A DNA stretch of 64,000 nucleotides, taken from an uncultured Syntrophomonas sp. Lineage in GTDB: Bacteria > Bacillota > Syntrophomonadia > Syntrophomonadales > Syntrophomonadaceae. The translations under genes were made by a program, and so were the position numbers. The notes beneath the pieces were generated by a model. The model did no database searches and was not told the DNA's origin. It saw only the letters and a program-made list of their open reading frames with translations. Where the stretch lies: contig CAYWFX010000003.1 of assembly GCA_964457945.1 (NCBI GenBank), positions 99,642 through 163,641 on the forward strand, given 5' to 3'. Positions 1 to 64,000 of the stretch are shown piece after piece (the stretch's first letter is position 1; every line of letters begins with the position of its first letter).

Positions 1-761
1 TGCTTGCCCGCGTGAACACACATATTAAATTGAAACGACAGGCCGAATCTCTTATAGAAGCGAATCGCGAACTCGATAGTTTTTGCTACTCCATAGCTCA
101 TGATTTAAAAGCTCCGTTACTGTCAATTGATAAACTAAGTGAGTACCTGGTGTCAGATTATATGGATAAGCTAGATGATGACGGGCATGATTTAATTATT
201 AATATCAAGGAAAAGTCAGAAGAAGTCCTTGGCATTATTGACCATTTACTTGAATTTTCCAAAATGTGCAAAATGCCACTACAAAGTGAAGATATCAATC
301 TGGAAAATTTGTTTCTCGATGTCTATAATGAACTGATGAAGCTTCATCCCCAAAGACAAATAAAGCTTCATCTCAATCATCTTCCCAATATAGAGGGCGA
401 TCCCGTAATGATAAAGATTCTGGTCTTAAACATTATTTTAAATGCGATTAAGTACACAAGTAATAGGGATGTGGCTATTATTAAGGTTACTTCCTTCGAT
501 AATAAAAATGAATACATTATTGCAGTTGAGGATAATGGGGCCGGCTTTGATATGCGGTTTTCTTCGAGGCTTTTTAAAGTATTTCAAAGACTCCACTCCC
601 AGAATGAGTTCGAAGGGTCCGGTGTGGGTCTCGCAATATGCCAGAGAATATTAAAAAGACATAACGGTATAGCCTGGATAACAGGAGAGGTAGATAAAGG
701 TGCATGCTTCTATTTTAGATTTCCAAAGTCTGCGGCAAATCTCCGGCCCGATGGTTGCTAA
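1..761 (+). CDS. Sensor histidine kinase, C-terminal part (HisKA + HATPase_c); 5' end lies outside the window
   Basis: The frame of ORF 12..761 stays open to the window edge. H-box SIAHDLKAPL, N-box NAIKYT, G-boxes DNGAGF and GSGVGLAI. Confidence 0.85.
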   Translation, partial: LARVNTHIKLKRQAESLIEANRELDSFCYSIAHDLKAPLLSIDKLSEYLVSDYMDKLDDDGHDLIINIKEKSEEVLGIIDHLLEFSKMCKMPLQSEDINLENLFLDVYNELMKLHPQRQIKLHLNHLPNIEGDPVMIKILVLNIILNAIKYTSNRDVAIIKVTSFDNKNEYIIAVEDNGAGFDMRFSSRLFKVFQRLHSQNEFEGSGVGLAICQRILKRHNGIAWITGEVDKGACFYFRFPKSAANLRPDGC

Positions 762-951
762 TTTTACAGGCTTTCTAAATAGTCCCCTTTTCTGCAATTG
801 GTTTTCTTCTATAGATTATTCTCATAATTATTGCGGTAAAAAACATTGCCCCGGCAAGGTAATAGAACCCCATACCGGGTTGAGAGCTATGGTAAGCTAC
901 ATTTCCGCCAGCTACATAACCAATTATATATAACATAAACGCAATTATATA

Positions 952-1580
952 TCAAAGATTACTTATCACAGGTTGTACAGTCTTTTTGGAATTGCGGATG
1001 CTGCAGGGAGAATAACCCTGGGAGTACAGACTACCCATTTTCATTCCGATGAGAGAGCTTATTTCATTTATATCACTTACTCCCTTGGCCGCCAATGCAG
1101 CTAATAGTACTTTGCCACAAGCTACCGCATCTTCCAGGGCATTATGGTGATTGAATTGGTGGCCGACACTTCTACTCACCGTATCAAGTTTATAATTCTC
1201 CAACCCACCCCAAATTCTCCGAGATAGTTTATATGTACACAAATAGTCAACCGTAGGATATTCAATATATACAAGTCCAGGACATGACGTAAAGCCGACA
1301 TGTCAAATGCAGCATTATGAGCTACTAATATAGAATCACTCAGTAAAGGTCTTATTTCATCGTAGATAGCATTAAATTCCAGAGCATTTTGCACATCCCT
1401 GGGCTGTATACCATGAATCATAATATTGAAAGGGTCAAATATATTGCAATCAGCATGCGGTTTCACCAGCCAATACCCGGTTTGGCTAATCTGGCCCTGC
1501 TCAATCACTGCCACCCCTACTGCACATATACTGCCGATAAAGCGATTGGCAGTTTCAAAATCTATACATACTATTTTCAT
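952..1580 (-). pseudogene. DEDDh 3'-5' exonuclease (DNA Pol III epsilon-like), split by a frameshift
   Basis: ORF 1176..1607 carries ExoI (CIDFETAN) and ExoII (AHNAAFDMS). ORF 952..1242 in another frame carries ExoIII (HHNALEDA). The frames join cleanly (..LDLY/IEYPTVDYLCTYKLSRR..) if 2 nt are removed from the atatata run at 1265..1271. The likely start is ATG 1580, preceded by GAGGGGA. Confidence 0.7.
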
Positions 1581-1779
1581 AATATTTCGCTTCCCCTCCC
1601 CGGTCAAGCACCATGCCAGCTTACCTTATCAATTGATCAATACTGGATAACACTCCTTTATTAAATGTTTATATTTACTTTAGTAATTTTTTACAGTTAT
1701 TTTATAGTCTTTTTAACAATTACATATATACTAATTATCGAAGAAAGCTATTTTAGCTGAAGGGAAGGATCAATTTTAA

Positions 1780-1989
1780 ATGAAAAATAATGGCAGGAAA
1801 AACCTTATTCTTGATGCTATTTTGTTTTTGGTCATGATAGCCATGCCAGTAAGTGCCGATGCAGAAATGCATGGCTTATTGGGACTTATTTTATTAGTAC
1901 TGGTGGTCATACACATTATATGGCATTGGAAACAAATAAAATTCATGTATCGCCAGTTAACTATGAAACCTAGAACTCAAATAAAGTAA
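1780..1989 (+). CDS. Small hydrophobic protein (2 predicted TM helices), unknown function
   Basis: 69-aa ORF with AAGGA about 11 nt upstream of the ATG and two hydrophobic stretches. No family recognised. Confidence 0.35.
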   Translation: MKNNGRKNLILDAILFLVMIAMPVSADAEMHGLLGLILLVLVVIHIIWHWKQIKFMYRQLTMKPRTQIK

Positions 1990-2035
1990 CCATAGTATTA
2001 TAATTACTAATAAAGCACTTGGGTCTTTTGTACCT

Positions 2036-2701
2036 CTAGCACTCGCTTAGCTTGGAGTTTTTATAGTAACCTATCCCCAGTACCCCAACTATGGTTAAGA
2101 AGGGAATCAATATCGAAAAATATGGAATAGAGCTTCCAGCATACTTGATAATCAAGCTGTCACTTACCATCATTTGCCCCGCTGTCCAGGCTAATACAGC
2201 TGCTCCGACGTAAACTATAACCGGATATTTTTCGATCAGCTTTAGAATAATAGTGCTCCCCCATACAATTATAGGAACACTTATTATAAGCCCAGCAATC
2301 ACCATCGCTAGACTCCCGTGAGAAGCTCCAGCAATAGCTATCACATTATCTATACCCATTACAACATCAGCTACAATGATAATCTTAATGGCTTCACCCA
2401 GACTATTACCGGTTTTACACTCAATTTCCTTCTTCTCTACCAATAATTTCAAAGCAATCCAAACCAACAACACTCCTCCTGCAAATTGTAATAGTGGTAC
2501 TTTCAGCAAATATAATGCTATCGCAGTAAATGCAGTCCTAACTAGAATTGCACCTACCACTCCCCAAAGCATAGCTTTTCTACGTTGCTCGGGTGCCAGA
2601 TCTTTACTAGCCAGGGCTATCAGTATTGCATTGTCCCCCCCAAGTACTATGTCTATTACTATAATACTGCTAATAGCTGTGATGATTTCCAATCCAGTCA
2701 C
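2036..2701 (-). CDS. terC: TerC/YjbE-family integral membrane protein (putative Mn2+/metal exporter)
   Basis: Seven hydrophobic segments. Duplicated GGDN(A/V)I(L/A)IA motifs (VLGGDNAILIALA, VMGIDNVIAIAGA) are typical of TerC. Lies 22 nt downstream of htpX, behind a Mn riboswitch. Confidence 0.8.
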   Translation of the reverse strand: MTGLEIITAISSIIVIDIVLGGDNAILIALASKDLAPEQRRKAMLWGVVGAILVRTAFTAIALYLLKVPLLQFAGGVLLVWIALKLLVEKKEIECKTGNSLGEAIKIIIVADVVMGIDNVIAIAGASHGSLAMVIAGLIISVPIIVWGSTIILKLIEKYPVIVYVGAAVLAWTAGQMMVSDSLIIKYAGSSIPYFSILIPFLTIVGVLGIGYYKNSKLSEC

Positions 2702-2722
2702 TCTATCTACCTCCTTATACTT

Positions 2723-3583
2723 TTATGAACTAATCTTCATTTGGTTTAATATTGCAACTCTCTCTGAGATAGGTGGATGGGTACTGAACATATTCATTAA
2801 TGATCTCCCTGACAAAGGATTCACTATAAACATGTGTGATGCCGCCGGGTTGACCTGCATAGGAATCCGATTCGAAGACTGTTCCAGTTTCAACAGGGCA
2901 TTAGATAATCCCTGGGATTTACCTGCCAGCTGAGCACCAGTCTTATCCGCCAGATACTCCCTTGATCTGGAAATTGCCATCTGGATTATTAGCGCCGCAA
3001 TTGGGGCCACAACTGCAAGTACTAAACTGCCAAAAATACCATATCCAGCTTCGTCTTCATCATCGTTATTTCCTGACAATCCTCCAAACATCGCACCCCA
3101 CTGAACCACATTGGCTATCATAGATATTGCACCTGCAAACGAAGCTGCTATTGTCCCTATTAGAATATCTCTATTTTTTATATGAGCAATTTCGTGTGCC
3201 AGAACACCCTCGATTTCATCTCTATTTAGCACCTTAAGCAGCCCCTCTGTGACAGCAACAACCGCATTTTCAGGGTTGCGTCCAGTAGCAAAGGCGTTGG
3301 GTTGAACCGACGCTGTAATGTAAAGGCGGGGCATTGGAATTTCTGCCCGGTCGGATAGCTTCTTTATCATTGCATACAGTTCAGGAGCCTGTGCTTCAGA
3401 TACGGGCTTTGAACCGGTCATTTTTATAACCATTTTGTCACTGTAATAGTAACTAAATAAATTCATCCCCACTGAAATAGCTAAAAATAAAAACGCTCCG
3501 GATTGTCCCCCTACGGCGTTACCTATTATAACTAGCAACACCGAAAGTACTCCCATAAGAAGCCCTGTTTTTATAGTATTCAT
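2723..3583 (-). CDS. htpX: Zinc metalloprotease HtpX (peptidase M48)
   Basis: HEIAHIKNRD zinc motif, N-terminal TM helices, and a C-terminal STHPPISERV motif characteristic of HtpX. Confidence 0.9.
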   Translation of the reverse strand: MNTIKTGLLMGVLSVLLVIIGNAVGGQSGAFLFLAISVGMNLFSYYYSDKMVIKMTGSKPVSEAQAPELYAMIKKLSDRAEIPMPRLYITASVQPNAFATGRNPENAVVAVTEGLLKVLNRDEIEGVLAHEIAHIKNRDILIGTIAASFAGAISMIANVVQWGAMFGGLSGNNDDEDEAGYGIFGSLVLAVVAPIAALIIQMAISRSREYLADKTGAQLAGKSQGLSNALLKLEQSSNRIPMQVNPAASHMFIVNPLSGRSLMNMFSTHPPISERVAILNQMKISS

Positions 3584-3683
3584 AAATTATCAACCTCCAT
3601 TCTATAATTAAGACTCAAAAACATATTTAAAAATATGCCTCAGCCAAGAGAAGAAGCCTCCCTCTTCTTCCATAAATTTGGGG

Positions 3684-3810
3684 AAAATAAAAAGACCTTT
3701 GTCTCAATCAAGAGACAAAGGTCTCACTTAGTCAATAATCTGACCGATAGAACCAGACGTTTCCGCCATGATGTTGATTCTATCCTAAGTAGTTACTCCC
3801 CTTTGCTTAA
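3684..3810 (-). promoter_or_regulatory. yybP-ykoY (Mn2+) riboswitch with intrinsic-terminator expression platform, leader of htpX-terC
   Basis: The minus strand reads CAAAGGGGAGUAAC-ACUUAG-GAUAGAAUC..GGUUCUAUCGGUCAGAUUAUUGACUAAGUGAGACCUUUG. This has the conserved GGGGAGUA and UUGAC..GAGACC boxes and pairable P1/P2/P3 arms. It is followed by hairpin AGACCUUUGUCUC/GAGACAAAGGUCU (3692..3725) plus a U-run. The 3' P1 strand overlaps the left arm of the terminator. Confidence 0.8.
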
Positions 3811-4248
3811 TGTTTATTCTAAATAAAATAAAGATTAATTGCAAGCAAATATTTTCTATTATTAAATCGGAATCTTTTAAATCAGCAAACTGGGTTTTTA
3901 GTTCGCGCATTGCGGCATTTGAATGCCGAAAAGTTATGCATGCTAATAATTCTTGCCTACAAACCAATCCGTAAAGTTAAGGGGTAATAGAGCTTCATAT
4001 TTTCTTCCTATCCATCTTACATGATATCCCATCGCCTAGGATATCATAAGAGATCTTAGAATTAGGTAAAATCCCAGAGAACTTCCAATCATAGCAGGAC
4101 TTGTCCAATTCAGAGAGCTTGTAGCCTGTTTGAACAATTATGGTCTTTACCTTAGACTATTAGCAATACTACTCATAAACTGCTTCATTAATCGCCGGAG
4201 CAGCTGAACGTTCTTTGACAATTCAACAGTTGAGAGAGGAGTTTTTTA

Positions 4249-4887
4249 ATGTTAAGCAAAAAGATTATTGTTCCAGTTTTCATACTATCATTATTTTTTA
4301 CGGGTTTGTTTTTTGCTGGAAGTGATGCCGCCATGGCAGCCTCTAACCTTTCCTGGGGCTCACGCGGAGCCGAGGTAGTACAATTGCAGAATACCTTAAA
4401 TACTAAGGGGTATTGGTGTGGATCAGCCGATGGAATCTTTGGTCCTAATACATATCAAGGGGTAACTAGTTTCCAAAGAGATGCCCAGTTGGTTGTTGAC
4501 GGAATAGTTGGGACAAACACCAGACAAGCTCTAGGTTTATCCAGCAGCACAGCTTCAGGTTCAACCGTATCCAGATCTGGTACTGATAATACTCGGACTG
4601 GTAAGGTTCTAACCATGGTAGCGACAGCATATGACGGTTGTTATGAGTGCAACAAACCATACTATGGACTGCCATCATATATTGGCCTTCCATTGGCAAA
4701 AGGAATCATCGCCGTAGATCCCAGGGTTATTCCTATGGGTACCAAACTTTATGTTGAAGGTTATGGCGAAGGAATTGCTGCTGATCAGGGTAACGCTATA
4801 AAGGGTAATAGACTTGATCTTTTCTTTAATACTCATCAGCAAGCATTGGATTATGGAATGAAGACGGTACAAGTCACAATTCTGTAA
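4249..4887 (+). CDS. Secreted cell-wall protein: signal peptide + peptidoglycan-binding (PG_binding_1) + C-terminal 3D domain
   Basis: N-terminal signal sequence ending AMAAS. LQNTLNTKGYW..DGIFGPNTYQGVTSFQ is a PG-binding repeat. The C-terminus (DPRVIPMGTKLYVEGYG..AADQGNAIKGNRLDLF) is the 3D/MltA-like fold with three Asp. Confidence 0.8.
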   Translation: MLSKKIIVPVFILSLFFTGLFFAGSDAAMAASNLSWGSRGAEVVQLQNTLNTKGYWCGSADGIFGPNTYQGVTSFQRDAQLVVDGIVGTNTRQALGLSSSTASGSTVSRSGTDNTRTGKVLTMVATAYDGCYECNKPYYGLPSYIGLPLAKGIIAVDPRVIPMGTKLYVEGYGEGIAADQGNAIKGNRLDLFFNTHQQALDYGMKTVQVTIL

Positions 4888-4895
4888 GAGATACT

Positions 4896-4932
4896 AGAAA
4901 CGCCGCACATATTGATGCGGCGTTTCTTTTTT
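4896..4932 (+). terminator. Rho-independent terminator
   Basis: AGAAACGCCGCA / TGCGGCGTTTCT stem followed by TTTTTT. Confidence 0.85.
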
Positions 4933-4991
4933 CTGCCCTGGCTCTAAAAGCTTACTTCGATATGTTCAAAAGTATAGAAGCTCCAATTGGA

Positions 4992-5774
4992 TCAGAGATC
5001 ATTACCGAGGGGACAGGATGTATAGCAGTTGAAACAGAAGTACTGAAAGCCTATCATTTGAGCCTGATAATTTTTCATGTATTCCTCAGTTAAGAACATC
5101 TTTTTTTGTGCCTCAGGAGTAGTATCAACGAATTTTCTCCAAAAGCTTATATCTGCTCCCAGACCATGGGGCTGAGAATTGCGCAAGCATTTCATCATAT
5201 GGGTCTTGCCCTCTTCATCAAGGGCTCCCGCTGGACAGCTTTCCACACAGATGTTGCAATCAGTGCATAAATCTTCGGTTACTTGAGGATCAGAGGGCAG
5301 ATCTAACTCGCTGAGAATAGCTGAATAAATCACGCGGGTCCCTAAGCGAGGATGAATTATCAGATTATGGCGGCCAAAAGCACCCAGACCAGCTGCCAGA
5401 GCTGCATGTCGCAGGGATACTTCCCCCACCAGTCCACCCTTTTGGGAACTCATATCCAAAGGATAGGAAACCGGTACGGACATAGCTTTAATGTGAAATT
5501 CTTTTTCCAAAAAGCGAGTAACCTTATAGTTGCAGGAACGAGTAAACTCCATAAGATCCAACCTACCGCTCATAGCGATGGCACTGCTGGAACTTTCGCA
5601 GTTAGATCCCTCTTGAAAAGCCATTACTATCATGGATCGAGCCTGGGGAAATATACTTTCAATTTTTGGGGATCGGGGACTGGAGTAATTGTTAACATTA
5701 GCAAACCCAACATCATCAGCCCCTAGGTCCAGAATATATTGACGAATCTTTTTCTTTGTCTCTGCAGCCACCAT
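4992..5774 (-). CDS. 4Fe-4S cluster protein, epoxyqueuosine-reductase (QueG)/reductive-dehalogenase-like fold
   Basis: CTDCNICVESCPAGA ferredoxin motif plus a second Cys group (CFNCYTSCP). The N-terminal ADDVGFANV region resembles the QueG/DUF1730 family. Confidence 0.55.
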   Translation of the reverse strand: MVAAETKKKIRQYILDLGADDVGFANVNNYSSPRSPKIESIFPQARSMIVMAFQEGSNCESSSSAIAMSGRLDLMEFTRSCNYKVTRFLEKEFHIKAMSVPVSYPLDMSSQKGGLVGEVSLRHAALAAGLGAFGRHNLIIHPRLGTRVIYSAILSELDLPSDPQVTEDLCTDCNICVESCPAGALDEEGKTHMMKCLRNSQPHGLGADISFWRKFVDTTPEAQKKMFLTEEYMKNYQAQMIGFQYFCFNCYTSCPLGNDL

Positions 5775-5863
5775 GTTATTACTCCTCCTATCATCTCTCC
5801 ACTAAACTTGATTTCACTCTTTCTTCTTCCAGCGGTTTGGCCGGGATTACTGTTCATGCAATA

Positions 5864-5892
5864 TTGACAACTGCGTATTCTGCATATATACT
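5864..5892 (+). promoter_or_regulatory. Sigma-A type promoter of the MarR gene
   Basis: TTGACA (5864..5869), a 17-nt spacer, then TATACT (5887..5892). Confidence 0.6.
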
Positions 5893-5906
5893 AACCTCAC
5901 TATATT

Positions 5907-5949
5907 ACATGTAATTATAACACATGTAATTATACTATATGTAATATAA
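5907..5949 (+). promoter_or_regulatory. Three tandem 15-bp repeats (ACATGTAATTATA x2, ATATGTAATATAA), putative MarR operator
   Basis: The repeats start at 5907, 5922 and 5937. Each contains the palindromic core (T)ACATGTA(A). They sit directly downstream of the -10 box in the divergent intergenic region. Confidence 0.55.
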
Positions 5950-5990
5950 TTTCGTATAATTATTCTGTATGTTTTAGGAGGTAAACCATT

Positions 5991-6425
5991 TTGCGCCAAT
6001 TTTCAGATTTGATGTGTTATAAACTGGGAGTGGCATCGCGAAAAATTCAAAAGTATTACAACAACCGCTATTTTGAATTTGGAATAACAGCTGTACAATC
6101 ACTTGTTCTTTTATCCCTGCTGGAAGAAGATGGGCAAAACATTAGAAATATTGCTCAGAAGCTAAGCATTGATAGCTCAGTTACTGGACTAATTGATAGA
6201 TTGGAAAAGGAACAACTGGTTAAAAGGGTTATTGATGCTCAAGATAGAAGATCTTTTCAGATATTTCTAACCGAGAAAGGCAAAGAAATTGCAAATTCAA
6301 TATTTCCAATAGCAATGCAAACTGATGCTATATTAAGGTCCAGAATAGATGGAAGCAACCATAATTTTATGGATAATATCCTGGATGAACTTGACAACAT
6401 GTTAGAACAGAAAAAATTGGAGTAG
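5991..6425 (+). CDS. MarR-family transcriptional regulator
   Basis: 144 aa, TTG start preceded by AGGAGG. The winged-HTH region has DRLEKEQLVKRVIDAQDRRSFQIFLTEKG, typical of MarR. Confidence 0.85.
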   Translation: MRQFSDLMCYKLGVASRKIQKYYNNRYFEFGITAVQSLVLLSLLEEDGQNIRNIAQKLSIDSSVTGLIDRLEKEQLVKRVIDAQDRRSFQIFLTEKGKEIANSIFPIAMQTDAILRSRIDGSNHNFMDNILDELDNMLEQKKLE

Positions 6426-6679
6426 TCGATAAAACTACAAAAAAACCTGCACTTCTTGCTCACCGCGGTCTGGTCCAAACCTTCAGTATGGAAAGGATTA
6501 CAAATGAAACCAACACTCACTAACACATTTACCAACCGCGCATAGGTATAATTTCCACCCACCATAATAATTATCAAAAAGATCTAATATAATTACCCAG
6601 ACCAGAAAATCTCCCGCAGGAAAATTTAACCTGTATGTTGTATTGTATAATCAATAATAATCATTTGGAGGTATACGAT

Positions 6680-7438
6680 ATGAAACTTACGGGCAAAGTG
6701 GCTATTGTTACAGGCGGAGGTACGGGGATAGGCCAGGGAGCGGCGATTGCTCTTGCGGCAGAAGGTGCCAAAATTATGGTATTGGGTAGGCGTCTAGAAC
6801 CTCTTCAGGAAACAGTTGCAAAAATAGAAGCGGCTGGCGGAGAAGCTTTTGCTTGTCCTACTGATGTTACCCAAGTAGCTCAGATCGAAAAAGCTGCTCA
6901 ACTGCTAAAAGAACGCTGGGGTCGCTTGGATATATTGATAAACAATGCTGGTTCAGCTCTATTCAAACCTTTTCTGCAAACTACTCTGGATGAATTTGAC
7001 CAAATATACCAGGTGGATTTGCGCAGTGTTTTTGCCGTTTCGCAGATCATGGTACCCATGTTAAAAGAATCAGGTGGGGGAAGCATCATAAATATTGCCT
7101 CCATATTAGGAGTATTGGGAAATGTCAATGCAACCGCTTACTGTGCTATGAAAGGCGGGGTTGTTAACCTCACCCGAGCCATGGCTGCAGGGCTGGGACC
7201 AGATATCCGGGTTAACTGCCTGTGCCCTTCCCATGTTGTGACCCCAATGATGCAGGATCAAATTGACCGCCTGGAGGCAATCGGTAAAATGGATAAGCTT
7301 AACAAGCTATTCCCCATGAAAAGGGTAGGTTATCCAGATGATATGGTCGGCAGCATCATCTTTTTTGCCTCTGAAGATTCCCGGTGGCTAACCGGTAATA
7401 TTTTTATGGTTGATGGCGGTCTATCCTGTTACGTTTAG
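6680..7438 (+). CDS. Short-chain dehydrogenase/reductase (SDR, FabG-like)
   Basis: TGGGTGIG cofactor motif, NNAG, and a Y-x3-K catalytic pair (YCAMKGG). Start moved to ATG 6680 (MKLTGKVAIVTGG), preceded by GGAGG. Confidence 0.9.
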   Translation: MKLTGKVAIVTGGGTGIGQGAAIALAAEGAKIMVLGRRLEPLQETVAKIEAAGGEAFACPTDVTQVAQIEKAAQLLKERWGRLDILINNAGSALFKPFLQTTLDEFDQIYQVDLRSVFAVSQIMVPMLKESGGGSIINIASILGVLGNVNATAYCAMKGGVVNLTRAMAAGLGPDIRVNCLCPSHVVTPMMQDQIDRLEAIGKMDKLNKLFPMKRVGYPDDMVGSIIFFASEDSRWLTGNIFMVDGGLSCYV

Positions 7439-7548
7439 TCCAATACTTTAAGCAAATAGCTTGCAATGATAACCAGGATTTGCTTCATAATTAAATGGCA
7501 GGTTAGGATATATATGGATATTAGCTTAGAATGAGAAAGGAGCCCGGT

Positions 7549-8403
7549 ATGGTATTTAAAGCTCGAAGCCGCAGCCAGCGTTTTGATTGGATTTTTCTCG
7601 GATTCATCACTATCGTGACTGGAGGGACAGGGGCACTCCTCTATCGGGTGCCAGATCGTTTAATGTTTTTTATTGTAGGTTTTTTCTTGCTTGGTGCTTT
7701 TGCCTTTGTTTATTATTCTGTACGATCCATTCAAAAGCTAGATTACGTCCTGGATGATGAAGGATTAATAATCAGATATGGACTAAGACCAAAAAAAATT
7801 AAATATGAGGAAATCAAAGGTGTTGAAAATATAACTCGGATTAACTGGAGCAGAGTAGCCGGGAATGAGTGGCCGGGCAACTATGTAGGCTATTTTGATG
7901 AGTATAAAAAAGGGATGGTTTTTGCCTATGCAAGCAGCCGTGAGCAGGTCCTTATAATAAACTCAACTCTGGGGCGTTTTGCCATTACTCCTGAAGATAC
8001 CACGGAATTTTTGTCTGTTTTGACTCCAAGGGTAAATATAGATAATTCGGTAATAGATATACAGCCTGAGTCTCAAAAGCTCTGGCAATCAAGCCGAGGA
8101 AAACTGCTAATATCTCTAAATATCTTAATATTCATAGCCGTTGTTGCCTTCATACAGTACCATGTAATGCTCGGTAAGACGCATATACCCATGCATTATA
8201 ATCTGTCCGGACAGGTGGACCGCTATGGCTCCGCAGTGGAATTGTATTTCATGCTGCAAGTGCCAGTCATATTATTCCCTTTAATGATACTTGTGGGAGA
8301 TAATATGACCCGCAAGGGAGTAAAAGAAGGTGTTTATCTACTGCTGATTTCTCTGTTTTTCACAGTATTCATGGGTGCCATTGCTGTTACTATACTGCTT
8401 TAA
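7549..8403 (+). CDS. Membrane protein, bacterial-PH-like N-terminal part + DUF1648-like C-terminal TM region
   Basis: Two TM helices, a soluble beta-rich segment, then 3-4 TM helices. AAGGAG lies 6 nt before ATG 7549. The family assignment is tentative. Confidence 0.45.
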   Translation: MVFKARSRSQRFDWIFLGFITIVTGGTGALLYRVPDRLMFFIVGFFLLGAFAFVYYSVRSIQKLDYVLDDEGLIIRYGLRPKKIKYEEIKGVENITRINWSRVAGNEWPGNYVGYFDEYKKGMVFAYASSREQVLIINSTLGRFAITPEDTTEFLSVLTPRVNIDNSVIDIQPESQKLWQSSRGKLLISLNILIFIAVVAFIQYHVMLGKTHIPMHYNLSGQVDRYGSAVELYFMLQVPVILFPLMILVGDNMTRKGVKEGVYLLLISLFFTVFMGAIAVTILL

Positions 8404-8471
8404 CAATGGGTGGACTTTGTCCTTGCCCTTATATAGAATTGTATAAGAAAATCAAAATCGAGGAGCTATTT

Positions 8472-9626
8472 ATGAATAAGTCTTTATTTTCTTCCAGAGC
8501 CGCGCAATTATCGCCCTTTATTGTTATGGAGGTGCTGGAAAAAGCACAGGCCATGATGGCCCAGGGTGAGGACATTATCCACCTGGAGGTAGGTGAACCC
8601 GATTTTGCTACCCCAGAACCGGTAAAAGAAGCGGCCCTGCGAGCTATCACACAGGACGATACCCATTACACGCACAGCCTGGGTAAAATTACCTTGCGGG
8701 AAGAAATAGCCCGCTACTACTGGAAAAAGTATCAGGTAAAGATTTCTCCCGAGCAGGTCATGATAACTTCTGGTACGTCACCGGGCATGCTCTTGGTTTT
8801 TTCAGCACTCCTCGAAAAAGGGGAAGAGATTATCCTGCCCGATCCCTATTATGCCTGTTATCCTAATTTTATTCGTTACGTGGATGGACAACCAGTCTTC
8901 GTGCCGGTGAGCGAGGATGATGGGTTCAAGTACCGCCCGGAGGATATAAAAAAACACCTGAGTCCTCTGACCCAGGCCATTATGGTCAACTCTCCCAGCA
9001 ATCCTACCGGTTCAGTATTCAGCGCTGATAATCTTAAAGCCCTGGCTGGATTAGATCAGATGATTATATCCGATGAGATATATAATGGATTGATTTACGA
9101 AGGTGAAGAGCACAGTATTCTGGAGTTTACTGACCGGGCCTTTGTCATCAATGGCTTCTCCAAGCTGTATGCCATGACCGGCTGGCGCCTGGGATATATT
9201 ATTGCTCCCCGGGAGTATATCCGGGCCATGCAGATAATGCAGCAGAACTTCTTTATTTGCGCGTCTTCCTTTGCTCAGGAGGGTGGCATGGCTGCCCTGC
9301 GCGACTGTGACCGGGAAGTAAAAGAAATGCTGAGAATATATAACGAGCGACGCCTGTATTTACTGGGGAGGCTAAAACAAATGGGTATTGCTACCTGCCA
9401 TGATCCCAGCGGAGCCTTCTATGCCCTGGCTAATGTTAAGGAATATACCGCTGATTCCTATCACCTGGCCTTTGAAATATTGGAGAAGGCCAAAGTGGCA
9501 GTAACCCCCGGCATAGATTTCGGAGCCAACTGCGAAGGCTATATTCGTTTTTCCTATGCCAATTCCTTAAGCAATATAAAAGAAGGCCTGGATCGCCTGG
9601 AGGCCTTCCTGAAAAATTATAAGTAG
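8472..9626 (+). CDS. Class I/II pyridoxal-phosphate aminotransferase (aspartate/aromatic type)
   Basis: SKLYAMTGWRLGY PLP-lysine motif, NSPSNPTG, and DEIY. Start placed at ATG 8472 (MNKSLF), preceded by GAGGAG. Confidence 0.9.
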   Translation: MNKSLFSSRAAQLSPFIVMEVLEKAQAMMAQGEDIIHLEVGEPDFATPEPVKEAALRAITQDDTHYTHSLGKITLREEIARYYWKKYQVKISPEQVMITSGTSPGMLLVFSALLEKGEEIILPDPYYACYPNFIRYVDGQPVFVPVSEDDGFKYRPEDIKKHLSPLTQAIMVNSPSNPTGSVFSADNLKALAGLDQMIISDEIYNGLIYEGEEHSILEFTDRAFVINGFSKLYAMTGWRLGYIIAPREYIRAMQIMQQNFFICASSFAQEGGMAALRDCDREVKEMLRIYNERRLYLLGRLKQMGIATCHDPSGAFYALANVKEYTADSYHLAFEILEKAKVAVTPGIDFGANCEGYIRFSYANSLSNIKEGLDRLEAFLKNYK

Positions 9627-9633
9627 GCAAGTA

Positions 9634-9741
9634 TGGGGACTACACCTTCTGGGAAGCAGTCTTGATCCGAACGAAGATCCCATTAAGTAACCTTAATTGC
9701 GAATAAAGTTCATTTAAGAGTATCCTCAGGTGTAGTCCCCA
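9634..9741. repeat. 14-bp perfect inverted repeat separated by 80 nt
   Basis: TGGGGACTACACCT (9634..9647) and AGGTGTAGTCCCCA (9728..9741), between convergent genes. Confidence 0.9.
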
Positions 9742-9764
9742 CAGGGAAAAATATTCTTCTTATG

Positions 9765-10346
9765 CTAAATGTAATTTTGGATTAATTGGCGCAGCTCAAC
9801 CAGCATTTCTTTGCGTTCCTGTTCCGAAACAGTAGGTACAGCAAAAAAGTTCTTGTACTTATATTGTGCAAATCCTGAGAAGCCAAAAACAGCATTTACG
9901 ACTGACTTGGTGATCCCATCCACCATACCGCCTTTTTGAGCAGTACTTTCATCAGCTCCACATGTCGTGATTAGCAGAGCATTCTTGCCGGTCAACATTC
10001 CCCTGGGTCCAGTCGGTGTGTATTCATAAGCGAAACCAATACTTAAGACCCGATCGATATAGCCTTTTAGAATAGCGGGTATTGAATACCACCATACTGG
10101 AGCAACCATGATAATCACATCTGCCCCGCTGATATCTGCTTGTTCAGTTTTAACGTCTTCCGATAAATTACCCTTATGGTAGCCCTCAAAATCCTTGGCA
10201 CTCAAAACTGGATTCCAGTTCATGGCATACAAGTCCTTGAATTTTACCTGTGCACCCTTTTTCTCCAATTCTTCTCTAACAACTGCAGCAATGGCGGAAT
10301 TGAAACTCATGGGGTTGGGATGTGCATATATTACAACTGCCTTCAT
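9765..10346 (-). CDS. NAD(P)H dehydrogenase (quinone)/FMN reductase, flavodoxin-like fold
   Basis: 193 aa. MKAVVIYAHPNPMSFN and APVWWYSIPAILKGYIDRV are typical of the Flavodoxin_2 (MdaB/YrkL-like) family. Confidence 0.8.
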   Translation of the reverse strand: MKAVVIYAHPNPMSFNSAIAAVVREELEKKGAQVKFKDLYAMNWNPVLSAKDFEGYHKGNLSEDVKTEQADISGADVIIMVAPVWWYSIPAILKGYIDRVLSIGFAYEYTPTGPRGMLTGKNALLITTCGADESTAQKGGMVDGITKSVVNAVFGFSGFAQYKYKNFFAVPTVSEQERKEMLVELRQLIQNYI

Positions 10347-10657
10347 TAAATCACCTCCTGACTATTATCATTTACCAGTCCAGTGAATATTAAATACGGG
10401 TTGTATTTTTTTATCCATTATAACCCCTACCTAAACTCACCTTGTTTTTTGTCATGTATTTTCAGCGCATTCTTCAAGGCTACCTAAATAAACCTACTAG
10501 TCTTCATTACAGATAAACTAAATATGTTGATTTCATAACACAAAAAATCATTACACTTTTTAATAATTGCAGGAAAACTTATTAATAATGGAGAATAATG
10601 GTATATGAGTTAAACAGGCAAGAATTAGTCTTAAAATATTGAGCGGAGGTAGTAAGA

Positions 10658-11902
10658 ATGAAAAAGTTTTGCAGTGTAATATTGTTGGCGCTCCTTCTAA
10701 TAGGCTCTTTTTCGCAGGGAGCTTGGGCAGCAGATAAATCTCAGGATATCTTGATTGAAATGGATGGAATGCTTCTTAATCCAGATGTAAGCCCGATGAT
10801 TCAAAGCTCGCGCATTCTGATACCCTTCCGGACGGTGGCCGAAGCACTAAACCTGCAAGTTAAGTGGAATTCAGATGCGCAGGAAATTGGGGTGGACGGT
10901 AATGGAGTCCTACTTAAAATGTATATCGGATCTAATCAGGCTGTAAAAAATGGTGTCACTATACCGCTTGATACACCTCCGTTTATCATAGCCAACACTA
11001 CCATGGTGCCAATACGCTTTATAAGCGAGGTATTTGGGTGTCAGGTTAATTGGGATGCAGGAGCCAGTATGGTGAGGATTAGCTCTCCCCCGCTCCCTAT
11101 GACTGTAATTGGCTATTATGGGCTGGGGGATGAGAAAAGCAGCAGTTGGACCAATTTGTTTGCAGACAAGTATCCTAAAAGCAGCAAAGGAAATACGGAC
11201 ATAATCCAAGAACTGGAATTATGTTGGTACACTATGGATGAAGAGGGACGGCTTTTGACCCGAAGTGACAGCGGTTGGCAACGACCTGATGGATGGAATG
11301 ATGTATTAGCAGCTGCCTCCAGCTATAAACTGGGTGTTGAGATGTGTGTGCAAATGACTGATGAGAAAGGTCGCATCAGAAAAATGATTAATAATGATAC
11401 CGCGAGAAAAATGGCTATTAAAAATATGGTTAACGAAGCTGCATTATATAAAGGTGTAAATCTGGATTTTGAAGGACTAGGCTATAAGGATACGCCCGAA
11501 GAGCTTAGCAAAGTCCGTTCGGATTTCACTCGTTTTGTGAATGAGCTGGCCAGTTCCCTCCATTCCTCTGGAAAGACTCTGACTTTGTCACTCCATGCCC
11601 TGAACACTGCTTATCCTGGTTATGACTATACCGCATTGGGAAAGCTCGCCGACCACATTATTATTATGGCCTATGATTATGGACCGAATCCAGAACCGAA
11701 TGATCTGGTAGAGCAGGCTGTCAAGCTTGCCACTGCAAGCGTTTCTGGTGATAAACTATGGCTGGGTATTTCAGCCGGGAATGAATCTGAAATTAGTATG
11801 AAAAGCAAACTAGGCATCGCCAAACGCTACCGCCTGGGAGGTATCGCGCTCTGGCGTCTGGGCGTGATTTCGGACGATCTATGGAAGGTACTGAGGAAAT
11901 AA
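10658..11902 (+). CDS. Secreted protein: copper-amine-oxidase N-terminal-like domain + glycoside hydrolase family 18-like domain
   Basis: Signal peptide (..GAWAAD). Stalk-domain repeats (RILIPFRTVAEALNLQVKWN, TMVPIRFISEVFGCQVNWD). GH18-type GVNLDFEGL motif, MAYDY, and a C-terminal GGIALWRLG. Confidence 0.75.
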   Translation: MKKFCSVILLALLLIGSFSQGAWAADKSQDILIEMDGMLLNPDVSPMIQSSRILIPFRTVAEALNLQVKWNSDAQEIGVDGNGVLLKMYIGSNQAVKNGVTIPLDTPPFIIANTTMVPIRFISEVFGCQVNWDAGASMVRISSPPLPMTVIGYYGLGDEKSSSWTNLFADKYPKSSKGNTDIIQELELCWYTMDEEGRLLTRSDSGWQRPDGWNDVLAAASSYKLGVEMCVQMTDEKGRIRKMINNDTARKMAIKNMVNEAALYKGVNLDFEGLGYKDTPEELSKVRSDFTRFVNELASSLHSSGKTLTLSLHALNTAYPGYDYTALGKLADHIIIMAYDYGPNPEPNDLVEQAVKLATASVSGDKLWLGISAGNESEISMKSKLGIAKRYRLGGIALWRLGVISDDLWKVLRK

Positions 11903-11966
11903 CCTACATCATTCCAACTGAAACGTGGAAGGAATGCCCGAATAGTATTGATAATATAGCATTTTT

Positions 11967-11992
11967 AAAGGAACTCTTTTGGGAGTTCCTTT
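11967..11992 (+). terminator. Hairpin between convergent genes
   Basis: Perfect 10-bp stem AAAGGAACTC/GAGTTCCTTT. The downstream T-run is weak. Confidence 0.45.
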
Positions 11993-12025
11993 CGTTCGTG
12001 TTTTATGAATAATCTGAATAAATTT

Positions 12026-12367
12026 CTATTCTTCCGCTGTAAATTCTTCTAATACTTTCATAGCAAATCTCGCATTTGGATAAGTGATAGAACCACCACC
12101 AATAACGCCAATCTGTATTGCTTCCATAATTTCATCTACACTTGCTCCAGCATTTAGACAACCCTCTATGTGATAACAAATACACTCGTTGCAACGGCTA
12201 ACTACTGAAATGGCCAATCCCATAAGTTCCTTGTGCTTTTTATCAATTGCACCAGCAGAATATGTTTTATCATCCAATTCTCCAAATTCCTTAAAAAAGT
12301 CGTCAGCCTGAATGAGTTTCAGATTATACTCTTTTCGATACTCTTTCATTTTTTTAATGTCCAACAT
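12026..12367 (-). CDS. Carboxymuconolactone decarboxylase (AhpD-like) family protein
   Basis: 113 aa. CNECICYH (CxxC..H) motif and ELMGLAISV helix are typical of the CMD family. Confidence 0.75.
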   Translation of the reverse strand: MLDIKKMKEYRKEYNLKLIQADDFFKEFGELDDKTYSAGAIDKKHKELMGLAISVVSRCNECICYHIEGCLNAGASVDEIMEAIQIGVIGGGSITYPNARFAMKVLEEFTAEE

Positions 12368-12774
12368 TATTTCTCCTGTTATTTAAATAATATTTCCTTC
12401 GTCATATTCTACTATTGTTCATTTGCTTTATTATATAGAATGATATTAAAAATTCCAAATATTTCACATTACTACATATAAATTGGTTCTCTTACTCTAA
12501 AATACTTTAATTTTGTATCAGCGTAAGAAGTATTAGATTGTACCAGTAAGAGTTTACTCTTTACAATATCCTTATCTGTGCTAAATAACTGTTACCATTT
12601 AAACCAGCTCTTGCCGAGTAGAATACATAAAAATCTTAGTCACTCATACATATAAATAGGATATTTTATACCTATATAATTCATGCAGCATATAGGTTAA
12701 TGAAATCTTGGCAGAAGACACCCAGTAAAATCCTTAAAAATTGAAACTCAAGAATCAAAAATGTGGAGATTAAA

Positions 12775-13623
12775 ATGATGGACGCGAGAATTATTACCGA
12801 TACATCTTGTGACTTACCAGAAGAAGAGTTGGATAAGTACCATATCGAGATGATACCTTTGAAAATTACCTTCGAGGATGGTGAGACATTCTTAGATCGT
12901 TTCGAAATTAGTCCCTCATTGTTCGTGGATAAAATGATATCGTCTAAAACCCTACCCAAAACCTCAGCCCCGGACCCGGCTGCCTTTGTTTCCTGTTTTG
13001 AAAAGGGACTCAGGGAAGCCAGTGAGGTGTTGTTTGTCAGCCTGTCGTCAGGCCTGAGCAGCACCTATCAAACAGCAGTGCTAGCCAGCGAAATGCTCGG
13101 CAATGAAAATATTCGAATTTTTGATACTCTAACTGCCTCATTGGGAACGGGTATTGCAGCCATTAAAGCCGCCCGCCTGGCAGCCCAGGGATTGAACGTA
13201 GGTGCTATAGTAGATCAATTGTCTGCGATGAGAAAAACCAGTGAAACTTTATTTACCCTAGATACTCTGGAAAATGTAGTCAAAGGAGGACGCCTTAGCC
13301 GGTTCCAAGGAATGGCCGGAACCATGCTTAATATTAAGCCCATATTAAGGGCTAATCCTCAGGGCATACCCGAGATAGTTGAAAAGGTCAGGGGTAGAAA
13401 AAGGGCTATACATCGCTTAGTAAGCATGATAGGAGAAATAGTAGGTGCTTCTGTTAGTGAAAATCTTATTGGTATCAGCCATGTTTGTTGCCGGGAAGAT
13501 GCCGATAAGCTAGCCCGGAGCATCAAAGACTTGTACCGGCCTAAAGAGGAAATAATAATTGCTGAAATGGGAGCTACCATAGGAAACTACGCAGGTGTGG
13601 GTGGCTTGATGATCAACTTATGA
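12775..13623 (+). CDS. DegV-family fatty-acid-binding protein
   Basis: IITDTSCDLP start motif, PKTSAP, and LSSGLSSTYQTA, characteristic of DegV. Start moved to ATG 12775 after TGGAG. Confidence 0.9.
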   Translation: MMDARIITDTSCDLPEEELDKYHIEMIPLKITFEDGETFLDRFEISPSLFVDKMISSKTLPKTSAPDPAAFVSCFEKGLREASEVLFVSLSSGLSSTYQTAVLASEMLGNENIRIFDTLTASLGTGIAAIKAARLAAQGLNVGAIVDQLSAMRKTSETLFTLDTLENVVKGGRLSRFQGMAGTMLNIKPILRANPQGIPEIVEKVRGRKRAIHRLVSMIGEIVGASVSENLIGISHVCCREDADKLARSIKDLYRPKEEIIIAEMGATIGNYAGVGGLMINL

Positions 13624-13745
13624 TCCTACTCCAAGCGGAGTACTTGTCTGGAATTGCTACACAGGGAGGATGCCACCTTCGTCCTTATCGGTTCAAACAT
13701 CTCAATCGTTGACTTCCAAGTCCACTCGGGCTTAATATAGTTTTA

Positions 13746-13773
13746 TTCAGAAGGGGCGCTGCCCCTTCTGAAT
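13746..13773. terminator. Hairpin shared by convergent DegV and acyl-CoA dehydrogenase genes
   Basis: TTCAGAAGGGGC-GCT-GCCCCTTCTGAA, a perfect 12-bp stem. The flanking T/A runs are modest. Confidence 0.6.
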
Positions 13774-13842
13774 ATGGATATTTAACCTGAAACTATTTGC
13801 TTTAAACTCTTCAGTATAACGGCCTGCTCAGCTACAAATGAC

Positions 13843-15699
13843 CTAGTATTCGAAACAGCCTTTATCTATAGTCAACACAGAAGTATCCGCCAATTTGATA
13901 ATTTCTGCCAAATTGGCCACATGAGGCACTTCATTCAGGAGATAATACCTGGCTGAGTGAACTTTGCCTGAATAGAATTTATAATCGTAGTGATCCTGAC
14001 CCAGCTCTTTAATTTTTCTATCCGCGATAAGGGCTTGCTCCAAGATCAGTTTGCCGCCCATGAGTTCAGCGGTAGCCATCAGAATCCGTTTGGAAAAGGT
14101 GGGCAATAGGCGCATTTTTTCCTTATCCTTGGCATACTCGGCCATGGTCGTCTGGATTTCTTCATAGGCCTTTATGGCTTTACCCAGTTGTCCGAATTCC
14201 TTTTCAAACCCGGGGGTCTTTTGGTTGGCTTCGAAGAATGCCTGATTATCCTGCATCCAGCGAGCAAACACTGCACCGTTTTCCATGTTCCATTTGCGTC
14301 CTACCAGATCCATAGACTGAATGAAAGTGGTGCCTTCATACAGGGTGTTTATCTTCGTATCACGGGCCAGTTTTTCACAGGGATAATCGGATATATATCC
14401 ATATCCACCGTAAATCTGAATGGCCTCGGTTCCCACTACATCCCAGGAGATTTCGCTGCAATAGGCTTTGGCCAAGGGAATCAAAATGCCAAGTTCATCC
14501 GCGTATTTTTTTCTTTCTTCCGGGTTAGGATCCCAATGATCCACCTCAATATTGAAATAGGCCTTATAAGTAATGGCCCGGCAGACTTCTGTGATCGCTT
14601 TAAGCCTTAACAGAGATCTCTTGATATCCTCATGATCTATGATTGCGACTCGGTCCCCTTTAGGATTGATAAAAGGCCTGCCCTGAATTCTCTCTTTGGC
14701 ATATTCCCGGGCGTTATAATAGGCGTTGCCCATGGTGCCGCAAGATTGCATACCACAGAAGGTACGTTCTTCATTCATCATTTTGAACATTAAGGCCATT
14801 CCGTCGCCTTTACCACCGTGTTCAAGCGGATTTCTTCCCATCAGGAAACCCCGGCAGGCATTGTTTTCACCAAAGGCCAATGATACGGTGGGATTGCCAT
14901 GCATTCCCATCTTATGCTCCACGCCCGTGGCGGCCACATCGTTGGACTCCAGGGTGCCATCATCATTAATCCAGTATTTAGGAACAATAAATAGTGAAAT
15001 TCCAGCGGTTCCTGGCAGCGCACCCTCCACCCGGGCTAAATACATATGCACAATGTTTTCTGCGAAATTATTGTCGCCATTGCTTATGAAATTTTTCACA
15101 CCCTTAATTTTATAGATACGGGGATCATCGGTGGGGAAAGCCTTGCTGGATATGTCGCCCACATCGGAACCGGCCTGGGGTTCGGTCAAACACATAGTGC
15201 CGGTATAATCACCTGAAAACATCTTGGGCAAGAATTTCTGTTTAAGGTCTTCAGGTGCCAACTGATCGATTAGCATAGAAGCCCCCTGAGTCATAGCCAG
15301 AAATGGGCCGGGAAATGCGGGATTTGCCGCTGCAAACATCTCCCACAAAGGGAACATGATGACCTGGGGCAGAACCACTGCTCCAGGACTGGTATCGTTA
15401 TTAGCACAGCCCCAGCCTTCAGACTGCAGTTTTTTATAAACCGGCGGCACCGTAGGAGAAATGATGACCTGTCCATTTTCGAATTTTATGGGATTGATTT
15501 CGCCATCATCAGAGGTAGGTTCAACTACATCTTTGGTCATCTTTAAGACCGTATCCAGGATCATGTCAACATCATCGACACCATAGTTTTCACTGTAACG
15601 TGGGTAGGCAAGAATCTTAGCCAGGGGCAGCCATTCTTTTAATATGAATTTAAAATCCCGAGTGTTTTTATAAGCAAAATTAGAAGCCATTCTTAACAT
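13843..15699 (-). CDS. Long-form acyl-CoA dehydrogenase (N-terminal extension + ACAD core + C-terminal ACDH_C-like domain)
   Basis: 618 aa. CLTEPQAGSDVG and QIYGGYGY motifs are typical of ACADs. Confidence 0.85.
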   Translation of the reverse strand: MLRMASNFAYKNTRDFKFILKEWLPLAKILAYPRYSENYGVDDVDMILDTVLKMTKDVVEPTSDDGEINPIKFENGQVIISPTVPPVYKKLQSEGWGCANNDTSPGAVVLPQVIMFPLWEMFAAANPAFPGPFLAMTQGASMLIDQLAPEDLKQKFLPKMFSGDYTGTMCLTEPQAGSDVGDISSKAFPTDDPRIYKIKGVKNFISNGDNNFAENIVHMYLARVEGALPGTAGISLFIVPKYWINDDGTLESNDVAATGVEHKMGMHGNPTVSLAFGENNACRGFLMGRNPLEHGGKGDGMALMFKMMNEERTFCGMQSCGTMGNAYYNAREYAKERIQGRPFINPKGDRVAIIDHEDIKRSLLRLKAITEVCRAITYKAYFNIEVDHWDPNPEERKKYADELGILIPLAKAYCSEISWDVVGTEAIQIYGGYGYISDYPCEKLARDTKINTLYEGTTFIQSMDLVGRKWNMENGAVFARWMQDNQAFFEANQKTPGFEKEFGQLGKAIKAYEEIQTTMAEYAKDKEKMRLLPTFSKRILMATAELMGGKLILEQALIADRKIKELGQDHYDYKFYSGKVHSARYYLLNEVPHVANLAEIIKLADTSVLTIDKGCFEY

Positions 15700-16171
15700 C
15701 CCTTCCTTAACAAAATATACGTTACTCCAAATGCAGTATTAAGAATTACATGAATACTCTTTCCATCTTACTTTTCATGATAAGATAGGACCTCCGAGAC
15801 CTTTTTCACCTCCCAATATATTTTTTCCGTTAATAATTAATATTTACATGATTAACATGTTAACTTTTGCATCAATTATTTGTCAATACTTAATTAGGGA
15901 TTGTTGAAATGATCATAAAATGCAGCAAAACCCGTTGTCGTGAGGTACAAACGTTGAAAGAATGCACATAGGAAAATTGCAAAAAACTAGCAAAAATCGT
16001 GACTTGGGGGAGGTTTTATTCAATAAACCTGATAGCCAGATGTTCCAAGAAGAACTTGCGGCTTATCTTTGAAGGAAAACTACCTAAAGAAAATCGATAG
16101 CTAAATTAGCTCAAATTATATACCAGGATAGAGATCGAAGATGGGCATGCTTTGCTGAACGCGCTATATAT

Positions 16172-16201
16172 AACAAAAAGAGTACCCAAGCTGGTACTCT
16201 T
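16172..16201 (-). terminator. Rho-independent terminator of the MarR gene
   Basis: The minus strand has stem AAGAGTACC/GGTACTCTT followed by TTTTTG. Confidence 0.7.
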
Positions 16202-16259
16202 AAGGAAATTATTCTCTATATATGTTGTTAAATTTTATCTTTTCCTAGCAAAAAACAGT

Positions 16260-16691
16260 TTATTCCGGATAATTTAACTGATCTTTTTCTAAACTCATTA
16301 GAGCAGATTGCAACGCATTTGAGTCTCCGCCGACTTTTCGCCTAATATACTTATTAAATTCATCAGCCTGGGGCAGTAATTTTTGTGCTGTTTCTTTCCC
16401 CTTATTGGTTAAATGCAAGCGTAATGTCCTACGATCTGACGGATCTTCAATTCTAACCACTAAATTCTCCTTTAGAAGTCTATCAATGAAGTTAGTAATA
16501 GCAGGAGGATCAAGCATTATTCTAGCTGCCATATCTTTCATACTACTACCTTCGTGGGCTAAAAGGTCAAATAATATAAATGATTGACTTGCTGTAACTC
16601 CGTATTCTGTGCATATTCTATTATAACTACGGCTTATTTTTCTGGATATTACTGACATGTGAAAACATAAAAACTCTCTGTAATCTACCAA
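16260..16691 (-). CDS. MarR-family transcriptional regulator
   Basis: 143 aa. DRLLKENLVVRIEDPSDRRTLRLHLTNKG wing motif. Confidence 0.85.
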   Translation of the reverse strand: MVDYREFLCFHMSVISRKISRSYNRICTEYGVTASQSFILFDLLAHEGSSMKDMAARIMLDPPAITNFIDRLLKENLVVRIEDPSDRRTLRLHLTNKGKETAQKLLPQADEFNKYIRRKVGGDSNALQSALMSLEKDQLNYPE

Positions 16692-17029
16692 AGGTAGCTC
16701 CCCTTACTTTACTAAATAATAAAATACCCAACTTCTATAGTTAGGTATTAGTCATAAAAATTTATCATTAAATTATTATGATGTCAACCAGCATTCAAAT
16801 CCAAACGATGCTGGTTTTAGTTAACTATATTATTTAATCGATTAACCTTTAACTAATTATGTGTTATTGTAATAATGGTTTGTTTTGGATATGTATGAAG
16901 CTGGCAGAATTAGAGGAAAAAAGAAGCAGATTGATAAAGGTAAAATGGTTTATACTTTTGCTATGGGCAGCAAGAAGTTGTATGGCAGGGTATAGCATAC
17001 TAAACAATCTTAATCGAACGCATCTTTAT

Positions 17030-17470
17030 TTAAGCTGTATAGCCAGGAATAGTTCTTAAATCTATGTTGCTTTTCATAAACTCTCCTCTACCCAGAGCGA
17101 CAAGCTTTCCCCTTTCATCGTAAAGGCTTGATTCGCCTATAAATAAATTACGGGAACTGTGTTTAAGCTCGCCTATAGCTTTTATTATTCCGCTTTGGAC
17201 AGGACGCAGGAATTGGGTATGAAAGGAAACGGTATACACCATTAAGTCTTCTATCGTCGAGTTTACCGCAAAGAAAGCATCATCATCCAGCATGCGAAAA
17301 TATGCTGATCCATGCATTGCTCCGGCACCATGATGGTGTCGAGGGCAGACCCGGGTGGAAATTTCGGCCCGACCTTCGCTTATAACGATACTAGTCTCAT
17401 CGTACAGAGCAACGTTATAAGGGGCGATTAAATATATCTGTTCCATTCTCTTATAATGATCTTTACTCAT
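17030..17470 (-). CDS. Hotdog-fold thioesterase (PaaI/YbgC-like)
   Basis: 146 aa. GAMHGSAYFRMLDDDAFFA and the central-helix pattern are typical of PaaI-type thioesterases. Confidence 0.7.
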   Translation of the reverse strand: MSKDHYKRMEQIYLIAPYNVALYDETSIVISEGRAEISTRVCPRHHHGAGAMHGSAYFRMLDDDAFFAVNSTIEDLMVYTVSFHTQFLRPVQSGIIKAIGELKHSSRNLFIGESSLYDERGKLVALGRGEFMKSNIDLRTIPGYTA

Positions 17471-17568
17471 AGATCTTTCCTCACAAGCATTTATGTATAG
17501 TTCTTATTTACTCAACTTTCCCACTCGAGGGAAAGTTGAGTTGTTTTTAATAGTAACCTTTTCAGATT

Positions 17569-18162
17569 TTATTTAAGTATGGGCCCCGGCATTGGCAACA
17601 CTGTCTTACCAAAAGCCGTGTTAAGTATTCCTGCAGACGCTACCCATATGGCACAAACCCCTGCAGCCAGAGCGCAATAGCCAGCAATAGGAGCATAAGA
17701 ATGTGCCAATTTCCCCATATCCATGAAAGTAACACAGAAAACCGTAACATCCAAGAGTAAAACTACTAGGCCCATTACCGCAGGACTTTCCTTTAAATAG
17801 GCAGGGGTCCATAGTATTAAGGTAATAAATAGCGGCAACCACAGCCAGCCATCCATGGTAAAATCAACTTTCCATCCATAAATAGCAGTAAAAAATTTAA
17901 AAATAAATTCCAAACCACCAACTAACATGAAAAATGCTGAGAAGAACAGAAATACATTTCCACCAGTTAAATGACCATTTTTTAGTTCAATAAGAGCAAC
18001 TGATAATTGAATCACAAAACCACCTATAAGCCAAATACCTAAAACTGGTGCTGCAGTTCCCTTAACTGTACCGGTCAAAATAGCATAGAAACCAAAACAA
18101 GCTACTGCTAAAGCAACTAATCCAGCTGGACCTGGAGTCGCCCACCCCTTATGTTCTGACAT
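17569..18162 (-). CDS. GPR1/FUN34/YaaH (SatP-like) acetate/succinate channel family protein
   Basis: 197 aa with six hydrophobic helices. The N-terminal WATPGPAGLVALAV resembles the NPAPLGL signature. Confidence 0.55.
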   Translation of the reverse strand: MSEHKGWATPGPAGLVALAVACFGFYAILTGTVKGTAAPVLGIWLIGGFVIQLSVALIELKNGHLTGGNVFLFFSAFFMLVGGLEFIFKFFTAIYGWKVDFTMDGWLWLPLFITLILWTPAYLKESPAVMGLVVLLLDVTVFCVTFMDMGKLAHSYAPIAGYCALAAGVCAIWVASAGILNTAFGKTVLPMPGPILK

Positions 18163-18961
18163 TAAAATCCTCTCCTTCTTTACCTCTCTAGTATTCTAAC
18201 CAGAGGGTTGTTAATCTTAATCCGGTTTAGATAACACCTGTAATAATCATCCTTTGTATATCCATAACCCCTTCTGCCTGAGACCCCATTATGGCATCAC
18301 GATAAATGTAAGCAACTTGGTAATCGGCCAGGGCAATATGGATAATGCTTTCGGTTATATCCTCCTCTCCACCGCTGATAAAACATTCCTCAAACATACT
18401 TAGCATCCTAAAACAATCTTAACTCCTGCCCGATCTGGTCACCTCCTACAACGAAAATAATTAATCTCGACATTAGTAAACCCATGCCAAGTATGTTCTT
18501 ACTCTCTACTTCCGATTTCCGTTAACTTATTATTTAATAACTTATAAGTTATTAAAACGTTATCTATTTTGTTAAAATTTTCCGCCTTTTTTATATCTCC
18601 CCAGATTTATCAACAACTAATCGCTATTTTCTAATTCTTAATAAAAGCTTCTGTTATGTTAATGCTAAACCAAATGTATTATTAATTAATACATTATTAA
18701 ATTATATGTTAATGTCCCTTTTTTGGAATGTCAACATTAATTGCTTAATCTAATCAACCTTTTGGCCCCTATAAGAAATAAAAAATTATTGGTTTTTCTC
18801 TATTTTACTTTCATTCTACGCTGCCTTTCCATAAAAAGAGGCCATCCCTTTAGGGCAGCCTCTTCAAACCCAGTAGCACCACAAGCAGGACAGACCTTTC
18901 TAATCTCGACTTTTCCCCATAAACCACAGATCTTATATTTTATTTATCCTGAGTCTCCAAC

Positions 18962-21073
18962 CTATGCCAACGTTCGAACGGACTTTTCACGATTCCACTG
19001 GCGTGTCTTGGCCATCGTAATAAATGCGTCTTTGTCGTTAGCATCCACGATGCCTGCGTCTTTTCCGACATTCGCTTTTTTCAACAGCGCTTGGCCGCCT
19101 TTATCGACGGCGATTGCCTTGAGATGAGAGAAAGCATCGCGCACAAAATCGATCGCGCTGCCTTCCGTCGACAGTGCCTTTGCGCCTTCGTCGGAGAGGA
19201 TAATGGCTACTGCGTCGAATAGAACAGAAGGGGTACCAGCCAGTTGTCCGTCAGCAACCAGTATGGAGCCATCGGCAAGCATAGCACCCCCCACTTTTGG
19301 GGCTACGATCTTCACGGCAGCACCCGCATCCGTCGCGGCCTTTTTAATCTTCTCGATAACAGCGCCGTCTGAACCATCCGTAATCAGGATACCAATCGCG
19401 CGCCCCATGAGTGTATCTTTCATTTTGCCAATGATCTGCAATGCAGGCGAAGGCGCCATTACCTGCACGGGCTTGGCAGCCACTGGCGCATCGGGTATTT
19501 TTACCAGAGCAAGGCCTGCGGCAACCCGTTTGGCAAGGTCTTCTTCAATATGTCGCAGGTGACCAACCATAGCTTTCCGCACATGCACATGTTCGACCTT
19601 GGAAAGCTCAAACACTAGCGCCGAGGCGATGTGTGCCTGCTCATACGCAGTTTGACTGATATAGAACTGCTGCGCCTGGCTGTAGTGGTCAGCAAAGCTC
19701 TCGGCACGAATGCGGCCTTTATCGCCGGTTTCAGTTACCGCAGCGCTATGAAAGCTGTTGAGCGGCATTTCGCGGGGCGAGTTTGCCGATAAGGAGTTGG
19801 GCTCATACGCAACACGACCTGCCGGTTGCTCCATCTGCATGTGTCCGTCGCGTTGTTGGTTGGAGAAAGGGCACTTCGGTGTGTTGATCGGGATCTGATG
19901 AAAATTCGGCGAACCCAGACGCAAAAGCTGCGTGTCTTGATAGGAAAATAAACGGCCTTGCAAGAGTGGATCATTCGAGAAATCAATGCCTGGTACGATA
20001 TTAGAAGCACAGTAAGCAACCTGTTCAGTTTCAGCGAAGAAATTATTCGGCCAGCGATTCAGCACCATACGGCCGATCACTTTTAAGGGCACCAGTTCTT
20101 CGGGAATCAGCTTGGTCGCGTCCAGATGATCGAACGGAAATTTGTCCGCTTCCTCCTGCGTGAAAAGTTGAACCGCGAATTCCCACTCGGGGAAATTACC
20201 CGCCGCAATGGCATCAAACATATCGCGGCGGTGAAAATCCGGATCAGCACCGGAAATCTTGACTGTTTCATCCCAAATTGTTGATTGCAGGCCAAGCTTG
20301 GGACGCCAGTGAAATTTGACAAAGGTTGATTCGCCGGCATTGTTAATCAGCCGAAAACTATGCACACCAAAGCCTTCGATCATCCGTAGTGACCGCGGTA
20401 TGGTGCGATCCGACATGATCCACATCACCATATGCATGGATTCAGGCGTGAGCGAAATGAAATCCCAAAACGTGTCGTGCGCGCTGGCCGATTGCGGAAA
20501 GCCGCGGTCGGGCTCCATTTTCACAGCATGAATGAGGTCGGGGAATTTGATGGCATCTTGGATAAAGAAAACTGGAATGTTGTTGCCGACCAGATCCCAG
20601 TTGCCTTCCTTAGTATAAAACTTGACGGCAAATCCGCGTACGTCACGAGGGGTATCTACCGAACCCGCGCCGCCTGCTACGGTTGATAGACGAGTAAAAA
20701 CGGGGGTCTTCTCACCTACCTCGGTGAGTATCTTGGCAGTGGTATATTGCTGCAACGATTCGGTCAGCTCGAAGAATCCATGCACGCCCGTCCCTCGTGC
20801 GTGAACGATACGCTCGGGAATACGCTCGTGATCGAAGTGAGTGATTTTTTCGCGAAGGATGAAATCCTCCAGAAGCGTAGGGCCGCGCTGATTGGCCCTG
20901 AGCGAGTTTTGATTATCGGAAAGCGGAACACCCTGGTTCGTGGTAAGCGAGGGGTGCTCTCCCCCAGCTATCTGGTGTAACTCGCCGCCGGCAGCCAGTT
21001 GTAAGTCTACATTGGATTTTCCCTTTTCTTGTTTGCCTTTTCCAGAATTAATTTTCGCGTTATTTTTAGCCAT
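18962..21073 (-). CDS. katE: Large-subunit catalase (HPII/KatE clade) with C-terminal DJ-1/flavodoxin-like domain
   Basis: 703 aa. [22 protein letters not shown] active-site His region, [14 protein letters not shown] proximal Tyr region, and a C-terminal GILITDGSD domain. Confidence 0.95.
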
Positions 21074-21187
21074 GATTGATCCTCCTTAGTTTGCAACGCC
21101 AGCTTGTTTGATGTTAGTGTGCTGTAAAACGCCACTTCTCCACTTTATAAGTGTTCCCGGAAAATCAAAAAGTATTAAGGATTCTAG

Positions 21188-24100
21188 TTACAGTGCCAAG
21201 GTGTCTTGCGTCTCAACGGAAGGGCTTACTCTATACCAAGCCGCATACATGGCGGGAAGCACCAGTAAGGTTAGAATGGTAGCTACTAAAAGACCTCCGG
21301 CGATGGCTACGGCCATTGGCCCCCAAAAAACACTGGTGGTTAACGGGATCATGCCCAAGACCGCGGCGGCAGCCGTCAGCATAATGGGGCGAAATCTAAG
21401 CACTGCAGCGTTAATAATAGCGTTCCAGGTTGACTCCCCCAACTCAAGCTGTTTATCAATTTGGTCAATGAGAATTACTGAATTACGAATAATGATGCCT
21501 GCCAGAGCTAGAATTCCGCAATAGGTCACAAAGGCTAGAGGTTTATTCGTAAGCAAAAGTGCCGGACTGACACCAATCATGCCCAAAGGAGCGGTGAGCA
21601 AGGTTAATAGCACTTTGGGCATACTCTGCAGCTGAATCATAAGCAATATAACAATCACTACCGCCATCAAGGGAACAACTTTAATCAAGTTAGACACAGC
21701 AGTAACTGATGTCTCCGCTGAACCTGCCATTTTTATACTGTAACCGAGCGGCAAATTCTGGCGCAGATTATTAAGTCTCTGATAAACTTGTTTAGTGGCA
21801 TCTGTACCGGTAATGCCTGTTGTTACACCTGCCTGTACGGTAATAGTTGGCTTTAAATCACGCCGCCATATTAGACCCTCTTCGGCATCGTAGCTAATCT
21901 TGGCGATCTGATCCAATGGAACATATTGGCCATTGCTAAGTGGTATGTTGAGATCCTTAACGCTGGATAAATCGCTCCGACTCTGGGAATCCAGGCGAAA
22001 TACCAAGCTGACCGTTTTATCCTTTTCCCGGAATTCAGCCATCGACACACCCGATAGTTGGGCTTGCAAGGTTGACGCCAGAGACTCGCTGTTAACTCCT
22101 AATATGCGGGCTTTATCCTGATCGATTTGTAGATGTACCACTTTGTTTTTCTGGCTCCAATCCAGGTTTACATCACACAGATATTCTTCCGAGGCCATCA
22201 CGTCTCGGACCTGTTCTGCTATATTTCTGACCTTGTCATGATCGTAGCCTGTGACACTTAGCATTACCGGATATTTGGCAGGTGGTCCTATTTGTATAGA
22301 TCTATAGTTCCCTTGCACTGCCGGAAATTTAGTGAGTAAATTATCAATCTTCTTCGCAACTCTTTCCCGGGCTTCAAGGTCTCTGGTTACAATCACGAAC
22401 TGAGAAAAATCACTACTGGAAAGAACTGGCTCATGGGAAAGAATAAAGCGGGGGGCACCCTGCCCTACATAATAGGAATAATCGACGATATCGGGGTCAT
22501 CCTGCAGAAAATCCGCGAATTTTTTAGTTTCCTTATCAGTAGCCTGAATGGAAGAACCTACCGGCAGCCTAAAGTCGAGGATTAGTTCCGGACGGACTGA
22601 CGCTGGGAAAAAATCCTGTTTGACAACGCGCAGAAGGAAAATAGAACCGATAAAAACTGCTATGGTTAATATGAGAACAATCCTGCGGTTTTCCAAGCAC
22701 CAGCTTAACACCATTTTAAATAAACGATAGAACCTGGTATCATATAGATCTAAGCCATGCTCAACGGAAGAGGGCGCAACTCTAATCATCTGATACCCCA
22801 GGAGTGGAGTGGCTGTCACGGCCACTATCCAGGAAATAACCAGCGCCATAGTAACTACCCAGAAAAGACTCCCCACAAATTCCGCTGCACTGCCCTCGGA
22901 CAGACCTACCGGGATGAAGCCGGCACAGGTAACCAGGGTTCCGGTCAACATCGGCCCGGCAGTGTTTGTGTAAGCGTAACAGGCGGCTTTACCCCGTTCC
23001 CAACCCTCTTCGAGTTTTACCGTCATACTTTCCAGAATAATAATGGCATCGTCTACTAGTAAGCCAATGGCGATAATCAACGCCCCTAATGAGACTTTAT
23101 GCAGATCTACACTACTGACCTCCATGGTTACAAAAACACCCGCGATGACCAGGGGAATCACCATGGCCACAACAGCTCCGGTACGCATTCCCAGGCTAAA
23201 AAAACACACCAAAAGTATGATCAGTATAGCTATGAGCAGGGTTATAACAAACTCATTGATGGACTCCTTGACCACCTGGGGCTGGTTTGCCACCTGGTGA
23301 ATCTCCAGTCCCAGCGGCAGGTTCTTTTGAATTTTGCTTATGGTTTGGTCAAGATCCTTCCCCAAAGTGAGGATATTTCCACCCTCTTGCATAGCTAGAG
23401 CCAGGCCAATGGCTGGCTGCCCATTATAATACATTTTAGGCTCGCAGGGCTCAGCGTAGCTTCTCTGTACTTTGGCTATATCGCGCAGGCGAACAGTACC
23501 GCTGCTGGTTCGTATGGGGAGGTCAGTAATATCTTCAACATTGTCAAACATGCCGGAAACGCGCATGTAAACATTGTCAGACGATGTCTCAAACATTCCC
23601 GCTGGGGTCATGGCGTTTTGGCTCTGCAAGGTTGCTATAATTGTATTAGCGTTTATGCCCAATTTGGCCAGTTTACTGCTTTCTATTTCAATGTAAATCT
23701 TCTCGGGCTGAACACCTATCAACTGAACCTTCTTGACACTTCCCACATCCATTAGAATCCGCCGCATCTTTTCGGCCTCTGCTCTCATCTCTTCATAGGT
23801 AAACCCATCTGAAGTAATAGCATAAATGGAACCGAAAACATCGCTAAACTTATCGTTAAAATAGGGTCCAACCACTCCTTGTGGCAGAGTATCTTTTATG
23901 TCGTTTACCATGTTGCGAACATCCTGCCAGGTGGGCTGGATCTGATCCTCCTTAACTGAAAAATCTAAATTGACGAATATATAGGTCTTCCCAGGTACTG
24001 AATAACTGCGCAGATAATCCAGTCCAGGCGTATCTTGAAGCTTTTTCTCAATTTTATCAGTGACCTGCTCTTCAACCTGCAGAGCGCTGGCTCCCGGCCA

Positions 24101-24268
24101 GGCCACAGTAACCACCATTTGCCGTATTACGAAGTCCGGATCTTCCATCCTGCCCAGATTTTGATAAGAGTAGACACCCATAATGAATACTAGAATTATA
24201 AAAAAATAGACCAATGACTTGTGTTCGAGTGCCCATTCAGTAATATTAAATGTTTTCACCGGCATCAT
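21188..24268 (-). CDS. RND efflux permease (AcrB/HAE family)
   Basis: 1026 aa, 12-TM/2-loop topology. GLLVDDAIIILE and ILALAGIIIRNSVILID motifs. Confidence 0.95.
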   Translation of the reverse strand: MMPVKTFNITEWALEHKSLVYFFIILVFIMGVYSYQNLGRMEDPDFVIRQMVVTVAWPGASALQVEEQVTDKIEKKLQDTPGLDYLRSYSVPGKTYIFVNLDFSVKEDQIQPTWQDVRNMVNDIKDTLPQGVVGPYFNDKFSDVFGSIYAITSDGFTYEEMRAEAEKMRRILMDVGSVKKVQLIGVQPEKIYIEIESSKLAKLGINANTIIATLQSQNAMTPAGMFETSSDNVYMRVSGMFDNVEDITDLPIRTSSGTVRLRDIAKVQRSYAEPCEPKMYYNGQPAIGLALAMQEGGNILTLGKDLDQTISKIQKNLPLGLEIHQVANQPQVVKESINEFVITLLIAILIILLVCFFSLGMRTGAVVAMVIPLVIAGVFVTMEVSSVDLHKVSLGALIIAIGLLVDDAIIILESMTVKLEEGWERGKAACYAYTNTAGPMLTGTLVTCAGFIPVGLSEGSAAEFVGSLFWVVTMALVISWIVAVTATPLLGYQMIRVAPSSVEHGLDLYDTRFYRLFKMVLSWCLENRRIVLILTIAVFIGSIFLLRVVKQDFFPASVRPELILDFRLPVGSSIQATDKETKKFADFLQDDPDIVDYSYYVGQGAPRFILSHEPVLSSSDFSQFVIVTRDLEARERVAKKIDNLLTKFPAVQGNYRSIQIGPPAKYPVMLSVTGYDHDKVRNIAEQVRDVMASEEYLCDVNLDWSQKNKVVHLQIDQDKARILGVNSESLASTLQAQLSGVSMAEFREKDKTVSLVFRLDSQSRSDLSSVKDLNIPLSNGQYVPLDQIAKISYDAEEGLIWRRDLKPTITVQAGVTTGITGTDATKQVYQRLNNLRQNLPLGYSIKMAGSAETSVTAVSNLIKVVPLMAVVIVILLMIQLQSMPKVLLTLLTAPLGMIGVSPALLLTNKPLAFVTYCGILALAGIIIRNSVILIDQIDKQLELGESTWNAIINAAVLRFRPIMLTAAAAVLGMIPLTTSVFWGPMAVAIAGGLLVATILTLLVLPAMYAAWYRVSPSVETQDTLAL

Positions 24269-24303
24269 TCCTCCAAATCGGCAATAATGAAGCTCTTAAC
24301 CAA

Positions 24304-25413
24304 TTATTGGGCTTCATTTATTATTCGGATTTTTTGTCCCTCACGCAATTTATTCACCCCTGCAGTAACTACATTATCACCGTCTTTAAGACCTTCACTC
24401 ACCATAGCTTGGTCGTGATCAAAGCCATTAATTTTAATTTTTCTCATACTTACCGCTTCTTCATTTATTACCCATACCGTCGGGGAATCTCCAGTCTGGT
24501 AAATGGCGCTCAAGGGAATAGCTATAAAAGCTGTTTGATCTGGATCGGAATTGTTTAATATAACCGTGGCAGTCATACCTAATTTTAAATCTGGTGGCGG
24601 ATTAATGAGACTGATTCGCACCTTGAAGGTCCGGGCAACCACATCAGCCACTGGCGAGACCTCACGCACTTTTCCATCCAAGCTTAAATCCGGAAGTGCC
24701 CAAAAACTTACCCTAATGGTGCTGGCTTTATGTAAATCATCTATTCGGTTTTCCGGTATGTTTATTTCAACTTCTCGTTCACCATCCCCCACCAGCGTTA
24801 ATACCGGAGTAGCTGCCGCTATAAACTGTCCGGCTTCAACTCTTATCCCAGTTATGGTACCGGCGTGATCAGCAGTCAAGCTGCAGTATTGAAGCAGATT
24901 GGCAGATTGCTGATGCTGGGCCTTGGCTTGACTATAAGCAGCTTCAGCGGCAACGTAGCCGTTTTGAGCAGCTTCATAGTCTGCTTTACTTAATGCTCCT
25001 TGCTCGTATAAAGCCTTGGCTCGACTCAGACTGTCCTTGGCAAGTTTCATTTTTGATTCCGTTGAATTAAGCTGCGCTGTGTTGGCCTGAACGCTCAACT
25101 CGGGATCCGAACTATCTAATTGCATCAGCAGATCGCCAGGTTTTACGATACTACCCACCTCGATATTCCTACTTAAGACTTTGCCATTAACCCGAAAAGC
25201 CAGCTGACTTTCATAACGCCCATGAACCTCCCCGGAATATTTGAAGCTCTCGGCATTATTATCTATACGTACGACCATAGATCGTACCAAAGGGTTGTTT
25301 TCTTCCACTTTATTGGCAGGATGGTAGGCTCGCAGAAAATATCCAGCAACACCAAGAACTGCAACCAAGAAAATGACAGCATAGCGTTTTTTGTTTTTAC
25401 CAATCTGCATCAT
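24304..25413 (-). CDS. RND efflux periplasmic adaptor (membrane-fusion protein, HlyD_D23-like)
   Basis: Single N-terminal TM helix, lipoyl/barrel motifs (VKPGDLLMQLD), and a coiled-coil segment. Start moved to ATG 25413 (MMQIGKNKK), preceded by GAGGAG. Confidence 0.9.
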   Translation of the reverse strand: MMQIGKNKKRYAVIFLVAVLGVAGYFLRAYHPANKVEENNPLVRSMVVRIDNNAESFKYSGEVHGRYESQLAFRVNGKVLSRNIEVGSIVKPGDLLMQLDSSDPELSVQANTAQLNSTESKMKLAKDSLSRAKALYEQGALSKADYEAAQNGYVAAEAAYSQAKAQHQQSANLLQYCSLTADHAGTITGIRVEAGQFIAAATPVLTLVGDGEREVEINIPENRIDDLHKASTIRVSFWALPDLSLDGKVREVSPVADVVARTFKVRISLINPPPDLKLGMTATVILNNSDPDQTAFIAIPLSAIYQTGDSPTVWVINEEAVSMRKIKINGFDHDQAMVSEGLKDGDNVVTAGVNKLREGQKIRIINEAQ

Positions 25414-25495
25414 TACATCACTCCTCATCCCCATGTGGCGCACCAGCAGTTCTGGTGAAGCAATTGACTTTTTCCTGCAACTAAATGATAATAAT

Positions 25496-25522
25496 ATGCA
25501 CAGAGTATACCATGTTGTGCAT
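25496..25522. promoter_or_regulatory. Inverted repeat ATGCACA-N13-TGTGCAT, candidate TetR operator
   Basis: Perfect 7-bp arms in the divergent region between the RND operon and its TetR gene. Confidence 0.4.
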
Positions 25523-25610
25523 TTTGTGTAAATGACTGAAGCTTTTTTTGTGGTGTATAATTGATTCATAGTTTTAAGAATCTATGTATTCTAATTGAGG
25601 AGTTTTTAGG

Positions 25611-26165
25611 GTGAATAAAGAAGAGCAGATTTTGAAAGCATTCAAAGAATTGTCTTATAACCAGGGTTTTTATTCAGTAAGGATGGAAGAACTAGCAGTC
25701 AGAGCCGGGGTCAGCAAACGAACCATCTATCTTTATTTCAAAAGCAAGGAAGATCTGGTGGATAAAGCGCTGGACTCCTTCATCTCTGAATTTCCGAATA
25801 GAATTGATTTCATTACCAAACAATCCGATTTGGTAAGCGCTCTGGCCAAAGCAATGGAATCTTTAATGAAAGACGGGGCTTTTCTGATGAATGCTCAATC
25901 GATAAGGGATTTGCAGGTTCACTACCCTGTGGCGTGGCAAAAACTTGAGGCCTATCGCCACGACCAAATAACATCCGTTTTAGAAATAATCCTGGCAAGA
26001 AGTGAAAAAGAATGGGTTCGGGAATTGGATCCGCGCATTATCAGAGAGGCCATTATGGCCATCGACCGCCGCTTTGCCAATGTTGAATTTGCTATTGAAA
26101 TGGGAATGTCCCTACACGAAGTAACCCTCCAATTTGCCAAGCTCATTGCTTACCCTTATGTTTGA
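25611..26165 (+). CDS. TetR/AcrR-family transcriptional regulator
   Basis: N-terminal HTH (MEELAVRAGVSKRTIYLYFKSKEDL). Divergent from the RND pump. Confidence 0.9.
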   Translation: MNKEEQILKAFKELSYNQGFYSVRMEELAVRAGVSKRTIYLYFKSKEDLVDKALDSFISEFPNRIDFITKQSDLVSALAKAMESLMKDGAFLMNAQSIRDLQVHYPVAWQKLEAYRHDQITSVLEIILARSEKEWVRELDPRIIREAIMAIDRRFANVEFAIEMGMSLHEVTLQFAKLIAYPYV

Positions 26166-26225
26166 GGACCCGCCCCCATAAGGGGCAAAGTTATAGGTAA
26201 AACCAGTTACATGGATTGAGATACT

Positions 26226-26993
26226 CTAGACCTTAATAAAAACAAATCCAAACAGTGATATTACGAAGACCCCACCGATTACATACATCAATGGAGATGC
26301 TGACATCTGCATACCCAAGACAATCATCAAAACTATGAATACTTCACTTGCCAACAAAGATAATAACAGCGCATATTTTAAACTAATAAGCCGTTTTACC
26401 TTCTGTGCTTGTAAATTCTCCGATATAGCAATATTTCCAGGTAAAGTAATTTCCATTTTACTGTCCTCCGAGGTCAAAACAATCAACAACGGCAAACCAA
26501 ATAGAATTGGAAATCCAAAGTCGTTAATCAAAATAATCCAAAATATTCGAGGAATCCACATACCAAACAGCACATCCAGTCCGCAGGCAATCAGTATGGC
26601 AGTTGCAATGGCCGCAGCAGCAGCAATAAAAATATATTTAACTATATTTTTATTGTTTTTTACGTTAGGCTTTTCCCTCTTGCCTGATATATGCCAAAGT
26701 TTATAAGGCAGCCAGGCAGCAATGAAATTGCCCACAAAACCCAGAATAGATGCTTGGGAAAAGGTGCCAAAAAGATCTGCGATCAGGTTGCCTATGGCAC
26801 AGCCCCATGCCCCGGCAGGTCCCAATAACAGCCCGGCTACTACCGGCACTGCATTGACTGGTCGCACCTCGGTAAAACCTTCGATGAGCACCATCACCTT
26901 AAAGGGTACAGCCATCCCTATAAATACCAGGGCGCATATAATGATTTGCAATAATTTCTGTTTTGATTTGAAAGGTGAAAGGATTTCTTGCAT
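26226..26993 (-). CDS. QueT-like/ECF-S-component-like membrane protein with extra C-terminal TM helices
   Basis: VRPVNAVPVVAGLLLGPAGAWGCAIGNLIADLF resembles the QueT transporter signature. At 255 aa it is longer than typical QueT. Confidence 0.5.
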   Translation of the reverse strand: MQEILSPFKSKQKLLQIIICALVFIGMAVPFKVMVLIEGFTEVRPVNAVPVVAGLLLGPAGAWGCAIGNLIADLFGTFSQASILGFVGNFIAAWLPYKLWHISGKREKPNVKNNKNIVKYIFIAAAAAIATAILIACGLDVLFGMWIPRIFWIILINDFGFPILFGLPLLIVLTSEDSKMEITLPGNIAISENLQAQKVKRLISLKYALLLSLLASEVFIVLMIVLGMQMSASPLMYVIGGVFVISLFGFVFIKV

Positions 26994-26996
26994 ATA

Positions 26997-27908
26997 TTAT
27001 TCCCCCTCTGCGCATTGGCCAAGGCTATTTCTTTTATTCAAGAAATTAGTTCCGGCACAGATGGCTCCGGCAACGATAAAGGCTGCCCCGACTAGCTTTG
27101 CACTGGTCATAAGCTCTGTAGACCCAAAAGTATTAGGAATCAGTAAGGCAAGCACCAGGGTAACCACTGGCTCTGTAGAGGCCATTACCGTTACGGCGAT
27201 AGGGGATGCATATTTTTGCGAATACATCAGCATGATGTAGGCGTAAGCTTTGGCAAAAAAGGCTAACAGGAAAATATTGGCCAGGATTTCATTGGTATAA
27301 GTAACAGCAAAAAAGGTCTTAGGTTCCTCAATGAACCATAACCCAAAGCCAATAATAGCAGTAAAAAACATCTGCCCTATTCCGAGCAATAGTGGATCAC
27401 TTTTTTTGGCAAAGCTATCAACCGTAATTATATACATTGCCATGAAAAGGCAGGCCGCTGCCATAGCCAGAACACCGTAATTCACCGAATCTCCAGGCTT
27501 CAGGCCACTGGTACAAATAAGGCCGATCAAGATTAAAATAATACCTAACAGGTTGTTGGGACTGGGTTTGCGATTAAATAGGAGCAGCAGGAGGGGTACA
27601 AATACAATATTTAAAGATGCTACAAAGCTGGCTGTGGATGCCGGTATCCGCGTAATGCCAATCCTCTCGAGGATGAGATTTCCGCAAATAATAGCTGCCA
27701 GAATAAGACTTCTCTGTAAGGTTTTTTTATCAAACTCCTTAAGCCTTTTAAAAAATACAATGACTAAAATGAGGCTGGCAATCCCTGTTGTCATGGTCAA
27801 ATAGGCGAAGGGTGAGATAGAATCGGGAATATTCTTGATAAATATGTAAGACGCGGCCCAGCAAAGAGTAATGGAGAATAAAATAATATTGGACTCAGTT
27901 CGTGTCAT
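26997..27908 (-). CDS. EamA/DMT-superfamily transporter
   Basis: 303 aa with 10 hydrophobic helices arranged as two EamA repeats. Confidence 0.8.
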   Translation of the reverse strand: MTRTESNIILFSITLCWAASYIFIKNIPDSISPFAYLTMTTGIASLILVIVFFKRLKEFDKKTLQRSLILAAIICGNLILERIGITRIPASTASFVASLNIVFVPLLLLLFNRKPSPNNLLGIILILIGLICTSGLKPGDSVNYGVLAMAAACLFMAMYIITVDSFAKKSDPLLLGIGQMFFTAIIGFGLWFIEEPKTFFAVTYTNEILANIFLLAFFAKAYAYIMLMYSQKYASPIAVTVMASTEPVVTLVLALLIPNTFGSTELMTSAKLVGAAFIVAGAICAGTNFLNKRNSLGQCAEGE

Positions 27909-28333
27909 GGCCTGGTTCCCTCGTAAAAATCATAATTTACTTTTTCCTTTTCTATGAGTATGGAATTCTGATTAAGCTCTTGCAGAATCTCGTCCATGAT
28001 GGCTTTCATTTGCTGGTCGGTAGCATTATAAAATTCAATAACAAGGCTGTTTTCGTGGGTTATTACCCCTTTTTCATCCTTGTATGCACCTTTGCCGACA
28101 CGCGCTGTAAAACCATCCACATATTTCAAAGCGATGTTGCTTACCTTCTTCTCAGCTTCCTCGTATGAAATACGCTGTGTGTATGTGTCCTTATCATTCA
28201 GCCCTATATACATAGTGTATTTGAGCGCCTCGCTCTGCCCAAGACCTGTCTGCATTGTACAGCCAGAAAGCCCCGAGCATAATACAGTAATCAAAACAAT
28301 GGAAATAAGCAGGCTTCTTGTCATTTTCCACAT
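27905..28333 (-). CDS. Small lipoprotein, unknown function
   Basis: Lipobox LSGC at residues 22-25. Soluble alpha/beta-looking remainder. 4-nt overlap with the next gene. Confidence 0.6.
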   Translation of the reverse strand: MWKMTRSLLISIVLITVLCSGLSGCTMQTGLGQSEALKYTMYIGLNDKDTYTQRISYEEAEKKVSNIALKYVDGFTARVGKGAYKDEKGVITHENSLVIEFYNATDQQMKAIMDEILQELNQNSILIEKEKVNYDFYEGTRP

Positions 28334-28336
28334 GCT

Positions 28337-29458
28337 TTATTCAAACCTTCCATCTCTGCAAATTAAGCTTGGCAGCTTATTTACATCTACTACCATCGCA
28401 CCGCCTTTAGCAAAAGCAATATGCCTCCCTATGCCCTGATAGCCCTTTTCATCATGCATCGCCTTTGCTATTTTCGACGGCTCGTTTGTGTCCAGTCGTA
28501 CGGCAGTTTCTACAACCAACCTGATCATGTCATAACCCTGCACCGCCCATACATCTGCCTCTTTGCCGTATTTCTGCCGGTATCGCTCTTTGAATGCTTT
28601 AAGCTTTTCGCTTTCTTCAATTACCAGAGTAGACGGTACCATCATTCCCTCGGTTACTGATTTATTCTCAGCCAATGCATTGGCCCTGTTAAAAATAGGC
28701 TCGCCCATGACTGCTAAATTCTTGTCTTTACTGCGAAGCATTTTTAAGACCTCAAAAGCGCGGTCAAGACCATACTGAGAAATAACCACGCCATCCACTC
28801 CGAGAGCCTGCCAGCGGCTGTAAACGTTCTCAAATGCATTTGCCGAGGCAATTGACGGTACATAATCCACTATTTTAGTTTCAGTATTCAATAATTTAAG
28901 CTCAAAAGCTGTAACCAGTTCTTCCTGTGACTGCTTGCCGTTGTGATAGACGGCAATTCGCTTGAAGCCATTTTTCAAAGCATAATCCGCCATGGCCTGG
29001 CCTAAGTCTGAAAAAGCAGGCACACCACAAAAAATATTTGCGTTCTCTTTGGTAAATAGACTGTCATAGGCACCGTACGGAAACAGGATCAGCTTCCCAC
29101 TCCTGGTGAGTATATCCGCTGTGGTTTTGGAAACATCAAAATTTTGCAGATTAAAGACTGCAGTAACTCTATTGTCCTCCGCCACCCTGGTTGCCATTTC
29201 CACACCCTTTTCATAGAGGGCTTGGTCGTCAATAACTTCTATTTTTGTGTTAAACCCCTTGTCAGAATACTCCTTGTTTACATCCTCCACTGCCAGCTGC
29301 ACACCATTGATAAACGCTCCGTCAGCTGTCAGCCATGTGGCATCAGCCACGATTGGAATATAAATATCACGGCCACCGACTATTTCCTTATTACTGCATG
29401 ATATAGATATGAGACTTAGTGCAGTAATGAGGCATAAAATAAGCAGTTTTCTCATCAT
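28337..29458 (-). CDS. Periplasmic-binding-protein type I (Leu/Ile/Val-binding-like, Peripla_BP_6) lipoprotein, orphan
   Basis: Lipobox ISISC. The overall pattern fits LivJ-like solute-binding proteins. There are no adjacent permease or ATPase genes of that system. Start at ATG 29458 after GAAGGGGG. Confidence 0.7.
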   Translation of the reverse strand: MMRKLLILCLITALSLISISCSNKEIVGGRDIYIPIVADATWLTADGAFINGVQLAVEDVNKEYSDKGFNTKIEVIDDQALYEKGVEMATRVAEDNRVTAVFNLQNFDVSKTTADILTRSGKLILFPYGAYDSLFTKENANIFCGVPAFSDLGQAMADYALKNGFKRIAVYHNGKQSQEELVTAFELKLLNTETKIVDYVPSIASANAFENVYSRWQALGVDGVVISQYGLDRAFEVLKMLRSKDKNLAVMGEPIFNRANALAENKSVTEGMMVPSTLVIEESEKLKAFKERYRQKYGKEADVWAVQGYDMIRLVVETAVRLDTNEPSKIAKAMHDEKGYQGIGRHIAFAKGGAMVVDVNKLPSLICRDGRFE

Positions 29459-29512
29459 GACCCCCTTCTCAAGGTTAAACCTCATTCATTTTATTATGGG
29501 CAAATGGCTGTA

Positions 29513-31684
29513 CTAGCTGACCTGCCTTAGCGCAAACTCATAAAACAAACCCTTTTTCTCCATAAGCTCCGCAAAATCACCCTCTTCGGAGATTCTTCCC
29601 TTGTCCATTACAATGATTCTATCGCAGTTTTTAACGGTTGATAGACGATGAGCTATGACAATTCTGGTACAGCCCAGCTGCGCCAGGCTGTCTGCAACAT
29701 GCTTCTGGGTAATATTATCCAATGCGCTAGTCGCTTCATCAAAGAGCAGAATTTTGGGGTTTGAGACCAGTGCCCTGGCAATAAGTATTCTCTGGCGCTG
29801 TCCCCCGGATATGCCGCCGCTGCCCTCGCTAATTAAGGTGTGCATGCCCATGGGCATAGCCTTGATGTCTTCCTCTACCCCTGCCATGTTGGCTGCCCTC
29901 CAGGCATCGTCAAGGGTGCTCCAGGGCGAAGCGATGATTATATTAGAAAATATATCCCCTGAAAAGAGCTTGCCGTTTTGCAGAGCAGTTCCGATGCATT
30001 GACGCACTGAACGAACATCCAGAGTTTCCAAATCTGATCCGTCATAATAAACGGAACCCGCTTCTGGCTTCTCAAAGCCCAGCAGCAATCGCATGAGGGT
30101 TGATTTGCCGCAGCCGCTTTTCCCGACTATGGCGATGTATTCACCTGGGGTTACCTTTAAGTTTATATTATCAAGGGTGATCGGTCCGTCTTGGGTGTAT
30201 CGAAAGGTGGCATTTGATATTTCAATATTGCCGGAAAGCGCAGTAACAATCTGTTTGCTGGCGTCTACTTCAGGGACGGCCTCAAAAATAGGTTGGACCA
30301 TTTCCAGAAGCGGCTTTACGTTGGCAATGGTCATAATCACACCCGCCAGCGACATTATTGCTCCGCTGACGGCACCGTAGGCAATATTGAAAGCAATGTA
30401 GTCGGATTGGGAGATTTTATTCAGACCTGCAAAATAGTAGAGCAGCATTACGCCTCCTAGGGTAAGGGCTCCCGTTATTGCGGCGTTAAGCCGCAATAAC
30501 AGTGGAGGTGAAAACGTCAACCTACCGGTTTCCTTATATACCGCTGCCCATTTGGCAAAGGCTCGTTTTTCAGCGCCGGCCAACTTTACCTTTTGCAGAC
30601 CATTAAACAGCCCAAACACCAACCCGCTCATTTTCGCAGACAGCTTCATCTGTTTTTTAGATAGTTTTTGCTGCCATAGACCTGTTAAGATCGTAAAGAC
30701 ACACATGGTGATAATGACCAGCAGACCTGGAATAACCAGTGTCGGCGCAAAGCTTCCCATCTGAAAGATATAAACAAAGGAAAATAGAACTGAAAGCCCA
30801 GTTGTCAATACTGTATCCGAAAGCATAGAGCAAAGCTGATTAATACTCATAGCCCGGGTGCTTAGTTCCCCTGCCGTAAAATCTTTGAAGAAGGCTGCCG
30901 GCAAGGAAAATATCCTGGCCATAGCCGCGCTCTGCACAGAGAGGTTTATTTTGTCACGCAGCCTGGTCAAAACCAGGTTTCGTGTAATCCCAAACAAAGA
31001 CGAGCCTATAGCCACCCCAATTAAAAGGCCTGCTACAGGGAACACATCGCTTTTGGTTCCGCTGGGAATCACGTTGTTAAAAATCTGCTTGTTTACAAAA
31101 GGTATAAAAAGTCCCAGCAGGCTGACCAACAGGCTGGCACCAAGCACAAAAGCAATATCCGCTCTGGTAATGGAACGGAGAGCAAATAGACCCAGGTCCA
31201 GCAAATTAATTTTTTTGGCAGGCAATGCTGGGTAAAAGCAAAAAGCATCAGTATCCAGCTTTAACGCTGTTTTCCTGTTGACCTTCACCCGCTTTCCAGA
31301 CTCCCCATCGTAGAACATATAGCCGGATGGAAAGGCCGGAAGTATGGCTACCGCATCACCTTCTTTAGTACTGCCCAGCAAAACCCCGGTAGTATCCCGC
31401 CACCATTCCCCCACTAATTCCACACGCCTTCGCATCATCCCAGATGGACACAGCATATATTCAAGGCGGGCATTGATATCCTCTATTTCATCCGGCACCC
31501 GTGTTATTTTAACCCCGAGAGCAGACAACACCTCATTAATAGCGCTCTCTGCTGCCAACTCTTTTCCCTCAGCCAGCGTTTTATCCCTATCGTCGCCAAT
31601 GATGGAAAAAAGGTCCGAAAAGGCATTATCCATGGCCCTATTATCGTTTTCAAGACGTTTTTGCAGCTGCTCGCTGAATGCCAC
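29513..31684 (-). CDS. Bacteriocin/RiPP export ABC transporter, permease+ATPase, no peptidase domain (NHLM-type ABC2-like)
   Basis: 723 aa. About 150 aa of N-terminal extension, 6 TM helices, Walker A GKSGCGKST, signature ISGGQRQR, Walker B LLFDEATSALD. Confidence 0.85.
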   Translation of the reverse strand: MAFSEQLQKRLENDNRAMDNAFSDLFSIIGDDRDKTLAEGKELAAESAINEVLSALGVKITRVPDEIEDINARLEYMLCPSGMMRRRVELVGEWWRDTTGVLLGSTKEGDAVAILPAFPSGYMFYDGESGKRVKVNRKTALKLDTDAFCFYPALPAKKINLLDLGLFALRSITRADIAFVLGASLLVSLLGLFIPFVNKQIFNNVIPSGTKSDVFPVAGLLIGVAIGSSLFGITRNLVLTRLRDKINLSVQSAAMARIFSLPAAFFKDFTAGELSTRAMSINQLCSMLSDTVLTTGLSVLFSFVYIFQMGSFAPTLVIPGLLVIITMCVFTILTGLWQQKLSKKQMKLSAKMSGLVFGLFNGLQKVKLAGAEKRAFAKWAAVYKETGRLTFSPPLLLRLNAAITGALTLGGVMLLYYFAGLNKISQSDYIAFNIAYGAVSGAIMSLAGVIMTIANVKPLLEMVQPIFEAVPEVDASKQIVTALSGNIEISNATFRYTQDGPITLDNINLKVTPGEYIAIVGKSGCGKSTLMRLLLGFEKPEAGSVYYDGSDLETLDVRSVRQCIGTALQNGKLFSGDIFSNIIIASPWSTLDDAWRAANMAGVEEDIKAMPMGMHTLISEGSGGISGGQRQRILIARALVSNPKILLFDEATSALDNITQKHVADSLAQLGCTRIVIAHRLSTVKNCDRIIVMDKGRISEEGDFAELMEKKGLFYEFALRQVS

Positions 31685-31702
31685 TGAATTCTCCCCCTTA
31701 AG

Positions 31703-33847
31703 CTAATTGCTAATTAGTGCGGCATATTTACCGCCCATTTGCATTAGCTCTTCATGCCGGCCCCTTTCGGAAACCCCGCCTTGGTCCAATACGATGATCT
31801 CGTCGCAGTCCCGAATAGTGGAAAGCCGGTGGGCCACAATAATCAAAGTAATCCCCCTTGCTTTCACTGCTTCCATAATCAGCTGCTCGGTTTTGGCATC
31901 CAATGCGCTGGTGGCCTCGTCCAGTATGATAATGGACGGTTCCTGGGCCAGAGCCCTGGCTATTTCGAAACGCTGCCGCTGACCACCGGAGAAGTTTTTG
32001 CCGCTTTCCTGGATTATATGGGAGTATCCTCCCTCCCGCAGCATAATGTCCTCATGAATCTGGGCATCCTTACAGGAGGATACAATGACAGCCTCATCAA
32101 TAGATTGATCCCACATGGTAATATTATTTTCAATAGTATCCTCAAAAAGCACAATGTCCTGATCTACTACTGCCAGTGAACTTGTGAAGATACTCCGGTT
32201 GATTTCATTTTTAGGTAGTCCACCAAAACGAATTTCGCCGGACCATGGCTGATATAAGCCAGAAATGAGCTTGGCCAGTGTTGATTTGCCGCTGCCTGAA
32301 CCACCTACTAAAGCAACACTCCCACCCTGTAAAAGTTTAAGGGAAAAATCCTCAATTAAGGGTGGTGAAAGCTTGTTGTATCCGAAGGTAATATTTGCCA
32401 TCTCAATTTGTCCCGTAAGTTTTTCCAAGCATGTATCATCCAATTGGTTCTGTTCATTATCATCAACATCCGGCTGGTAATTCATTACATCCTCCACCCG
32501 CTCCATCTCTGAGCGCATCTCAATAAATGATTGTCCCACTCCCACCAGCTGATTGACTGGGGACAGGAAGGAGGATAAAAAGCCCTGGAAGGCTAAAAGC
32601 ATACCAATCGTAAACTCTCCGTCTAAAATAAGGTAAACGCCTATCATCAAAACAACGGTATTTGCTATCTGCTGTAATAGCGAAGGTATTATGCTGTAAA
32701 ACTGGTTGGCTTTAGCGAAGACAACCTGGGCATTCCCCTGCTTGGCAAAATACCCAGACCAGCGTTCAAAAAACCCGTTTTCCGCACCCGACGCTTTGAT
32801 GGTTTCAATCATCTCAAAGCCAGACATAGTGATACCTGCCAGCTTGCCGCCATCGCGCTGCATAACCCGACTCATATTGACCCTTTTCTTGGATACCATT
32901 CGCAGGACCAGCATATTGATCAGTGCGGCTCCAATTCCTACAAAGGATAACGTAACACTGTAACTAATCATCACCCCCAGGTAAAGCACTAAGAGGCATA
33001 CATTCATAAATATAGGTGCTATTTGGCCGATCAGGGTGGCGGCAATTGTTTCATTGCTCGCTTGCCTGGAGGCAATATCTCCGGCAAACCGTTGGGAGAA
33101 AAAATCCACCGGCAGGCGCAGCACATGCCACATAAAGGAAGCATTCGCTTCTATGGCCAGCTTGCCCTCGATTTTAAGCCAGTAAATACCCTGAATGATG
33201 CTCACCACAAACTGCAAAATGAGAACCAACAGCATAGCTCCAATAAACGGCATCAGCCACTCCGGGTTTTTACCCGATAGGATATTATCCATAAAAACTC
33301 GGGAGAAAAACGGGGTAATTATGCCAATTCCTGCTGTGAGGATACCGGTTAGTATTACAAAGGCAAAAGCTGCAGCCGTACCGCGCAGCCGTTTCTTCGC
33401 AAAGCCCCAGACGCTTTTGGGCTTGCCCTCGGCCACAAATTCCTCAGTTTTTTCAAAACGCAAAACTATTCCGGTAAAGCTTTTATCAAACTCCTCCAGA
33501 GTTACTTCAACTATGCCCCTGGCCGGATCATTCAACACCGCCTTATCCTTTTTAAAACCATTTAACACCACAAAATGATTGAAATTCCAGTGGATAATAG
33601 CAGGCAAAGCAATATCCCGAAGAGATGAGGGTTCCATACGGTAACCTGCAGCCTTCATTCCATACGCTCTTGCAGCCATTAATACGTTTTTAGCGCTGCT
33701 GCCGTCCCGGGATACACCGCAATCTGCGCGCACCTGCTCCAGAGGCAGCCATTTTCCATGATAGGCCAGTATCATACAGAGGGACGCTGCCCCGCACTCC
33801 AGGGCTTCCATCTGCATGACCACCGGCACTTTTATAACTTTTGACAT
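31703..33847 (-). CDS. Bacteriocin/RiPP export ABC transporter with N-terminal C39 double-glycine peptidase domain (NHLM-type ABC1-like)
   Basis: 714 aa. C39 catalytic region QMEALECGAASLCMIL...HFVVL, Walker A GGSGSGKST, signature FSGGQRQR, Walker B IILDEATSALD. Confidence 0.9.
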   Translation of the reverse strand: MSKVIKVPVVMQMEALECGAASLCMILAYHGKWLPLEQVRADCGVSRDGSSAKNVLMAARAYGMKAAGYRMEPSSLRDIALPAIIHWNFNHFVVLNGFKKDKAVLNDPARGIVEVTLEEFDKSFTGIVLRFEKTEEFVAEGKPKSVWGFAKKRLRGTAAAFAFVILTGILTAGIGIITPFFSRVFMDNILSGKNPEWLMPFIGAMLLVLILQFVVSIIQGIYWLKIEGKLAIEANASFMWHVLRLPVDFFSQRFAGDIASRQASNETIAATLIGQIAPIFMNVCLLVLYLGVMISYSVTLSFVGIGAALINMLVLRMVSKKRVNMSRVMQRDGGKLAGITMSGFEMIETIKASGAENGFFERWSGYFAKQGNAQVVFAKANQFYSIIPSLLQQIANTVVLMIGVYLILDGEFTIGMLLAFQGFLSSFLSPVNQLVGVGQSFIEMRSEMERVEDVMNYQPDVDDNEQNQLDDTCLEKLTGQIEMANITFGYNKLSPPLIEDFSLKLLQGGSVALVGGSGSGKSTLAKLISGLYQPWSGEIRFGGLPKNEINRSIFTSSLAVVDQDIVLFEDTIENNITMWDQSIDEAVIVSSCKDAQIHEDIMLREGGYSHIIQESGKNFSGGQRQRFEIARALAQEPSIIILDEATSALDAKTEQLIMEAVKARGITLIIVAHRLSTIRDCDEIIVLDQGGVSERGRHEELMQMGGKYAALISN

Positions 33848-33961
33848 AAGGATAGTTCTCCAGTTTCATTGTTACGTTGCAACGATTAGATCCCTAATCA
33901 TCTTTACCCTAATAATTGCTAACCACATCTTGGTCTTTGTCCGCCTGATTTGTTGTTCTGT

Positions 33962-34402
33962 TCAGCTAAAATACCCATATTCGCAGCTCACACATCGATT
34001 CATCGAGGCATAATGAGGATGATATTCATAGCCAGGACACACATATTTATCGCCGTTTCTCGTCGCCATCGCTTTTTTTATGTATTCTGGGTCCTCAAAT
34101 TTACTGCAGTGTATGCACCCAGAATAACGCATTTGCCCTTCGCCCCCAACCACCTGATCCAGATCCTCATCGGATAATTCTCCTTCCTTGAGAGATGCCT
34201 GAAACTCCTTCAATTCATCAATGCTAAATTCAAAGCCGGCTCCTTTAGCTATAGGTAGAATTTCGCGCTCAAATAATTTGTCTTTTTCCGCCTCTTCAAG
34301 TGTTTGCAGCTCACCTTTACTAACTACATCCACATACTTGCTCTTTAGATCACTGTTCATCTCCATTGACATAAAAAACCTCATTGCATTTTCTTTAGAC
34401 AT
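33962..34402 (-). CDS. Nif11-type leader RiPP precursor A (87-aa leader ending VVGG, 59-aa Cys/Tyr/His-rich core)
   Basis: The leader MSKENAMRFF..LPIAKGAGFEFSIDELKEF..LSDEDLDQVVGG matches the Nif11-like leader pattern. The GG codons are at 34142..34147. The core, at 33965..34141, is EGQMRYSGCIHC...CVSCEYGYFS. Confidence 0.85.
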   Translation of the reverse strand: MSKENAMRFFMSMEMNSDLKSKYVDVVSKGELQTLEEAEKDKLFEREILPIAKGAGFEFSIDELKEFQASLKEGELSDEDLDQVVGGEGQMRYSGCIHCSKFEDPEYIKKAMATRNGDKYVCPGYEYHPHYASMNRCVSCEYGYFS

Positions 34403-34459
34403 AAAATATTCCTCCTTTTAATTGTTATTCAATCCGCTTTTATTGAAAATCTCTGAGAA

Positions 34460-35353
34460 CTATTTCAACACCAATTCATATGGTCTGTAGTCTTTAACCA
34501 CAATCAACATATTGCAGCTAGTTCCTATGGAAAGCGGTGTGCTTTCACCTTTTTTGCTGGACCATTTGATTTTATTCTGGGATTCTGGATCAACGGTAAG
34601 AGTCACCCGCACTTCGACACTGCTTTCCTCGGGCATCAGTCCCTTGGCATACTGCATACTGCCAACTGCTGACAACACATCCGCTTCTGATACCGGATAA
34701 GTGCCAATGTTGGTGATGTGTCCAAGCATATAACCATATTCTTCACGAGGTGCAAAATCAGGAGATACCTGTACTTCCATCCCCTCTTTAAGCTTTTTCG
34801 CGGTTGAGGTTGGAATATAACAGATGATCTGCTTGTCATCAGCATATTTTTCCTGCTTGACGATTCCGGCAATAGCTTCGGTAGAAGAGACCGTTTCATT
34901 GACAGACTTAACTGAAAGAACAATCCCTGAAACAGGGGATACAATCAGGGAGCGGCTTTCATATTCGCTGGTCAAGGCAGAAATCAGTTTTTGATCGGGC
35001 TGGACATTATCTTTTAATTCGTTCAGCTGTTTTATGATATTTTCCTGAGGTATAACAGCAATAATCTGGCCCGCTTCTACAAAATCGCCAACTTTAACCC
35101 GCATATCGCTGATACGCCCACCAGCTGATGGTATAACCGCACTAGCACCACTTTGTGGAAATATCACCCCTTTAGCCCTAACGCTTTCGGGGATGTTTCC
35201 GTAATACCCCCAGAAACACACGGCAATCAGGAGGGCAAGACAAGCCATAAGAATGCTCCAGATCCCGGGATTTGTTATTTTTATGTATTCATTAAGCCTC
35301 TCCGGTGAGGATATGCGTTCCAGTGAAGATTTTCTGAAGATGCTGGGTTCCAT
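34460..35353 (-). CDS. HlyD-family secretion adaptor of the RiPP exporter
   Basis: 297 aa. N-terminal SSLERISSPERL box, a single TM helix, and barrel/lipoyl-like motifs (VKVGDFVEAGQIIAVI). Confidence 0.85.
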   Translation of the reverse strand: MEPSIFRKSSLERISSPERLNEYIKITNPGIWSILMACLALLIAVCFWGYYGNIPESVRAKGVIFPQSGASAVIPSAGGRISDMRVKVGDFVEAGQIIAVIPQENIIKQLNELKDNVQPDQKLISALTSEYESRSLIVSPVSGIVLSVKSVNETVSSTEAIAGIVKQEKYADDKQIICYIPTSTAKKLKEGMEVQVSPDFAPREEYGYMLGHITNIGTYPVSEADVLSAVGSMQYAKGLMPEESSVEVRVTLTVDPESQNKIKWSSKKGESTPLSIGTSCNMLIVVKDYRPYELVLK

Positions 35354-35652
35354 TCCGTCCCCTCCATTTTCCTAATTTGCCCTTTCTATAGATGCGAGTT
35401 ATGTCTAATCTTGTTCTAAAAGGACGAATAATGTTCGATATGTAATTTTATTATATACGAATCAGATTTATATTGGGGGAAATATCTATGCCAAAAAACC
35501 ACTGGAAGTGCACGGCCTAACGGATCACAATAATTTAAACATTTGACATCTGCCTGTCACACACAAACAAAGTCGCCCCAATGCCATGAATTAAGAAGCG
35601 ACTCTATAATCTCATCATTAAAATACCTATTCTTGAAAAAAGATTGGTAACA

Positions 35653-37050
35653 TTAAGAGGGTTTTAGATACAACTGTTTTATTTTATCTTCATATTTATT
35701 CTTAAAGAAATAGCAGGTATATTCGTCGCAGCCAAGGTACTCATTGCAGGAAATTAGAGCTCCTGCACGGCATCCGCCGCCGCAATACAGTTTGTGCTCA
35801 CAGGCACTGCACTTTTCATTTGCATTCAATAAATCAACTAGCCTTGTATCGATGCGCCGGAGGTAGGTGGAATCGGACAAAGCCTTTAACAAGCCAATTT
35901 CCATGATATTCGGCATCTCCTCCTGGATTGGCATGCCTGTCAATGGAATGCAAGGCAGAAGCTTTCCGTCAGCGGCAATATACATCGTATTACGAGCACT
36001 ACCGCAGATGGTCTGTCTAAGCATTCTTTCGCTTCCATCAAATTTTTTACAGGGAATGTTGTAGTTGTCACTGCCTTTCTTACAATAAAAAAATCCACCC
36101 AGCATTATATTTATCGGTGCACCGGCACTTCTGTACTTCTGGATAAAGCCCAGATAGGCCTCATATATCTCCCTGACATCCAAATTATATTGACCCTGCT
36201 CTTTCAACCACTCGCCGGCATCACTTGCCGGGCTGACTTTCCAGCTTCGTACTCCAAGTTCAGCCAACAGGTAGAGTGTGGGTTCCAACACATGAATGTT
36301 TCCTTTATGCACCGCAGTCTCAATGCCAACTGGAAAGCCGTGGGCCCTCAGCAGCTTTATTGCATCAACCGCTTTTTTTTCAGCTCCGTCTACACCACGC
36401 ATCCAGTCATGACAACCCACACCGTCGAAGCTCAGGTTGAATTCCGGCTTTACCTGCCTTTTTTCCAGTTCTGACAAAAGAAGCTCGTCGACCAGTACTC
36501 CATTGGTATAAATCTGACTGATGACTATTTTTTGGGCAAGCAAAGCATCCACGATACTTAGAAAATCTTTGCGGACGAGAGGCTCGCCTCCGGTCAGGGA
36601 TACTTTACCAATACCGGCTTCTGACAACTGCTGTACAATACTCATGCACTCACTGTAGGACAGTTCACCGTACTTTGCCTGGGGTGCAGACATAAAGCAG
36701 TGGCGGCAGCGCAGATTGCACTTTCCGGTAATGGACCAGTGAGCCCGGGTAATAAACCTGCTTGGTATATACCGGTACTTCTGTTCCTCTTTAAGCTCAT
36801 CAGCATAGCTGTACTCATCTAATATACCTTTTTCATTTAAATCTCTGATGATATCCTTGTGAATTGGCAGTATAAGGGGGCTTTCAGTATCCATTTGTCC
36901 ATCGCAAAATGAAACTGCCTGAAAACTTATATCATCAAGAAAGGAGGTTTTGCCTGTTTGTGTATCCTGTATAGCATAGGGAAGCCGCTCCCACCCCCTG
37001 AGCACAAACCTATCCTTAAGCTTATAAAACACTTGGTCCATTCCTTTCAT
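35653..37050 (-). CDS. Radical SAM / SPASM-domain peptide maturase
   Basis: CNLRCRHC (CxxxCxxC) at about residue 110, SLTGGEPL, and C-terminal auxiliary-cluster cysteines (CGSARN.., CSACEHKLYCGGGCRAG). The roughly 100-aa N-terminal domain could be a leader-recognition element. Confidence 0.85.
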   Translation of the reverse strand: MKGMDQVFYKLKDRFVLRGWERLPYAIQDTQTGKTSFLDDISFQAVSFCDGQMDTESPLILPIHKDIIRDLNEKGILDEYSYADELKEEQKYRYIPSRFITRAHWSITGKCNLRCRHCFMSAPQAKYGELSYSECMSIVQQLSEAGIGKVSLTGGEPLVRKDFLSIVDALLAQKIVISQIYTNGVLVDELLLSELEKRQVKPEFNLSFDGVGCHDWMRGVDGAEKKAVDAIKLLRAHGFPVGIETAVHKGNIHVLEPTLYLLAELGVRSWKVSPASDAGEWLKEQGQYNLDVREIYEAYLGFIQKYRSAGAPINIMLGGFFYCKKGSDNYNIPCKKFDGSERMLRQTICGSARNTMYIAADGKLLPCIPLTGMPIQEEMPNIMEIGLLKALSDSTYLRRIDTRLVDLLNANEKCSACEHKLYCGGGCRAGALISCNEYLGCDEYTCYFFKNKYEDKIKQLYLKPS

Positions 37051-37068
37051 AAAAAGTAACGCAATTAA

Positions 37069-37112
37069 TAAACCTTCAAACTAAATAAAAAATCTATCAG
37101 TCTGAAGGTTTA
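37069..37112 (-). promoter_or_regulatory. Stem-loop between precursor B and the rSAM gene (possible partial terminator/processing site)
   Basis: AAACCTTCA ... TGAAGGTTT is a 9-bp perfect stem with an A/T-rich loop of about 26 nt. No clear U-run follows. Confidence 0.4.
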
Positions 37113-37168
37113 TAGATTAAGCGAAACAGTTAATGGATTGCTTGACGGGTTTCCTATTTCCCTCAAGT

Positions 37169-37564
37169 TTACCCAATGCCAGCAAGAAAACAAGAGCAAT
37201 ATTCATCGTCACCATCATCAGGAGCTGAACCACCCCCGGCTAAGCCACATACACATTTACCACCTTCGCCACTCGCATAGCCACCAATTACACATCCACA
37301 ATCGACACCGCCGGCAACTGCTTCCAGTTCATCATCGGAAAGCGGACTACTAGTTATTTCCCTGGCATATTCCTTCAATTCACTAAGAGTAAATTCATAA
37401 CCCGCCTCTTTGGCAATAGGAATTATTTTGCTATCCAGAATTCCGTCAAGTTGTTCCTCAGTGGAATTTTGATCAAAACTACCATTGATTACTTTAAATT
37501 TTGTTTTTAGGGCTTCGTTTTTTGCAAGCTCAGTGTAGAAAAGTTTTACATTTTCCTTTGACAT
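37169..37564 (-). CDS. Nif11-type leader RiPP precursor B (leader ending AVAGG, 45-aa Gly/Cys-rich core with three CxC motifs)
   Basis: MSKENVKLFYTELAKNEALKTKF..IPIAKEAGYEFTLSELKEY..LSDDELEAVAGG. The GG codons are at 37307..37312. The core, at 37172..37306, is VDCGCVIGGYASGEGGKCVCGLAGGGSAPDDGDDEYCSCFLAGIG. The start is placed at the second ATG so that both precursors begin MSKEN. Confidence 0.85.
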   Translation of the reverse strand: MSKENVKLFYTELAKNEALKTKFKVINGSFDQNSTEEQLDGILDSKIIPIAKEAGYEFTLSELKEYAREITSSPLSDDELEAVAGGVDCGCVIGGYASGEGGKCVCGLAGGGSAPDDGDDEYCSCFLAGIG

Positions 37565-37801
37565 AAGTTTCCACATCCTTTCGAAGTTTAGGTTATTTTA
37601 TTTAGTTCTTCATTAATATATAAAATTCCTTTTATTTCGAAAGATTCATTGTATTTTTGTGTCGTATTTAACATTATAATGTCGCAAAATAGTATTTAAG
37701 TAGCTAGCGATGCTCTCTATATCTGTAAAAAAATATGGCACGGAGGGCACAGAGGTTTCTAAAAAGTCGGTTATAACAACCGAAAAGCCATGAGATAAGT
37801 G

Positions 37802-40800
37802 TTAAGTGGATATAATTTGAGGTACATGTAACTTGGGCAAAAGAAGGCCAGGATGAGGCTCGCTCGTGGCTTGAATATTTTTAAAAGCCACTGATAGCAT
37901 CAGTTTCAGGCGATTGAGCTGATTGACTTCACTGGCACCGGGATCATAGTCGATGGCAGTGATGTTCGCTTGTGGATAATTCCTTTTTAATTCTTTTATC
38001 ATCCCTTTGCCGGTCACATGATTGGGAAGGCAGCCAAAAGGTTGCACACAGACGATATTGGGAACCCCGCTATGAATCAGGTCTATCATCTCTGCAGTTA
38101 ATAACCATCCCTCCCCGCAGTGGTGTCCCAGTGACATGATCTGGTTGGCGAGATTGGCCTTATGGTAGATCGAAGCAGGTGCATGAAAGCGATGACTTTG
38201 TTCCAGGAGCGCATTCATGAGCTTACGACTGTTCTCAAGGTAGTAAATAAAAAACTTCCCGAGTAATAAAGCACTCTTTTTTCCAGATAGATACTTAGCA
38301 TCGAATACATAGTCATAGGCACAATAAAGGAAGAAATCCATCAGATCTGGCAGTACCACTTCGACCCCTTCCTCTTCCAAGATTCTCACGATATTGTTGT
38401 TGGCAGCCGGATGGTATTTAACCAATATTTCTCCTACCACACCCACCCGAGGTTTTTTTACTGTTGATATGGCTAGATTATTAAACTCTTTTACAATTCC
38501 CCGCAGGTTGTCTTCAAATTCCTGTTTGTTTCCAGTGACAAGCTGCACCTTGCAACGCTCTACCCATCTCTGATAGAGCAAGTCGGCTGATCCTGGAATT
38601 TTTTCATAGGGCCTTACACGATGTAAAACGCGCATCAATAGATCGCCATAAACAACTGCACTAATCGCTTTTTTAATGAGCTTGAGAGTGATTCTAAAGC
38701 CGGGATTTTTTTCTGCGCCATAAATGTTGGCAGATAAAACTGGTATGTTTTCAAAGTCAGCCTCTTTTAGTGCTTTTCTGAGAAGGCCGATATAGTTCGT
38801 GGCTCGACACCCACCACCGGTCTGACTAATGACAACCGAGGTGTTGTTGAGGTCATATTTGCCTGATTGCAGGGCGTTAAGTAGCTGCCCAATAACAATT
38901 ATGGCTGGATAGCAGGCATCATTGTTCACATATTTGACGCCTTCATCCATAGCCTGTTTGTCCACCGAAGGCAGTAGTTCTATATGGTAGCCATCGCTCT
39001 TAAATACTTCCTCTAAAAATTCAAAATGCATCGGGGACATCTGGGGAAACAAAATGGTATGCTTCTCCTTCATATCTTTGGTAAACACGATTTTCTTCTG
39101 TGCACAAGGTACATTCTCAGTTTTCAGAGGATTTCCCTTTCTCCCACTGATGACTGCCAAAAGAGAGCGGAGCCTGATTTTGGCTGCGCCAAGATTGCTG
39201 CCTTCATCTATTTTAAGGACGGTGTAAACCTTGCCCCTGGCCTTGAGAATTTCTTGCACCTGGTCGCTGTTTATTGCGTCTAGGCCACAGCCAAAGGAAT
39301 TCAACTGGACCAGCTCTAAATTGGATTGGGTGCTCACAAAGCTGGCCGCCGCATAGAGTCGTGACTGATACATCCATTGGTCAATGACTCGGATGGGTCG
39401 CAGGACGGCCCCCAGGTGAGCCACTGCATCTTCTGTGAGAACCGCCATCCCTAGGGAATTTATCATCTCTGGTATGCCATGATTGATTTCTGGGTCGATG
39501 TGGTAAGGACGCCCGGCCAGCACAATGCCTTGTTTTCCGGTTTCTTCAAGATAAGCTAGTACTTCTTCACCTTTCTGCCGAATCTCATCTTTGAAGTCAA
39601 GATCTTCCTGCCAGGCCCTATTGACAGCCCGAGCGATTTCTTTTTTCGAAATCCCCTGACTTAGCTCTTGATGAAGTCTAATGATTAGCTGCTTCTTATT
39701 ATCGTAAGGCAGAAAGGGGGTCATCAATTTCACATTGTTCTCCCTTATCATGTCCAGATTGTTCTTAATGACCTCGGGATAGGAAGTAACCATCGGACAA
39801 TTATAATGGTGATCCGCCTTTTTCTGCTCCAAACGCTCATAAATGATGGAAGGATAGAAAATCTGCTTTACACCTTGGTTGATCAGAGAGGCAATATGCC
39901 CATGTACCAATTTGGCAGGAAAACAGGCCGTATCTGAAGGGATGGTCTCAATACCCAGGTCATAAAGCGACCGCGAAGAACGGGGGGAAATTTCCACCCT
40001 AAAGCCCAGCTCTGTAAAAAAGGTAAACCAAAAAGGATAATTTTCATACATGTTTAGAACCATTGGAATGCCAATGACGCCCCTTATGGCGTCTTTCTCA
40101 GGCAAAGGTTCATAAGCAAGGAGTCGTTTATACTTGTAAGCATAGAGATTTGGATTAGACTGCTCTTTACTTTCTTTCGCAATGGTTTTTTCACAGCGAT
40201 TGCCAGATACGAATCTCCCACCATCCTGAAACTTATTGATGATGAGTAAGCAAGCATTGCCGCAGCCCCCACAGCGATTTAAATTCGTTTGAATAGAAAA
40301 CTGGTCTATCTGTTCTTTTGATAGCAGTGAACTCGTTTGCCCTTTTTGGCTGCGATCCCGGGCAATGAGCGCTGCACCAAAGGCTCCCATCAAGGGCGCG
40401 ATATTGGGTCGAATTACTTCTCTTCCAGTGATAAGCTCCATACTTCGGAGGACCGCATCATTTTGAAAGGTCCCACCCTGAACCACAATCTTTTCGCCCA
40501 GATCATGAGGATTTCTTACCTTCATTACCTTAAACAAGGCATTCTTAATGACCGAGTAAGAAAGCCCGGCTGAGATATCGCCGACTGTAGCCCCTTCCGT
40601 TTGGGCCTGTTTTACCATGGAATTCATAAAGACGGTACAGCGGGAACCTAAATCGACTGGGTCTGATGCATTGAGTGCCAGCTCAGCAAAATCTTGCACC
40701 GATAGATTTAATGAATGGGCAAAGCCTTCGATAAAGGAACCACACCCGGATGAGCAAGCTTCATTGAGCATGATATTTTCTATGATGCCGCCCCTAATCT

Positions 40801-42082
40801 TGAGGCATTTCATGTCCTGACCGCCAATATCCAGGATTAAATCTACGCCGGGATCAAAAAACTGCGCGGCATTGTAGTGTGCCACCGTTTCCACTTCCCC
40901 TAAATCAACACGCAGAGCGGCTTTTAAGAGTCCTTCGCCATAGCCTGTAACGGCTGCATTGGCAATTCTGGCGTTAGCTGGCAGGCGAATGTACAGATCT
41001 TTTAGGATATTAATGCCAGAATTCAAGGGACCACCAGTATTATTGCCATAGTAAGAATAGAGGAGAGCTCCATTTTCATCAATCAAGACCGCCTTGGTCG
41101 TGGTTGAACCTGCATCTATACCCATAAAACAATCTCCTGCGAAGCAATCCAAATCCTTCTTACCGATCTGATGAAGCGCATGTCGCTTGCGAAACTGATC
41201 CAGCTCATCCGTATCCTTGAAGAGGGGCTGTAGTCGAGAGATCTCAGAACTGCCTTCTACATCCGCTAAGCGTTTTATAAGTCCATGTAAATGGATAAGC
41301 TTATCGTTGTTAGATGTTAACGCCGCACCCATTGCCACAAAGAACTGCGCCTGTTCCGGAAAGATGGCCTGCTTATCATTAATTTGCAGGGTATCCTTAA
41401 ACCTTTCCCGAAGTGCAGATAAGAAGTGCAGTGGGCCACCGAGAAAGGCGACATTACCTCTTATCGGTTTCCCGCCGGCTAGACCACTGATCGTTTGATT
41501 GACAACCGCTTGAAACACAGAAGCTGCAATGTCTTCTTTACGCGCACCTTCATTTAAAAGTACCTGAATATCAGTTTTGGCAAAAACACCACAGCGAGCT
41601 GCCACAGGATAGATGATGGAATACTGCCTGGCTAGTTCGTTTAAGCCATGAGCATCTGTCCCCAGCAGGGTTGCCATTTGATCGATAAAAGCCCCCGTTC
41701 CTCCTGCGCAGATCCCATTCATGCGTTGATCCAACCCGCCACGAAAAAAGGTAATCTTTGCATCTTCTCCTCCCAGCTCGATGGCTACATCGGTGTGAGG
41801 GATAAACCGATCAATCGTATTGTTACAGGCAATGACTTCCTGAATATGTTTAACACCCAACCATGAGGAGATAGCAATCCCCGCTGAACCGCTTACCATC
41901 GCTGTAAGGGGATGATTACCTATATGCCCAAATGCATTGATCAGCAGTTCAGTGGTGTGCCTTCTGGTTTCTGTGTGGTGCCGGCGATAGTTTTTGTAAA
42001 TAATTCTGCCATCATCGTCCATAATGACTAGTTTAACTGTGGTAGATCCCACATCTAGCCCCATGCGCAGTGCATCGATCAT
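37802..42082 (-). CDS. Giant fusion: two BcrAD/BadFG (HgdC-like) activase ATPase modules + HgdB/DUF2229-like C-terminal region
   Basis: 1426 aa. It has two actin-fold ATPase starts ([24 protein letters not shown]). The long C-terminal part is typical of 'CoA-substrate-specific enzyme activase' fusions. Confidence 0.8.
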
Positions 42083-42188
42083 TCATACCCCTCCAACTTT
42101 TAATCATAGATTAAAACAATGTTTGAAATGATCATAGCTTTATGCTAAATTAAAAAGGAATTATTGTCAACGGTCGATTCTATAGTCA

Positions 42189-42240
42189 TTGAACAAGCAA
42201 AGTAAATGCTCTATAATCGTTTTAAACACCGTTTTAAACA
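42189..42240 (+). promoter_or_regulatory. Promoter (TTGAAC-17-TATAAT) followed by a tandem 12-bp repeat CGTTTTAAACA(C), candidate TetR operator
   Basis: -35 at 42189..42194 and -10 at 42212..42217. Repeats at 42218..42228 and 42230..42240, just before the TetR start codon. Confidence 0.5.
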
Positions 42241-42249
42241 TGGGGGGGT

Positions 42250-42864
42250 ATGGAAAAAGTGAAAAGCCAGCTTGAAAGCTGTTCAACCAAAGAAAGAATC
42301 ATTCAGGTTGCCATAGATATGATTGCAGAAGAAGGGTTTCAAAACATTACCATCAGAAAAATAGCTGCGCGGGCAAGCGTCAACGTAGCAGCTGTTAACT
42401 ATCATTTTGGCTCCAAAGATGCCTTAATCAACGAAGCATTAAGACATGTTACAGATCAGTTAAAAAACACATTTGAAGATTTTAAGACGGGGAACGAAGA
42501 CGAGGAGACGAAACTGTCCACATTTATTAAGAACTACCTTGACATCATGTTTGAATACCCAGATATCATCAAGAACATGATCAGCCATGCAATTCACGAC
42601 AAAGCGCTTGATGTGCATGTGGAGTACTTGGCCTTCATCCAGTACGAAGGGTTCGAATTGATAAAACAAACGATTCGGCAAAAAAGACCGGATCTAGATG
42701 ACTGTGTTCTTTCTTTAAAAACACTAAATTTAGTAAGTGGTTTATCCTTTCCTTTCTTAATGGGGGAGCATATTAAACATATTATGGAATTGGATTTACA
42801 CAATGAAGAGATACGACAAATGTACACGAAACTATTATTAGAGAATGTTTGTCGAAGGGATTAG
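42250..42864 (+). CDS. TetR-family transcriptional regulator
   Basis: N-terminal HTH (ITIRKIAARASVNVAAVNYHFGSKDAL). Divergent from the activase gene. Confidence 0.9.
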   Translation: MEKVKSQLESCSTKERIIQVAIDMIAEEGFQNITIRKIAARASVNVAAVNYHFGSKDALINEALRHVTDQLKNTFEDFKTGNEDEETKLSTFIKNYLDIMFEYPDIIKNMISHAIHDKALDVHVEYLAFIQYEGFELIKQTIRQKRPDLDDCVLSLKTLNLVSGLSFPFLMGEHIKHIMELDLHNEEIRQMYTKLLLENVCRRD

Positions 42865-42882
42865 CGGTTTCCGAGTAGGTTC

Positions 42883-44265
42883 TCAACCATTATAAGTAGC
42901 GGCTTTTTTATAATCGAGCAAGCTGTCGAGTAAAGCTTCCTCTATCAGCATTTTCTCCATAATTACTTCCTTGATTTTTTTCGAGTCATTCTTGCACTCG
43001 GTTACTATCTGCGCAGCTTTGTCGTATCCGATATAGGGTGTAAGCGCAGTTAGGATAACCAGTGACTGCTCCAGATGTTCCAGGCACTTGTCCCGATTGG
43101 CGGCAAGCGGTTCAATGCATCTTGTTCTGAACAAGGCAACCGCTTCTGTCAGCTGTGAAAGGCTTTCCAACAAACAATCGGCGATCAGCGGCATAAACGC
43201 GTTGAGTTCAAAGTTCCCGTTAGCTGCACTGAATGTGATTGCCGTGTCATTCGCCATTACTTTTATTGCTACCTGGGTCACCATTTCGGGTATGACGGGA
43301 TTCACCTTACCCGGCATAATGGTGCTTCCCATTTGTAATTCTTTAAGCGTTATTTCTCCGAAACCACCGCAGGGTCCTGAATTCATCAGTCGTAAGTCGG
43401 TAGATATTTTCATAAGATTCACAGCCAGTGCCTTAAGCAGTCCTGAAACCTCCACAAAAACATCATTATTTTGCGTAATATCCATCGGAAACTCCGCTCT
43501 GGCAATTCCTATGTCAGTGAGCTCTCTTAAAACCTCAATTACTTTGTAGCTATATTTACGGTTTATGTTACTGCCTGTTCCGACCGCCGTTCCGCCGAGA
43601 TTAACTTGACGCAGGCGTTCCTCAACCTTATAAATCCGCCAGCGGTCGCGTGCAATCGCCTGTGCATAAGCGCCGAATTCCTGCCCGAGCGTGATCGGCA
43701 TCGCATCCATGAGTTCGGTGCGCCCCAGCTTGTAAACATCTGCGAATTCGCTTTCTTTTTTTTGCAGTGATTCCTGCAGCTTTGCACATTCATCGCTTAA
43801 TAAGCGAACCATCTCGATGGCCGCAATGCGCAGAGCGGTTGGATATACATCGTTGGTTGACTGTCCTTTGTTAACATCGTCAAGCGGATGGATGACCGCA
43901 TACTCACCGCATTTTCTGCCCTGAGACAGCAGGGCAAGGTTGGCTATTACCTCATTGACATTCATATTAGTAGAAGTGCCGGCCCCACCCTGCAAAGCGT
44001 TGGTCACAAAAGCAGCGTCGGCTTTTCCGCTTAGAATGGTATCACATGCATCGATAATCGCTTCTGCTTTTTGGCTCTCAATAAGGTTCAGTTCACGATT
44101 GGCGATGGCAGCGGCCTTTTTTACCATGACTATCGCATATATTAGTTTTAAGCTGACACATTTGTCACCTACGGCAAAATTATCTACAGCTCTTTGGGTT
44201 TGTATGCCATATAATTTATCGTCAGAAAGTATGACCGTGCCGATTTTATCACTTTCAGTACGCAT
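42883..44265 (-). CDS. Aspartate ammonia-lyase/class-II fumarase family protein, last gene of the hyd maturation operon
   Basis: GSTIMPGKVNPV (GSSxMPxKxNP signature), TNDVYPTA, and SKIGR-like regions. Start at ATG 44265 with GGAGGA inside the hydF 3' end, 4 nt after the hydF stop. Confidence 0.85.
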   Translation of the reverse strand: MRTESDKIGTVILSDDKLYGIQTQRAVDNFAVGDKCVSLKLIYAIVMVKKAAAIANRELNLIESQKAEAIIDACDTILSGKADAAFVTNALQGGAGTSTNMNVNEVIANLALLSQGRKCGEYAVIHPLDDVNKGQSTNDVYPTALRIAAIEMVRLLSDECAKLQESLQKKESEFADVYKLGRTELMDAMPITLGQEFGAYAQAIARDRWRIYKVEERLRQVNLGGTAVGTGSNINRKYSYKVIEVLRELTDIGIARAEFPMDITQNNDVFVEVSGLLKALAVNLMKISTDLRLMNSGPCGGFGEITLKELQMGSTIMPGKVNPVIPEMVTQVAIKVMANDTAITFSAANGNFELNAFMPLIADCLLESLSQLTEAVALFRTRCIEPLAANRDKCLEHLEQSLVILTALTPYIGYDKAAQIVTECKNDSKKIKEVIMEKMLIEEALLDSLLDYKKAATYNG

Positions 44266-44269
44266 AGAA

Positions 44270-45475
44270 TCAATCCTCCAGAGACATCGCAATATACGGG
44301 AAAGGCTCTATGCTGCGCTTCAATATCCCCTGCATATAGGCGATAAGAATACCGTAATTAGTAATGGGAATATTTTGATCCTGCGCACATTGCTGTCTGT
44401 ATTTCATTTCCCGCTCGTTTAACATACAGCCGCCACAATGGACGATCAGTTTGTATTTCGACAGATCAACAGGAAACTCTGTGCCTGAGCTGAACTCAAA
44501 ATTCAACTGTTTACCGGTGTGCTGCTTTATCCAGCGAGGGACCTTGACTGTGCCTATATCATCGCACTGGCGGTGATGGGTGCACCCCTCCGAAATCAGA
44601 ACAGCGTCACCATCATCGAGATAATCAATTGCTTTGGCGCCCTTAACAGCCAGCTCCAGGTTACCCTTGTAGCGTGCAAACAGGATCGAAAAAGAAGTCA
44701 ACAGAATATCTCTGGGCGTGTCGGCAGAAACCTTGGCAAACACTTGACTATCAGTGATGACAAGCTTCGGCTTTTTACCCAGCGAATCCAGCGTTTGCCG
44801 AAGCTCATATTCTTTGACAACTATTGCGGTTGCGTCGGCCTCAAGAATATCCCGAATGGTTTGCTGCTGTGGAAGAATAAGTCTTCCTTTCGGCGCCGCC
44901 TTGTCGATCGGTACGACCAAGACCACAAAATCTGAAGGTTCAATAAGATCCGCAACTATACGGAGCTTTGATTCTTCGCTGACAGACAATTTTGCGATAC
45001 GTTCCTTCAGTTCATGGATGTGAAAGAGTGTTTTTGCACTCACCCATATTTCATGCTCCGATACAATATGGGTATCATTGCGCAAATCTGACTTGTTATA
45101 TGCAATAATGTAGTTTATATTCTTGCGCTTGAAGCTGTCGATCAACTCATCATCAATAATTGTTTTGCCGACTGTTCCGTCGATGACCAGAACTGCTACA
45201 TCAGTCTTATTTAATACCTGCAGGCTCCTTTTTACGCGCAAACTGCCAAGTTCACCCTCATCATCAATTCCTGGGGTGTCGATAATCATTACCGGACCAA
45301 GCGGCAGCAGCTCCATGGCCTTATATACAGGGTCGGTGGTAGTTCCCTTAACATCCGAAACGATTGCAATATTTTGACCAGTAACAGCATTGACAACGCT
45401 GGATTTCCCAGCATTTCGTTTACCAAAAAAAGCAATATGTACGCGATCGGATGATGGAGTGTTGTTTAAGCTCAT
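44270..45475 (-). CDS. hydF: [FeFe]-hydrogenase maturation GTPase HydF
   Basis: G1 GKRNAGKSS, G3 DTPG, G4 NKSD, and C-terminal cluster ligands CTHH..HCGGC. Confidence 0.9.
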   Translation of the reverse strand: MSLNNTPSSDRVHIAFFGKRNAGKSSVVNAVTGQNIAIVSDVKGTTTDPVYKAMELLPLGPVMIIDTPGIDDEGELGSLRVKRSLQVLNKTDVAVLVIDGTVGKTIIDDELIDSFKRKNINYIIAYNKSDLRNDTHIVSEHEIWVSAKTLFHIHELKERIAKLSVSEESKLRIVADLIEPSDFVVLVVPIDKAAPKGRLILPQQQTIRDILEADATAIVVKEYELRQTLDSLGKKPKLVITDSQVFAKVSADTPRDILLTSFSILFARYKGNLELAVKGAKAIDYLDDGDAVLISEGCTHHRQCDDIGTVKVPRWIKQHTGKQLNFEFSSGTEFPVDLSKYKLIVHCGGCMLNEREMKYRQQCAQDQNIPITNYGILIAYMQGILKRSIEPFPYIAMSLED

Positions 45476-45487
45476 GCCACACCTCCG

Positions 45488-46906
45488 TTAAAATCTGAAA
45501 TCACGGCTGCCCTGTTGGATTTGGGTTAGGTTTTTCAGCGCGATTTGTCTCACTTTTTCGCTGGGGATATTCTTCATCTCCGCTAAGATCAATTGTTCGC
45601 CGGCTTTTTTGGTCTCCTCGGATGCATAATCCTCAGTATATTCCTTTAAAGTCATGAGAGCATTTGGATGGCAGCAGTTTTGGATTTGTCCGCTCTTGCA
45701 AAGGCTCATAAACCGGTCTCCCGTCCTGCCCTCCCGGTAACAAGCAGTGCAAAAACTGGGAATGTACCCTAGTTCCATCAACCAAAGCACAATCTCATCC
45801 AACGTCCTAGTATCACTTACATCAAATTGTTCGGATTTCTCGTCCTCGGGTTCCGGCTCGGCATATCCGCCCACACTGGTTCTCGATCCTCCGCTGACTT
45901 GTGAAATACCAAGGTGCAAAACACGTTCACGGCATTTTTGACTTTCCCTGGTCGAGACGATCATCCCGGTATACGGAACTGAAATACGGATACAAGCCAC
46001 AAGTTTCGCAAAAATATCATCATCTATTCCGTTGTCAAACGCACTCGCATCGATATCATCTGCATGACGGATTCTCGGTACGCTGATTGTATGAGGACCA
46101 ACGCCGAACACTGCTTCAAGATGCTCGCCATGCATCAAAAGGGCTGCCATTTCGTAGCGGTACAGCTCCAAACCAAACAATACCCCCAGCCCTACATCCT
46201 CAATTCCGCCGAGCATAGCTCTGTCCATGGCTTCAGTGTGATAGGCGTAATTATGCTTGGGTCCGGTTGGATGCAGTTTCTCATAGCTTTCCTTATGATA
46301 GGTTTCCTGGAACAAGATATAGGTGCCGATCTCCGCATCCTTCAATTTTTTATAATTTTCCACGGTGGTTGCGGCTATATTGACATTAACACGGCGGATG
46401 GCACCGTTCTTGTGCTTGACGCTGTAGATGGTATTGATACATTCTAAAATATATTCGATCGGATTCATTATCGGATCTTCGCCTGCCTCGATCGCAAGGC
46501 GCTTATGACCCATATCCTGCAATGCGGCAACCTCGATACGAATCTCCTCCTGAGTCAGCTTTTTACGAGTGATATGCTTGTTTTTCAGGTGGTATGGGCA
46601 GTAAACACATCCATTTACACAGTAATTCGACAGATACAAGGGAGCGAACATTACGATGCGGTTGCCATAAAAATCTTTTTTTACCTGCTCGGCCAGCGTA
46701 TAGATCTCCTGATTTTTCTCCTCAATATCGCAATCAAGCAAAACGGCGGCTTCTCTGTGCGACAGACCTTTTCTCAGTTTGGCCTTTTCGATAATGCTAT
46801 CGATCAGTGCCAGATTACTTTTGTTTTTCTGTGCATACTCAAGGGTATCCATAACCTCTTCGTGTGAAATGAATTCTTCCGCTTTTGATGATTTGGGATC
46901 GTACAT
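45488..46906 (-). CDS. hydG: [FeFe]-hydrogenase maturase HydG (radical SAM tyrosine lyase)
   Basis: 472 aa. CVNGCVYCPY radical SAM motif and a C-terminal auxiliary-cluster region (FCTACYR...LC). Confidence 0.9.
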   Translation of the reverse strand: MYDPKSSKAEEFISHEEVMDTLEYAQKNKSNLALIDSIIEKAKLRKGLSHREAAVLLDCDIEEKNQEIYTLAEQVKKDFYGNRIVMFAPLYLSNYCVNGCVYCPYHLKNKHITRKKLTQEEIRIEVAALQDMGHKRLAIEAGEDPIMNPIEYILECINTIYSVKHKNGAIRRVNVNIAATTVENYKKLKDAEIGTYILFQETYHKESYEKLHPTGPKHNYAYHTEAMDRAMLGGIEDVGLGVLFGLELYRYEMAALLMHGEHLEAVFGVGPHTISVPRIRHADDIDASAFDNGIDDDIFAKLVACIRISVPYTGMIVSTRESQKCRERVLHLGISQVSGGSRTSVGGYAEPEPEDEKSEQFDVSDTRTLDEIVLWLMELGYIPSFCTACYREGRTGDRFMSLCKSGQIQNCCHPNALMTLKEYTEDYASEETKKAGEQLILAEMKNIPSEKVRQIALKNLTQIQQGSRDFRF

Positions 46907-46973
46907 ATTTTATTCTCCTTTCTTAATCGGGTCAGGACATGAGACCTTTCCCTTCAGCTAGGTTTTTTTGCCG

Positions 46974-48029
46974 CTAAACGACAGATTTATAGTCTCCGCG
47001 GTCGACTTTTATGCTATAACCGATTTCTTCCATACGGTGCTGCATACAATACCGGCATTCAGCGGCTTCGTCTCCCGTGCAGATTTTGTTGTCATAGAGC
47101 AAATATTTGTTGCGAACATCTGTCGGAGAAAGATTTGGCATTACCACATTTGCTCCAGCGAGGATACCCAGTTCCCTCCCTTTAGGATGTATTGTTCCGA
47201 GTGCAGTTGTCGATGGCATAAGCACATTCGGCAACATCAGCCGTATTAACCCTAGCATGAACAGTGTCATCTCAAGTGTACCGGCGGGTTCTGTTGCAAA
47301 CGGCGTATCGCGATGCGGAATAAAAGGCCCGACACCAACCATCTGAGGCTGAAGGTCGTTGATGAATAACATATCCTCTGCAAGATATTCTGCAGTTTGA
47401 TACGGTGAACCGACCATAAAGCCGCATCCAACCTGAAACCCTATTTTCTTCAGGTTATATAAGCATTGTTTTCGGTTCGACAGCGACATCGACAGTGGAT
47501 GCAACTTTTTATAATGCTCATCATTAGCTGTTTCGTGACGGAGTAAATAGCGGTCGGCGCCGGCTTTATGATAAGCTTCATAGCTTGTATAGCTTTTTTC
47601 ACCGATCGACAGAGTCAGGGCACAATCAGAATGCTGGCTTTTAATGGTCTTAATCATGTCGCATATACGATCGTCGGTAAAATACGCGTCCTCTCCACCC
47701 TGAAGTACAAATGTGCGAAAACCCAGATCATATCCTGTTTTACAGCAATCTAGCACCTGTTCCTTGGTCAGTCGGTATCGTTCGGCATTCTGATTGCTTT
47801 TCCGTATCCCGCAGTAGAGGCAGTCTTTTTTGCAGAAATTTGTAAATTCGATAAGACCGCGGATATAAATATCGCTTTCGTAATGCTTGTTGCGAATGGC
47901 AACAGCCTTTTCAAACAGATATTTGTCCAGTTCTGGATTTCTGTTGGAGATTAGAGCTACAAATTCCTCATTGGTTAGATTACGTTTTTTCTCCAGTTTG
48001 TCAATCAGTGCTTTCATTATTGTCATCAC
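46974..48029 (-). CDS. hydE: [FeFe]-hydrogenase maturase HydE (radical SAM, BioB-like)
   Basis: 351 aa. CKKDCLYCGIR motif, with a BioB-like fold pattern (LQGGED, ETANDEHY). Confidence 0.9.
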   Translation of the reverse strand: MMTIMKALIDKLEKKRNLTNEEFVALISNRNPELDKYLFEKAVAIRNKHYESDIYIRGLIEFTNFCKKDCLYCGIRKSNQNAERYRLTKEQVLDCCKTGYDLGFRTFVLQGGEDAYFTDDRICDMIKTIKSQHSDCALTLSIGEKSYTSYEAYHKAGADRYLLRHETANDEHYKKLHPLSMSLSNRKQCLYNLKKIGFQVGCGFMVGSPYQTAEYLAEDMLFINDLQPQMVGVGPFIPHRDTPFATEPAGTLEMTLFMLGLIRLMLPNVLMPSTTALGTIHPKGRELGILAGANVVMPNLSPTDVRNKYLLYDNKICTGDEAAECRYCMQHRMEEIGYSIKVDRGDYKSVV

Positions 48030-48285
48030 CGCTTTTTAAAGAATATTTTGAATATACTACCTTGGAGCTTACCCCCGGCAGCATACCGAGTTTGCCCGAC
48101 AGCGTACTGATGATATTGGCCGGTGCATCCACGGCAATGCTAATGATACTGATTTGCTTCTTGTGGTAGGGAATACCCATTCTGCCTATGATATAGCTCC
48201 CGAATTGGTGGAGAATACTGTTCAGCTTTTCCACCGACTTAACATCTTCGACGACGATTCCAATCAGTGCCACTCTTGTTTCCAT
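48001..48285 (-). CDS. TM1266-like small ACT-fold protein ('iron-only hydrogenase system regulator')
   Basis: The sequence from ATG 48285 (METRVALIGIVVEDVKSVEKLNSILHQFGSYIIGRMGIPY..) matches my recollection of the TM1266 family. It overlaps the hydE start. Confidence 0.7.
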   Translation of the reverse strand: METRVALIGIVVEDVKSVEKLNSILHQFGSYIIGRMGIPYHKKQISIISIAVDAPANIISTLSGKLGMLPGVSSKVVYSKYSLKSGDDNNESTD

Positions 48286-48301
48286 TACTATCACCTCTTT
48301 T

Positions 48302-48332
48302 ATAAAATAGAAAATGCGCCCTGCAAGGCGCA
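48302..48332 (-). terminator. Leader terminator/attenuator hairpin just upstream of the hyd operon start codon
   Basis: The minus strand reads UGCGCC-uugcag-GGCGCA followed by UUUUCUAUUUU, about 25 nt before the SD/ATG of the first hyd-operon gene. Confidence 0.45.
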
Positions 48333-48558
48333 CAAAAATACACGAACTATTTTTTGCCCTTCCACCTCAGATAACATCTTCGTGTGTCAGATAAAATACC
48401 AGCGCTTGGTCAAAAGATCGAATCTCATAACTCAGCGGCCTCAGCCCAACAAAAACAAGTGGACCATTTCTTTGAAATAAATAATATCACATGTTTGTGA
48501 ATAAAGAAACAAGATTATAAATCGGATTATAAAAATGGCGAAGATAAGGTACAATAAA

Positions 48559-50054
48559 CGACCTGTTGACAAACCCCAGATATAAGAAATATTTGATAAA
48601 ATAGTACTGGGGTGATACATAATGATGGGTAAACAAAGTGCGCAGTTACAGATGATCATTTTAGATATGGAACAGATGATACCGCAAACACATTTACTTA
48701 GGAAAATTGATCACATAGTTGACTTTAGTTTCATTTATGAAAGGGCAGCTGGACTTTATGCCAAAAATGGTAGACCTTCTATCGATCCAGTTGTGCTTAT
48801 CAAAATGTTGCTAATTGGCTATATGTATGGCATCAAGTCCGAACGTCGATTGGAACAGGAAGTAAATCTAAATATCGCATATCGCTGGTTTTGCGGGTTG
48901 CAACTAACCGATCGGGTTCCTGACCATAGTACATTCAGTCAAAACCGACGGAGAAGATTTAGCACAAGCGGTATCTTTCAAGAAATATTCTATGAAATCG
49001 TAAGGCAGTGCATTGATCAGGGATTGGTTGATGGGGAGTACACCGTATGTGATGGAAGCTTCCTACCTGCTGAGGTGTCAAGAAGTAGCCATACAACCAT
49101 AGAAACAACCATCCGTAAGAGCATGCAAAGTTATCTGGATGTTTTAGACGAGGAACTTGCCACTCAGCCTGGATACAAATTGGTCGAAGAGCAACCCCAG
49201 GTAATTAATCGCCTAACAAGTAAAACCGATCCAGAGTGTGGATTCATGCATAAGGGCAAAAAGAATGGGATGGGATACCTTGTTGAAACTACAGTGGATT
49301 GTAGTAACGGAATTATTACTGGAGTTGATGTGTATCCGGCCAATCAGAAAGAGAGCAGTATTGTTCTACAACATCTAGAAAAGCAGATTCAGGCGAATGG
49401 TTTGGAAATTAAACGAATAGCATTGGATGGCGGATATGACGTAGGTGCCGTACACCGTGGTCTGGAATTGATGGGAATTGAAGGATATATACCTGCAATT
49501 CCTTATTCAAACGCCCCCGAAAAACAAGGTTTTGTTTATCAATCTCACGATGATTGTTTTGTATGTCCTCGGGGACAGAAAATTAACTATGACAAACTAT
49601 ATTGTGTTCGTACTACCGGTAATTTTCTGAGGTGTTATCTAGCAGCACGTGATACCTGTCAAAACTGTCCGCAAAAATTACCATGTTTGGGCAAGGAAAA
49701 ACGCCGAAGAATCTTGGCCAGTAGTTTTTACCCTGCGTTTTACAGAGGGCATGAACGAGCCAAAGGATTACTTTATGACAAGATGATGCGCCTGCGAGCA
49801 ATTTGGTCAGAAGGTACTTTTTCCGTTTTGAAACGAGAACACAAAATGAAAACGATACAAAAACGCGGGATTGTAAATGCCAGAGAAGAGTGCCTACTGG
49901 CATCCATTGCTTTAAATCTGAAAAGAATGGTAAAAGCCTTACCCAATAAATCATACGATGGTCTTAGTTTAGTATTCTTCAAAGTGTTCATGTTCCCCAT
50001 CATCAACTTAAGAACAAATTAAGCTCCCGAAAAACCATGTTTGTCAACAGGTCG
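48559..50054 (+). mobile_element. IS1182-family (IS5-like DDE) insertion sequence, apparently intact
   Basis: Perfect 16-bp terminal inverted repeats CGACCTGTTGACAAAC (48559..48574) and GTTTGTCAACAGGTCG (50039..50054). Flanked by the 6-bp direct repeat AATAAA (48553..48558 and 50055..50060). Single transposase ORF. Confidence 0.9.
48622..50022 (+). CDS. IS1182/IS5-type DDE transposase
   Basis: 466 aa. N-terminal GRPSIDPVVLIKMLLIGYMYGIKSERRLE motif, with DDE and C-terminal Cys-rich region. Confidence 0.9.
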   Translation: MMGKQSAQLQMIILDMEQMIPQTHLLRKIDHIVDFSFIYERAAGLYAKNGRPSIDPVVLIKMLLIGYMYGIKSERRLEQEVNLNIAYRWFCGLQLTDRVPDHSTFSQNRRRRFSTSGIFQEIFYEIVRQCIDQGLVDGEYTVCDGSFLPAEVSRSSHTTIETTIRKSMQSYLDVLDEELATQPGYKLVEEQPQVINRLTSKTDPECGFMHKGKKNGMGYLVETTVDCSNGIITGVDVYPANQKESSIVLQHLEKQIQANGLEIKRIALDGGYDVGAVHRGLELMGIEGYIPAIPYSNAPEKQGFVYQSHDDCFVCPRGQKINYDKLYCVRTTGNFLRCYLAARDTCQNCPQKLPCLGKEKRRRILASSFYPAFYRGHERAKGLLYDKMMRLRAIWSEGTFSVLKREHKMKTIQKRGIVNAREECLLASIALNLKRMVKALPNKSYDGLSLVFFKVFMFPIINLRTN

Positions 50055-51399
50055 AATAAATTTCGCAAATTGAATTAGCGTCCAGAAAATAAAGGACATG
50101 GGCGCAGCCGCTTGGTAAGATAGAGTTGCAACACAAAATCTGCCAAGAAAGGAGCCACGTAACCATGTCCAATAAGATTATACAACTAAACGAAGGGGCC
50201 ATAAAGCTTGAACTTAAGGAGCTGGTCCGCAACAGCGTGGAGGAAACACTCAATGAACTGCTGGAAAAGGAAGCGGTTGAGCTGACAAATGCAGGACGGT
50301 ATGAAAGAACCGAGGAACGTCAGGGGTATCGCTCTGGTCATTACGAGCGTAACCTGACCACTACCTCAGGCGAGGTGAAGCTTAAGATGCCCAAACTCAA
50401 AGGGGTGGCATTTGAGACCGCCATCATTGAGCGATACCGGCGTCGGGAAAGCTCGGTAGAGGAAGCACTGATTGAAATGTACTTAGCCGGTGTATCAGTG
50501 CGGCGGGTCGAAGACATAACCGAAGCACTATGGGGTACCAAAGTATCTGCAGGTACGGTAAGCAACCTGAACAAGAAGGTCTATGGACATATCGAGACCT
50601 GGCGCAACCGGCCCCTGCAAGGCAAATATCCATATGTATATGTGGACGGGATCTATCTCAAGCGCAACTGGGGCGGTGAATACGAAAACGTAGCCATTCT
50701 GATTGCGATGGCGGTTAACGAAGATGGTTACCGTGAAGTGATCGGGGCTGCGGAGGGAATGAAGGAGGACAAGGCCAGTTGGCAGGAGTTCCTTAAGAGT
50801 CTCAAACAGCGTGGACTGGAAGGCACCCAGCTATTCATAGGCGATAAGTGTCTTGGACTTCTTGAGGCGGTCAATGAGGTGTACCCCGGTTCCAAATATC
50901 AACGCTGCACGGTTCACTTTTACCGCAATGTATTCTCTGTAACCCCTCGCACCAAAATGAAAGAAGTCGCGGCTATGCTTAAGGCCATTCATGCCCAGGA
51001 AAATAAAGAGGTAGCCAGAGAAAAAGCTGCTGCTGTGGCCGCCAAGCTGAAGGAAATGAAACTTAAGGAAGCTGCTAAAAAGATCGAGGATGGTATTCTA
51101 GAAACCCTAACATATATGGACTTCCCATATGCGCACTGGTCAAAACTACGCAGTAACAATGTAATTGAGCGGCTGAACCGAGAGATCCGGCGTCGAACCC
51201 GAGTGGTCGGCACCTTCCCGGATGGTAATTCGGCCTTGATGCTGGTCTGTGCCAGGCTCAGGCATGTGGCCAGTAAGGCATGGGGAACCAAACGCTATAT
51301 GAGCATGAGGCATTTAGAAGAAATGAACAAAGAAGCCAACCTGGTTGCCGGTTAATAGCTAGCTACCAAGCGGCAAATCAAATTTGCGAAAAACTATTG
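50055..51399 (+). mobile_element. IS256-family insertion sequence (outer limits approximate; the left tip may continue at 48552..48558 across the IS1182 insertion)
   Basis: Terminal inverted repeats TTTCGCAAATT (50061..50071) / AATTTGCGAAA (51381..51391). Subterminal repeats GCCGCTTGGTA / TACCAAGCGGC. Mutator-type transposase ORF. Confidence 0.8.
50165..51355 (+). CDS. IS256-family (mutator-type) transposase
   Basis: Start at ATG 50165 after AAGGAG. YVDGIYLK, AMAVNEDGYREV, and QRCTVHFYRNV motifs. Confidence 0.9.
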   Translation: MSNKIIQLNEGAIKLELKELVRNSVEETLNELLEKEAVELTNAGRYERTEERQGYRSGHYERNLTTTSGEVKLKMPKLKGVAFETAIIERYRRRESSVEEALIEMYLAGVSVRRVEDITEALWGTKVSAGTVSNLNKKVYGHIETWRNRPLQGKYPYVYVDGIYLKRNWGGEYENVAILIAMAVNEDGYREVIGAAEGMKEDKASWQEFLKSLKQRGLEGTQLFIGDKCLGLLEAVNEVYPGSKYQRCTVHFYRNVFSVTPRTKMKEVAAMLKAIHAQENKEVAREKAAAVAAKLKEMKLKEAAKKIEDGILETLTYMDFPYAHWSKLRSNNVIERLNREIRRRTRVVGTFPDGNSALMLVCARLRHVASKAWGTKRYMSMRHLEEMNKEANLVAG

Positions 51400-51485
51400 A
51401 CGGTACCATGGCGAAAGACCAATAAGGATAGGCGTGAGCCTCATTCATACTTTTGTTCATTCCATTTTTGCGAATTTGTTGGCAT

Positions 51486-51537
51486 AAAAAAAACCACCTT
51501 TTGATTATTCTTACTAAGAATAATACCCAAAAAGTGG
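51486..51537 (-). terminator. Strong minus-strand intrinsic terminator, probably the original glmS terminator displaced by the Tn7-like insertion
   Basis: Long, almost perfect stem CCACTTTTTGG-GTATTATTCTTAG-TA-AGAATAAT-CAAAAGGTGG followed by TTTTTTTT on the minus strand. It lies about 95 nt beyond the distal end of the element. Confidence 0.65.
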
Positions 51538-51629
51538 AATTATACAACATTATTATAAATTATATAATATTTTTATTTACTATATAGGTTTATTATTAAG
51601 GACACTTCTTTTTTGTTTTCTAACAACCT

Positions 51630-51754
51630 TGTGTAGTTTTATAATAAAGTTTATATCGTTTCGGATAAAATAAAGGCAATATTTTAATAATAAAGTTCGT
51701 ATTAATTATTCATCTCTAATTTAAGTGCATTAAATAGTTTAATAATAAAGTTTG
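51630..51754 (+). repeat. Distal (L-like) end: terminal TGTGTAG plus three dispersed copies of (T)AATAATAAAGTTYG
   Basis: Copies at 51641..51652, 51685..51699 and 51740..51754, spaced about 45-55 bp apart, all in the same orientation. Confidence 0.75.
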
Positions 51755-51846
51755 TTCTAATTCTTCATAAGGCTATAATGAATCATACTTACAATATGGA
51801 TCCATATTCATTTCCGCAGCATTTGTCATACCAATTCATTTTATGT

Positions 51847-54800
51847 TTAATGGTCAATATTCTTAGCATCCCTTGCCGACACCAATGCCGCTTTTACCAT
51901 TTCAAGACAAGATAATTGTAGTGTTGACCACTGTTCTTCTGTTGTTGGAAGTTTTTGCCCAATAGCACCCATACACCGTTCTTCAAAGATTTTTTTACTT
52001 TTTGCCCACCTTTCTTCCTCTCCTAATTCTGGCATGCTATGAGATTTATAGTTTCTTAATTGTCGCAATATATATAATGCGGAAGCTAAGTCCTTAAACG
52101 GTACCCTGATTTTCTTATTTCCTGTCCGCATGTCTAATTTTAAATCTCTATTTAAAATGCTGTTAAGACCATCAATGAAGGAATCCCAGTCATCTGGTGT
52201 TCTCACAGTTTTACGAGCCTTATTTAACTCAACAGGATTATCCTGATTCTCAAAAATGTTCTTATCCTCTAAACTATTCTTACCAATCAGTAACTGGCGT
52301 AACTGGTGTTTTATATTGCGGATTTCATCTACAACTATACTCGATTGAGAATTATTTGAATCATCATCCGGTTTTCTACTATCTTTATCATAACCTTCAT
52401 ACTCTGGAGCAGAAATCTTCTCGGGGCGCAGATTTGCACATATGTTCTCACCCTGAACATTTTTACGACGAACCCATTCTTCAACCAGAAGGCTGCAAAA
52501 TCCAAGTTGTCCATCACTATCTGTAATAAAAACTTCGTTATCAACAAGACCTTGTATCACGTCCCCACACTGTCCAATACTATTACAATGTTTGAGCATT
52601 CTATCCCGAGATGTTCTATGGTCATTTAATAAATCTAGAATCAGATACATAACATCCTGTTCAATATGTCCGATTCTCTCTTGTCTACATATACCTTCCT
52701 CAAAATAGGTATCCTGTTCAATGAATCGTTGAATTACAGCCTCGATATCATAATTTGTAACAAAATACCTACGATGCTTGTTTAAAATATCTATTAAATC
52801 ACTGCAAATTATTTGTATGTGCCATGGGTAGCCTGCAGTCAGTTTATAAATGTAATCCACTATTTCACTTGGGATAATGACCTTGGTCTTTTCCAGTGGA
52901 GCAAGAATGGCATTCTGCGCATCTGGTTTGTCTAAAAAAGTAACCTTTTCGCTACGTAAATCTGCCCATATCTGAGCAGGGACCTTATTGGCTAGTTCAT
53001 CACTGGTGTGCCAATCTGCAAATACAACACCGAGTCCGTATTGGGAATCAGTATAAAAATTTCTCAGATCCCCAAGGCAACCACTATCCACGGTACCCTT
53101 ATTTATGCGATCGATAAGACCGTGAAACTCATCCAGCATCAGAATTATTCTTTCAATTCCCGCTTCTTGGCATTCATACAATAACTCTGCGAATTCATCT
53201 GCATCTTTTGCGATTGGAATATCGGTGCCTATACCTCTCTTTCTAAATTCTCCTTGTATTTGTCGGGATAATTTAAAAAAAATATTTGTCCATGAACCAT
53301 CCAAAGTGACAAAAACAACCATAAATTTGTTATTTGAGTCTGAAGTAATTTGTTTTTTTAAAAAGTGCAAGATAGATGTCTTGCCAACCTTTCTAACTCC
53401 TTGAATAAATGGGCGAAACCTATTTTGACGGACTCCGTTAGACAATCTCCCCAGCAATTCCTCTCTGCCATACAAATTGTCTGGTCCATCCACCCTAGGT
53501 TGAAGAGCGTTATGGTCATAAATGGCATCTACATCCATAAACTTTGAGATATTAATAATAACATCCTGAGAATAGCTTTCAGGATTGAGTTGCCTAGGGA
53601 GAGAGGCATATTCTATAACAACTCTGATATCAATAGAGCATTCTTGATAGATTTTATTAATGAAGTTAATTGGCAATGAAATATAGAGAATATCACCACT
53701 CGGGAGTGAGAGTTCCAAATCATTAGAATAAGAGTTCCATTTATCCTGCATAGGGTTTTGCACCTGAATTCGATAAATTGTTAACCCTGCCAGACCGACA
53801 TTTGCAATTTTAGCAATTACATTGACACAGATATCACCCGGTATGAAATAACTACCCGTTTCAAGTTCGAGATTAACCCGAGGCTTTTTAAATTGCTGTT
53901 CTAAATAATCAATACAGTTTCGTAAATTTTGAAATGCATTTAGCAATGCCCCTCGATAAAGAGGAACTATATTGTCAATCTGCTTATCTCTAATATCTTT
54001 TAATTGAGCCGTAATTGCGGGTAGTTCATACCCGTCCCCATTGGATTTATGTTCCAAAGCAATATTGTACAACCTATTTATTAATTCTGGTAGGAGGTTA
54101 TCTGGTTGCTTTTGTAGCGACATTACTGCATCAGCAATTTTCGGCAATAAATTATAGTAAGCGTCTGCGTCAGAAGCGGAAAACCTGCGATTTAACCAGG
54201 TTACCTCTTCAGGCAAGGAAGAGATGTATTTAGATAAATTTTTCATGTCATCTTCTATCTTGGTCAGCTTAGCATCCCAACCCCGCAATGGAAAAACGTT
54301 CTTGTAATGCATTAATGTTTGATATGTATCATAGGCTCTATGATAATCCAATAGTTCATGTCTATAAGCCAAAGCTATGCTTCGATATCCATGATATATT
54401 TGGTATGGCCGAACAGGCAATGAATCCATCAATAGGGTGGCTTTCTCTAGATTAAGGTAGCCTTCTTCAATTTTTCCCTGTCTGCTCATTGCTTTTCCAT
54501 AAAATGAATGCGCTAGGGCAAGGCTGTAAATATTTTCAGCATTAGTTTGATTGCATTCGTATTCAACTTCACGAGCATGTAATACATCCAAGAATAGTGT
54601 GCATCGCTCTTCGGAACTACCTTTATATGAGGAATAGAAAGACACCATTTGATGAAGATCACGACACCCATGTACCATGTCTTTATAAACCCTGCTTTCC
54701 GGATTCAATGGTGGGACAGTATTATGCGAATACTTTGGTATACTATTATTCTCGACTAAGAAACTGGAGGATTCCGGCCATATATGATTCAGTACATCTT

Positions 54801-56058
54801 TATATTTTATGAGAAAATCTCCAGAAATTTGAGATGCTTTCAAAAGTCGTTCCTCTGCTTCATTATTCTGACTAGCCAAATAAGCTAGCAAGCCTGATAC
54901 CATCCATGCTTTCGCATTATTGCTGTACTCCTTTTTAGTGAAGCACGAGGAAACCGTAAACGCTGACCCATATTCGCCCAGATAATAATAGGCGCAGGCA
55001 ACATTCCAGTATACAGCGGCTGGAGTAGAATTATTTTCTAAATGACTTTGTGCTTTCTCTGTAGCATTTTGGTAATCACCATTGGCAACCATGCAATCTA
55101 TTAATGCCCATTCTAATGGGGTTGAATCAAAGCCTTTTGATAATAATTGCTTGATCAGGTTAATTGATTCTTCTATATCTCCATCTGAATATCTTTCGAG
55201 AGATTTAGAATATTCAGATCTCATCTTAAGCCAATTTGAACTCTGCATAAGCTGAGCATATCTAGATGGTGGTCTAGGAATGAGAATGTTTTGAAGGACG
55301 CTTTTGACAGATTGTTGATTGGTTTGTGATGAGCTAATATGAGGTGTTTTATCAGCAATATCGTTTTGTTGCTCAGTAGATGTGAGTGATATGTTTTGCT
55401 GGAGGGTACTATCAGTGGTTCCTGGATCAGGATCTTTGCATGTCGCAACTTGTTGAAGATCTGTTTTCTTAACAGATGCTTCAACTTCTGCAATATATCT
55501 TTGAATTAGATTAGAGTTTTTATTAAGAGCCATTTGCAAATTTTGGCGAGCATTTTCAGTGTCATTACTTTGAAGATTTAATAAACAAAGTAAAAAATGC
55601 CCTCTTTCAGGATGCTGTTCCTGCGGATTATCGATCCATTCCTCTATACACTCCTGGCTTTTGCCGATTTGATGTTTAAGGTAATAAGCTTGTGCCAACC
55701 CCCACAAGGCAGGACCCACTACTGGGTTTGCTTTGTGTAATGGGGCATAGAATTCAATATAGTCGTTGTATTTCCCAATTTTAAGCCAACAAAGTGTTTC
55801 GGATATTCGACTGGTAGTAATTGCCGTTGGTCTATTAGGTAGAGAATTATTTAACTCACGAAATAGCACTGCTGCGGTTTCGTAATCACTATTATCAAAA
55901 TATTGAGCGGCCTTATTGTATTGTTCTAGAATATTAGGGCGATCAAGTACGTATTTACCTGGTCCAACAGTCCACGAACGATGAAATAATTCGTCAATTA
56001 GGCCTAGTTGTATATCGCCATCCAGTATTTGTGATAGAATAATATCAACTTGTTCCAT
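51847..56058 (-). CDS. TPR-repeat / STAND-type P-loop ATPase / C-terminal HEPN-like protein (about 1400 aa)
   Basis: The N-terminal 600 aa or so form two blocks of TPR-like helical repeats split by an S/T/Q-rich linker. ATPase: LYGREELLGRL..GVRKVGKTS (Walker A, 53377..53400) and IILMLDEFH (Walker B, 53122..53145). C-terminus: LRQLRNYKSHS, an R-x4-H HEPN motif (52039..52056). Start set at ATG 56058, which has AAGGAG 9 nt upstream. Confidence 0.75.
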   Translation of the reverse strand: MEQVDIILSQILDGDIQLGLIDELFHRSWTVGPGKYVLDRPNILEQYNKAAQYFDNSDYETAAVLFRELNNSLPNRPTAITTSRISETLCWLKIGKYNDYIEFYAPLHKANPVVGPALWGLAQAYYLKHQIGKSQECIEEWIDNPQEQHPERGHFLLCLLNLQSNDTENARQNLQMALNKNSNLIQRYIAEVEASVKKTDLQQVATCKDPDPGTTDSTLQQNISLTSTEQQNDIADKTPHISSSQTNQQSVKSVLQNILIPRPPSRYAQLMQSSNWLKMRSEYSKSLERYSDGDIEESINLIKQLLSKGFDSTPLEWALIDCMVANGDYQNATEKAQSHLENNSTPAAVYWNVACAYYYLGEYGSAFTVSSCFTKKEYSNNAKAWMVSGLLAYLASQNNEAEERLLKASQISGDFLIKYKDVLNHIWPESSSFLVENNSIPKYSHNTVPPLNPESRVYKDMVHGCRDLHQMVSFYSSYKGSSEERCTLFLDVLHAREVEYECNQTNAENIYSLALAHSFYGKAMSRQGKIEEGYLNLEKATLLMDSLPVRPYQIYHGYRSIALAYRHELLDYHRAYDTYQTLMHYKNVFPLRGWDAKLTKIEDDMKNLSKYISSLPEEVTWLNRRFSASDADAYYNLLPKIADAVMSLQKQPDNLLPELINRLYNIALEHKSNGDGYELPAITAQLKDIRDKQIDNIVPLYRGALLNAFQNLRNCIDYLEQQFKKPRVNLELETGSYFIPGDICVNVIAKIANVGLAGLTIYRIQVQNPMQDKWNSYSNDLELSLPSGDILYISLPINFINKIYQECSIDIRVVIEYASLPRQLNPESYSQDVIINISKFMDVDAIYDHNALQPRVDGPDNLYGREELLGRLSNGVRQNRFRPFIQGVRKVGKTSILHFLKKQITSDSNNKFMVVFVTLDGSWTNIFFKLSRQIQGEFRKRGIGTDIPIAKDADEFAELLYECQEAGIERIILMLDEFHGLIDRINKGTVDSGCLGDLRNFYTDSQYGLGVVFADWHTSDELANKVPAQIWADLRSEKVTFLDKPDAQNAILAPLEKTKVIIPSEIVDYIYKLTAGYPWHIQIICSDLIDILNKHRRYFVTNYDIEAVIQRFIEQDTYFEEGICRQERIGHIEQDVMYLILDLLNDHRTSRDRMLKHCNSIGQCGDVIQGLVDNEVFITDSDGQLGFCSLLVEEWVRRKNVQGENICANLRPEKISAPEYEGYDKDSRKPDDDSNNSQSSIVVDEIRNIKHQLRQLLIGKNSLEDKNIFENQDNPVELNKARKTVRTPDDWDSFIDGLNSILNRDLKLDMRTGNKKIRVPFKDLASALYILRQLRNYKSHSMPELGEEERWAKSKKIFEERCMGAIGQKLPTTEEQWSTLQLSCLEMVKAALVSARDAKNIDH

Positions 56059-56217
56059 ACTTAAACACTCCTTTTTAGGAATAGGGAAGCTCAAACTTAG
56101 AAGTCACTCTTTTAATAAATAAAATAAATATTGTCTGCTTGAATGTTCATGCCGCCAAATTGCACGTGAGTATACACTATTGTTCGCGGATACCAAAAGC
56201 CTTTACGACCTCCTTTG

Positions 56218-57210
56218 TTACGTTAAACTAATATAGAGACCCAACCTATCCTTAATAGCTTGCCTAATGTGTGCAGGCGAAATCACCATAGCTGAAGCTC
56301 CCAACGAAAGCACCGATCTAATTACTTCGTCTTTGTCGAATTCATAATAGCTTACTTCCAGTATATAAACCCCATCTTCGCGCACATAGGCTTTTCTAAC
56401 AAAATAAGAAAACAAGGAAAAGCAGCGTTCAATAACATTTTTTTCATCCTTAATAGCAATGACAAGTGGTTCGGACGCTTTTTTACTTTCAATAGATTCA
56501 ATTATATCCCTATTGTCATTATTTGTCTGCTCTTCAATATCCGAAACATTATATAGCCTAGAAATATTGGCCTTGATAGCTCTGCTTTCAGCCATTGAGT
56601 ACATGGATACTCTAAACCTGTTCTCAAGTGTTGAGTATTCTATCCTAAACGGTATAGCACGACAGTTTTCATACTTGCGATCATCTAAGGCAATATTCGA
56701 ATATTGTATTACTGACTTCTTATCTATTGCGTTAAGAATTATTTTGAAGTTGTTAATATAGTCAGCGGCTTTATAATCATCCTTATCTGAATAATTATTT
56801 CTAATATCAAAATGCTTGCTGAAATCAAGTGATTTTTGGTCCATATTAATTAGATTAGTTTGGAGTTTATCGATTACATCCTGTTCAAGAAACAATCTAA
56901 TGCGTTCATCTTTGAGTAAATTTGACAACCAAACTAATTCAATATTCAGGGGCCTTACAGGTATATACCCTTCAAGCTGAGTGTGCGCTTGCTGATTTTT
57001 ATCAAAGAAAAGTAGTTCGAAATTGGCATCAGCTTCCTTGTTTCGGTTAAGAAGAGCATCTATGTAACCGTATACAGGTTCATTAAAACAGTTTTGCATA
57101 AAGCTATCGGCAATCTCATTCTTAGTATAACTATAGCCTGCGTGGAACCGGTTAATTAGGTCAATGGTGTGGGCGATGTATTTGTTTTTATATTCATTAA
57201 ATAGCTTCAT
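56218..57210 (-). CDS. WYL-domain + WCX-like C-terminal domain protein (second of a pair)
   Basis: IPFRIEYSTLENRFRVSMY..IKANISRL has the WYL-like Sm-fold pattern. The C-terminal IRSVLSLGASAMVISPAHIRQAIKDRL is the typical WCX ending. ATG 57210 overlaps the upstream stop by 14 nt. Confidence 0.6.
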   Translation of the reverse strand: MKLFNEYKNKYIAHTIDLINRFHAGYSYTKNEIADSFMQNCFNEPVYGYIDALLNRNKEADANFELLFFDKNQQAHTQLEGYIPVRPLNIELVWLSNLLKDERIRLFLEQDVIDKLQTNLINMDQKSLDFSKHFDIRNNYSDKDDYKAADYINNFKIILNAIDKKSVIQYSNIALDDRKYENCRAIPFRIEYSTLENRFRVSMYSMAESRAIKANISRLYNVSDIEEQTNNDNRDIIESIESKKASEPLVIAIKDEKNVIERCFSLFSYFVRKAYVREDGVYILEVSYYEFDKDEVIRSVLSLGASAMVISPAHIRQAIKDRLGLYISLT

Positions 57211-58519
57211 AATTTTGAGCCCAAACCTCCAATTCTTTAAGAAATTCTTCCCGTAGTTGGTGCCTGTCGCTCTTAATAACCTCCACAAATCCCATGAAGG
57301 TTCTAATCCACGGTTTCATTTCACGTGGGTCAGTAACATCAATGGCATATAAATATCTGCAATCTCCTAATTTTCGAAGTTCGCCCCACTTGCCTCCATC
57401 TTTTATGCGTTTTACCATATATGGTTCATTTTCCGGTGTAAATGTGAATATTAACTCTACCTTAAAAAGACCTAGGTCCCTTTTCAATGGACTGGCACAC
57501 CAACAAAATTGCATATGCTCATCATAAATAGTATCTAAATCTAGTTCTGCCGGTTTGGTTCCGGTTTCCTTAATAAACCTCATACGATCTATTCTAAATA
57601 TTATAGGAATTAAATTCGTTTCTTTAAATGCACATAAGAACCGCCTTCCATAGAGTTCGTCAATAATTATTTTGTGTGGAATAACATCCTGGTTGACAAT
57701 CCACTCTATAGAATCAAATTTTCTATATTCAAATCTGATAAGAGAAGCTTTATTTACCGCAATGATTAATTGCCAAACAGCCTCATCGTCCAGAACATGC
57801 TGGAAATGACAGTGTTTAAACATAAACATATCTGCCTGAACCTCATTGCAGCTTTGTTCAATTTGCATATATTGCTTCAGTGTATCGGATAGATAATATC
57901 CCGGTGTGCAAGGATAAAAGGTGTTTTTATAAAACTTAACTGCTTGGGCAAGGTTTCTTAGTTCAGAATCTGATAAGTGCTTCAAAATATCATCAGCAAC
58001 TGCATAATATAGGTTCTTTCCCTTGTATGTACTTTTTAATATGCCGATTCCACATAATTCCGTTAATTTACGATATACGGTATTATGATTATATCTCTCT
58101 TGGGGCATTTCTGAATTATAATTTTCTATCATAGCTGAGATTTTATTTTCATCTAATCCTCCTGGATGGCAACTCAATAACTGCATTATCTTCAAGTACA
58201 GTTCAATATCCAGGTTAGTAAAGCTCTTGGTTCGAAATGAATCAATTAAATAATTAGTTGTGGTATTAAACATATTGGAACTCATTCTTACATATTTTTT
58301 CTTGTTCTCAATCTGTTCCGTAATGTTACTGTTATCAAGAAAACCTAATATCTTGCGTTTTTCATTATCGTATTTTCTAGAACTTATCCCGCGGTATTCA
58401 AAGTCTGTTCTGGAAAAGCAGCCATATATAAAAATATCTCTTAAAACGCTTCTGAGTTTTTCGTAGTTGCCGACAAAGTCTCGGTTACTGATTCTTTTCA
58501 CTCTTTCACCCCCACCCAC
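57197..58519 (-). CDS. wHTH + WYL + WCX transcriptional regulator (first of a pair)
   Basis: N-terminal wHTH-like region (NTVYRKLTELCGIGILKS). WYL region IRFEYRK..VIPHKIIIDELYGRRFLCAF..IFRIDRM. C-terminal MKPWIRTFMGFVEVIKSDRHQLREEF. Start uncertain (GTG 58519 or GTG 58501). Confidence 0.65.
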   Translation of the reverse strand: MGGGERVKRISNRDFVGNYEKLRSVLRDIFIYGCFSRTDFEYRGISSRKYDNEKRKILGFLDNSNITEQIENKKKYVRMSSNMFNTTTNYLIDSFRTKSFTNLDIELYLKIMQLLSCHPGGLDENKISAMIENYNSEMPQERYNHNTVYRKLTELCGIGILKSTYKGKNLYYAVADDILKHLSDSELRNLAQAVKFYKNTFYPCTPGYYLSDTLKQYMQIEQSCNEVQADMFMFKHCHFQHVLDDEAVWQLIIAVNKASLIRFEYRKFDSIEWIVNQDVIPHKIIIDELYGRRFLCAFKETNLIPIIFRIDRMRFIKETGTKPAELDLDTIYDEHMQFCWCASPLKRDLGLFKVELIFTFTPENEPYMVKRIKDGGKWGELRKLGDCRYLYAIDVTDPREMKPWIRTFMGFVEVIKSDRHQLREEFLKELEVWAQNYEAI

Positions 58520-58570
58520 TATTGCCTATATCGTAATTCATACCCAATCAATAAAATCCATTTGTGATTA

Positions 58571-58692
58571 AGCACTGAATAAATTTAGCAATTTCGCATG
58601 GTTTTTGAAATGCACCAATTTTAATAGGGGCTTATTATAGATACACGCTCCAGGTAATACTGAAGCAATACATCACGAGGAGGTGAAAATAC
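58571..58692 (+). promoter_or_regulatory. Upstream module copy A (conserved box TTCGCATGGTTTTTGAAATG, -10-like TATTAT, conserved 5' UTR AGGTAATACTGAAGCAATACAT, strong SD)
   Basis: Aligns base-for-base over about 100 nt with copy B at 59226..59342. The conserved box starts 100 nt before the start codon, versus 101 nt in copy B. Confidence 0.6.
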
Positions 58693-58887
58693 ATGTCATT
58701 TACAGACAGACTCTCAAACGGTCTCAAAGGAGCTACTATTGGCAGCACTGCCGTTGCTTCACTCGGCGGAAATATCGTCTCAGGAGTATGTCCAGTAGGT
58801 GGTTCTATTGTAGGCCCACTTGGAAACGGCATAACAGTCGGTTCTGGTACCGGTGTTGCTGTGATCAGTCTATCGGTACTGTCATAA
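58693..58887 (+). CDS. 64-aa glycine-zipper-like small hydrophobic protein
   Basis: GAGGAGG lies 9 nt upstream of the ATG. The sequence is rich in G-x3-G spacing (GATIGSTAVASLGGNIVSGVCPVGGSIVGPLGNGITVGSGTG). Confidence 0.6.
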   Translation: MSFTDRLSNGLKGATIGSTAVASLGGNIVSGVCPVGGSIVGPLGNGITVGSGTGVAVISLSVLS

Positions 58888-58960
58888 GTGGATGGTTTCT
58901 TTGATGGAGGCTAATCATCCTCTTCAATGCCCAACTACTAAAAAAAGGAGGTGAATCGTT

Positions 58961-59035
58961 ATGTCGTGCAAATGCTTAACTTGCCCGCTATCCTTACTTT
59001 GCCTGCTACTTAACCCTTTAAGATGTGGCAGATAG
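58961..59035 (+). CDS. 24-aa Cys-rich micro-ORF (MSCKCLTCPLSLLCLLLNPLRCGR), below the ORF-track cutoff
   Basis: A canonical AAGGAGG lies 8 nt upstream of the ATG. Read manually from the sequence. No other support. Confidence 0.3.
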   Translation: MSCKCLTCPLSLLCLLLNPLRCGR

Positions 59036-59225
59036 GCTGTTTTACTTTTTCCAGTAAGAAAGGAGGTGTCATTTCCATCAAAATATTGGCTCTGTGAGGG
59101 CTAAAAAGGTTAGTTTTTCCTTCTATTTGGAGTTTTAAATCTGGTGGAAGGACTTTTTGCAGTGATACTAGTCTATATTGCAATGGATACTAACGCAATT
59201 AAGTAGATATTTGGCGATAGACAGA

Positions 59226-59342
59226 ATTAATTTCCAACAAATTCGCATGCTTTTTGAAATGTTTCAATTAAGGTATGCAGTTACAATAAGTACATACCCT
59301 AGGTAATGCTGAATCAACACATAATAAAAGGAGGAGAGTATA
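59226..59342 (+). promoter_or_regulatory. Upstream module copy B (TTCGCATGCTTTTTGAAATG, -10 TACAAT, AGGTAATGCTGAATCAACACAT, SD AAGGAGGAG)
   Basis: Paralogous to 58571..58692, with the same spacing to the start codon. Confidence 0.6.
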
Positions 59343-60161
59343 TTGGAAAACAAAAATCATGGTGGTAGTGTATCTGCTGGTATCAAAGAGGTTTACGAAG
59401 CAAAAGTTGGTATTGAGGCAGTTTCAAGAGCTGGTCAGAATAAGAACCTACACGGCATTGTGCACGAAGTGCTCTATAAAGATGCCCAAACCGTTAATCC
59501 CTCAAACCTAATTAAAGGTACAAAAGCTGTTCTAACAAAGTCTACAACAGCTGTCAGGGACGATGTTCTCCTAATGAACGCTGGGAAAGTTGTAGGACGG
59601 ACTCAATTGAAGGATACTGTCCCATCAATCGGAAAAACTGTTAAGCAAGTTGCATCAGGTAAATATCAAGGTACAACCTTAATGGGAACCAAGGAAACGG
59701 TTAAGGCTTTTAATTCAGAGGTTGCAAAAGCAGCTTCGAATGGAGCTAAGGTGACTCAAAAAATGCAATCCACCGGAATTTCTTCTGCTGATACTGCGCG
59801 CATTGCCGGCAAAGCACTCGGAGGCAATATAACGGGTAAGGCACTTGCAAGCGCTGCAAAAAGTTCAGGTGCAGTAGGTGCAGTGGTCTCTGGCGGTTTT
59901 GAAGTCTTTTCCGCAGGCAAAGATCTTTTAGACGGTCAAATAGACGGAGGAGAATTTGTAGGTAGAGTGGCTAAAGAAGCTACTGGCGGCGGTTTGTCAG
60001 CTGCTGCCGCTGGTACTGCAGCTACTGCACTAACTACCGTAGCTGCCGGATTACTAGCTGGAAGTACAGCGCCTGTGTGGGTACCGGTTGTGGCTGGGTT
60101 TGGAGCTGCAATAGCAGTTGGTTCAGCAGCCAAAGGTTTGTGGGATTTCTTATGGGACTAA
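59343..60161 (+). CDS. 272-aa protein: unknown N-terminal domain (NLHGIVHEVLYKD) + Gly/Ala-rich hydrophobic C-terminal region
   Basis: TTG start 7 nt after AAGGAGGAG. The C-terminal 110 aa or so are GxxxG/AxxxA-rich, ending in a probable TM segment (PVWVPVVAGFGAAIAVGSAAKGLW). A short stretch (ALGGNITGKAL) echoes the 64-aa protein (SLGGNIVSGV). Confidence 0.65.
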   Translation: MENKNHGGSVSAGIKEVYEAKVGIEAVSRAGQNKNLHGIVHEVLYKDAQTVNPSNLIKGTKAVLTKSTTAVRDDVLLMNAGKVVGRTQLKDTVPSIGKTVKQVASGKYQGTTLMGTKETVKAFNSEVAKAASNGAKVTQKMQSTGISSADTARIAGKALGGNITGKALASAAKSSGAVGAVVSGGFEVFSAGKDLLDGQIDGGEFVGRVAKEATGGGLSAAAAGTAATALTTVAAGLLAGSTAPVWVPVVAGFGAAIAVGSAAKGLWDFLWD

Positions 60162-60580
60162 CAAGAACAAAATATCATTCCAGGACAGGAGGAGATGTCT
60201 TTTCCTGTCCTAGCATTTGTAAGCAATTGTAAAAATGAATTTTGATGAGAATTAAAATGTATCGATAGCTTATTGGATATTCTTTGATGAAGTATTTGAT
60301 GACTATGAGTAATCAGACTCTTTTCAAAAGTCGCAACATTTTCCTCGTTTATCTCTAGCGGAAATTCTTCTAATAAAACCACTAATACCTTTTGCAGACG
60401 TTCAATTCCAACTGATAATTGGTATAGCACATGAAAAACTTCACATTCTTCTTCAAACCATTCCATTTTGTCGAAGCATTTCATACCGTTATATATGAAT
60501 GTACCCGCAATATCTATTTCTCTTCCCAAATTAAAATTTTTATAGAACTGAATTAAATTCATAATTACATAATCTCCCAT
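60158..60580 (-). CDS. Hypothetical 140-aa protein, possibly a truncated gene
   Basis: This is the first ORF inside the glmS-proximal end. It has no recognised motifs. The C-terminal tail (TGKDISSCPGMIFCSC) overlaps the convergent gene end by 4 nt. Confidence 0.35.
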   Translation of the reverse strand: MGDYVIMNLIQFYKNFNLGREIDIAGTFIYNGMKCFDKMEWFEEECEVFHVLYQLSVGIERLQKVLVVLLEEFPLEINEENVATFEKSLITHSHQILHQRISNKLSIHFNSHQNSFLQLLTNARTGKDISSCPGMIFCSC

Positions 60581-60630
60581 AAACTATTTTTAATTCTAAC
60601 ACACAACCGGATTCGAATTAAAGTTAGCCC

Positions 60631-60728
60631 ACCGAACTTTATTTTTCAGTGGGCCATTTCACTCAAACTTTATTTTAATTACTCAGACTTTATTTTATAT
60701 ACTCAAACAATATTTTAAATCTACAACA
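60631..60728 (-). repeat. glmS-proximal (R-like) end: terminal TGTTGTAG + three abutting 20-bp repeats + a fourth copy
   Basis: The plus strand has ACTCAAACTTTATTTTAATT (60661..60680), ACTCAGACTTTATTTTATAT (60681..60700), ACTCAAACAATATTTTAAAT (60701..60720), ACCGAACTTTATTTTTCAGT (60631..60650), and the terminus CTACAACA (60721..60728). Their reverse complement shares the AATAAAGTT core with the distal-end repeats. Confidence 0.8.
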
Positions 60729-60751
60729 CTCTTAATCTTACCCCACCGCTC

Positions 60752-62656
60752 CTATTCCACCGTGACGCTTTTCGCTAAATTGCGCGGCTTATCGACATCT
60801 GCTCCTCTAAAGATTGCCATGTAATAGGAAAATATTTGCAGAGGTACTACTGATACCATCGGGGCCAGGATGGGGTTTACATTTGGCAAGAGTATCTGCT
60901 CATCGCATTCCTGACAAGCTTCTTGCAGGTTTTCCTTACATATCGCTACTACTACGGCTCCACGGGCTTTTACTTCTTTGATATTGGACATGGTCTTTTC
61001 GACCAAGTTATCTTGAGTAATCAGGGCCAACACTGGTACACCCTCATCGATAAGGGCCAGGGGACCGTGTTTTAACTCTCCGGCGGCATAAGCCTCGGCA
61101 TGGATATAGGATATTTCCTTTAACTTTAAGGCTCCTTCCATGGCTACGGCATAATCCAGACCTCTCCCCAGGAAAAAGGTATCCTGAACACCCTGGTATT
61201 TTTCAGCCAGCTTCTTAATTTTGTCCTCTTCAGTCAAAACCTGCTCCACCAGTTCATCAATATGCGTAATTTCCTCGGCTAGTTCGGCCAACTCTTGCGG
61301 ACTGCAGGTTCCTCTAACCCTGGCCAGGTGAAGCCCCAGGAGATACATTACCAAAAGCTGGGTGGAATATGCCTTGGTGGAAGCGACGGCTATTTCTGGG
61401 CCGGCATGGGTGTAAATGACTCGGTCAGCTTCACGGGCCACAGAGCTCCCTACTACATTCGTAACTGCCAGTACCTTAATACCGTTGCGTTTGGCTTCGC
61501 GCAAAACTGCCAGCGTATCAGCGGTCTCCCCTGATTGACTGATAACCATCATTACAGATTTGGGATTCCAAAGAATATCCCTATAACGGAATTCCGAGGC
61601 TATGTCCGTCTCCACCGAAATGCGGGCCAGTTTTTCCAGGACAGTACGCCCTACCAACCCAGCATGATAGGCAGTTCCGCAGGCTACAATATATATCTTT
61701 TCTACATCGGTAAAAATATCGTCTATCCCTAGATCACTGAGATCAATCATATTGTTTTTTATATTTCCCCGCAGGGTCTCCCTCAGGGCAGTGGGCTGCT
61801 CATGAATTTCTTTGAGCATAAAATGTTCATAGCCGCCTTTTTCTGCTGCTTCCACATCCCAGGTGACTTCAAATATTTCTTTGGCAATCGGGTTACCTGC
61901 AAAGTCAGTAATTACCACGGAATCACTTTTTATTACTACAAACTCGTCATCCTCAATAATGTATACCCTTTTAGTTTTCCCTATAATGGCTGGGATGTCT
62001 GAGGCCAGATAGGTTTCACCTTCACCCAGTCCTACTATCATAGGGCTGGCTTTTTTGGCGGCAATTATTTTGTCGGGTTCATCAGCACATATTACTACTA
62101 TGGCAAAGGAACCATGCACATAAGTTAAGGCTTTACGGACGGCTTCCTCCAGGGAGCCGTTATAATACTTTTCAATTAGATGAACCATTACTTCGGTATC
62201 GGTCTCAGAAACAAAATCATGACCCTCTAATATGAGTTGTTTACGTAAACCGGCATAGTTTTCTATAATCCCATTGTGCACCAGGGCAATACGCCCATTG
62301 CAATCGGTGTGGGGATGTGCGTTAGCATCGCTAGGTACGCCGTGGGTAGCCCAGCGAGTATGTCCAATTGCTAAATTAGTGACCGGAAATTCACCCAGTA
62401 CATCGACCATCTCAGTAAGTCGGCCTTTTTTCTTAACGATTTCGATGCACGCATCTCTATATTCAATAATTGCAGAGCCGCTGCTTTCTTGTTCTCCATT
62501 TTGGTCCACCAACAGTGGCTGATGCTTCTTCTCCTGGGAAGCTTTAAACATGGCAATACCCGCAGAATCATATCCACGGTATTCCAGTTTACTAAGTCCA
62601 TCTATAATTACCGGCACGGCATTACCGTTGCCTATATAACCCATAATTCCACACAT
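60752..62656 (-). CDS. glmS: Glutamine--fructose-6-phosphate aminotransferase
   Basis: MCGI(M)GYIG N-terminal Cys, RLEYRGYDSAG-type motif, two SIS domains, and a C-terminal ..NLAKSVTVE. Confidence 0.97.
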   Translation of the reverse strand: MCGIMGYIGNGNAVPVIIDGLSKLEYRGYDSAGIAMFKASQEKKHQPLLVDQNGEQESSGSAIIEYRDACIEIVKKKGRLTEMVDVLGEFPVTNLAIGHTRWATHGVPSDANAHPHTDCNGRIALVHNGIIENYAGLRKQLILEGHDFVSETDTEVMVHLIEKYYNGSLEEAVRKALTYVHGSFAIVVICADEPDKIIAAKKASPMIVGLGEGETYLASDIPAIIGKTKRVYIIEDDEFVVIKSDSVVITDFAGNPIAKEIFEVTWDVEAAEKGGYEHFMLKEIHEQPTALRETLRGNIKNNMIDLSDLGIDDIFTDVEKIYIVACGTAYHAGLVGRTVLEKLARISVETDIASEFRYRDILWNPKSVMMVISQSGETADTLAVLREAKRNGIKVLAVTNVVGSSVAREADRVIYTHAGPEIAVASTKAYSTQLLVMYLLGLHLARVRGTCSPQELAELAEEITHIDELVEQVLTEEDKIKKLAEKYQGVQDTFFLGRGLDYAVAMEGALKLKEISYIHAEAYAAGELKHGPLALIDEGVPVLALITQDNLVEKTMSNIKEVKARGAVVVAICKENLQEACQECDEQILLPNVNPILAPMVSVVPLQIFSYYMAIFRGADVDKPRNLAKSVTVE

Positions 62657-62732
62657 AATATAACCTCCGGTCCAATTTCATATTGTTAGTTTAATTTTTA
62701 ATATAGTTGGATTTTGCCAGCTATTCAAATTA

Positions 62733-62888
62733 TCATCCACATGTATAGCCTTTTACTAACGCATATTACTATTCGCCTTTGTAGCTATACTAACGGTTGT
62801 GACAACCGGGGGGCACCCGCCGAATCATTCGATAAACCCCCTCCTCGTCACCCGGCCTTCAACTAACGGTTCTGCCGGGTCAGGCGCT
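62733..62888 (-). ncRNA. glmS ribozyme: glmS ribozyme (GlcN6P-dependent self-cleaving riboswitch)
   Basis: The minus strand reads A/GCGCCUGACCCGGCAGAACC...GACGAGGAGGGGGUUUAUCGAAUGAUUCGGCGGGUGCCCCCCGGUUGUCACAACCG.... This matches the conserved core of Bacillus/Thermoanaerobacter glmS ribozymes, including the A/GCGCC cleavage site (62888/62887). Confidence 0.9.
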
Positions 62889-62938
62889 TGCAAGTATCGA
62901 TTCTGAATTCCTCCTTTATTAGGTTTTTAGTCTTACTC

Positions 62939-64000
62939 TTAACTATCCTGGGCCTGTTTAATGGAATTGCTTATATCCGCTATCACCTCCTCAAGTAAAT
63001 ACTGATGTGGTCCCTGCGCCATGATTCTAACCATGGGCTCAGTTCCCGAGGGCCTTACCACTAGTTTTCCCCATTCTCCCAGCTTTTCTTCCGCCCGGCT
63101 CATGGCTGCAGTCACCAGGTCATGGGAAAGAATGGTGTCTTTATCTTCCATGGTGATATTCACCAGGATCTGGGGCTGTTTCTCCATCTCCCGTGCCAGT
63201 TGCGACAAGGGCAGCCCGGTTCTCTTCATAACTTCTACCAGTTTCAATGAGGTTAGTAGTCCGTCACCGGTGGTGGCATGCTCCATAAATATGATATGCC
63301 CGGATTGCTCGCCCCCTATGACCGCTCCGGTTTCTTTCATCTTTTCCAGCACATAGCGGTCGCCCACTTTGCAGCTTTCTACGTGTACGTTTTCTCTGCG
63401 CAATGCTATATTGAGACCAACATTGCTCATAACTGTAGCTACAACTTTAGAAAGTTTGAGTTTACCTTGACGTTGTAAATCCAGTGCACAGATAGTCATA
63501 AGGTGGTCTCCATCTGTTTCGTTGCCGCATTCGTCAATGGCGATACAACGATCAGCATCACCGTCATAAGCAATGCCGATATCAGCTTTAAAATGCAATA
63601 CCGCCCTTTTCAGCCCCTCAGTATAGGTGGAGCCGCAGCGGTCATTTATATTTACTCCGTTGGGCTGGTTGTTAAGGGCAATAACCCTTGCGCCCAGACG
63701 GCTCCATAGCTTAGGACCGGCTTTATAGGCTGCCCCATTGGCACAATCCACCACTATGGTAATATCATTTAATTTCTCCTGTCCAGTATAACAGGAAACC
63801 AGAAAATCCAGATAACGGTTCAGAGCCTCTTCCACATCGTAAACTCGACCTATTTCTTCGCCTATGGGGCGGCTCAAATCCCTGGTTCCATCTACTACCA
63901 ACTTTTCTATTTCGGCTTCTAGTTCATCAGGCAGCTTATACCCATTGGGGCCGAAGAACTTGATTCCATTGTCTTGAACCGGATTATGGGAAGCTGATAT
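62939..64000 (-). CDS. glmM: Phosphoglucosamine mutase, 5' end outside the window
   Basis: The reading frame stays open to the window edge. The active-site ISASHNP is encoded near 63990. DGDADR metal loop and GEQSGH sugar loop. Confidence 0.95.
   Translation of the reverse strand: MSASHNPVQDNGIKFFGPNGYKLPDELEAEIEKLVVDGTRDLSRPIGEEIGRVYDVEEALNRYLDFLVSCYTGQEKLNDITIVVDCANGAAYKAGPKLWSRLGARVIALNNQPNGVNINDRCGSTYTEGLKRAVLHFKADIGIAYDGDADRCIAIDECGNETDGDHLMTICALDLQRQGKLKLSKVVATVMSNVGLNIALRRENVHVESCKVGDRYVLEKMKETGAVIGGEQSGHIIFMEHATTGDGLLTSLKLVEVMKRTGLPLSQLAREMEKQPQILVNITMEDKDTILSHDLVTAAMSRAEEKLGEWGKLVVRPSGTEPMVRIMAQGPHQYLLEEVIADISNSIKQAQDS

What the first reader, a model, noticed from the sequence alone, without database searches (positions are those of the whole stretch)
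29513..37576. RiPP gene cluster: two unrelated Nif11-leader precursors, one rSAM/SPASM maturase, and the HlyD + C39-ABC + ABC export trio
On the minus strand the gene order is precursor B, radical-SAM/SPASM enzyme, HlyD-like adaptor, precursor A, C39-peptidase ABC transporter, and a second ABC transporter. Both precursors have long leaders that match the Nif11-type leader pattern (MS.E..K.F...........IAKEAG(F/Y)EF(S/T)..ELKE....LSD(E/D)(D/E)L..V(V/A)GG). The exporter trio is the set known to accompany NHLP/Nif11-leader peptides (TIGRFAM NHLM-type HlyD/ABC1/ABC2, from memory). The cores are entirely different from each other. The only tailoring enzyme visible is an rSAM/SPASM protein, which implies thioether (sacti- or ranthipeptide-like) or other radical cross-links rather than lanthionine or azole chemistry. 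I cannot match either core to a characterised RiPP.
Basis: partly seen in the sequence, partly recalled or inferred. Interest (0 to 1): 0.75.

Follow-up and report, generated by a model that had tools for sequence, protein, structure and literature searches.

The report
Nif11-leader sactipeptide-like cluster, two cargo modules
This is a real bacterial gene cluster for secreted peptides in which a radical-SAM enzyme most likely staples one precursor into three small sulfur-bridged hairpins, while the second, unrelated precursor seems only to borrow the shared export pump; it is an uncharacterised variant of a known kind of system, not a new kind.

Summary
Six minus-strand genes encode two Nif11-leader precursors, an rSAM/SPASM enzyme and the NHLM HlyD/C39-ABC/ABC export trio; the precursors and the trio score above curated cut-offs.

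Related loci show two separable modules.

1. Precursor B plus the rSAM. Every rSAM homolog at 53% identity or more has a B-type precursor next to it. B-type cores carry a sharp repeat, C-x-C-x3-G-x-G, usually three times. It occurs 259 times in 120 precursors against about 2 in shuffles. It mirrors the StsA (CxCxCx4GxGxG) and BlaA (CxCx4GxG) motifs, where nested Cys-S-to-Gly-Cα sactionine hairpins were shown experimentally (PMC10288494). The enzyme is nevertheless not a StsB-family member and matches no curated rSAM equivalog.

2. Precursor A plus the exporter. In close relatives (about 86% DNA identity) precursor A sits between the same HlyD and ABC genes with no rSAM nearby. In one locus it has only a 20-residue double-glycine leader.

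Best reading: precursor B becomes a predicted triple-hairpin sactipeptide, and precursor A is rSAM-independent cargo. Both are probably cut after GG and exported. The chemistry is inferred, not shown.

It is a new variant of a known kind, of moderate interest.

The parts
37169..37564 (-). Precursor B (131 aa from the second ATG; the ORF extends to 37576). It has an 86-aa Nif11-type leader ending LSDDELEAVAGG. The 45-aa core is VDCGCVIGGYASGEGGKCVCGLAGGGSAPDDGDDEYCSCFLAGIG, with three CxCx3G(x)G units.
   Evidence: TIGR03798 47.5 bits, cut-off 32.3. PF07862 39.3 bits. Identical protein P0135 is called as 131 aa. Ribosome-binding site AAAGGA lies before the second ATG. Motif analysis.
37063..37118 (-). 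Strong RNA hairpin in the 118-nt gap between the precursor B stop and the rSAM start. It is followed by a U-rich stretch and is a possible attenuator or mRNA stabiliser that sets the precursor:enzyme ratio.
   Evidence: Inverted repeat with 20-nt arms. MFE -26.8 kcal/mol, z -6.65, 0 of 200 shuffles as stable. A comparable hairpin is in L085 but not in L087, L002 or L004, so it is not a family-wide feature.
35653..37050 (-). Radical SAM/SPASM peptide maturase (465-aa ORF; the probable start is GTG at 37032, giving 459 aa). It has an N-terminal domain of about 100 aa that resembles an RRE (RiPP recognition element), a CX3CX2C motif and a full seven-Cys SPASM.
   Evidence: PF04055 74.4 bits. Best NCBIfam hit is ScmE at 125 bits, cut-off 400, and no equivalog is reached by any of 24 family members. 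Cys conservation. AF2 model has pLDDT 90.4. Foldseek top hits are CteB, SuiB and SkfB. The PDB profile search aligns full length only to CteB.
35354..35509 (-). Region upstream of HlyD that is conserved with the rSAM-less relatives. It marks the boundary of the preB-rSAM module and is a likely promoter or regulatory region of the exporter operon.
   Evidence: About 86% DNA identity to L088/L089/L090 begins at window 35485-35509. The stretch 35377-35496 is duplicated in L088 in front of its precursor-A paralogs.
34460..35353 (-). NHLM-type HlyD-like membrane-fusion protein. It is a short form (297 aa against a 421-position model) with one N-terminal TM helix.
   Evidence: TIGR03794 203.5 bits, cut-off 156.2, matched in two stretches.
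33962..34402 (-). Precursor A (146 aa). It has an 87-aa Nif11-type leader ending LSDEDLDQVVGG. The 59-aa core has five Cys (CxxC...CP...HPH...CxxC).
   Evidence: TIGR03798 40.4 bits. Only 8 homolog clusters were found. C99, C122, P123, C137, C140, D104 and K110 are invariant. An exhaustive core search found only the same small family.
31703..33847 (-). Peptidase-containing ABC transporter (C39 + TMD + NBD), NHLM ABC1. It is predicted to cut both leaders after GG and export the cores.
   Evidence: TIGR03796 973 bits, cut-off 853.3. PF03412 123 bits.
29513..31684 (-). Second ABC transporter subunit (NHLM ABC2) with no recognisable peptidase domain.
   Evidence: TIGR03797 759.8 bits, cut-off 709.4. 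Its N-terminal 176 aa give no Pfam hit even at E<=10.

Best explanation
The locus is a composite of two cargo modules that share one export machine.

Module 1 (window about 35510-37800) is precursor B plus its dedicated rSAM/SPASM maturase. The enzyme is proposed to bind the Nif11-type leader through its N-terminal RRE-like domain. It would then use 5'-deoxyadenosyl radical chemistry and its two auxiliary Fe-S clusters to join each Cys sulfur to the alpha-carbon of a downstream Gly. This gives a nested pair of sactionines per CxCx3GxG unit (first Cys to the Gly at +8, second Cys to the Gly at +6). In the window the predicted links are C18-G26 and C20-G24, C37-G45 and C39-G43, and C5-G9 with C3 going to A11 or G8. 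The product would be three tandem mini-hairpins, up to six thioethers and -12 Da.

Module 2 is precursor A embedded in the HlyD/ABC1/ABC2 operon. It is a Cys-rich 59-residue cargo that does not depend on this rSAM. It may be unmodified, or held by disulfides or a metal.

The C39 domain of ABC1 is expected to cut both leaders after the GG, and ABC1/ABC2/HlyD export both cores.

Shown here: gene content, family assignments, the co-occurrence pattern, the motif and the module boundaries. Inferred: the enzyme-substrate pairing, the thioether chemistry and topology, the cleavage site, the export and the biological activity.
For: Gene and family assignments are above curated cut-offs.

Pairing of the rSAM with B-type precursors:
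- All rSAM homologs at 53% identity or more that have flanking DNA carry adjacent B-type precursors. These are the window, L012, L082/83, L084, L085, L086, L087, L091 and L092. L004 (42%) does too.
- They come from different phyla.

Motif:
- In 41 repeats from 14 cores, Gly is at +6 in 39/41 and at +8 in 39/41.
- C.C.{3}G.G occurs 259 times in 120 precursor clusters against about 1.9 in shuffles. 68 of the 120 have three or more repeats.

Experimental precedent (PMC10288494):
- StsB converts CxCxCx4GxGxG into nested Cys2-Gly15, Cys4-Gly13 and Cys6-Gly11 sactionines.
- BlaB makes Cys13-Gly22 and Cys15-Gly20.

Enzyme:
- StsB is the second-best NCBIfam hit of the window enzyme.
- The family has Tyr/Phe, Thr and Ser at three of the paper's catalytic-site-proximity positions, as StsB does.
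- By fold and profile it is closest to the thioether and cross-link maturases CteB, SuiB and SkfB.

Independence of precursor A:
- L089, L090 and L104 have HlyD-preA-ABC1-ABC2 with no rSAM within the fetched flanks.
- L103 has the A-type core on a 20-aa GG leader with its own ribosome-binding site.
- L087 has rSAM plus a B-type precursor plus the trio, without precursor A.
- DNA homology to the rSAM-less relatives runs from window 26226 to about 35500 and stops there.
Against: - No chemistry was measured, so the sactionine assignment rests on motif analogy.
- The enzyme is not in the StsB/MftC clade (106.8 bits, cut-off 625). If the chemistry is the same it may be convergent.
- The loop is 3 residues rather than 4, and the first repeat in the window has Ala, not Gly, at +8.
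- More distant family members (34-45% identity) sit next to cores without the motif (WCx5C..H, single-Cys cores). One locus shows only Cys-free cores in the DNA available (L005, whose contig ends at the rSAM). The family's chemistry may therefore be broader than Cys-Gly.
- Precursor A's leader is as similar to B-type leaders (31-51%) as B-type leaders are to each other (31-68%), so leader recognition by the rSAM cannot be excluded.
- Absence of an rSAM within 10 kb in relatives does not exclude a maturase encoded elsewhere, as is known for prochlorosins.
- The N-terminal domain gives no Pfam RRE/PqqD hit.
Confidence: 0.6

Rival explanations
1. One promiscuous rSAM/SPASM enzyme recognises the shared Nif11-type leader and modifies both precursor A and precursor B, as ProcM does with many prochlorosin cores. 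The six genes would then form a single two-product RiPP cluster.
For: - Both precursors lie in the same strand run beside the only tailoring enzyme.
- The leaders are 39-40% identical, within the range seen among bona fide B-type leaders.
- Distant family members sit next to longer CxC/CxxC-containing cores (L007, L097), so the family can accept diverse cores.
Against: - Precursor A homologs occur with the exporter and without this rSAM in five related loci. One of them has only a 20-aa leader.
- rSAM plus a B-type precursor occur without precursor A in L087 and in all other family loci.
- The A core lacks the CxCx3GxG unit and has no significant similarity to any core found next to family rSAMs.
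- The window's A leader is no closer to B leaders than A leaders from rSAM-less loci are.
Confidence: 0.2
2. The rSAM does act on precursor B but performs a different reaction from Cys-to-Gly sactionine formation. Candidates are non-alpha (ranthipeptide-type) thioethers to the hydrophobic residues in the loop, epimerisation of the Val/Ile/Leu residues, or oxidation of Cys (anSME-like). The invariant glycines would then serve only as conformational elements.
For: - The enzyme is not a member of any characterised sactisynthase family.
- Its fold neighbours include the ranthisynthase CteB, the C-C cross-linker SuiB, the epimerase EpeE and anSME.
- Function cannot be read from full-length similarity in this superfamily, as PMC10288494 itself stresses.
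- Distant homologs accompany cores without the GxG part.
Against: - Cys spacing and Gly spacing are equal (two residues each) and both are nearly invariant. This is exactly what nested Cys-Gly hairpins need, and it was shown for StsA and BlaA.
- The single-Cys variants keep a C-x3-G unit (L085, L002).
- The loop residues are variable, which argues against them being specific acceptors.
Confidence: 0.25
3. Precursor A is a genuine RiPP substrate, but its maturase is encoded elsewhere in the genome or varies between strains. The B12-rSAM next to the A-type paralogs in L088 is one candidate. Alternatively the core is a metal-binding (Cys4, zinc-ribbon-like) or disulfide-locked secreted mini-protein rather than an unmodified bacteriocin.
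For: - Cys99, Cys122, Cys137, Cys140, Pro123 and an HPH motif are conserved while the rest of the core diverges.
- The A gene is only about 70% identical at the DNA level where its neighbours are about 86% identical.
- L088 places a B12-rSAM and a 485-aa unknown protein just upstream of three A-type paralogs.
- L103 places a GNAT and two clear CxxC...CxxC precursors beside the A-type core.
Against: - AF2 gives no confident fold for the core (pLDDT 31-56).
- L089, L090 and L104 show no tailoring gene at all near the A gene.
- The L088 B12-rSAM has its own 96-aa Nif11 precursor directly upstream of it.
Confidence: 0.3

Closest known systems
StsA/StsB (Streptomyces sparsogenes) and BlaA/BlaB hairpin sactipeptides (Precord et al. 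2023, PMC10288494; He et al. 2022, cited there)
   Same: The core motif has equally spaced Cys and Gly (CxC(xC)...GxG(xG)), and the maturase is an rSAM/SPASM enzyme. The experimentally shown product is a set of nested Cys-S-to-Gly-Cα thioethers forming a hairpin. StsB is among the best NCBIfam hits of the window enzyme.
   Different: - The window enzyme scores 106.8 bits against a 625-bit cut-off, over the rSAM core only, so it is not in the StsB/MftC clade.
- Its N-terminal domain is fused, whereas StsB uses a separate RRE protein (StsC).
- The leader is a long Nif11 domain with a GG site, and export is by the NHLM trio.
- The loop is 3 residues, not 4.
- The unit is repeated three times in tandem rather than being a single hairpin.
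- The hosts are anaerobic Firmicutes and other phyla, not actinomycetes.
CteB/CteA (SCIFF ranthipeptide maturase, PDB 5WGG/5WHY)
   Same: This is the best structural and full-length profile match. The architecture is the same: an N-terminal peptide-binding domain, the rSAM barrel and a SPASM domain with two auxiliary clusters. The substrate is also a Cys-rich core.
   Different: Only 17% identity. SCIFF precursors are about 45 aa with short leaders and Cys-to-Thr Cγ links. The window enzyme does not reach any ranthipeptide model (PapB 61.6 bits, cut-off 340).
NHLP/Nif11 precursor families with the TIGR03794/03796/03797 export trio (Haft, Basu & Mitchell 2010, PMC2887384)
   Same: Both precursors and all three transport proteins are members by curated cut-offs. 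A long leader ends in GG and is followed by a Cys/Gly-rich core, as that paper describes.
   Different: That paper linked these precursors to cyclodehydratases and LanM enzymes. An rSAM/SPASM partner with a CxCx3GxG core is not described there. Letzel et al. 2014 (PMC4289311) only noted uncharacterised Nif11 clusters with rSAM genes in anaerobes.
Prochlorosins/ProcM (one enzyme, many Nif11-leader cores)
   Same: Nif11 leaders have hypervariable cores, several precursors occur per locus in relatives, and the leader is kept while the core diverges.
   Different: Prochlorosin chemistry is lanthionine formation by LanM. Here the comparative data argue against one enzyme serving both core types.
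Double-glycine-leader class II bacteriocins exported by peptidase-containing ABC transporters
   Same: For precursor A, the GG leader end has hydrophobic residues at -4, -7 and -12, and the gene is embedded in the transporter operon. No tailoring enzyme is present in relatives, and a 20-aa leader version exists (L103).
   Different: In most members the leader is an 87-aa Nif11 domain. The core is Cys-rich (five conserved Cys) and is not amphipathic or hydrophobic like typical class II bacteriocins. No immunity gene was recognised.

Membership tests
Nif11-like leader peptide RiPP precursor (TIGR03798 / PF07862) | Profile score above the curated cut-off | tested here: met
   Precursor B scores 47.5 bits and precursor A 40.4 bits against a 32.3-bit cut-off. 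PF07862 gives 39.3 and 30.6 bits against 23.8.
Nif11-like leader peptide RiPP precursor (TIGR03798 / PF07862) | The leader ends in a Gly-Gly cleavage motif, followed by a variable Cys/Gly-rich core | tested here: met
   The leaders end ...LSDDELEAVAGG|VDCGC... and ...LSDEDLDQVVGG|EGQMRY.... [quoted passage not shown]
NHLM bacteriocin export trio (TIGR03794, TIGR03796, TIGR03797) | All three equivalog models are above cut-off and the genes are adjacent | tested here: met
   203.5 bits against 156.2, 973 against 853.3, and 759.8 against 709.4. The genes are contiguous with precursor A between HlyD and ABC1.
NHLM bacteriocin export trio (TIGR03794, TIGR03796, TIGR03797) | ABC1 carries a C39 peptidase domain and ABC2 lacks it | tested here: met
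   PF03412 scores 123 bits on ABC1 residues 7-135. The ABC2 N-terminal 176 aa give no Pfam hit at E<=10. Cleavage itself was not tested.
Radical SAM / SPASM peptide maturase | CX3CX2C SAM-cluster motif plus the seven-Cys SPASM motif (CX9-15GX4C ... CX2CX5CX3C ... C) | tested here: met
   C111/C115/C118 are present. C349-x12-G-x4-C367, C414-x2-C417-x5-C423-x3-C427 and C446 are all conserved in 24/24 homologs. PF04055 scores 74.4 bits. PF13186 scores only 19.1 bits against 21.5.
Radical SAM / SPASM peptide maturase | Fused RiPP recognition element (PqqD-like winged helix) | tested here: inconclusive
   Residues 1-103 give no Pfam hit at E<=10. However, the profile aligns full length (21-448) to CteB, which has an N-terminal RRE. 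Foldseek alignments to CteB and SuiB span about 485 columns. The model shows a beta-sheet plus helices at residues 8-80 with pLDDT of about 95.
Sactipeptides (class) | Cys sulfur to acceptor alpha-carbon thioether in the product | not testable with these tools
   This needs MS/NMR of the modified peptide. Only the motif analogy to StsA/BlaA is available.
StsB-family sactipeptide maturase (NF045574) | Profile score above the curated cut-off | tested here: not met
   106.8 bits against 625, covering residues 98-285 only. All 24 family members are below cut-off.
StsB-family sactipeptide maturase (NF045574) | Substrate core with equally spaced Cys and Gly (CxC(xC)x4GxG(xG)) | tested here: met
   The motif is CxCx3GxG, with Gly at +6 and at +8 in 39/41 repeats each. 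It occurs 259 times against about 2 expected. The loop is one residue shorter than in StsA/BlaA.
Ranthipeptide maturases (PapB NF047865; SCIFF/CteB type) | Profile score above cut-off; CX3D/E or SCIFF-type core | tested here: not met
   PapB scores 61.6 bits against 340. The core has no CX3[DE] periodicity. CteB resemblance is at the fold level only, with 17% identity.
Spliceases / nif11-class rSAM maturase 3 (TIGR04103) | Profile above cut-off; XYG motif in the core | tested here: not met
   96 bits against 725. Precursor B has no YG. Precursor A has EYG, but the Tyr is not conserved in its homologs.
SynChlorMet cassette ScmE (TIGR04250), the best NCBIfam hit | Profile above cut-off | tested here: not met
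   125 bits against 400. The best among 24 members is E 7.5e-38, still far below cut-off.

The most novel reading that the evidence does not exclude
The CxCx3GxG-repeat Nif11 peptides and their dedicated SPASM maturase would be a distinct, widespread RiPP family spanning several phyla and well over a hundred 90%-identity clusters. Its enzyme would have arrived at Cys-Gly hairpin stapling independently of the StsB/MftC clade, or would perform a cross-link not yet described, producing a 'beads-on-a-string' peptide of three tandem bicyclic hairpins. In addition, the exporter operon in this lineage would act as a cargo-swapping platform onto which unrelated precursor/enzyme modules are plugged.
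Probability: 0.35. Interest if true: 0.65.

Novelty: new variant of a known kind. Interest (0 to 1): 0.5.

Why it matters
If the prediction holds, it extends the recently found Cys-Gly hairpin sactionine chemistry in three ways. It would apply beyond one actinobacterial enzyme clade to an unrelated SPASM family that is common in anaerobes, including rumen MAGs. It would be linked to Nif11 leaders and PCAT export. It would yield a tandem triple-hairpin scaffold that could be useful for peptide engineering.

It also gives a clean natural experiment on modularity. Closely related strains keep the same exporter but carry different cargo: precursor A alone, A paralogs plus a B12-rSAM module, a B-type precursor plus SPASM rSAM, or both. 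This warns against assuming that every precursor near a maturase is its substrate.

The finding does not reveal a new kind of system. Its value is a well-defined, testable enzyme-substrate pair.

Tried and rejected
1. Zinc-ribbon fold for the precursor A core. AF2 on the 9-sequence alignment gave pLDDT 31-56 for the core, so no fold claim is made and no fold search was run on it.

2. A 'Rosetta-stone' link between A-type and B-type cores. It was suggested by P0177 and P0180, where B-type repeats are fused to CxxC...CxxC tails, and by L007, L097 and L084. Pairwise scores against shuffles were not significant (z -0.2 to 1.8). Only the true paralog in L088 scored (z 3.7). Rejected.

3. An exhaustive search for relatives of the A core found only its own small family plus spurious short matches in giant repeat proteins.

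4. Pfam on the isolated rSAM N-terminus and on the ABC2 N-terminus gave no hits even at E<=10.

5. The genome-contig scan with the alignment-derived patterns was swamped by generic rSAM motifs. Only 11 of 80 loci were true family members.

6. Composition and direct repeats at the module borders showed no clear insertion scar. The only direct repeat is a 17-nt pair at 82% identity, and GC differs little (0.417 against 0.446).

7. The hairpin after precursor B as a family feature. It is present in the window and in L085 only.

8. Leader convergence test. The window's A leader is not closer to B leaders than A leaders of rSAM-less loci are, so the test is uninformative for substrate choice.

9. 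Catalytic-site proximity profiling as in PMC10288494. I could map only positions 1, 2 and 4 with confidence (Y/F119, T153, S207). The reference set and scoring matrix are not available, so this is not decisive.

10. Public names and organism.

11. Nine literature searches found no paper characterising this enzyme family or core. He et al. 2022 (BlaA/BlaB) and the supplement of PMC10288494 are not held. I therefore cannot exclude that this group is one of the 'six new predicted sactipeptide groups' mentioned there.

Full report
**Observation.**
- Both small ORFs pass the curated Nif11-leader model TIGR03798 (47.5 and 40.4 bits, cut-off 32.3) and Pfam Nif11.
- The three transport genes pass the NHLM equivalogs: TIGR03794 (203.5 against 156.2), TIGR03796 (973 against 853.3) and TIGR03797 (759.8 against 709.4).
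- ABC1 carries a C39 peptidase domain (123 bits).
- The 465-aa enzyme has the radical-SAM CX3CX2C motif and a complete seven-cysteine SPASM motif. All of these cysteines are conserved in 24/24 homologs.
- No other Nif11-leader ORF exists in the 64-kb window.
- The flanking genes add no tailoring enzyme. They are a Peripla_BP_6 lipoprotein, DUF3574, EamA, TetR regulators, an RND pump, a 1426-aa CoA-dehydratase-activase fusion, aspartase/fumarase and HydF/HydG-like genes.

**The enzyme.**
- No curated family claims it. The best NCBIfam hit is ScmE at 125 bits (cut-off 400), followed by the sactisynthase StsB at 106.8 bits (cut-off 625). None of 24 family members reaches any cut-off.
- It nevertheless belongs to a large, well-conserved family. 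The top 120 clusters are 46-71% identical over the full length. They carry source names from Clostridia, Acidobacteria, Desulfotomaculum, Coriobacteriales/Raoultibacter and Dysgonomonas.
- Further members lie in Ruminococcaceae, Christensenella, Synergistaceae, Selenomonadales and Atopobiaceae MAGs.
- A profile of the family finds SkfB, SuiB, PqqE and CteB among solved structures. Only CteB aligns over the whole length, including the N-terminal domain.
- A confident AF2 model (pLDDT 90.4) has CteB, SuiB, SkfB, ChlB, PqqE and anSME as its closest folds.
- The N-terminal 100 residues look like a fused peptide-binding domain but give no Pfam RRE hit.

**Which precursor belongs to the enzyme.** I collected the neighbourhoods of 30 or so family members and scanned them with a leader HMM.
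- Every homolog at 53% identity or more has one to three precursors of the precursor-B type beside it. These are the window, L012, L082/83, L084, L086, L087, L091 and L092. L085 carries a single-Cys variant.
- L004 at 42% identity does as well.
- More distant members (34-45%) accompany other Cys-containing Nif11 cores.
- Fourteen B-type cores give 41 repeats with the pattern C-x-C-[VIFM]-[LVFI]-[AG]-G-x-G. Gly is at +6 in 39/41 and at +8 in 39/41. There are usually three repeats per core, separated by Gly/Asp-rich linkers.
- A profile search with ten such precursors found 578 hits. Of the best 120 clusters, 68 have three or more exact C.C.{3}G.G units and 21 have two.
- The unit occurs 259 times against about 1.9 in shuffled cores.
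- None of these proteins carries a name more specific than 'Nif11-like leader peptide'.

**Precursor A behaves differently.**
- It has only eight homolog clusters. An exhaustive search with the core alone finds nothing beyond them.
- Its core keeps C99, C122-P123, C137 and C140, and in most members C96 and an HPH motif.
- In L089, L090 and L104 an A-type gene sits between the same 297-aa HlyD and ABC1/ABC2. Those transport genes are 88-92% identical to the window's. The same Peripla_BP_6, DUF3574, EamA and QueT genes follow, and no rSAM lies in the fetched flanks.
- In L088 three A-type paralogs follow a different inserted module: a 96-aa Nif11 peptide, a 485-aa unknown protein and a B12-rSAM.
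- In L103 the A-type core has only a 20-residue double-glycine leader with its own ribosome-binding site. It lies next to a GNAT and two CxxC...CxxC precursors.
- Conversely, L087 carries the trio together with rSAM plus a B-type precursor, at a different position (between Peripla_BP_6 and DUF3574), and has no A gene.
- At the DNA level the window is about 86% identical to L088/L089/L090 from position 26226 up to 35485-35509. That endpoint is 130-155 bp upstream of the HlyD start, and there the homology ends.

The 2.3-kb stretch 35510-37800 holding precursor B and the rSAM is therefore a separate module in this lineage.

**Mechanism for module 1.** The equal two-residue spacing of the two Cys and the two Gly suggested nested Cys-to-Gly links. 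The literature then supplied a direct precedent.
- Precord et al. 2023 (PMC10288494) showed that StsB converts the CxCxCx4GxGxG core of StsA into three nested Cys-S-to-Gly-Cα sactionines (C2-G15, C4-G13, C6-G11). The evidence was mass loss, iodoacetamide labelling, NaBD4 desulfurisation and C-to-A/G-to-S variants.
- The same paper reports that BlaA carries C13-G22 and C15-G20 links, shown by NMR.
- The window's unit is the BlaA unit with a loop one residue shorter, repeated three times.
- I therefore predict C18-G26/C20-G24, C37-G45/C39-G43, and C5-G9 with C3 to A11 or G8. That is up to six thioethers.
- The family's residues at three of the published catalytic-site-proximity positions (Y/F after the CX3CX2C motif, T before GGE, S207) equal those of StsB. 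I could not run the full profiling.
- The enzyme is not a StsB-family member, so this says 'works like', not 'is a'.

**Module 2 and export.**
- For precursor A, the best-supported reading is cargo that needs only the peptidase-transporter. It occurs without the rSAM, one version has a minimal leader, and it lacks the CxCx3GxG unit.
- Whether the five conserved Cys form disulfides or bind a metal is open. AF2 gave no confident fold.
- Both leaders end in L-S-D-x-x-L-x-x-V-x-G-G, with hydrophobic residues at -4, -7 and -12. From established knowledge of C39 transporters, this is the recognition pattern. Cleavage and export are inferred.
- A very stable hairpin (-26.8 kcal/mol, z -6.65) lies between precursor B and the rSAM. 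It may tune the precursor:enzyme ratio. It recurs in L085 but not in other loci.

**Caveats.**
- The A leader is as similar to B leaders as B leaders are to each other, so the rSAM might still bind it.
- A maturase for precursor A could be encoded elsewhere in the genome.
- Distant family members accompany cores without GxG, so the chemistry may be broader than Cys-Gly.
- No literature on this specific family was found in nine searches. The supplement of PMC10288494 and He et al. 2022 were not available, so the group may already be listed there as a prediction.

**Verdict.** This is a real and correctly described cluster. The cluster is an uncharacterised variant of known systems (Nif11-leader RiPPs, hairpin sactipeptides, PCAT export), with a sharply defined and testable enzyme-substrate pair.

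Noticed in passing
window 62733-62899 (-): A glmS ribozyme/riboswitch (RF00234, 99.1 bits, gathering score 37) lies directly upstream of the glmS gene at 60752-62656. In L088 the glmS homolog lies only about 2.4 kb from the HlyD gene, whereas in the window it is about 25 kb away. The region upstream of the exporter operon is therefore rearranged between relatives.
   Followed up: partly
window 35377-35496; L088 9824-9943: The stretch just upstream of the HlyD gene is duplicated (78% identity) in L088 in front of its precursor-A paralogs. This looks like a reused promoter or regulatory element. No motif was defined.
   Followed up: no
window 34460-35353: The HlyD-like adaptor is only 297 aa against a 421-position model and matches it in two stretches (1-~110 and 228-416). 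It seems to lack the central coiled-coil part. L086 has a 432-aa version with an OEP gene nearby.
   Followed up: no
window 33971-34418 compared with its flanks: The precursor A gene is only about 70% identical to L089/L090 at the DNA level, while the genes on both sides are 85-86% identical. The cargo gene evolves faster than its exporter, yet the Cys residues stay invariant.
   Followed up: partly
L103 1219-3152: In this relative the exporter carries three different cargo genes and a GNAT acetyltransferase. Two are precursors with a different leader and clear CxxC...CxxC cores. The third is the A-type core on a 20-aa leader.
   Followed up: partly
L088 5836-9809: A 96-aa Nif11 precursor (core VVLGEAKAVLVG), a 485-aa protein with no Pfam domain and a 706-aa B12-binding rSAM are inserted between the HlyD gene and the A-type precursors. 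This is a different RiPP module plugged into the same operon.
   Followed up: no
L094 1401-3963: Seven tandem Nif11-leader precursors lie upstream of a 41%-identical rSAM. One has a Cys-free core, five have a single Cys followed by Gly within a few residues, and only the last has a CxC unit. They may be minimal one-link substrates of the same enzyme family.
   Followed up: no
P0177, P0180: Two precursors combine B-type Cys/Gly units with a C-terminal CxxC...CxxC aromatic tail. The tail is not significantly similar to precursor A.
   Followed up: yes
L086 114-10581; L085 2384-6510: In other phyla the same rSAM/B-type pair shares a locus with further Nif11 precursors. In L086 these have very hydrophobic cores and lie with YcaO/TfuA and an asparagine-synthase-like gene. 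In L085 they lie with a LanM. These are multi-chemistry Nif11 islands.
   Followed up: no
window 42883-46906 (-): An aspartase/fumarase-family lyase, HydF and a BATS-domain rSAM (HydG/HydE-like) lie upstream. They are [FeFe]-hydrogenase maturation genes, consistent with a strictly anaerobic Firmicutes-like host. They are unrelated to the RiPP cluster.
   Followed up: no
window 27905-29485 (-): The Peripla_BP_6 protein and the DUF3574 protein both begin with lipoprotein-like signal peptides. They follow ABC2 with 27-bp and 3-bp gaps, and this arrangement is kept in L088-L090 and L104. Those loci are close relatives, so the synteny does not show a functional link. More distant clusters lack these genes.
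   Followed up: partly

What the first reader, a model, noticed from the sequence alone, without database searches (positions are those of the whole stretch)
37172..37306. Precursor B core: three CxC motifs in a Gly-rich, acidic 45-mer
The predicted core after AVAGG is VDCGCVIGGYASGEGGKCVCGLAGGGSAPDDGDDEYCSCFLAGIG. The six cysteines occur strictly as C-x-C pairs (CGC, CVC, CSC), spaced 15-18 residues apart. They are embedded in Gly-rich linkers with a DDGDDEY acidic patch. The regular triplicated CxC layout next to a SPASM maturase suggests three iterated cross-link units, or a metal-binding peptide (metallophore-like). I do not recognise it as a described family.
Basis: seen in the sequence. 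Interest (0 to 1): 0.65.

Follow-up and report, generated by a model that had tools for sequence, protein, structure and literature searches.

The report
Peptide precursor with three crosslink units
A small gene encodes an exported peptide whose 45-residue active part holds three copies of a Cys-x-Cys-x3-Gly-x-Gly unit. The neighbouring radical-SAM enzyme most likely staples these into six sulfur bridges, and the peptide belongs to a widespread family of anaerobic bacteria that appears uncharacterised.

Summary
On the minus strand, 37172-37306 encodes VDCGC...CVC...CSC...GIG, the 45-residue core of a 131-aa precursor. Its 86-aa Nif11-type leader ends in AVAGG.

The precursor lies directly upstream of a radical SAM/SPASM enzyme and an NHLP-type export set (HlyD, C39-peptidase ABC, second ABC).

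The CxC triplet is half of a conserved unit, C-x-C-x3-G-x-G, repeated three times with variable linkers. About 100 related precursors carry it, and nearly all lie beside and co-oriented with homologues of this enzyme. Relatives of the enzyme occur in 426 species-level genomes, mostly anaerobes.

In sister peptides with one Cys per unit, only the nearer Gly stays conserved. This pairs C0 with G8 and C2 with G6.

The layout mirrors the characterised sactipeptides BlaA (CxCx4GxG) and StsA (CxCxCx4GxGxG), where Cys sulfurs bond to Gly alpha-carbons as nested hairpins.

Best reading: three tandem two-bridge mini-hairpins (six Cys-to-Gly/Ala thioethers), followed by leader cleavage at GG and export. 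This is inferred, not shown.

The metal-binding idea is not supported, and the acidic patch is not conserved.

No curated model and no accessible paper describes the family. It is a new variant of a known kind.

The parts
37169..37564 (-). Precursor B gene (131 aa, MSKEN... start, TAA stop at 37171-37169). An upstream in-frame ATG at 37576 overlaps the likely ribosome-binding site.
37307..37564 (-). Nif11-type leader peptide, 86 aa, ending ...DDELEAVAGG (double-Gly cleavage site).
   Evidence: TIGR03798 47.5 bits (cut-off 32.3) and PF07862 39.3 bits. E79, L80, V83, A84, G85 and G86 are invariant in alignment A3.
37172..37306 (-). Core peptide, 45 aa. Unmodified monoisotopic mass is 4203.69 Da, pI about 4.
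37274..37300 (-). Unit 1: C3-G-C5-V-I-G-G9-Y-A11. Gly at +6. Ala instead of the usual Gly at +8.
37229..37255 (-). Unit 2: C18-V-C20-G-L-A-G24-G-G26 (canonical C-x-C-x3-G-x-G).
37172..37198 (-). Unit 3: C37-S-C39-F-L-A-G43-I-G45 (canonical). G45 is the C-terminal residue.
37051..37127 (-). Long RNA hairpin (core stem 37113-37068) followed by U5, between the precursor and the maturase. It looks like a terminator, attenuator or transcript-stabilising element.
   Evidence: Folding energy -35 kcal/mol, z = -6.1, 0 of 200 shuffles as stable.
37595..37624 (-). Promoter-like site (TTTATA-18-TAAAAT) upstream of precursor B. This is a consensus match only.
   Evidence: the number of such sites is no higher than in shuffles
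37767..37783 (-). Terminator-like hairpin ending the upstream, unrelated CoA-activase gene. It sets the 5' limit of the peptide locus.
35653..37050 (-). Radical SAM/SPASM peptide maturase. The likely start is GTG 37032, giving 459 aa. It has an N-terminal domain of about 95 aa that resembles a RiPP recognition element (RRE). The CxxxCxxC Cys are C105/C109/C112. The SPASM Cys are C343, C361, C408, C411, C417, C421 and C440.
34460..35353 (-). NHLP-type HlyD secretion adaptor.
   Evidence: TIGR03794 203.5 bits (cut-off 156.2)
33962..34402 (-). Precursor A, a second Nif11-leader peptide of a different core family. It is probably not a substrate of this maturase and shares only the exporter.
31703..33847 (-). 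Peptidase-C39 ABC exporter (NHLM_micro_ABC1). It cleaves after GG and exports the peptide.
   Evidence: TIGR03796 973 bits (cut-off 853.3); PF03412 123 bits
29513..31684 (-). Second ABC permease/ATPase subunit (NHLM_micro_ABC2).
   Evidence: TIGR03797 759.8 bits (cut-off 709.4)

Best explanation
Precursor B is a ribosomally made, post-translationally modified peptide (RiPP) precursor.

Proposed steps:
1. Its 86-aa Nif11-type leader docks on the N-terminal recognition domain of the adjacent radical SAM/SPASM enzyme.
2. The enzyme treats each of the three C-x-C-x3-G-x-G units as a separate module. A 5'-deoxyadenosyl radical abstracts the alpha-hydrogen of the acceptor residue at +6 and +8 (Gly, or Ala11 in unit 1).
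3. The Cys thiolate, probably held on an auxiliary Fe-S cluster, captures the alpha-carbon radical. This gives sulfur-to-alpha-carbon (sactionine) thioethers.
4. The predicted connectivity is nested within each unit: C0-G8 and C2-G6. In this peptide that is C3-A11/C5-G9, C18-G26/C20-G24 and C37-G45/C39-G43. The result is three tandem bicyclic mini-hairpins, six thioethers, and a mass change of -12.09 Da from 4203.69 Da.
5. The C39-peptidase ABC transporter then cuts after AVAGG and exports the 45-mer together with the HlyD adaptor and the second ABC subunit.

Shown here: gene, leader family, unit conservation, gene linkage, enzyme class and fold.

Inferred: that Cys are cross-linked at all, the Gly alpha-carbon acceptors, the nested topology, and an antagonistic or signalling role for the product.
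For: (1) Family and unit. Among 108 distinct cores from 50 loci, 92 have exactly three CxC. Gly at +6 occurs in 89/89/83 of 92 and Gly at +8 in 89/91/89 of 92 for units 1/2/3. Linkers vary from 13-23 and 12-37 residues. In alignment A3 the only invariant core columns are these C and G positions. Fixed spacing inside a unit and free spacing between units argues for cross-links within each unit.

(2) Linkage to the enzyme. 49 of 80 homologous radical SAM loci carry at least one ORF with two or more strict units. Of these ORFs, 100 of 102 are co-oriented with the enzyme, at a median distance of 430 bp. There are 302 units on the enzyme strand and 5 on the opposite strand. One locus has 9 tandem precursors. 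A close relative (L084) lacks both the SPASM enzyme and any CxC precursor but keeps precursor A and the exporter.

(3) Covariation. After the second Cys of a CxC, Gly is at +4 in 96% and at +6 in 95% of cases (n = 530). After a lone Cys in sister peptides without CxC, Gly at +4 stays at 72% but Gly at +6 falls to 32%. Losing C0 therefore relaxes G8, as expected for C0-G8 and C2-G6 pairs.

(4) Precedent. StsA (CxCxCx4GxGxG) and BlaA (CxCx4GxG) are experimentally shown to form nested Cys-to-Gly sactionines (PMC10288494). Some family members have the BlaA spacing.

(5) Enzyme. It has CxxxCxxC plus an invariant seven-Cys SPASM pattern. The AlphaFold model has pLDDT 93.7. Its best structural matches are the peptide maturases SkfB, SuiB and CteB, and the best PDB match by sequence is the sactisynthase SkfB at 79.9 bits. 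Active-site-proximal residues 1-4 are (F/Y)-T-Y-S. These resemble the sactisynthases StsB (Y-T-I-S) and SkfB (Y-T-F-S) more than CteB (F-F-T-S), SuiB (F-L-T-S) or PqqE (S-S-I-S).

(6) Export. All three NHLP export models score above their cut-offs.
Against: - No chemistry was observed. Everything about the bonds is inference.
- The enzyme is not a member of the StsB family (106.8 bits against a cut-off of 625). It is about equally distant from many SPASM families, the best being ScmE at 125 against 400.
- Active-site positions 5-6 (I-P) match neither StsB (K-L) nor CteB (H-Q).
- The inner ring (Cys to i+4) is one residue tighter than in BlaA or StsA.
- Unit 1 of this peptide has Ala, not Gly, at +8.
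- 31 of 80 enzyme loci lack a strict-motif precursor. Some have short flanks and some hold variant cores, so the clade is not strictly tied to one substrate.
- The lone-Cys data set includes some noise.
Confidence: 0.6

Rival explanations
1. The enzyme makes thioethers, but with a different connectivity or acceptor. Possibilities are crossed bridges (C0-G6 and C2-G8, both i+6), bridges between units that form one large hairpin, or non-alpha (ranthipeptide-type) links to side chains such as the hydrophobic residues at +3/+4 or the Asp/Glu of the linkers.
For: - The enzyme is as distant from sactisynthases as from ranthisynthases at the family-model level.
- CteB is among the top structural matches.
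- Because both the Cys pair and the Gly pair are spaced by two, spacing alone cannot exclude crossed bridges.
Against: - The only conserved non-Cys positions are Gly, which has no side-chain carbon.
- Linker length and composition are free, which argues against bonds between units or bonds to linker residues.
- The drop of G8 conservation when C0 is absent favours nested pairs.
- The StsA and BlaA precedents are nested.
Confidence: 0.17
2. The radical SAM enzyme performs a different reaction on this core and the Cys serve another role. Examples are epimerisation, Cys-derived heterocycle formation, C-C cross-linking or cyclopropanation of Val/Ile.
For: - SPASM enzymes are chemically diverse.
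- No family model assigns a reaction.
- TigE, anSME and EpeE appear among the structural neighbours.
Against: - The residues such chemistries need are not conserved. Position +3 is V/A/I/P/T.
- The conserved pattern of two Cys plus two Gly at fixed spacing is exactly the donor/acceptor layout of proven Cys-to-Gly sactipeptides.
Confidence: 0.1
3. This is the first reader's alternative: a metal-binding, metallophore- or metallothionein-like peptide. Its CxC thiols stay free and chelate metal, and the acidic patch helps.
For: - CxC motifs are common metal ligands (general knowledge).
- The core is acidic, with a charge of about -6.
Against: - The acidic patch is not conserved.
- The near-invariant Gly at +6 and +8 and their covariation with Cys are unexplained by metal binding.
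- The peptide is obligately paired with a radical SAM/SPASM maturase.
- No metal-binding family is hit.
Confidence: 0.06
4. Precursor B is an unmodified or disulfide-bonded double-glycine bacteriocin that only shares the exporter. The radical SAM enzyme acts on precursor A or on something else.
For: - Precursor A sits between HlyD and the ABC genes.
- Double-Gly leaders also serve unmodified bacteriocins (general knowledge).
Against: - Across 80 loci the CxC precursors, not A-type ones, travel with this enzyme.
- In L084, A-type precursors occur with other radical SAM enzymes and without this one.
- The producers are anaerobes, where disulfides are unlikely.
Confidence: 0.05

Closest known systems
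BlaA/BlaB sactipeptide (He et al. 2022, as described in PMC10288494)
   Same: The core unit CxC...GxG is processed by a radical SAM/SPASM enzyme. Two nested Cys-to-Gly alpha-thioethers were shown experimentally (C13-G22, C15-G20). A few members of the present family even have the same CxCx4GxG spacing.
   Different: BlaA has one unit per peptide, whereas this family has three tandem units, usually with a loop one residue shorter (x3). [quoted passage not shown] The leader type (Nif11) and the export system also differ. I could not retrieve the BlaA or BlaB sequences for direct comparison.
StsA/StsB sactipeptide of Streptomyces sparsogenes (PMC10288494; NCBIfam NF045574)
   Same: Alternating Cys followed by alternating Gly (CxCxCx4GxGxG). 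Three nested Cys-to-Gly sactionines were proven by MS, variants and deuterium desulfurisation. Active-site-proximal residues 1, 2 and 4 are similar (Y/T/S).
   Different: StsA forms a single three-rung hairpin, not three two-rung ones. It uses a separate RRE protein (StsC), whereas here the N-terminal domain is fused. The source is an actinomycete. The family-model cut-off is not met.
Ruminococcin C (RumC1-5 with RumMc1/2) of gut Clostridia (PMC10470295)
   Same: It is a gut-anaerobe sactipeptide with several precursor paralogues, a radical SAM/SPASM maturase and more than one hairpin per peptide. From memory, an N-terminal CxC donates to downstream acceptors including Ala.
   Different: RumC acceptors are varied residues far from the Cys, there is no repeated CxCx3GxG unit, and the leader is short. 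No sequence comparison was run here.
SCIFF peptides and ranthipeptides (CteA/CteB thermocellin, PapA/PapB freyrasin)
   Same: There are six Cys in about 45 residues. The maturase is radical SAM/SPASM with an N-terminal recognition domain. Freyrasin also has six iterated thioether units.
   Different: SCIFF is a conserved whole peptide of about 45 aa with a short leader. Its links go to side-chain beta/gamma carbons of Thr, Asp or Glu. The precursor gives no TIGR03973 hit, and PapB-model scores are far below cut-off (61.6 against 340). The conserved partners here are Gly.
Prochlorosins and other Nif11-leader (N11P) RiPPs (Haft et al. 2010, PMC2887384)
   Same: They share the Nif11-type long leader with a GG cleavage site, and the TIGR03794/03796/03797 export trio. 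They also have several hypervariable precursors per locus served by one enzyme.
   Different: The modification there is lanthionine (LanM) or azole formation, not radical SAM chemistry. The cores are unrelated.

Membership tests
Nif11-leader RiPP precursors (N11P, TIGR03798) | Leader matches the Nif11-like leader model above its curated cut-off. | tested here: met
   47.5 bits against 32.3; PF07862 39.3 against 23.8
Nif11-leader RiPP precursors (N11P, TIGR03798) | Double-glycine cleavage motif at the end of the leader, and a neighbouring NHLP-type export trio (HlyD, C39-ABC, second ABC). | tested here: met
   The leader ends ...ELEAVAGG. TIGR03794, TIGR03796 and TIGR03797 all score above their cut-offs.
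CxCx3GxG triple-repeat precursor family (defined here) | Three C-x-C-x3-G-x-G units after a GG leader. | tested here: met
   Units 2 and 3 are canonical. Unit 1 has Ala at +8.
CxCx3GxG triple-repeat precursor family (defined here) | Adjacent, co-oriented radical SAM/SPASM enzyme of the A1/A2 clade. | tested here: met
   The maturase lies 118 bp downstream on the same strand. It is 45-71% identical to enzymes next to other family precursors.
Sactipeptides | Cys sulfur to alpha-carbon thioether bonds in the mature peptide. | not testable with these tools
   This needs MS, NMR or desulfurisation of the modified peptide.
Sactipeptides | Radical SAM maturase with CxxxCxxC and auxiliary-cluster (SPASM/twitch) Cys, encoded next to a Cys-containing precursor. 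| tested here: met
   C105/C109/C112 plus seven invariant SPASM Cys. The fold matches SkfB, SuiB and CteB.
Sactipeptides | Active-site-proximal residue profile of hairpin-forming sactisynthases (Precord et al. 2023). | tested here: inconclusive
   Positions 1-4 (F/Y, T, Y, S) resemble StsB and SkfB. Positions 5-6 (I, P) do not. The mapping rests on an HMM alignment to CteB, and the full scoring could not be reproduced.
StsB-family sactisynthases (NCBIfam NF045574) | Score above the curated cut-off of the family model. | tested here: not met
   106.8 bits against 625. Other clade members score 71-90 bits.
StsB-family sactisynthases (NCBIfam NF045574) | Precursor core motif CxCxCx4GxGxG. | tested here: not met
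   The core has CxCx3GxG three times, not a single triple-Cys/triple-Gly hairpin.
SCIFF / ranthipeptides (TIGR03973 precursor, PapB/CteB-type maturases) | Precursor matches the SCIFF model, or the maturase reaches the PapB/SCIFF-maturase cut-offs. | tested here: not met
   The precursor gives no TIGR03973 hit at E <= 0.01. PapB model: 61.6 bits against 340.
Nif11-class peptide radical SAM maturase 3 (TIGR04103) | Score above the curated cut-off. | tested here: not met
   96 bits against 725
Metal-binding Cys-rich peptides (metallothionein-like) | Match to a curated metal-binding peptide family. | tested here: not met
   The only Pfam and NCBIfam hits of the precursor are to the Nif11 leader. 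Metal affinity itself is not testable here.

The most novel reading that the evidence does not exclude
The CxCx3GxG triple-repeat peptides would be an undescribed RiPP scaffold: three tandem bicyclic Cys-to-Gly thioether knots on flexible, hypervariable linkers, like beads on a string. They would be made iteratively by a radical SAM/SPASM clade with no characterised member. The family would be widespread in gut, rumen and sediment anaerobes (Clostridia, Synergistaceae, Negativicutes, Coriobacteriia and others). Such a topology, or an entirely different bond at these Cys/Gly pairs, has not been reported for any sactipeptide I could find.
Probability: 0.45. Interest if true: 0.7.

Novelty: new variant of a known kind. 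Interest (0 to 1): 0.6.

Why it matters
If the prediction holds, this adds a modular, repeat-based architecture to thioether peptides. A 9-residue cassette would be recognised three times per substrate by a single enzyme, and its linkers tolerate almost any sequence. That is useful for enzyme-made constrained-peptide libraries.

It also marks out a large, unnamed RiPP family for study. Relatives of the enzyme occur in 426 species-level genomes, and 622 precursor-like cluster representatives score E <= 1e-10. The family is concentrated in anaerobic and gut microbiota, where few bacteriocin-like products are characterised. Some loci carry up to nine paralogous precursors, which suggests diversifying, antagonistic or signalling roles.

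The donor/acceptor map inferred from covariation makes the hypothesis testable with one co-expression experiment.

Tried and rejected
- **Known precursor family for the core.** NCBIfam and Pfam scans of this precursor and four other family precursors hit only the Nif11 leader.
- **Known maturase family.** This enzyme and four homologues reach no equivalog cut-off. The best scores are ScmE at 125 against 400 and StsB at 106.8 against 625. RefSeq names are generic.
- **SCIFF ('six Cys in forty-five').** This is a superficial coincidence of numbers. There is no model hit, and the leader and architecture differ.
- **Literature.** Eight full-text searches and several papers were read. None describes CxCx3GxG repeats. 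The only relevant paper is Precord et al. 2023 on StsA and BlaA. He et al. 2022 is not held. The supplements of Precord et al., with its 'six new sactipeptide groups', are also not held. The family might therefore be one of their predicted groups.
- **Precursor A as the enzyme's substrate.** Rejected on the basis of L084.
- **The upstream 1,426-aa CoA-activase gene as part of the locus.** Rejected. It is a different function and is followed by a terminator-like hairpin.
- **Promoter scan.** Hits are no more frequent than in shuffles, so they are not used as evidence.
- **Raoultibacter homologue.** The context look-up failed because no exact record exists.

Full report
**1. The observation**

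Window 37172-37306, read on the minus strand, encodes VDCGCVIGGYASGEGGKCVCGLAGGGSAPDDGDDEYCSCFLAGIG followed by a stop codon. This is the C-terminal 45 residues of ORF 37169-37576. All homologues begin MSKEN..., so the start is the ATG at 37564, which gives 131 aa.

Residues 1-86 match the Nif11-like leader family. TIGR03798 scores 47.5 bits against a cut-off of 32.3, and PF07862 scores 39.3 bits. The leader ends in ELEAVAGG.

The six Cys are at core positions 3/5, 18/20 and 37/39. Three CxC arise in 0.11% of shuffles of the 45-mer. Together with the Gly pattern described below, they arise in 2 of 10^6 shuffles.

**2. The neighbourhood**

On the same strand the gene order is:
- precursor B
- a 118-bp spacer
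- a radical SAM/SPASM enzyme (35653-37050, probably starting at GTG 37032)
- an NHLP-type HlyD adaptor
- a second Nif11-leader precursor ('A')
- a C39-peptidase ABC exporter
- a second ABC subunit

The three export proteins all exceed their NCBIfam equivalog cut-offs.

The spacer folds into a long hairpin followed by U5, with an energy of -35 kcal/mol and z = -6.1. This is typical of operons that need much more precursor transcript than enzyme transcript; that reading is an inference.

The upstream 1,426-aa CoA-enzyme activase gene ends with its own terminator-like hairpin and is unrelated.

**3. The family**

A protein search with precursor B returned 35 relatives. About twenty of them have the same build: a Nif11 leader followed by three CxC in Gly-rich sequence.

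The maturase has 978 relatives at E <= 1e-30. A scan of one genome per species found 426 genomes that encode a relative. They are mainly Clostridia, Synergistaceae, Negativicutes and Coriobacteriales, with some Bacteroidales, Acidobacteria and others. The best match is 65% identical, so the window's own genome is not in that collection.

I took the 80 retrieved loci plus two contigs found through precursors. In these I found 108 distinct cores, 92 of them with exactly three CxC.

Tabulating residues around each CxC shows that the real unit is C0-x-C2-x3-G6-x-G8:
- Gly at +6 occurs in 89, 89 and 83 of 92 cores for units 1, 2 and 3.
- Gly at +8 occurs in 89, 91 and 89 of 92 cores.
- Positions +3 and +4 are hydrophobic.
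- The linkers between units vary from 13-23 and 12-37 residues and are hypervariable.

In a 16-sequence alignment, the only invariant core columns are these twelve C and G positions. The one exception is the +8 position of unit 1, where the window peptide has Ala.

A profile search of 1.84 billion cluster representatives gave 3,743 hits at E <= 1e-3 and 622 at E <= 1e-10. Of the 143 new sequences among the best 150, 79 carry at least one strict unit and 39 carry three or more.

**4. Linkage to the enzyme**

- 49 of 80 enzyme loci contain at least one ORF with two or more strict units.
- 100 of 102 such ORFs are on the enzyme's strand, at a median distance of 430 bp.
- Across these loci there are 302 strict units in the three frames of the enzyme strand and 5 on the opposite strand.
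- Loci hold from one to nine tandem precursor paralogues.
- No other tailoring enzyme recurs.

The loci without a strict unit partly have truncated flanks. Others hold variants, including single-Cys units (C-x3-G-x-G) and CxCx4GxG units.

In locus L084 the HlyD, exporter and binding-protein genes are syntenic with the window. A-type precursors are present there with a B12-radical SAM enzyme. Neither a CxC precursor nor this SPASM enzyme is present. Precursor B plus the SPASM enzyme is therefore a separable two-gene module, and B, not A, is the enzyme's substrate (inference).

**5. The enzyme**

Sixty-six homologues share CxxxCxxC (C105, C109, C112) and seven invariant C-terminal Cys in the SPASM pattern (C343, C361, C408, C411, C417, C421, C440).

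The AlphaFold2 model is confident, with pLDDT 93.7 and pTM 0.92. Its best PDB matches are the peptide maturases SkfB, SuiB and CteB, followed by anSME. Identity is no more than 20%.

The alignments to SuiB and CteB extend over the N-terminal 95 residues or so, where those enzymes carry their peptide-recognition domain.

By sequence, the best solved relative is the sactisynthase SkfB at 79.9 bits. SuiB scores 55, PqqE 53 and CteB 46.

I mapped the six 'catalytic site proximity' positions of Precord et al. through the CteB alignment. The results are:

| Enzyme | Positions 1-6 |
|---|---|
| This clade | F/Y, T147, Y175, S201, I362, P363 |
| StsB | Y, T, I, S, K, L |
| SkfB (first four) | Y, T, F, S |
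| CteB | F, F, T, S, H, Q |

The first four positions lean towards sactisynthases and the last two are uninformative. I treat this as weak support.

No NCBIfam equivalog cut-off is reached by this enzyme or by four other clade members. Public annotations are generic.

**6. Mechanism**

The conserved partners of the Cys are glycines, which have only an alpha-carbon. Two characterised systems have the same logic:
- StsA (CxCxCx4GxGxG) forms Cys2-Gly15, Cys4-Gly13 and Cys6-Gly11 sactionines.
- BlaA (CxCx4GxG) forms Cys13-Gly22 and Cys15-Gly20 (PMC10288494).

I therefore propose that each unit gives two nested sulfur-to-alpha-carbon thioethers.

Independent support for nesting comes from covariation. 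After the second Cys of a CxC, Gly is found at +4 in 96% and at +6 in 95% of cases (n = 530). After a lone Cys in sister cores that lack CxC, Gly at +4 stays at 72% but Gly at +6 falls to 32%. The outer Gly is therefore needed only when the outer Cys is there.

For this peptide the predicted bonds are C5-G9, C3-A11, C20-G24, C18-G26, C39-G43 and C37-G45. The mass would change from 4203.69 to 4191.60 Da.

The radical steps follow established sactisynthase chemistry (AlbA, SkfB, CteB literature) and are inferred here: alpha-hydrogen abstraction by the 5'-deoxyadenosyl radical, then capture by a cluster-bound thiolate. Cleavage after GG by the C39 domain and export follow from the family assignments.

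**7. Rival explanations**

- **Other connectivity or non-alpha links.** These are possible but fit the conservation and covariation less well.
- **Other radical SAM chemistries.** These lack conserved target residues.
- **Metal-binding reading.** It does not explain the Gly pattern or the enzyme linkage, and its supporting acidic patch is not conserved.
- **Unmodified bacteriocin.** This is contradicted by the gene linkage.

**8. Novelty**

The kind is known: a Nif11-leader RiPP with a radical SAM/SPASM maturase, probably a sactipeptide. The triple tandem CxCx3GxG architecture and this enzyme clade have no curated model and no description in the literature I could search.

Limits of that search:
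- Letzel et al. 2014 list Nif11 precursors with radical SAM genes in Eggerthella lenta that may belong here. This was not verified.

I rate the finding a new variant of a known kind, with interest 0.6.

Noticed in passing
window 33962-34402 (-); L084 8001-8507, 8848-9763: Precursor A is a second Nif11-leader peptide with its own conserved five-Cys core (GC[IV]HC...YVCPxYxYHPH...CxSC[EQ]YGYF). It has 8 relatives. In L084 it sits next to a 706-aa B12-binding radical SAM enzyme and a 485-aa CxxxCxxC protein, neither of which is present in the window. Its modification state here is unknown.
   Followed up: partly
window 37051-37127 (-): A very stable hairpin (-35 kcal/mol, z = -6.1) followed by U5 lies between precursor B and the maturase. 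It is probably an attenuator or a transcript-stabilising element. The simple terminator scan missed it.
   Followed up: partly
L018 7392-8272; proteins P0192, P0194, P0239, P0306 and others: There is a sister class of precursors with the same leader but three single-Cys units (C-hydrophobic x3-G). These also occur next to homologues of the maturase and suggest a one-bridge-per-unit variant.
   Followed up: partly
L072 4627-5115; L076 1489-1908; L030 7837-8217: Synergistaceae precursors mix CxCx4GxG (the BlaA spacing) and CxCx3GxG units in one core.
   Followed up: no
L085 5676-5957: A short GG-leader peptide with a different Cys-rich core (GGCCALC...C) lies immediately upstream of a 62%-identical maturase. 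The canonical CxC precursor lies 3.5 kb away.
   Followed up: no
L001 722-7773: On this contig, a YcaO protein, three further radical SAM enzymes (one with a weak B12-binding hit) and an Rce1-like protease lie directly upstream of the two CxC precursors and their maturase. This could be a larger hybrid RiPP locus.
   Followed up: no
window 51847-56094 (-), 56218-57288 (-), 57197-58519 (-): A 1,415-aa ORF and two neighbouring ORFs (356 and 440 aa) have no Pfam hit at E <= 1e-5.
   Followed up: no
window 44270-48029 (-) and 48622-51355 (+): The [FeFe]-hydrogenase maturase gene HydF (HydF domains) sits beside two radical SAM genes in HydG/HydE-like positions. Two transposase genes (a DUF772/DDE type and a Mutator family type) lie directly next to them.
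   Followed up: no
window 37802-42082 (-): A 1,426-aa fusion protein with two BcrAD/BadFG ATPase modules and DUF2229 (a CoA-substrate enzyme activase type) lies directly upstream of the peptide locus. It appears to be a separate transcription unit.
   Followed up: partly

What the first reader, a model, noticed from the sequence alone, without database searches (positions are those of the whole stretch)
51630..60728. Transposase-less Tn7-like element in the glmS attachment site
The 9.1-kb block directly downstream of glmS has the architecture of a Tn7-family transposon. (i) The termini start TGT: TGTGTAGTTTTATAATAAAGTTT at 51630, and at the other end the reverse complement of 60728 reads TGTTGTAGATTTAAAATATTGTTT. 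They align as an imperfect inverted repeat of about 28 bp. (ii) The glmS-proximal end carries three abutting 20-bp repeats plus a fourth copy. The distal end carries three copies dispersed over about 125 bp. All share the AATAAAGTT core and all point inward. This mirrors the 4-clustered/3-dispersed TnsB-site layout of the Tn7 R and L ends. (iii) The proximal terminus sits exactly 23 nt after the glmS stop codon, the classic TnsD-directed position, with the R-like end facing glmS. (iv) A strong terminator that would suit glmS lies just beyond the distal end (51486..51537). Despite all this, no ORF inside resembles TnsA, TnsB, TnsC or TnsD/TniQ. The element is therefore either a non-autonomous cargo element mobilised in trans or a stripped remnant. 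All of its cargo is defence-like or of unknown function.
Basis: partly seen in the sequence, partly recalled or inferred. Interest (0 to 1): 0.85.

Follow-up and report, generated by a model that had tools for sequence, protein, structure and literature searches.

The report
Transposase-less Tn7-like defence island at glmS
The 9.1-kb block after glmS is a real Tn7-family mobile element that has both transposon ends but no transposase genes and carries defence-like genes; this is an already documented kind of element, here in an under-studied group of anaerobic bacteria.

Summary
Seven about 20-bp repeats with an AATAAAGT core sit only at the two ends of the block: 4 clustered on the glmS side, 3 dispersed on the far side, all pointing inward. 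A matrix trained only on ends of tnsAB-bearing elements, E. coli Tn7 included, recovers them. The glmS-side terminus lies 26 nt after the glmS stop; E. coli Tn7 lies at 25 nt and six related loci at 24-26. No Tns remnant exists in any frame of the 64 kb.

The element is a non-autonomous Tn7-family element in the glmS attachment site of a Syntrophomonadaceae genome. Relatives show empty sites, ends of the same kind followed by BREX, Thoeris-like or type I restriction-modification cargo without an adjacent tnsA, stacked relic ends, and a 474-bp gene-less mini element with a perfect 5-bp duplication.

Two points count against recent movement. The window element has no target duplication, and all its cargo proteins are singletons, so mobilisation in trans versus a remnant stripped in place stays open.

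Defective glmS insertions and defence cargo are already documented for Tn7-like elements, so this is a new member of a known kind, of moderate interest.

The parts
60752..62656 (-). glmS (634 aa, ends ...VTVE, stop TAG at 60752-60754). It is the gene that defines the attachment site.
   Evidence: ORF and translation. Closest relatives are Syntrophomonadaceae GlmS proteins at 79-90% identity.
62733..62899 (-). glmS ribozyme in the 5' leader of glmS (context only, not part of the element)
   Evidence: Rfam RF00234, 99.1 bits, E = 1.5e-22
60726..60751 (-). 26-nt spacer between the glmS stop codon and the right-end terminus, the position of an attTn7-type insertion point
   Evidence: Measured gap is 26 nt. 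E. coli Tn7 has 25 nt; L002, L015 and L217 have 25; L202 has 26; L214 and L215 have 24.
60600..60725 (-). Right-like (glmS-proximal) end. The terminus reads TGTAGA inward from 60725. Three abutting 20-bp sites have cores at 60707-60714, 60687-60694 and 60667-60674. A fourth core at 60636-60643 lies in the loop of a hairpin (60625-60656).
   Evidence: Repeat family D5. Matrix scores 20.8-26.5 bits against a next best of 14.5 elsewhere in the window. Four of these sites are recovered by the independent matrix. Hairpin energy -20 kcal/mol, z = -5.8. A 69%-identical decayed copy lies at glmS in L215.
51632..51760 (+). Left-like (distal) end. The terminus TGTAG starts at 51632. Three dispersed sites have cores at 51643-51650, 51689-51696 and 51744-51751.
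   Evidence: Repeat family D3. Matrix scores 23.0-25.5 bits. Independent matrix ranks 1, 3 and 17.
51850..56058 (-). Cargo: 1403-aa protein. It has N-terminal TPR repeats and a P-loop NTPase (Walker A GVRKVGKT, Walker B ILMLDEF). A C-terminal RNYKSH motif fits the Rx4H of HEPN domains.
   Evidence: Weak Pfam TPR and AAA_16 hits. Weak PADLOC PDC-S27 hit. TPR hits in the PDB. Motifs were read from the translation. Singleton at 90% identity. The defence role is inferred.
56221..57210 (-). Cargo: 330-aa WYL/WCX-domain protein, a putative ligand-sensing transcription regulator
   Evidence: Pfam WCX, E = 3.2e-5, above the curated cut-off. PADLOC WYL, E = 2e-8.
57200..58519 (-). Cargo: 440-aa WYL/WCX-domain protein, first gene of the minus-strand cargo operon
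   Evidence: PADLOC WYL, E = 1.7e-14. Weak Pfam WCX hit.
58693..58887 (+). Cargo: 64-aa glycine-rich small protein with a strong ribosome-binding site
   Evidence: ORF list and sequence. No family hit.
59343..60161 (+). Cargo: 272-aa protein with a Gly/Ala-rich hydrophobic C-terminus
   Evidence: Weak PADLOC PDC-M72B hit, E = 7.5e-4. No Pfam or NCBIfam hit. Singleton.
60161..60562 (-). Cargo: 134-aa protein of unknown function. It occupies the position next to the right end where tnsA sits in autonomous elements.
   Evidence: No family hit. Not TnsA-like: local HMM E = 1.4.
58589..58673 (+). First copy of a duplicated 85-nt leader or promoter region. The second copy is at 59238-59322. Each copy lies upstream of one of the two plus-strand glycine-rich genes.
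   Evidence: Direct repeat D1, 72% identity. Sequence.
51486..51537 (-). Strong intrinsic terminator about 95 nt beyond the left terminus, suited to be the original glmS terminator
   Evidence: Fold of 51478-51545 on the minus strand: 19-bp stem followed by U8, z = -4.7
51540..51625 (-). Possible decayed right end of an older insertion, abutting the present left end (weak). It shows a TGT followed by AA-rich cores at a 20-nt period, and starts 6 nt after the left terminus.
   Evidence: Its composite 4-site score ranks 2nd of 1724 TGT positions in the window. Shuffle p = 0.0006, but the single sites score poorly.
48543..51407 (+). IS256-family insertion sequence with an 8-bp duplication (ATGGCGAA). 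An IS1182-family insertion sequence (48559-50054) is nested in its left inverted repeat. Both lie outside the element, about 224 nt beyond the left terminus.
   Evidence: Pfam Transposase_mut, E = 4e-110, and DUF772 plus DDE_Tnp_1_6. Inverted repeats. Flanking sequences.

Best explanation
Window 51632-60725 (9,094 bp) is a non-autonomous member of the Tn7 family lying in the glmS attachment site of a Syntrophomonadaceae chromosome.

Shown:
- It has TGT...ACA termini.
- It has seven TnsB-type binding-site repeats, 4 clustered next to glmS and 3 dispersed at the far end. They follow the grammar of Tn7 itself: the AATAAAGT core begins 11 nt from the terminal T, and the clustered sites repeat every 20 bp.
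- Its clustered end faces glmS, 26 nt after the stop codon.
- It encodes no TnsA, TnsB, TnsC or TnsD/TniQ.

Inferred:
- It was placed there by a TnsABC+TnsD-type machine supplied in trans by an autonomous Tn7-like element of the large Firmicutes clade. A TnsD-like protein would read the 3' end of glmS, TnsC would set the distance, and TnsA/B would cut and join at the TGT/ACA ends.
- It can move again only when such a helper is present.
- Its cargo most likely acts as an anti-phage module. The cargo is two WYL/WCX regulators, a 1403-aa TPR/P-loop/HEPN-like protein, two glycine-rich proteins and a 134-aa unknown.
- A hairpin in the right end and the old terminator beyond the left end would insulate glmS and the cargo from each other.
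For: - End grammar is specific and non-circular. A matrix trained only on ends of tnsAB-bearing elements, including E. coli Tn7, places 6 of its 27 window hits in the two 130-nt ends.
- My remembered Tn7 right-end sequence was verified at 100% identity in 110 E. coli genomes, next to TnsA.
- Ends of the same kind are followed by TnsA, TnsB, TnsC and TnsD in L099, L111, L133, L170, L172, L185 and L210-L213.
- The gap from the glmS stop to the terminus is 24-26 nt in the window, six related loci and E. coli Tn7.
- Site polymorphism exists among relatives. Empty sites: L001, L204-L209, L218-L227. Occupied sites with other cargo: L002 with BREX, L202 with a ThsB-TIR gene, L215 and L217 with type I restriction-modification.
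- Moves in trans by gene-less elements of this family are visible. L215 carries a 474-bp element with intact termini and a perfect 5-bp duplication (AGAGC) at the glmS site. It is identical in an independent assembly. L192 carries a 288-bp element that is ends only.
- None of five occupied Syntrophomonadaceae sites has tnsA beside the glmS-proximal end.
- No tns remnant exists in six frames of the window.
- G+C is lower in the block than in the flanks.
Against: - There is no 5-bp target-site duplication: the flanks read AGTGT and CAAGG. The two ends may therefore not stem from one simple insertion at this site.
- All five cargo proteins are singletons at 90% identity among about 15 billion proteins, so there is no sign that this particular element has spread.
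- No autonomous element with matching ends was found in Syntrophomonadaceae. Only 64 kb of the source genome is visible, and none of 80 glmS loci from other genomes carries tnsAB within 10 kb.
- The innermost terminal site R1 has a core with two mismatches (AATATTGT).
- The far ends of L002, L202, L215 and L217 were not seen, so those elements could still carry tns genes distally.
- The defence function of the cargo rests on weak domain hits.
Confidence: 0.55

Rival explanations
1. The block is a remnant stripped in place, or a hybrid. Under this reading, one or two complete Tn7-like elements once sat at this glmS site. A deletion or a recombination between stacked elements then removed the tns operon. 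It left a right end and a left end from different events around surviving cargo. The block is now fixed and is inherited only vertically.
For: - The 5-bp duplication is missing although both ends are well preserved.
- A possible decayed right end abuts the left terminus.
- Stacked and decayed ends are common at glmS in relatives: L214, L215 and L217. Tandem autonomous elements also occur, as in L210.
- The cargo proteins are singletons.
- In A. baumannii most glmS insertions are defective, and mismatched duplications are read as multiple events or deletions (PMC11014353).
Against: - No pseudogene or fragment of any tns gene is left in any frame.
- The region next to the right end is compact, and all seven sites and both TGT termini are intact.
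- Insertions at the same glmS distance duplicate the same 5 bp, so a simple deletion between stacked elements would still leave matching flanks.
- Gene-less elements with fresh duplications exist in the same bacterial family.
Confidence: 0.35
2. The element is autonomous through an unrecognised transposition machinery encoded among its unknown genes. Candidates are the 134-aa protein in the tnsA position, or the P-loop protein acting like TnsC.
For: - The 134-aa gene sits where tnsA sits in autonomous elements.
- The 1403-aa protein has a P-loop of the AAA_16 type.
- Several relatives also lack tnsA beside the right end.
Against: - No DDE/RNase H-like, TnsA-like, TniB-like or TniQ-like signal was found in Pfam, NCBIfam, PADLOC or the local HMMs.
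- The genes next to the right end differ completely between the window, L002, L202, L215 and L217, so no conserved core gene exists.
- The end grammar is that of TnsB-type transposases.
Confidence: 0.04
3. The block is not a transposon. The repeats would be chance AT-rich intergenic motifs or regulatory repeats, and the block would be an ordinary variable region or an island moved by another recombinase.
For: - The flanking intergenic DNA is AT-rich.
- There is no target duplication.
Against: - The seven sites are the only high-scoring ones in 64 kb.
- They have the exact Tn7 geometry, orientation and 4/3 asymmetry.
- The same end type recurs 24-26 nt after glmS in seven loci.
- No integrase or recombinase gene is present.
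Confidence: 0.03

Closest known systems
Tn7 (E. coli prototype) and TnsD/glmS-targeting Tn7-like transposons
   Same: - TGT...ACA termini.
- An AATAAAGT core 11 nt from the terminus.
- About 20-22-bp TnsB-site repeats, clustered at the glmS-proximal end and dispersed at the other end.
- Insertion about 25 nt after the glmS stop, with the clustered end facing glmS.
   Different: - No tnsA, tnsB, tnsC, tnsD or tnsE genes.
- No 5-bp duplication.
- The outer parts of the sites and the terminal 8 bp differ in sequence.
- The host is an anaerobic Firmicute.
Defective or tns-less Tn7-like insertions and genomic islands at glmS (A. baumannii survey, PMC11014353; Parks & Peters 2007, J Bacteriol 189:2170, from my own knowledge, paper not held)
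   Same: - A glmS-linked island with Tn7-type ends but without a working transposition module.
- Stacked or decayed ends in related genomes.
- Mismatched duplications that point to several events.
   Different: - Here both ends and all seven sites look intact, and no tns fragment is left.
- Those reports mostly describe decayed elements that keep some tns genes or lack recognisable ends.
Laboratory mini-Tn7 vectors, and defective Tn402/Tn5053 derivatives such as class 1 integrons, which move when Tni proteins are supplied in trans (own knowledge)
   Same: Cargo bounded only by the cis-acting ends. Movement depends wholly on transposition proteins supplied from elsewhere.
   Different: - This is a natural element.
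- Mobilisation in trans is inferred, not shown.
- The helper has not been identified.
Tn7-like transposons with defence cargo (Benler et al. 2021, PMC8649781)
   Same: Defence-type cargo. Relatives carry BREX, a Thoeris-like TIR gene and type I restriction-modification. The window carries a WYL-regulated NTPase module.
   Different: That survey was seeded on core Tns proteins, so elements without them, like this one, were outside its reach.

Membership tests
Tn7-family (Tn7-like) transposon | Terminal 5'-TGT...ACA-3' with imperfect terminal inverted repeats | tested here: met
   The left end reads TGTAGTTTT from 51632. The right end reads TGTAGATTT as the reverse complement of 60725. They match at 17 of the first 21 positions.
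Tn7-family (Tn7-like) transposon | Several TnsB-binding-site repeats in each end, pointing inward, asymmetric between the ends (clustered right, dispersed left) | tested here: met
   There are 4 sites at 60628-60720 and 3 sites at 51637-51759. They are recovered by a matrix trained on tnsAB-bearing elements. The core is 11 nt from the terminus, as in E. coli Tn7.
Tn7-family (Tn7-like) transposon | 5-bp target-site duplication | tested here: not met
The flanks are AGTGT (60726-60730, read on the glmS strand) and CAAGG (51627-51631). Only an imperfect 9-nt similarity exists (TAAGAGTGT against CAAGGTTGT, 6 of 9). A relative, the L215 mini element, does have a perfect AGAGC duplication.
Tn7-family (Tn7-like) transposon | Core genes tnsB (DDE transposase) and tnsC (AAA+ regulator), plus a tniQ/tnsD target selector and often tnsA | tested here: not met
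   Pfam, NCBIfam and PADLOC on all ORFs and six-frame local HMMs find none. The element is therefore filed as a non-autonomous derivative, not as an autonomous Tn7-like transposon.
TnsD/glmS (attTn7) targeting subgroup | Insertion at a fixed short distance downstream of the glmS stop codon, in one orientation, with the right end proximal | tested here: met
   The gap is 26 nt, against 25 nt for E. coli Tn7 and 24-26 nt in L002, L015, L202, L214, L215 and L217. The clustered-site end faces glmS.
TnsD/glmS (attTn7) targeting subgroup | Presence/absence polymorphism of the insertion among related genomes | tested here: met
   Empty sites: L001, L204-L209, L218-L227. Occupied sites with other cargo: L002, L202, L215, L217. 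The nearest relative seen has 90% GlmS identity, so no strain-level empty site is available.
Non-autonomous (trans-mobilised) transposon derivative | A cognate transposase elsewhere that binds these ends and moves the element | not testable with these tools
   Autonomous Firmicutes elements with the same site grammar exist (L099, L210-L213). None could be tied to this genome, and binding and transposition need experiments.
Anti-phage defence island | Cargo matches known defence systems | tested here: inconclusive
   WYL hits have E = 2e-8 and 1.7e-14. The other PADLOC hits are weak, with E above 1e-4. The P-loop and Rx4H motifs were read by eye. Relatives at the same site carry BREX, ThsB-TIR and type I restriction-modification.

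The most novel reading that the evidence does not exclude
Syntrophomonadaceae, and perhaps many Firmicutes, may host a guild of natural 'mini-Tn7' cassettes. These would be bounded only by TnsB-type ends and loaded with defence systems. Helper TnsABCD elements carried on conjugative elements would swap them in and out of the glmS site. The result would be a cassette-exchange system for immunity genes that surveys seeded on transposase genes cannot see.
Probability: 0.3. Interest if true: 0.6.

Novelty: new member of a known kind. Interest (0 to 1): 0.38.

Why it matters
It shows that the glmS site of Syntrophomonadaceae is a hot spot where Tn7-type ends deliver defence genes. These bacteria are key fatty-acid-oxidising syntrophs of anaerobic digesters.

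At least some of the elements at this site have no transposase of their own. Catalogues of Tn7-like transposons start from TnsB, so they miss such elements. A search that starts from the end repeats finds them readily.

For annotation, the practical result is exact element boundaries and a flag that the cargo is a candidate anti-phage module of unknown type: two WYL regulators with a TPR/P-loop/HEPN-like protein. The general principle is already known.

Tried and rejected
- **Exact look-up of the source contig.** Look-ups through GlmS failed, so the rest of the 231,870-nt contig could not be searched for tns genes.
- **Scan of 80 glmS loci from GTDB genomes.** No tnsAB was found within 10 kb of glmS in any of them, so no autonomous glmS element was found among Firmicutes relatives by this route.
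- **L170 and L185.** Their ends looked closest to the window's, but their TnsB relatives are gammaproteobacterial: Rheinheimera, Vibrio and Marinobacter. I rejected them as lineage-specific helpers.
- **Target duplication.** I tried several alternative boundaries and found no perfect 5-bp repeat. A 7-nt repeat TACAACA (51543-51549 and 60722-60728) does not fit TGT/ACA termini, so I rejected it as chance.
- **Idea that the 134-aa ORF is a TnsA remnant.** Rejected: E = 1.4.
- **Cargo in other loci.** No cargo homologue was found in any fetched locus. NCBIfam and PDB sequence searches gave only TPR hits.
- **Rfam scan.** It found only the glmS ribozyme and no RNA family inside the element.
- **Metagenome pattern scan.** Many hits are ends of unrelated high-G+C Tn7-like families or left ends, and I did not analyse them further.
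- **Literature.** I found no open-access description of natural miniature Tn7-family elements. Parks & Peters 2007 is not held in the library.


Full report
**1. What is in the sequence**

glmS is the minus-strand ORF 60752-62656. It ends in ...VTVE with stop TAG at 60752-60754. Its ribozyme leader lies at 62733-62899. Upstream is a phosphoglucosamine mutase-like gene.

Downstream of glmS lies a block with about 37% G+C, against about 45% in the flanks. The block has repeat-rich ends.

- The glmS-proximal end has three abutting 20-bp repeats at 60661-60720. A fourth copy has its core at 60636-60643.
- The distal end has three copies with cores at 51643, 51689 and 51744.
- All seven copies read inward.

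AATAAAGTT occurs 7 times in the window against 1.2 expected, and 5 of the 7 lie in these ends. A matrix built from the seven sites scores them at 20.8-26.5 bits, while the next best position in 64 kb scores 14.5. That test is circular, so I ran an independent one (section 2).

**2. Independent test of the Tn7 reading**

I first checked my memory of the Tn7 right end. The remembered sequence is 100% identical to 110 E. coli genomes and lies next to TnsA. In one of those genomes the glmS CDS ends at locus position 2475 and the right end starts at 2501, a gap of 25 nt. The right end reads TGTGGGCGGAC|AATAAAGTCT..., so the same AATAAAGT core begins 11 nt after the terminal T.

A metagenome scan for two cores spaced 20 bp apart returned many such ends. 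In several contigs the end is followed directly by transposition genes:

- TnsA (Pfam Tn7_TnsA-like_N);
- TnsB (Mu-transpos_C);
- TnsC (AAA_22/TniB);
- TnsD (TnsD plus TniQ).

These contigs are L099, L111, L133, L170, L172 and L185.

The L099-type TnsB has more than 4,000 relatives, some named as Firmicutes. Contigs that carry such relatives (L210-L213) show tnsA-B-C-D operons. The L210/L211 ends read TGTTAAATAAC|AATAAAGTTTGACAC and TGTTACCTCCG|AATAAAGTTTGATAT.

I built a matrix from 23 sites of eight such ends, with none from the window or its relatives. It gives 27 hits of at least 9 bits in the window. Six of them fall in the two 130-nt ends, at ranks 1, 3, 4, 5, 7 and 17. About 0.1 would be expected there by chance.

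The repeats are therefore TnsB-type sites in the same sense as those of Tn7.

**3. Corrected boundaries and position**

With the 11-nt offset, the termini are TGTAG at 51632 and TGTAGA read inward from 60725. The element is 9,094 bp long.

The gap from the glmS stop to the terminus is shown below.

| Locus | Gap (nt) |
|---|---|
| Window | 26 |
| L202 | 26 |
| L002 | 25 |
| L015 | 25 |
| L217 | 25 |
| E. coli Tn7 | 25 |
| L214 | 24 |
| L215 | 24 |

The terminator at 51486-51537 on the minus strand is real: a 19-bp stem followed by U8, z = -4.7. It lies about 95 nt past the left terminus. A second hairpin (60625-60656) sits inside the right end, z = -5.8. L002 and L202 have hairpins at the same place. 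This suggests that read-through from glmS is stopped inside the right end; that step is inference.

**4. No transposition genes**

Pfam on all large ORFs of the window found no TnsA, rve/Mu, TniB or TniQ domain. Local HMMs do detect E. coli Tn7 TnsA (1e-77) and TnsB (1e-160). Run on all six frames of the 64 kb, they gave nothing better than E = 0.1.

Two insertion sequences lie to the left of the element. One is IS256-family (48543-51407) with an 8-bp duplication, ATGGCGAA. An IS1182-family element (48559-50054) is nested in its left inverted repeat. Both are outside the element.

**5. Relatives**

The organism is a Syntrophomonadaceae. GlmS is 79-90% identical to proteins from metagenome-assembled genomes of that family. 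The IS1182 transposase clusters with a protein named 'MAG... Syntrophomonadaceae bacterium'.

Among relatives the glmS site is found in three states.

Empty sites:
- L001;
- L204-L209;
- L218-L227.

Sites occupied by the same kind of end with other cargo and no tnsA next to it:
- L002, with an XRE-type regulator and BREX genes brxA, brxB, brxC and pglX;
- L202, with an unknown gene and a ThsB-TIR gene;
- L215/L216 and L217, with type I restriction-modification.

Sites littered with relic ends:
- L214, L217 and L015.

L215 is the most informative; it lies on a 3.82-Mb contig. After a 24-nt gap ending in AGAGC comes a 474-bp element. It has TGTTGAC... termini, three abutting right-end sites and one left-end site, and no gene. 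It is flanked by a perfect AGAGC duplication, and the whole sequence is identical in an independent assembly. Inside it lies a decayed copy of the window's own right end, hairpin included. The copy is 69% identical over 114 columns, with an alignment score of 37 against -5.7 +/- 4.8 for shuffles. Right after the second AGAGC, a third kind of right end starts the restriction-modification island.

L192 begins with a 288-bp element made of ends only. Its termini (TGTAGTC...) and sites (AATAAAGTTTGATAT) are the closest to the window's.

Gene-less members of this end family therefore exist, and at least one carries a perfect 5-bp duplication.

**6. What speaks against recent movement of the window element**

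The 5 bp on its two sides differ: AGTGT next to the right end and CAAGG next to the left end. No alternative boundary gives a perfect duplication.

The flank beyond the left end shows a weak signal of a decayed right end. It starts 6 nt after the left terminus. Its composite score ranks 2nd of 1724 TGT positions, with a shuffle p of 0.0006, but its single sites score poorly. Together with the stacked ends in L215 and L217, this suggests a history of several events at the site. It does not by itself explain the mismatch, because insertions at the same distance from glmS duplicate the same 5 bp.

All cargo proteins are singletons at 90% identity in a collection of about 15 billion proteins.

**7. 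Cargo**

The minus-strand operon has three genes:
- a 440-aa WYL/WCX protein;
- a 330-aa WYL/WCX protein;
- a 1403-aa protein with TPR repeats, a P-loop (Walker A GVRKVGKT, Walker B ILMLDEF) and a C-terminal RNYKSH motif that fits the HEPN Rx4H pattern.

The plus strand has two genes for glycine-rich proteins of 64 aa and 272 aa. Each lies behind a copy of an 85-nt duplicated leader. A 134-aa unknown lies next to the right end.

WYL regulators commonly control defence operons; that statement is from my own knowledge. PADLOC hits other than WYL are weak. 'Defence-like' is therefore a reasonable but unproven label. It is helped by the defence cargo at the same site in relatives.

**8. Comparison with what is known, and verdict**

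- In 203 closed A. baumannii genomes, 54 show a Tn7-like insertion at glmS. Only 21 were judged functional, and mismatching duplications are used there to infer multiple events (PMC11014353).
- Defence genes are a major cargo class of Tn7-like transposons. That survey was seeded on core Tns proteins (PMC8649781).
- Genomic islands at attTn7 with vestigial ends were described by Parks & Peters 2007. I cite this from my own knowledge; the paper is not held.
- Trans-mobilisation of defective relatives, namely mini-Tn7 vectors and Tn402-derived class 1 integrons, is textbook knowledge (own knowledge).

The finding is thus real and correctly interpreted, but it belongs to a known kind. The modestly new aspects are two. 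This element has intact ends and no gene remnants at all. There is also family-level evidence for natural gene-less Tn7-type cassettes in Syntrophomonadaceae.

My probabilities:
- 0.55 that it arrived or moves with helper proteins in trans;
- 0.35 that it is a remnant or hybrid formed in place;
- less than 0.1 for anything else.

Interest: 0.38.

Noticed in passing
L215:11838-12321 (also L216): A 474-bp gene-less miniature Tn7-like element sits in the glmS site on a 3.82-Mb Syntrophomonadaceae contig. It has TGTTGAC termini, 3+1 sites and a perfect 5-bp duplication (AGAGC). It encloses a decayed copy of the window-type right end. A third kind of right end follows it and starts a type I restriction-modification island.
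   Followed up: partly
L192:1-288: A 288-bp ends-only Tn7-like element: 3 dispersed left sites directly followed by 4 abutting right sites. The contig starts exactly at its TGTAG terminus, which suggests an assembly break at a repeated element. Its sites are the closest to those of the window.
   Followed up: partly
window 48543-51407: An IS1182-family insertion sequence (48559-50054) has perfect 16-bp inverted repeats and an AATAAA duplication. It is nested in the left inverted repeat of an IS256-family element, which is flanked by an 8-bp duplication (ATGGCGAA). Both lie between the element and the hydE/hydG/hydF hydrogenase maturation genes.
   Followed up: partly
window 58589-58673 and 59238-59322: An 85-nt direct repeat (72% identity) lies upstream of each of the two plus-strand genes for glycine-rich proteins (64 aa and 272 aa). 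It may be a duplicated promoter or operator, perhaps the target of the two WYL regulators. There is no Rfam match.
   Followed up: partly
window 51540-51625 (minus strand): An AT-rich stretch starts with a TGT and has AA-rich cores at a 20-nt period, 6 nt beyond the left terminus. It may be the decayed right end of an older insertion. Its composite score ranks 2nd of 1724 TGT positions, p = 0.0006, but its single sites are poor.
   Followed up: partly
window 62733-62899 (minus strand): A glmS ribozyme (RF00234, 99 bits) lies in the glmS leader, as is usual for Firmicutes.
   Followed up: yes
L097, L100, L101, L108, L120, L157, L160, L166, L168, L169, L195: A family of ends from anaerobic-digester metagenomes reads TGTATAATTCAAATAAAGTTCACTCC... 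It has 3 abutting sites followed by a conserved hairpin. It is sometimes repeated in tandem (L101, L168) and is followed by ordinary-looking genes, not by tnsA. These may be further gene-less elements or relic ends.
   Followed up: no
L210:1-15604: Two autonomous tnsA-B-C-D elements lie in tandem. The left terminus of the first and the right terminus of the second are separated by only 5 nt (GGAGG). An AEP-TOTE/helicase/PLD gene lies between tnsA and tnsB of the first element.
   Followed up: no
L153, L191 (metagenome): High-G+C ends adjacent to glmS have TnsD-like genes but no tnsA or tnsB near the glmS-proximal end. In some families the gene order relative to glmS therefore differs from that of Tn7.
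   Followed up: no
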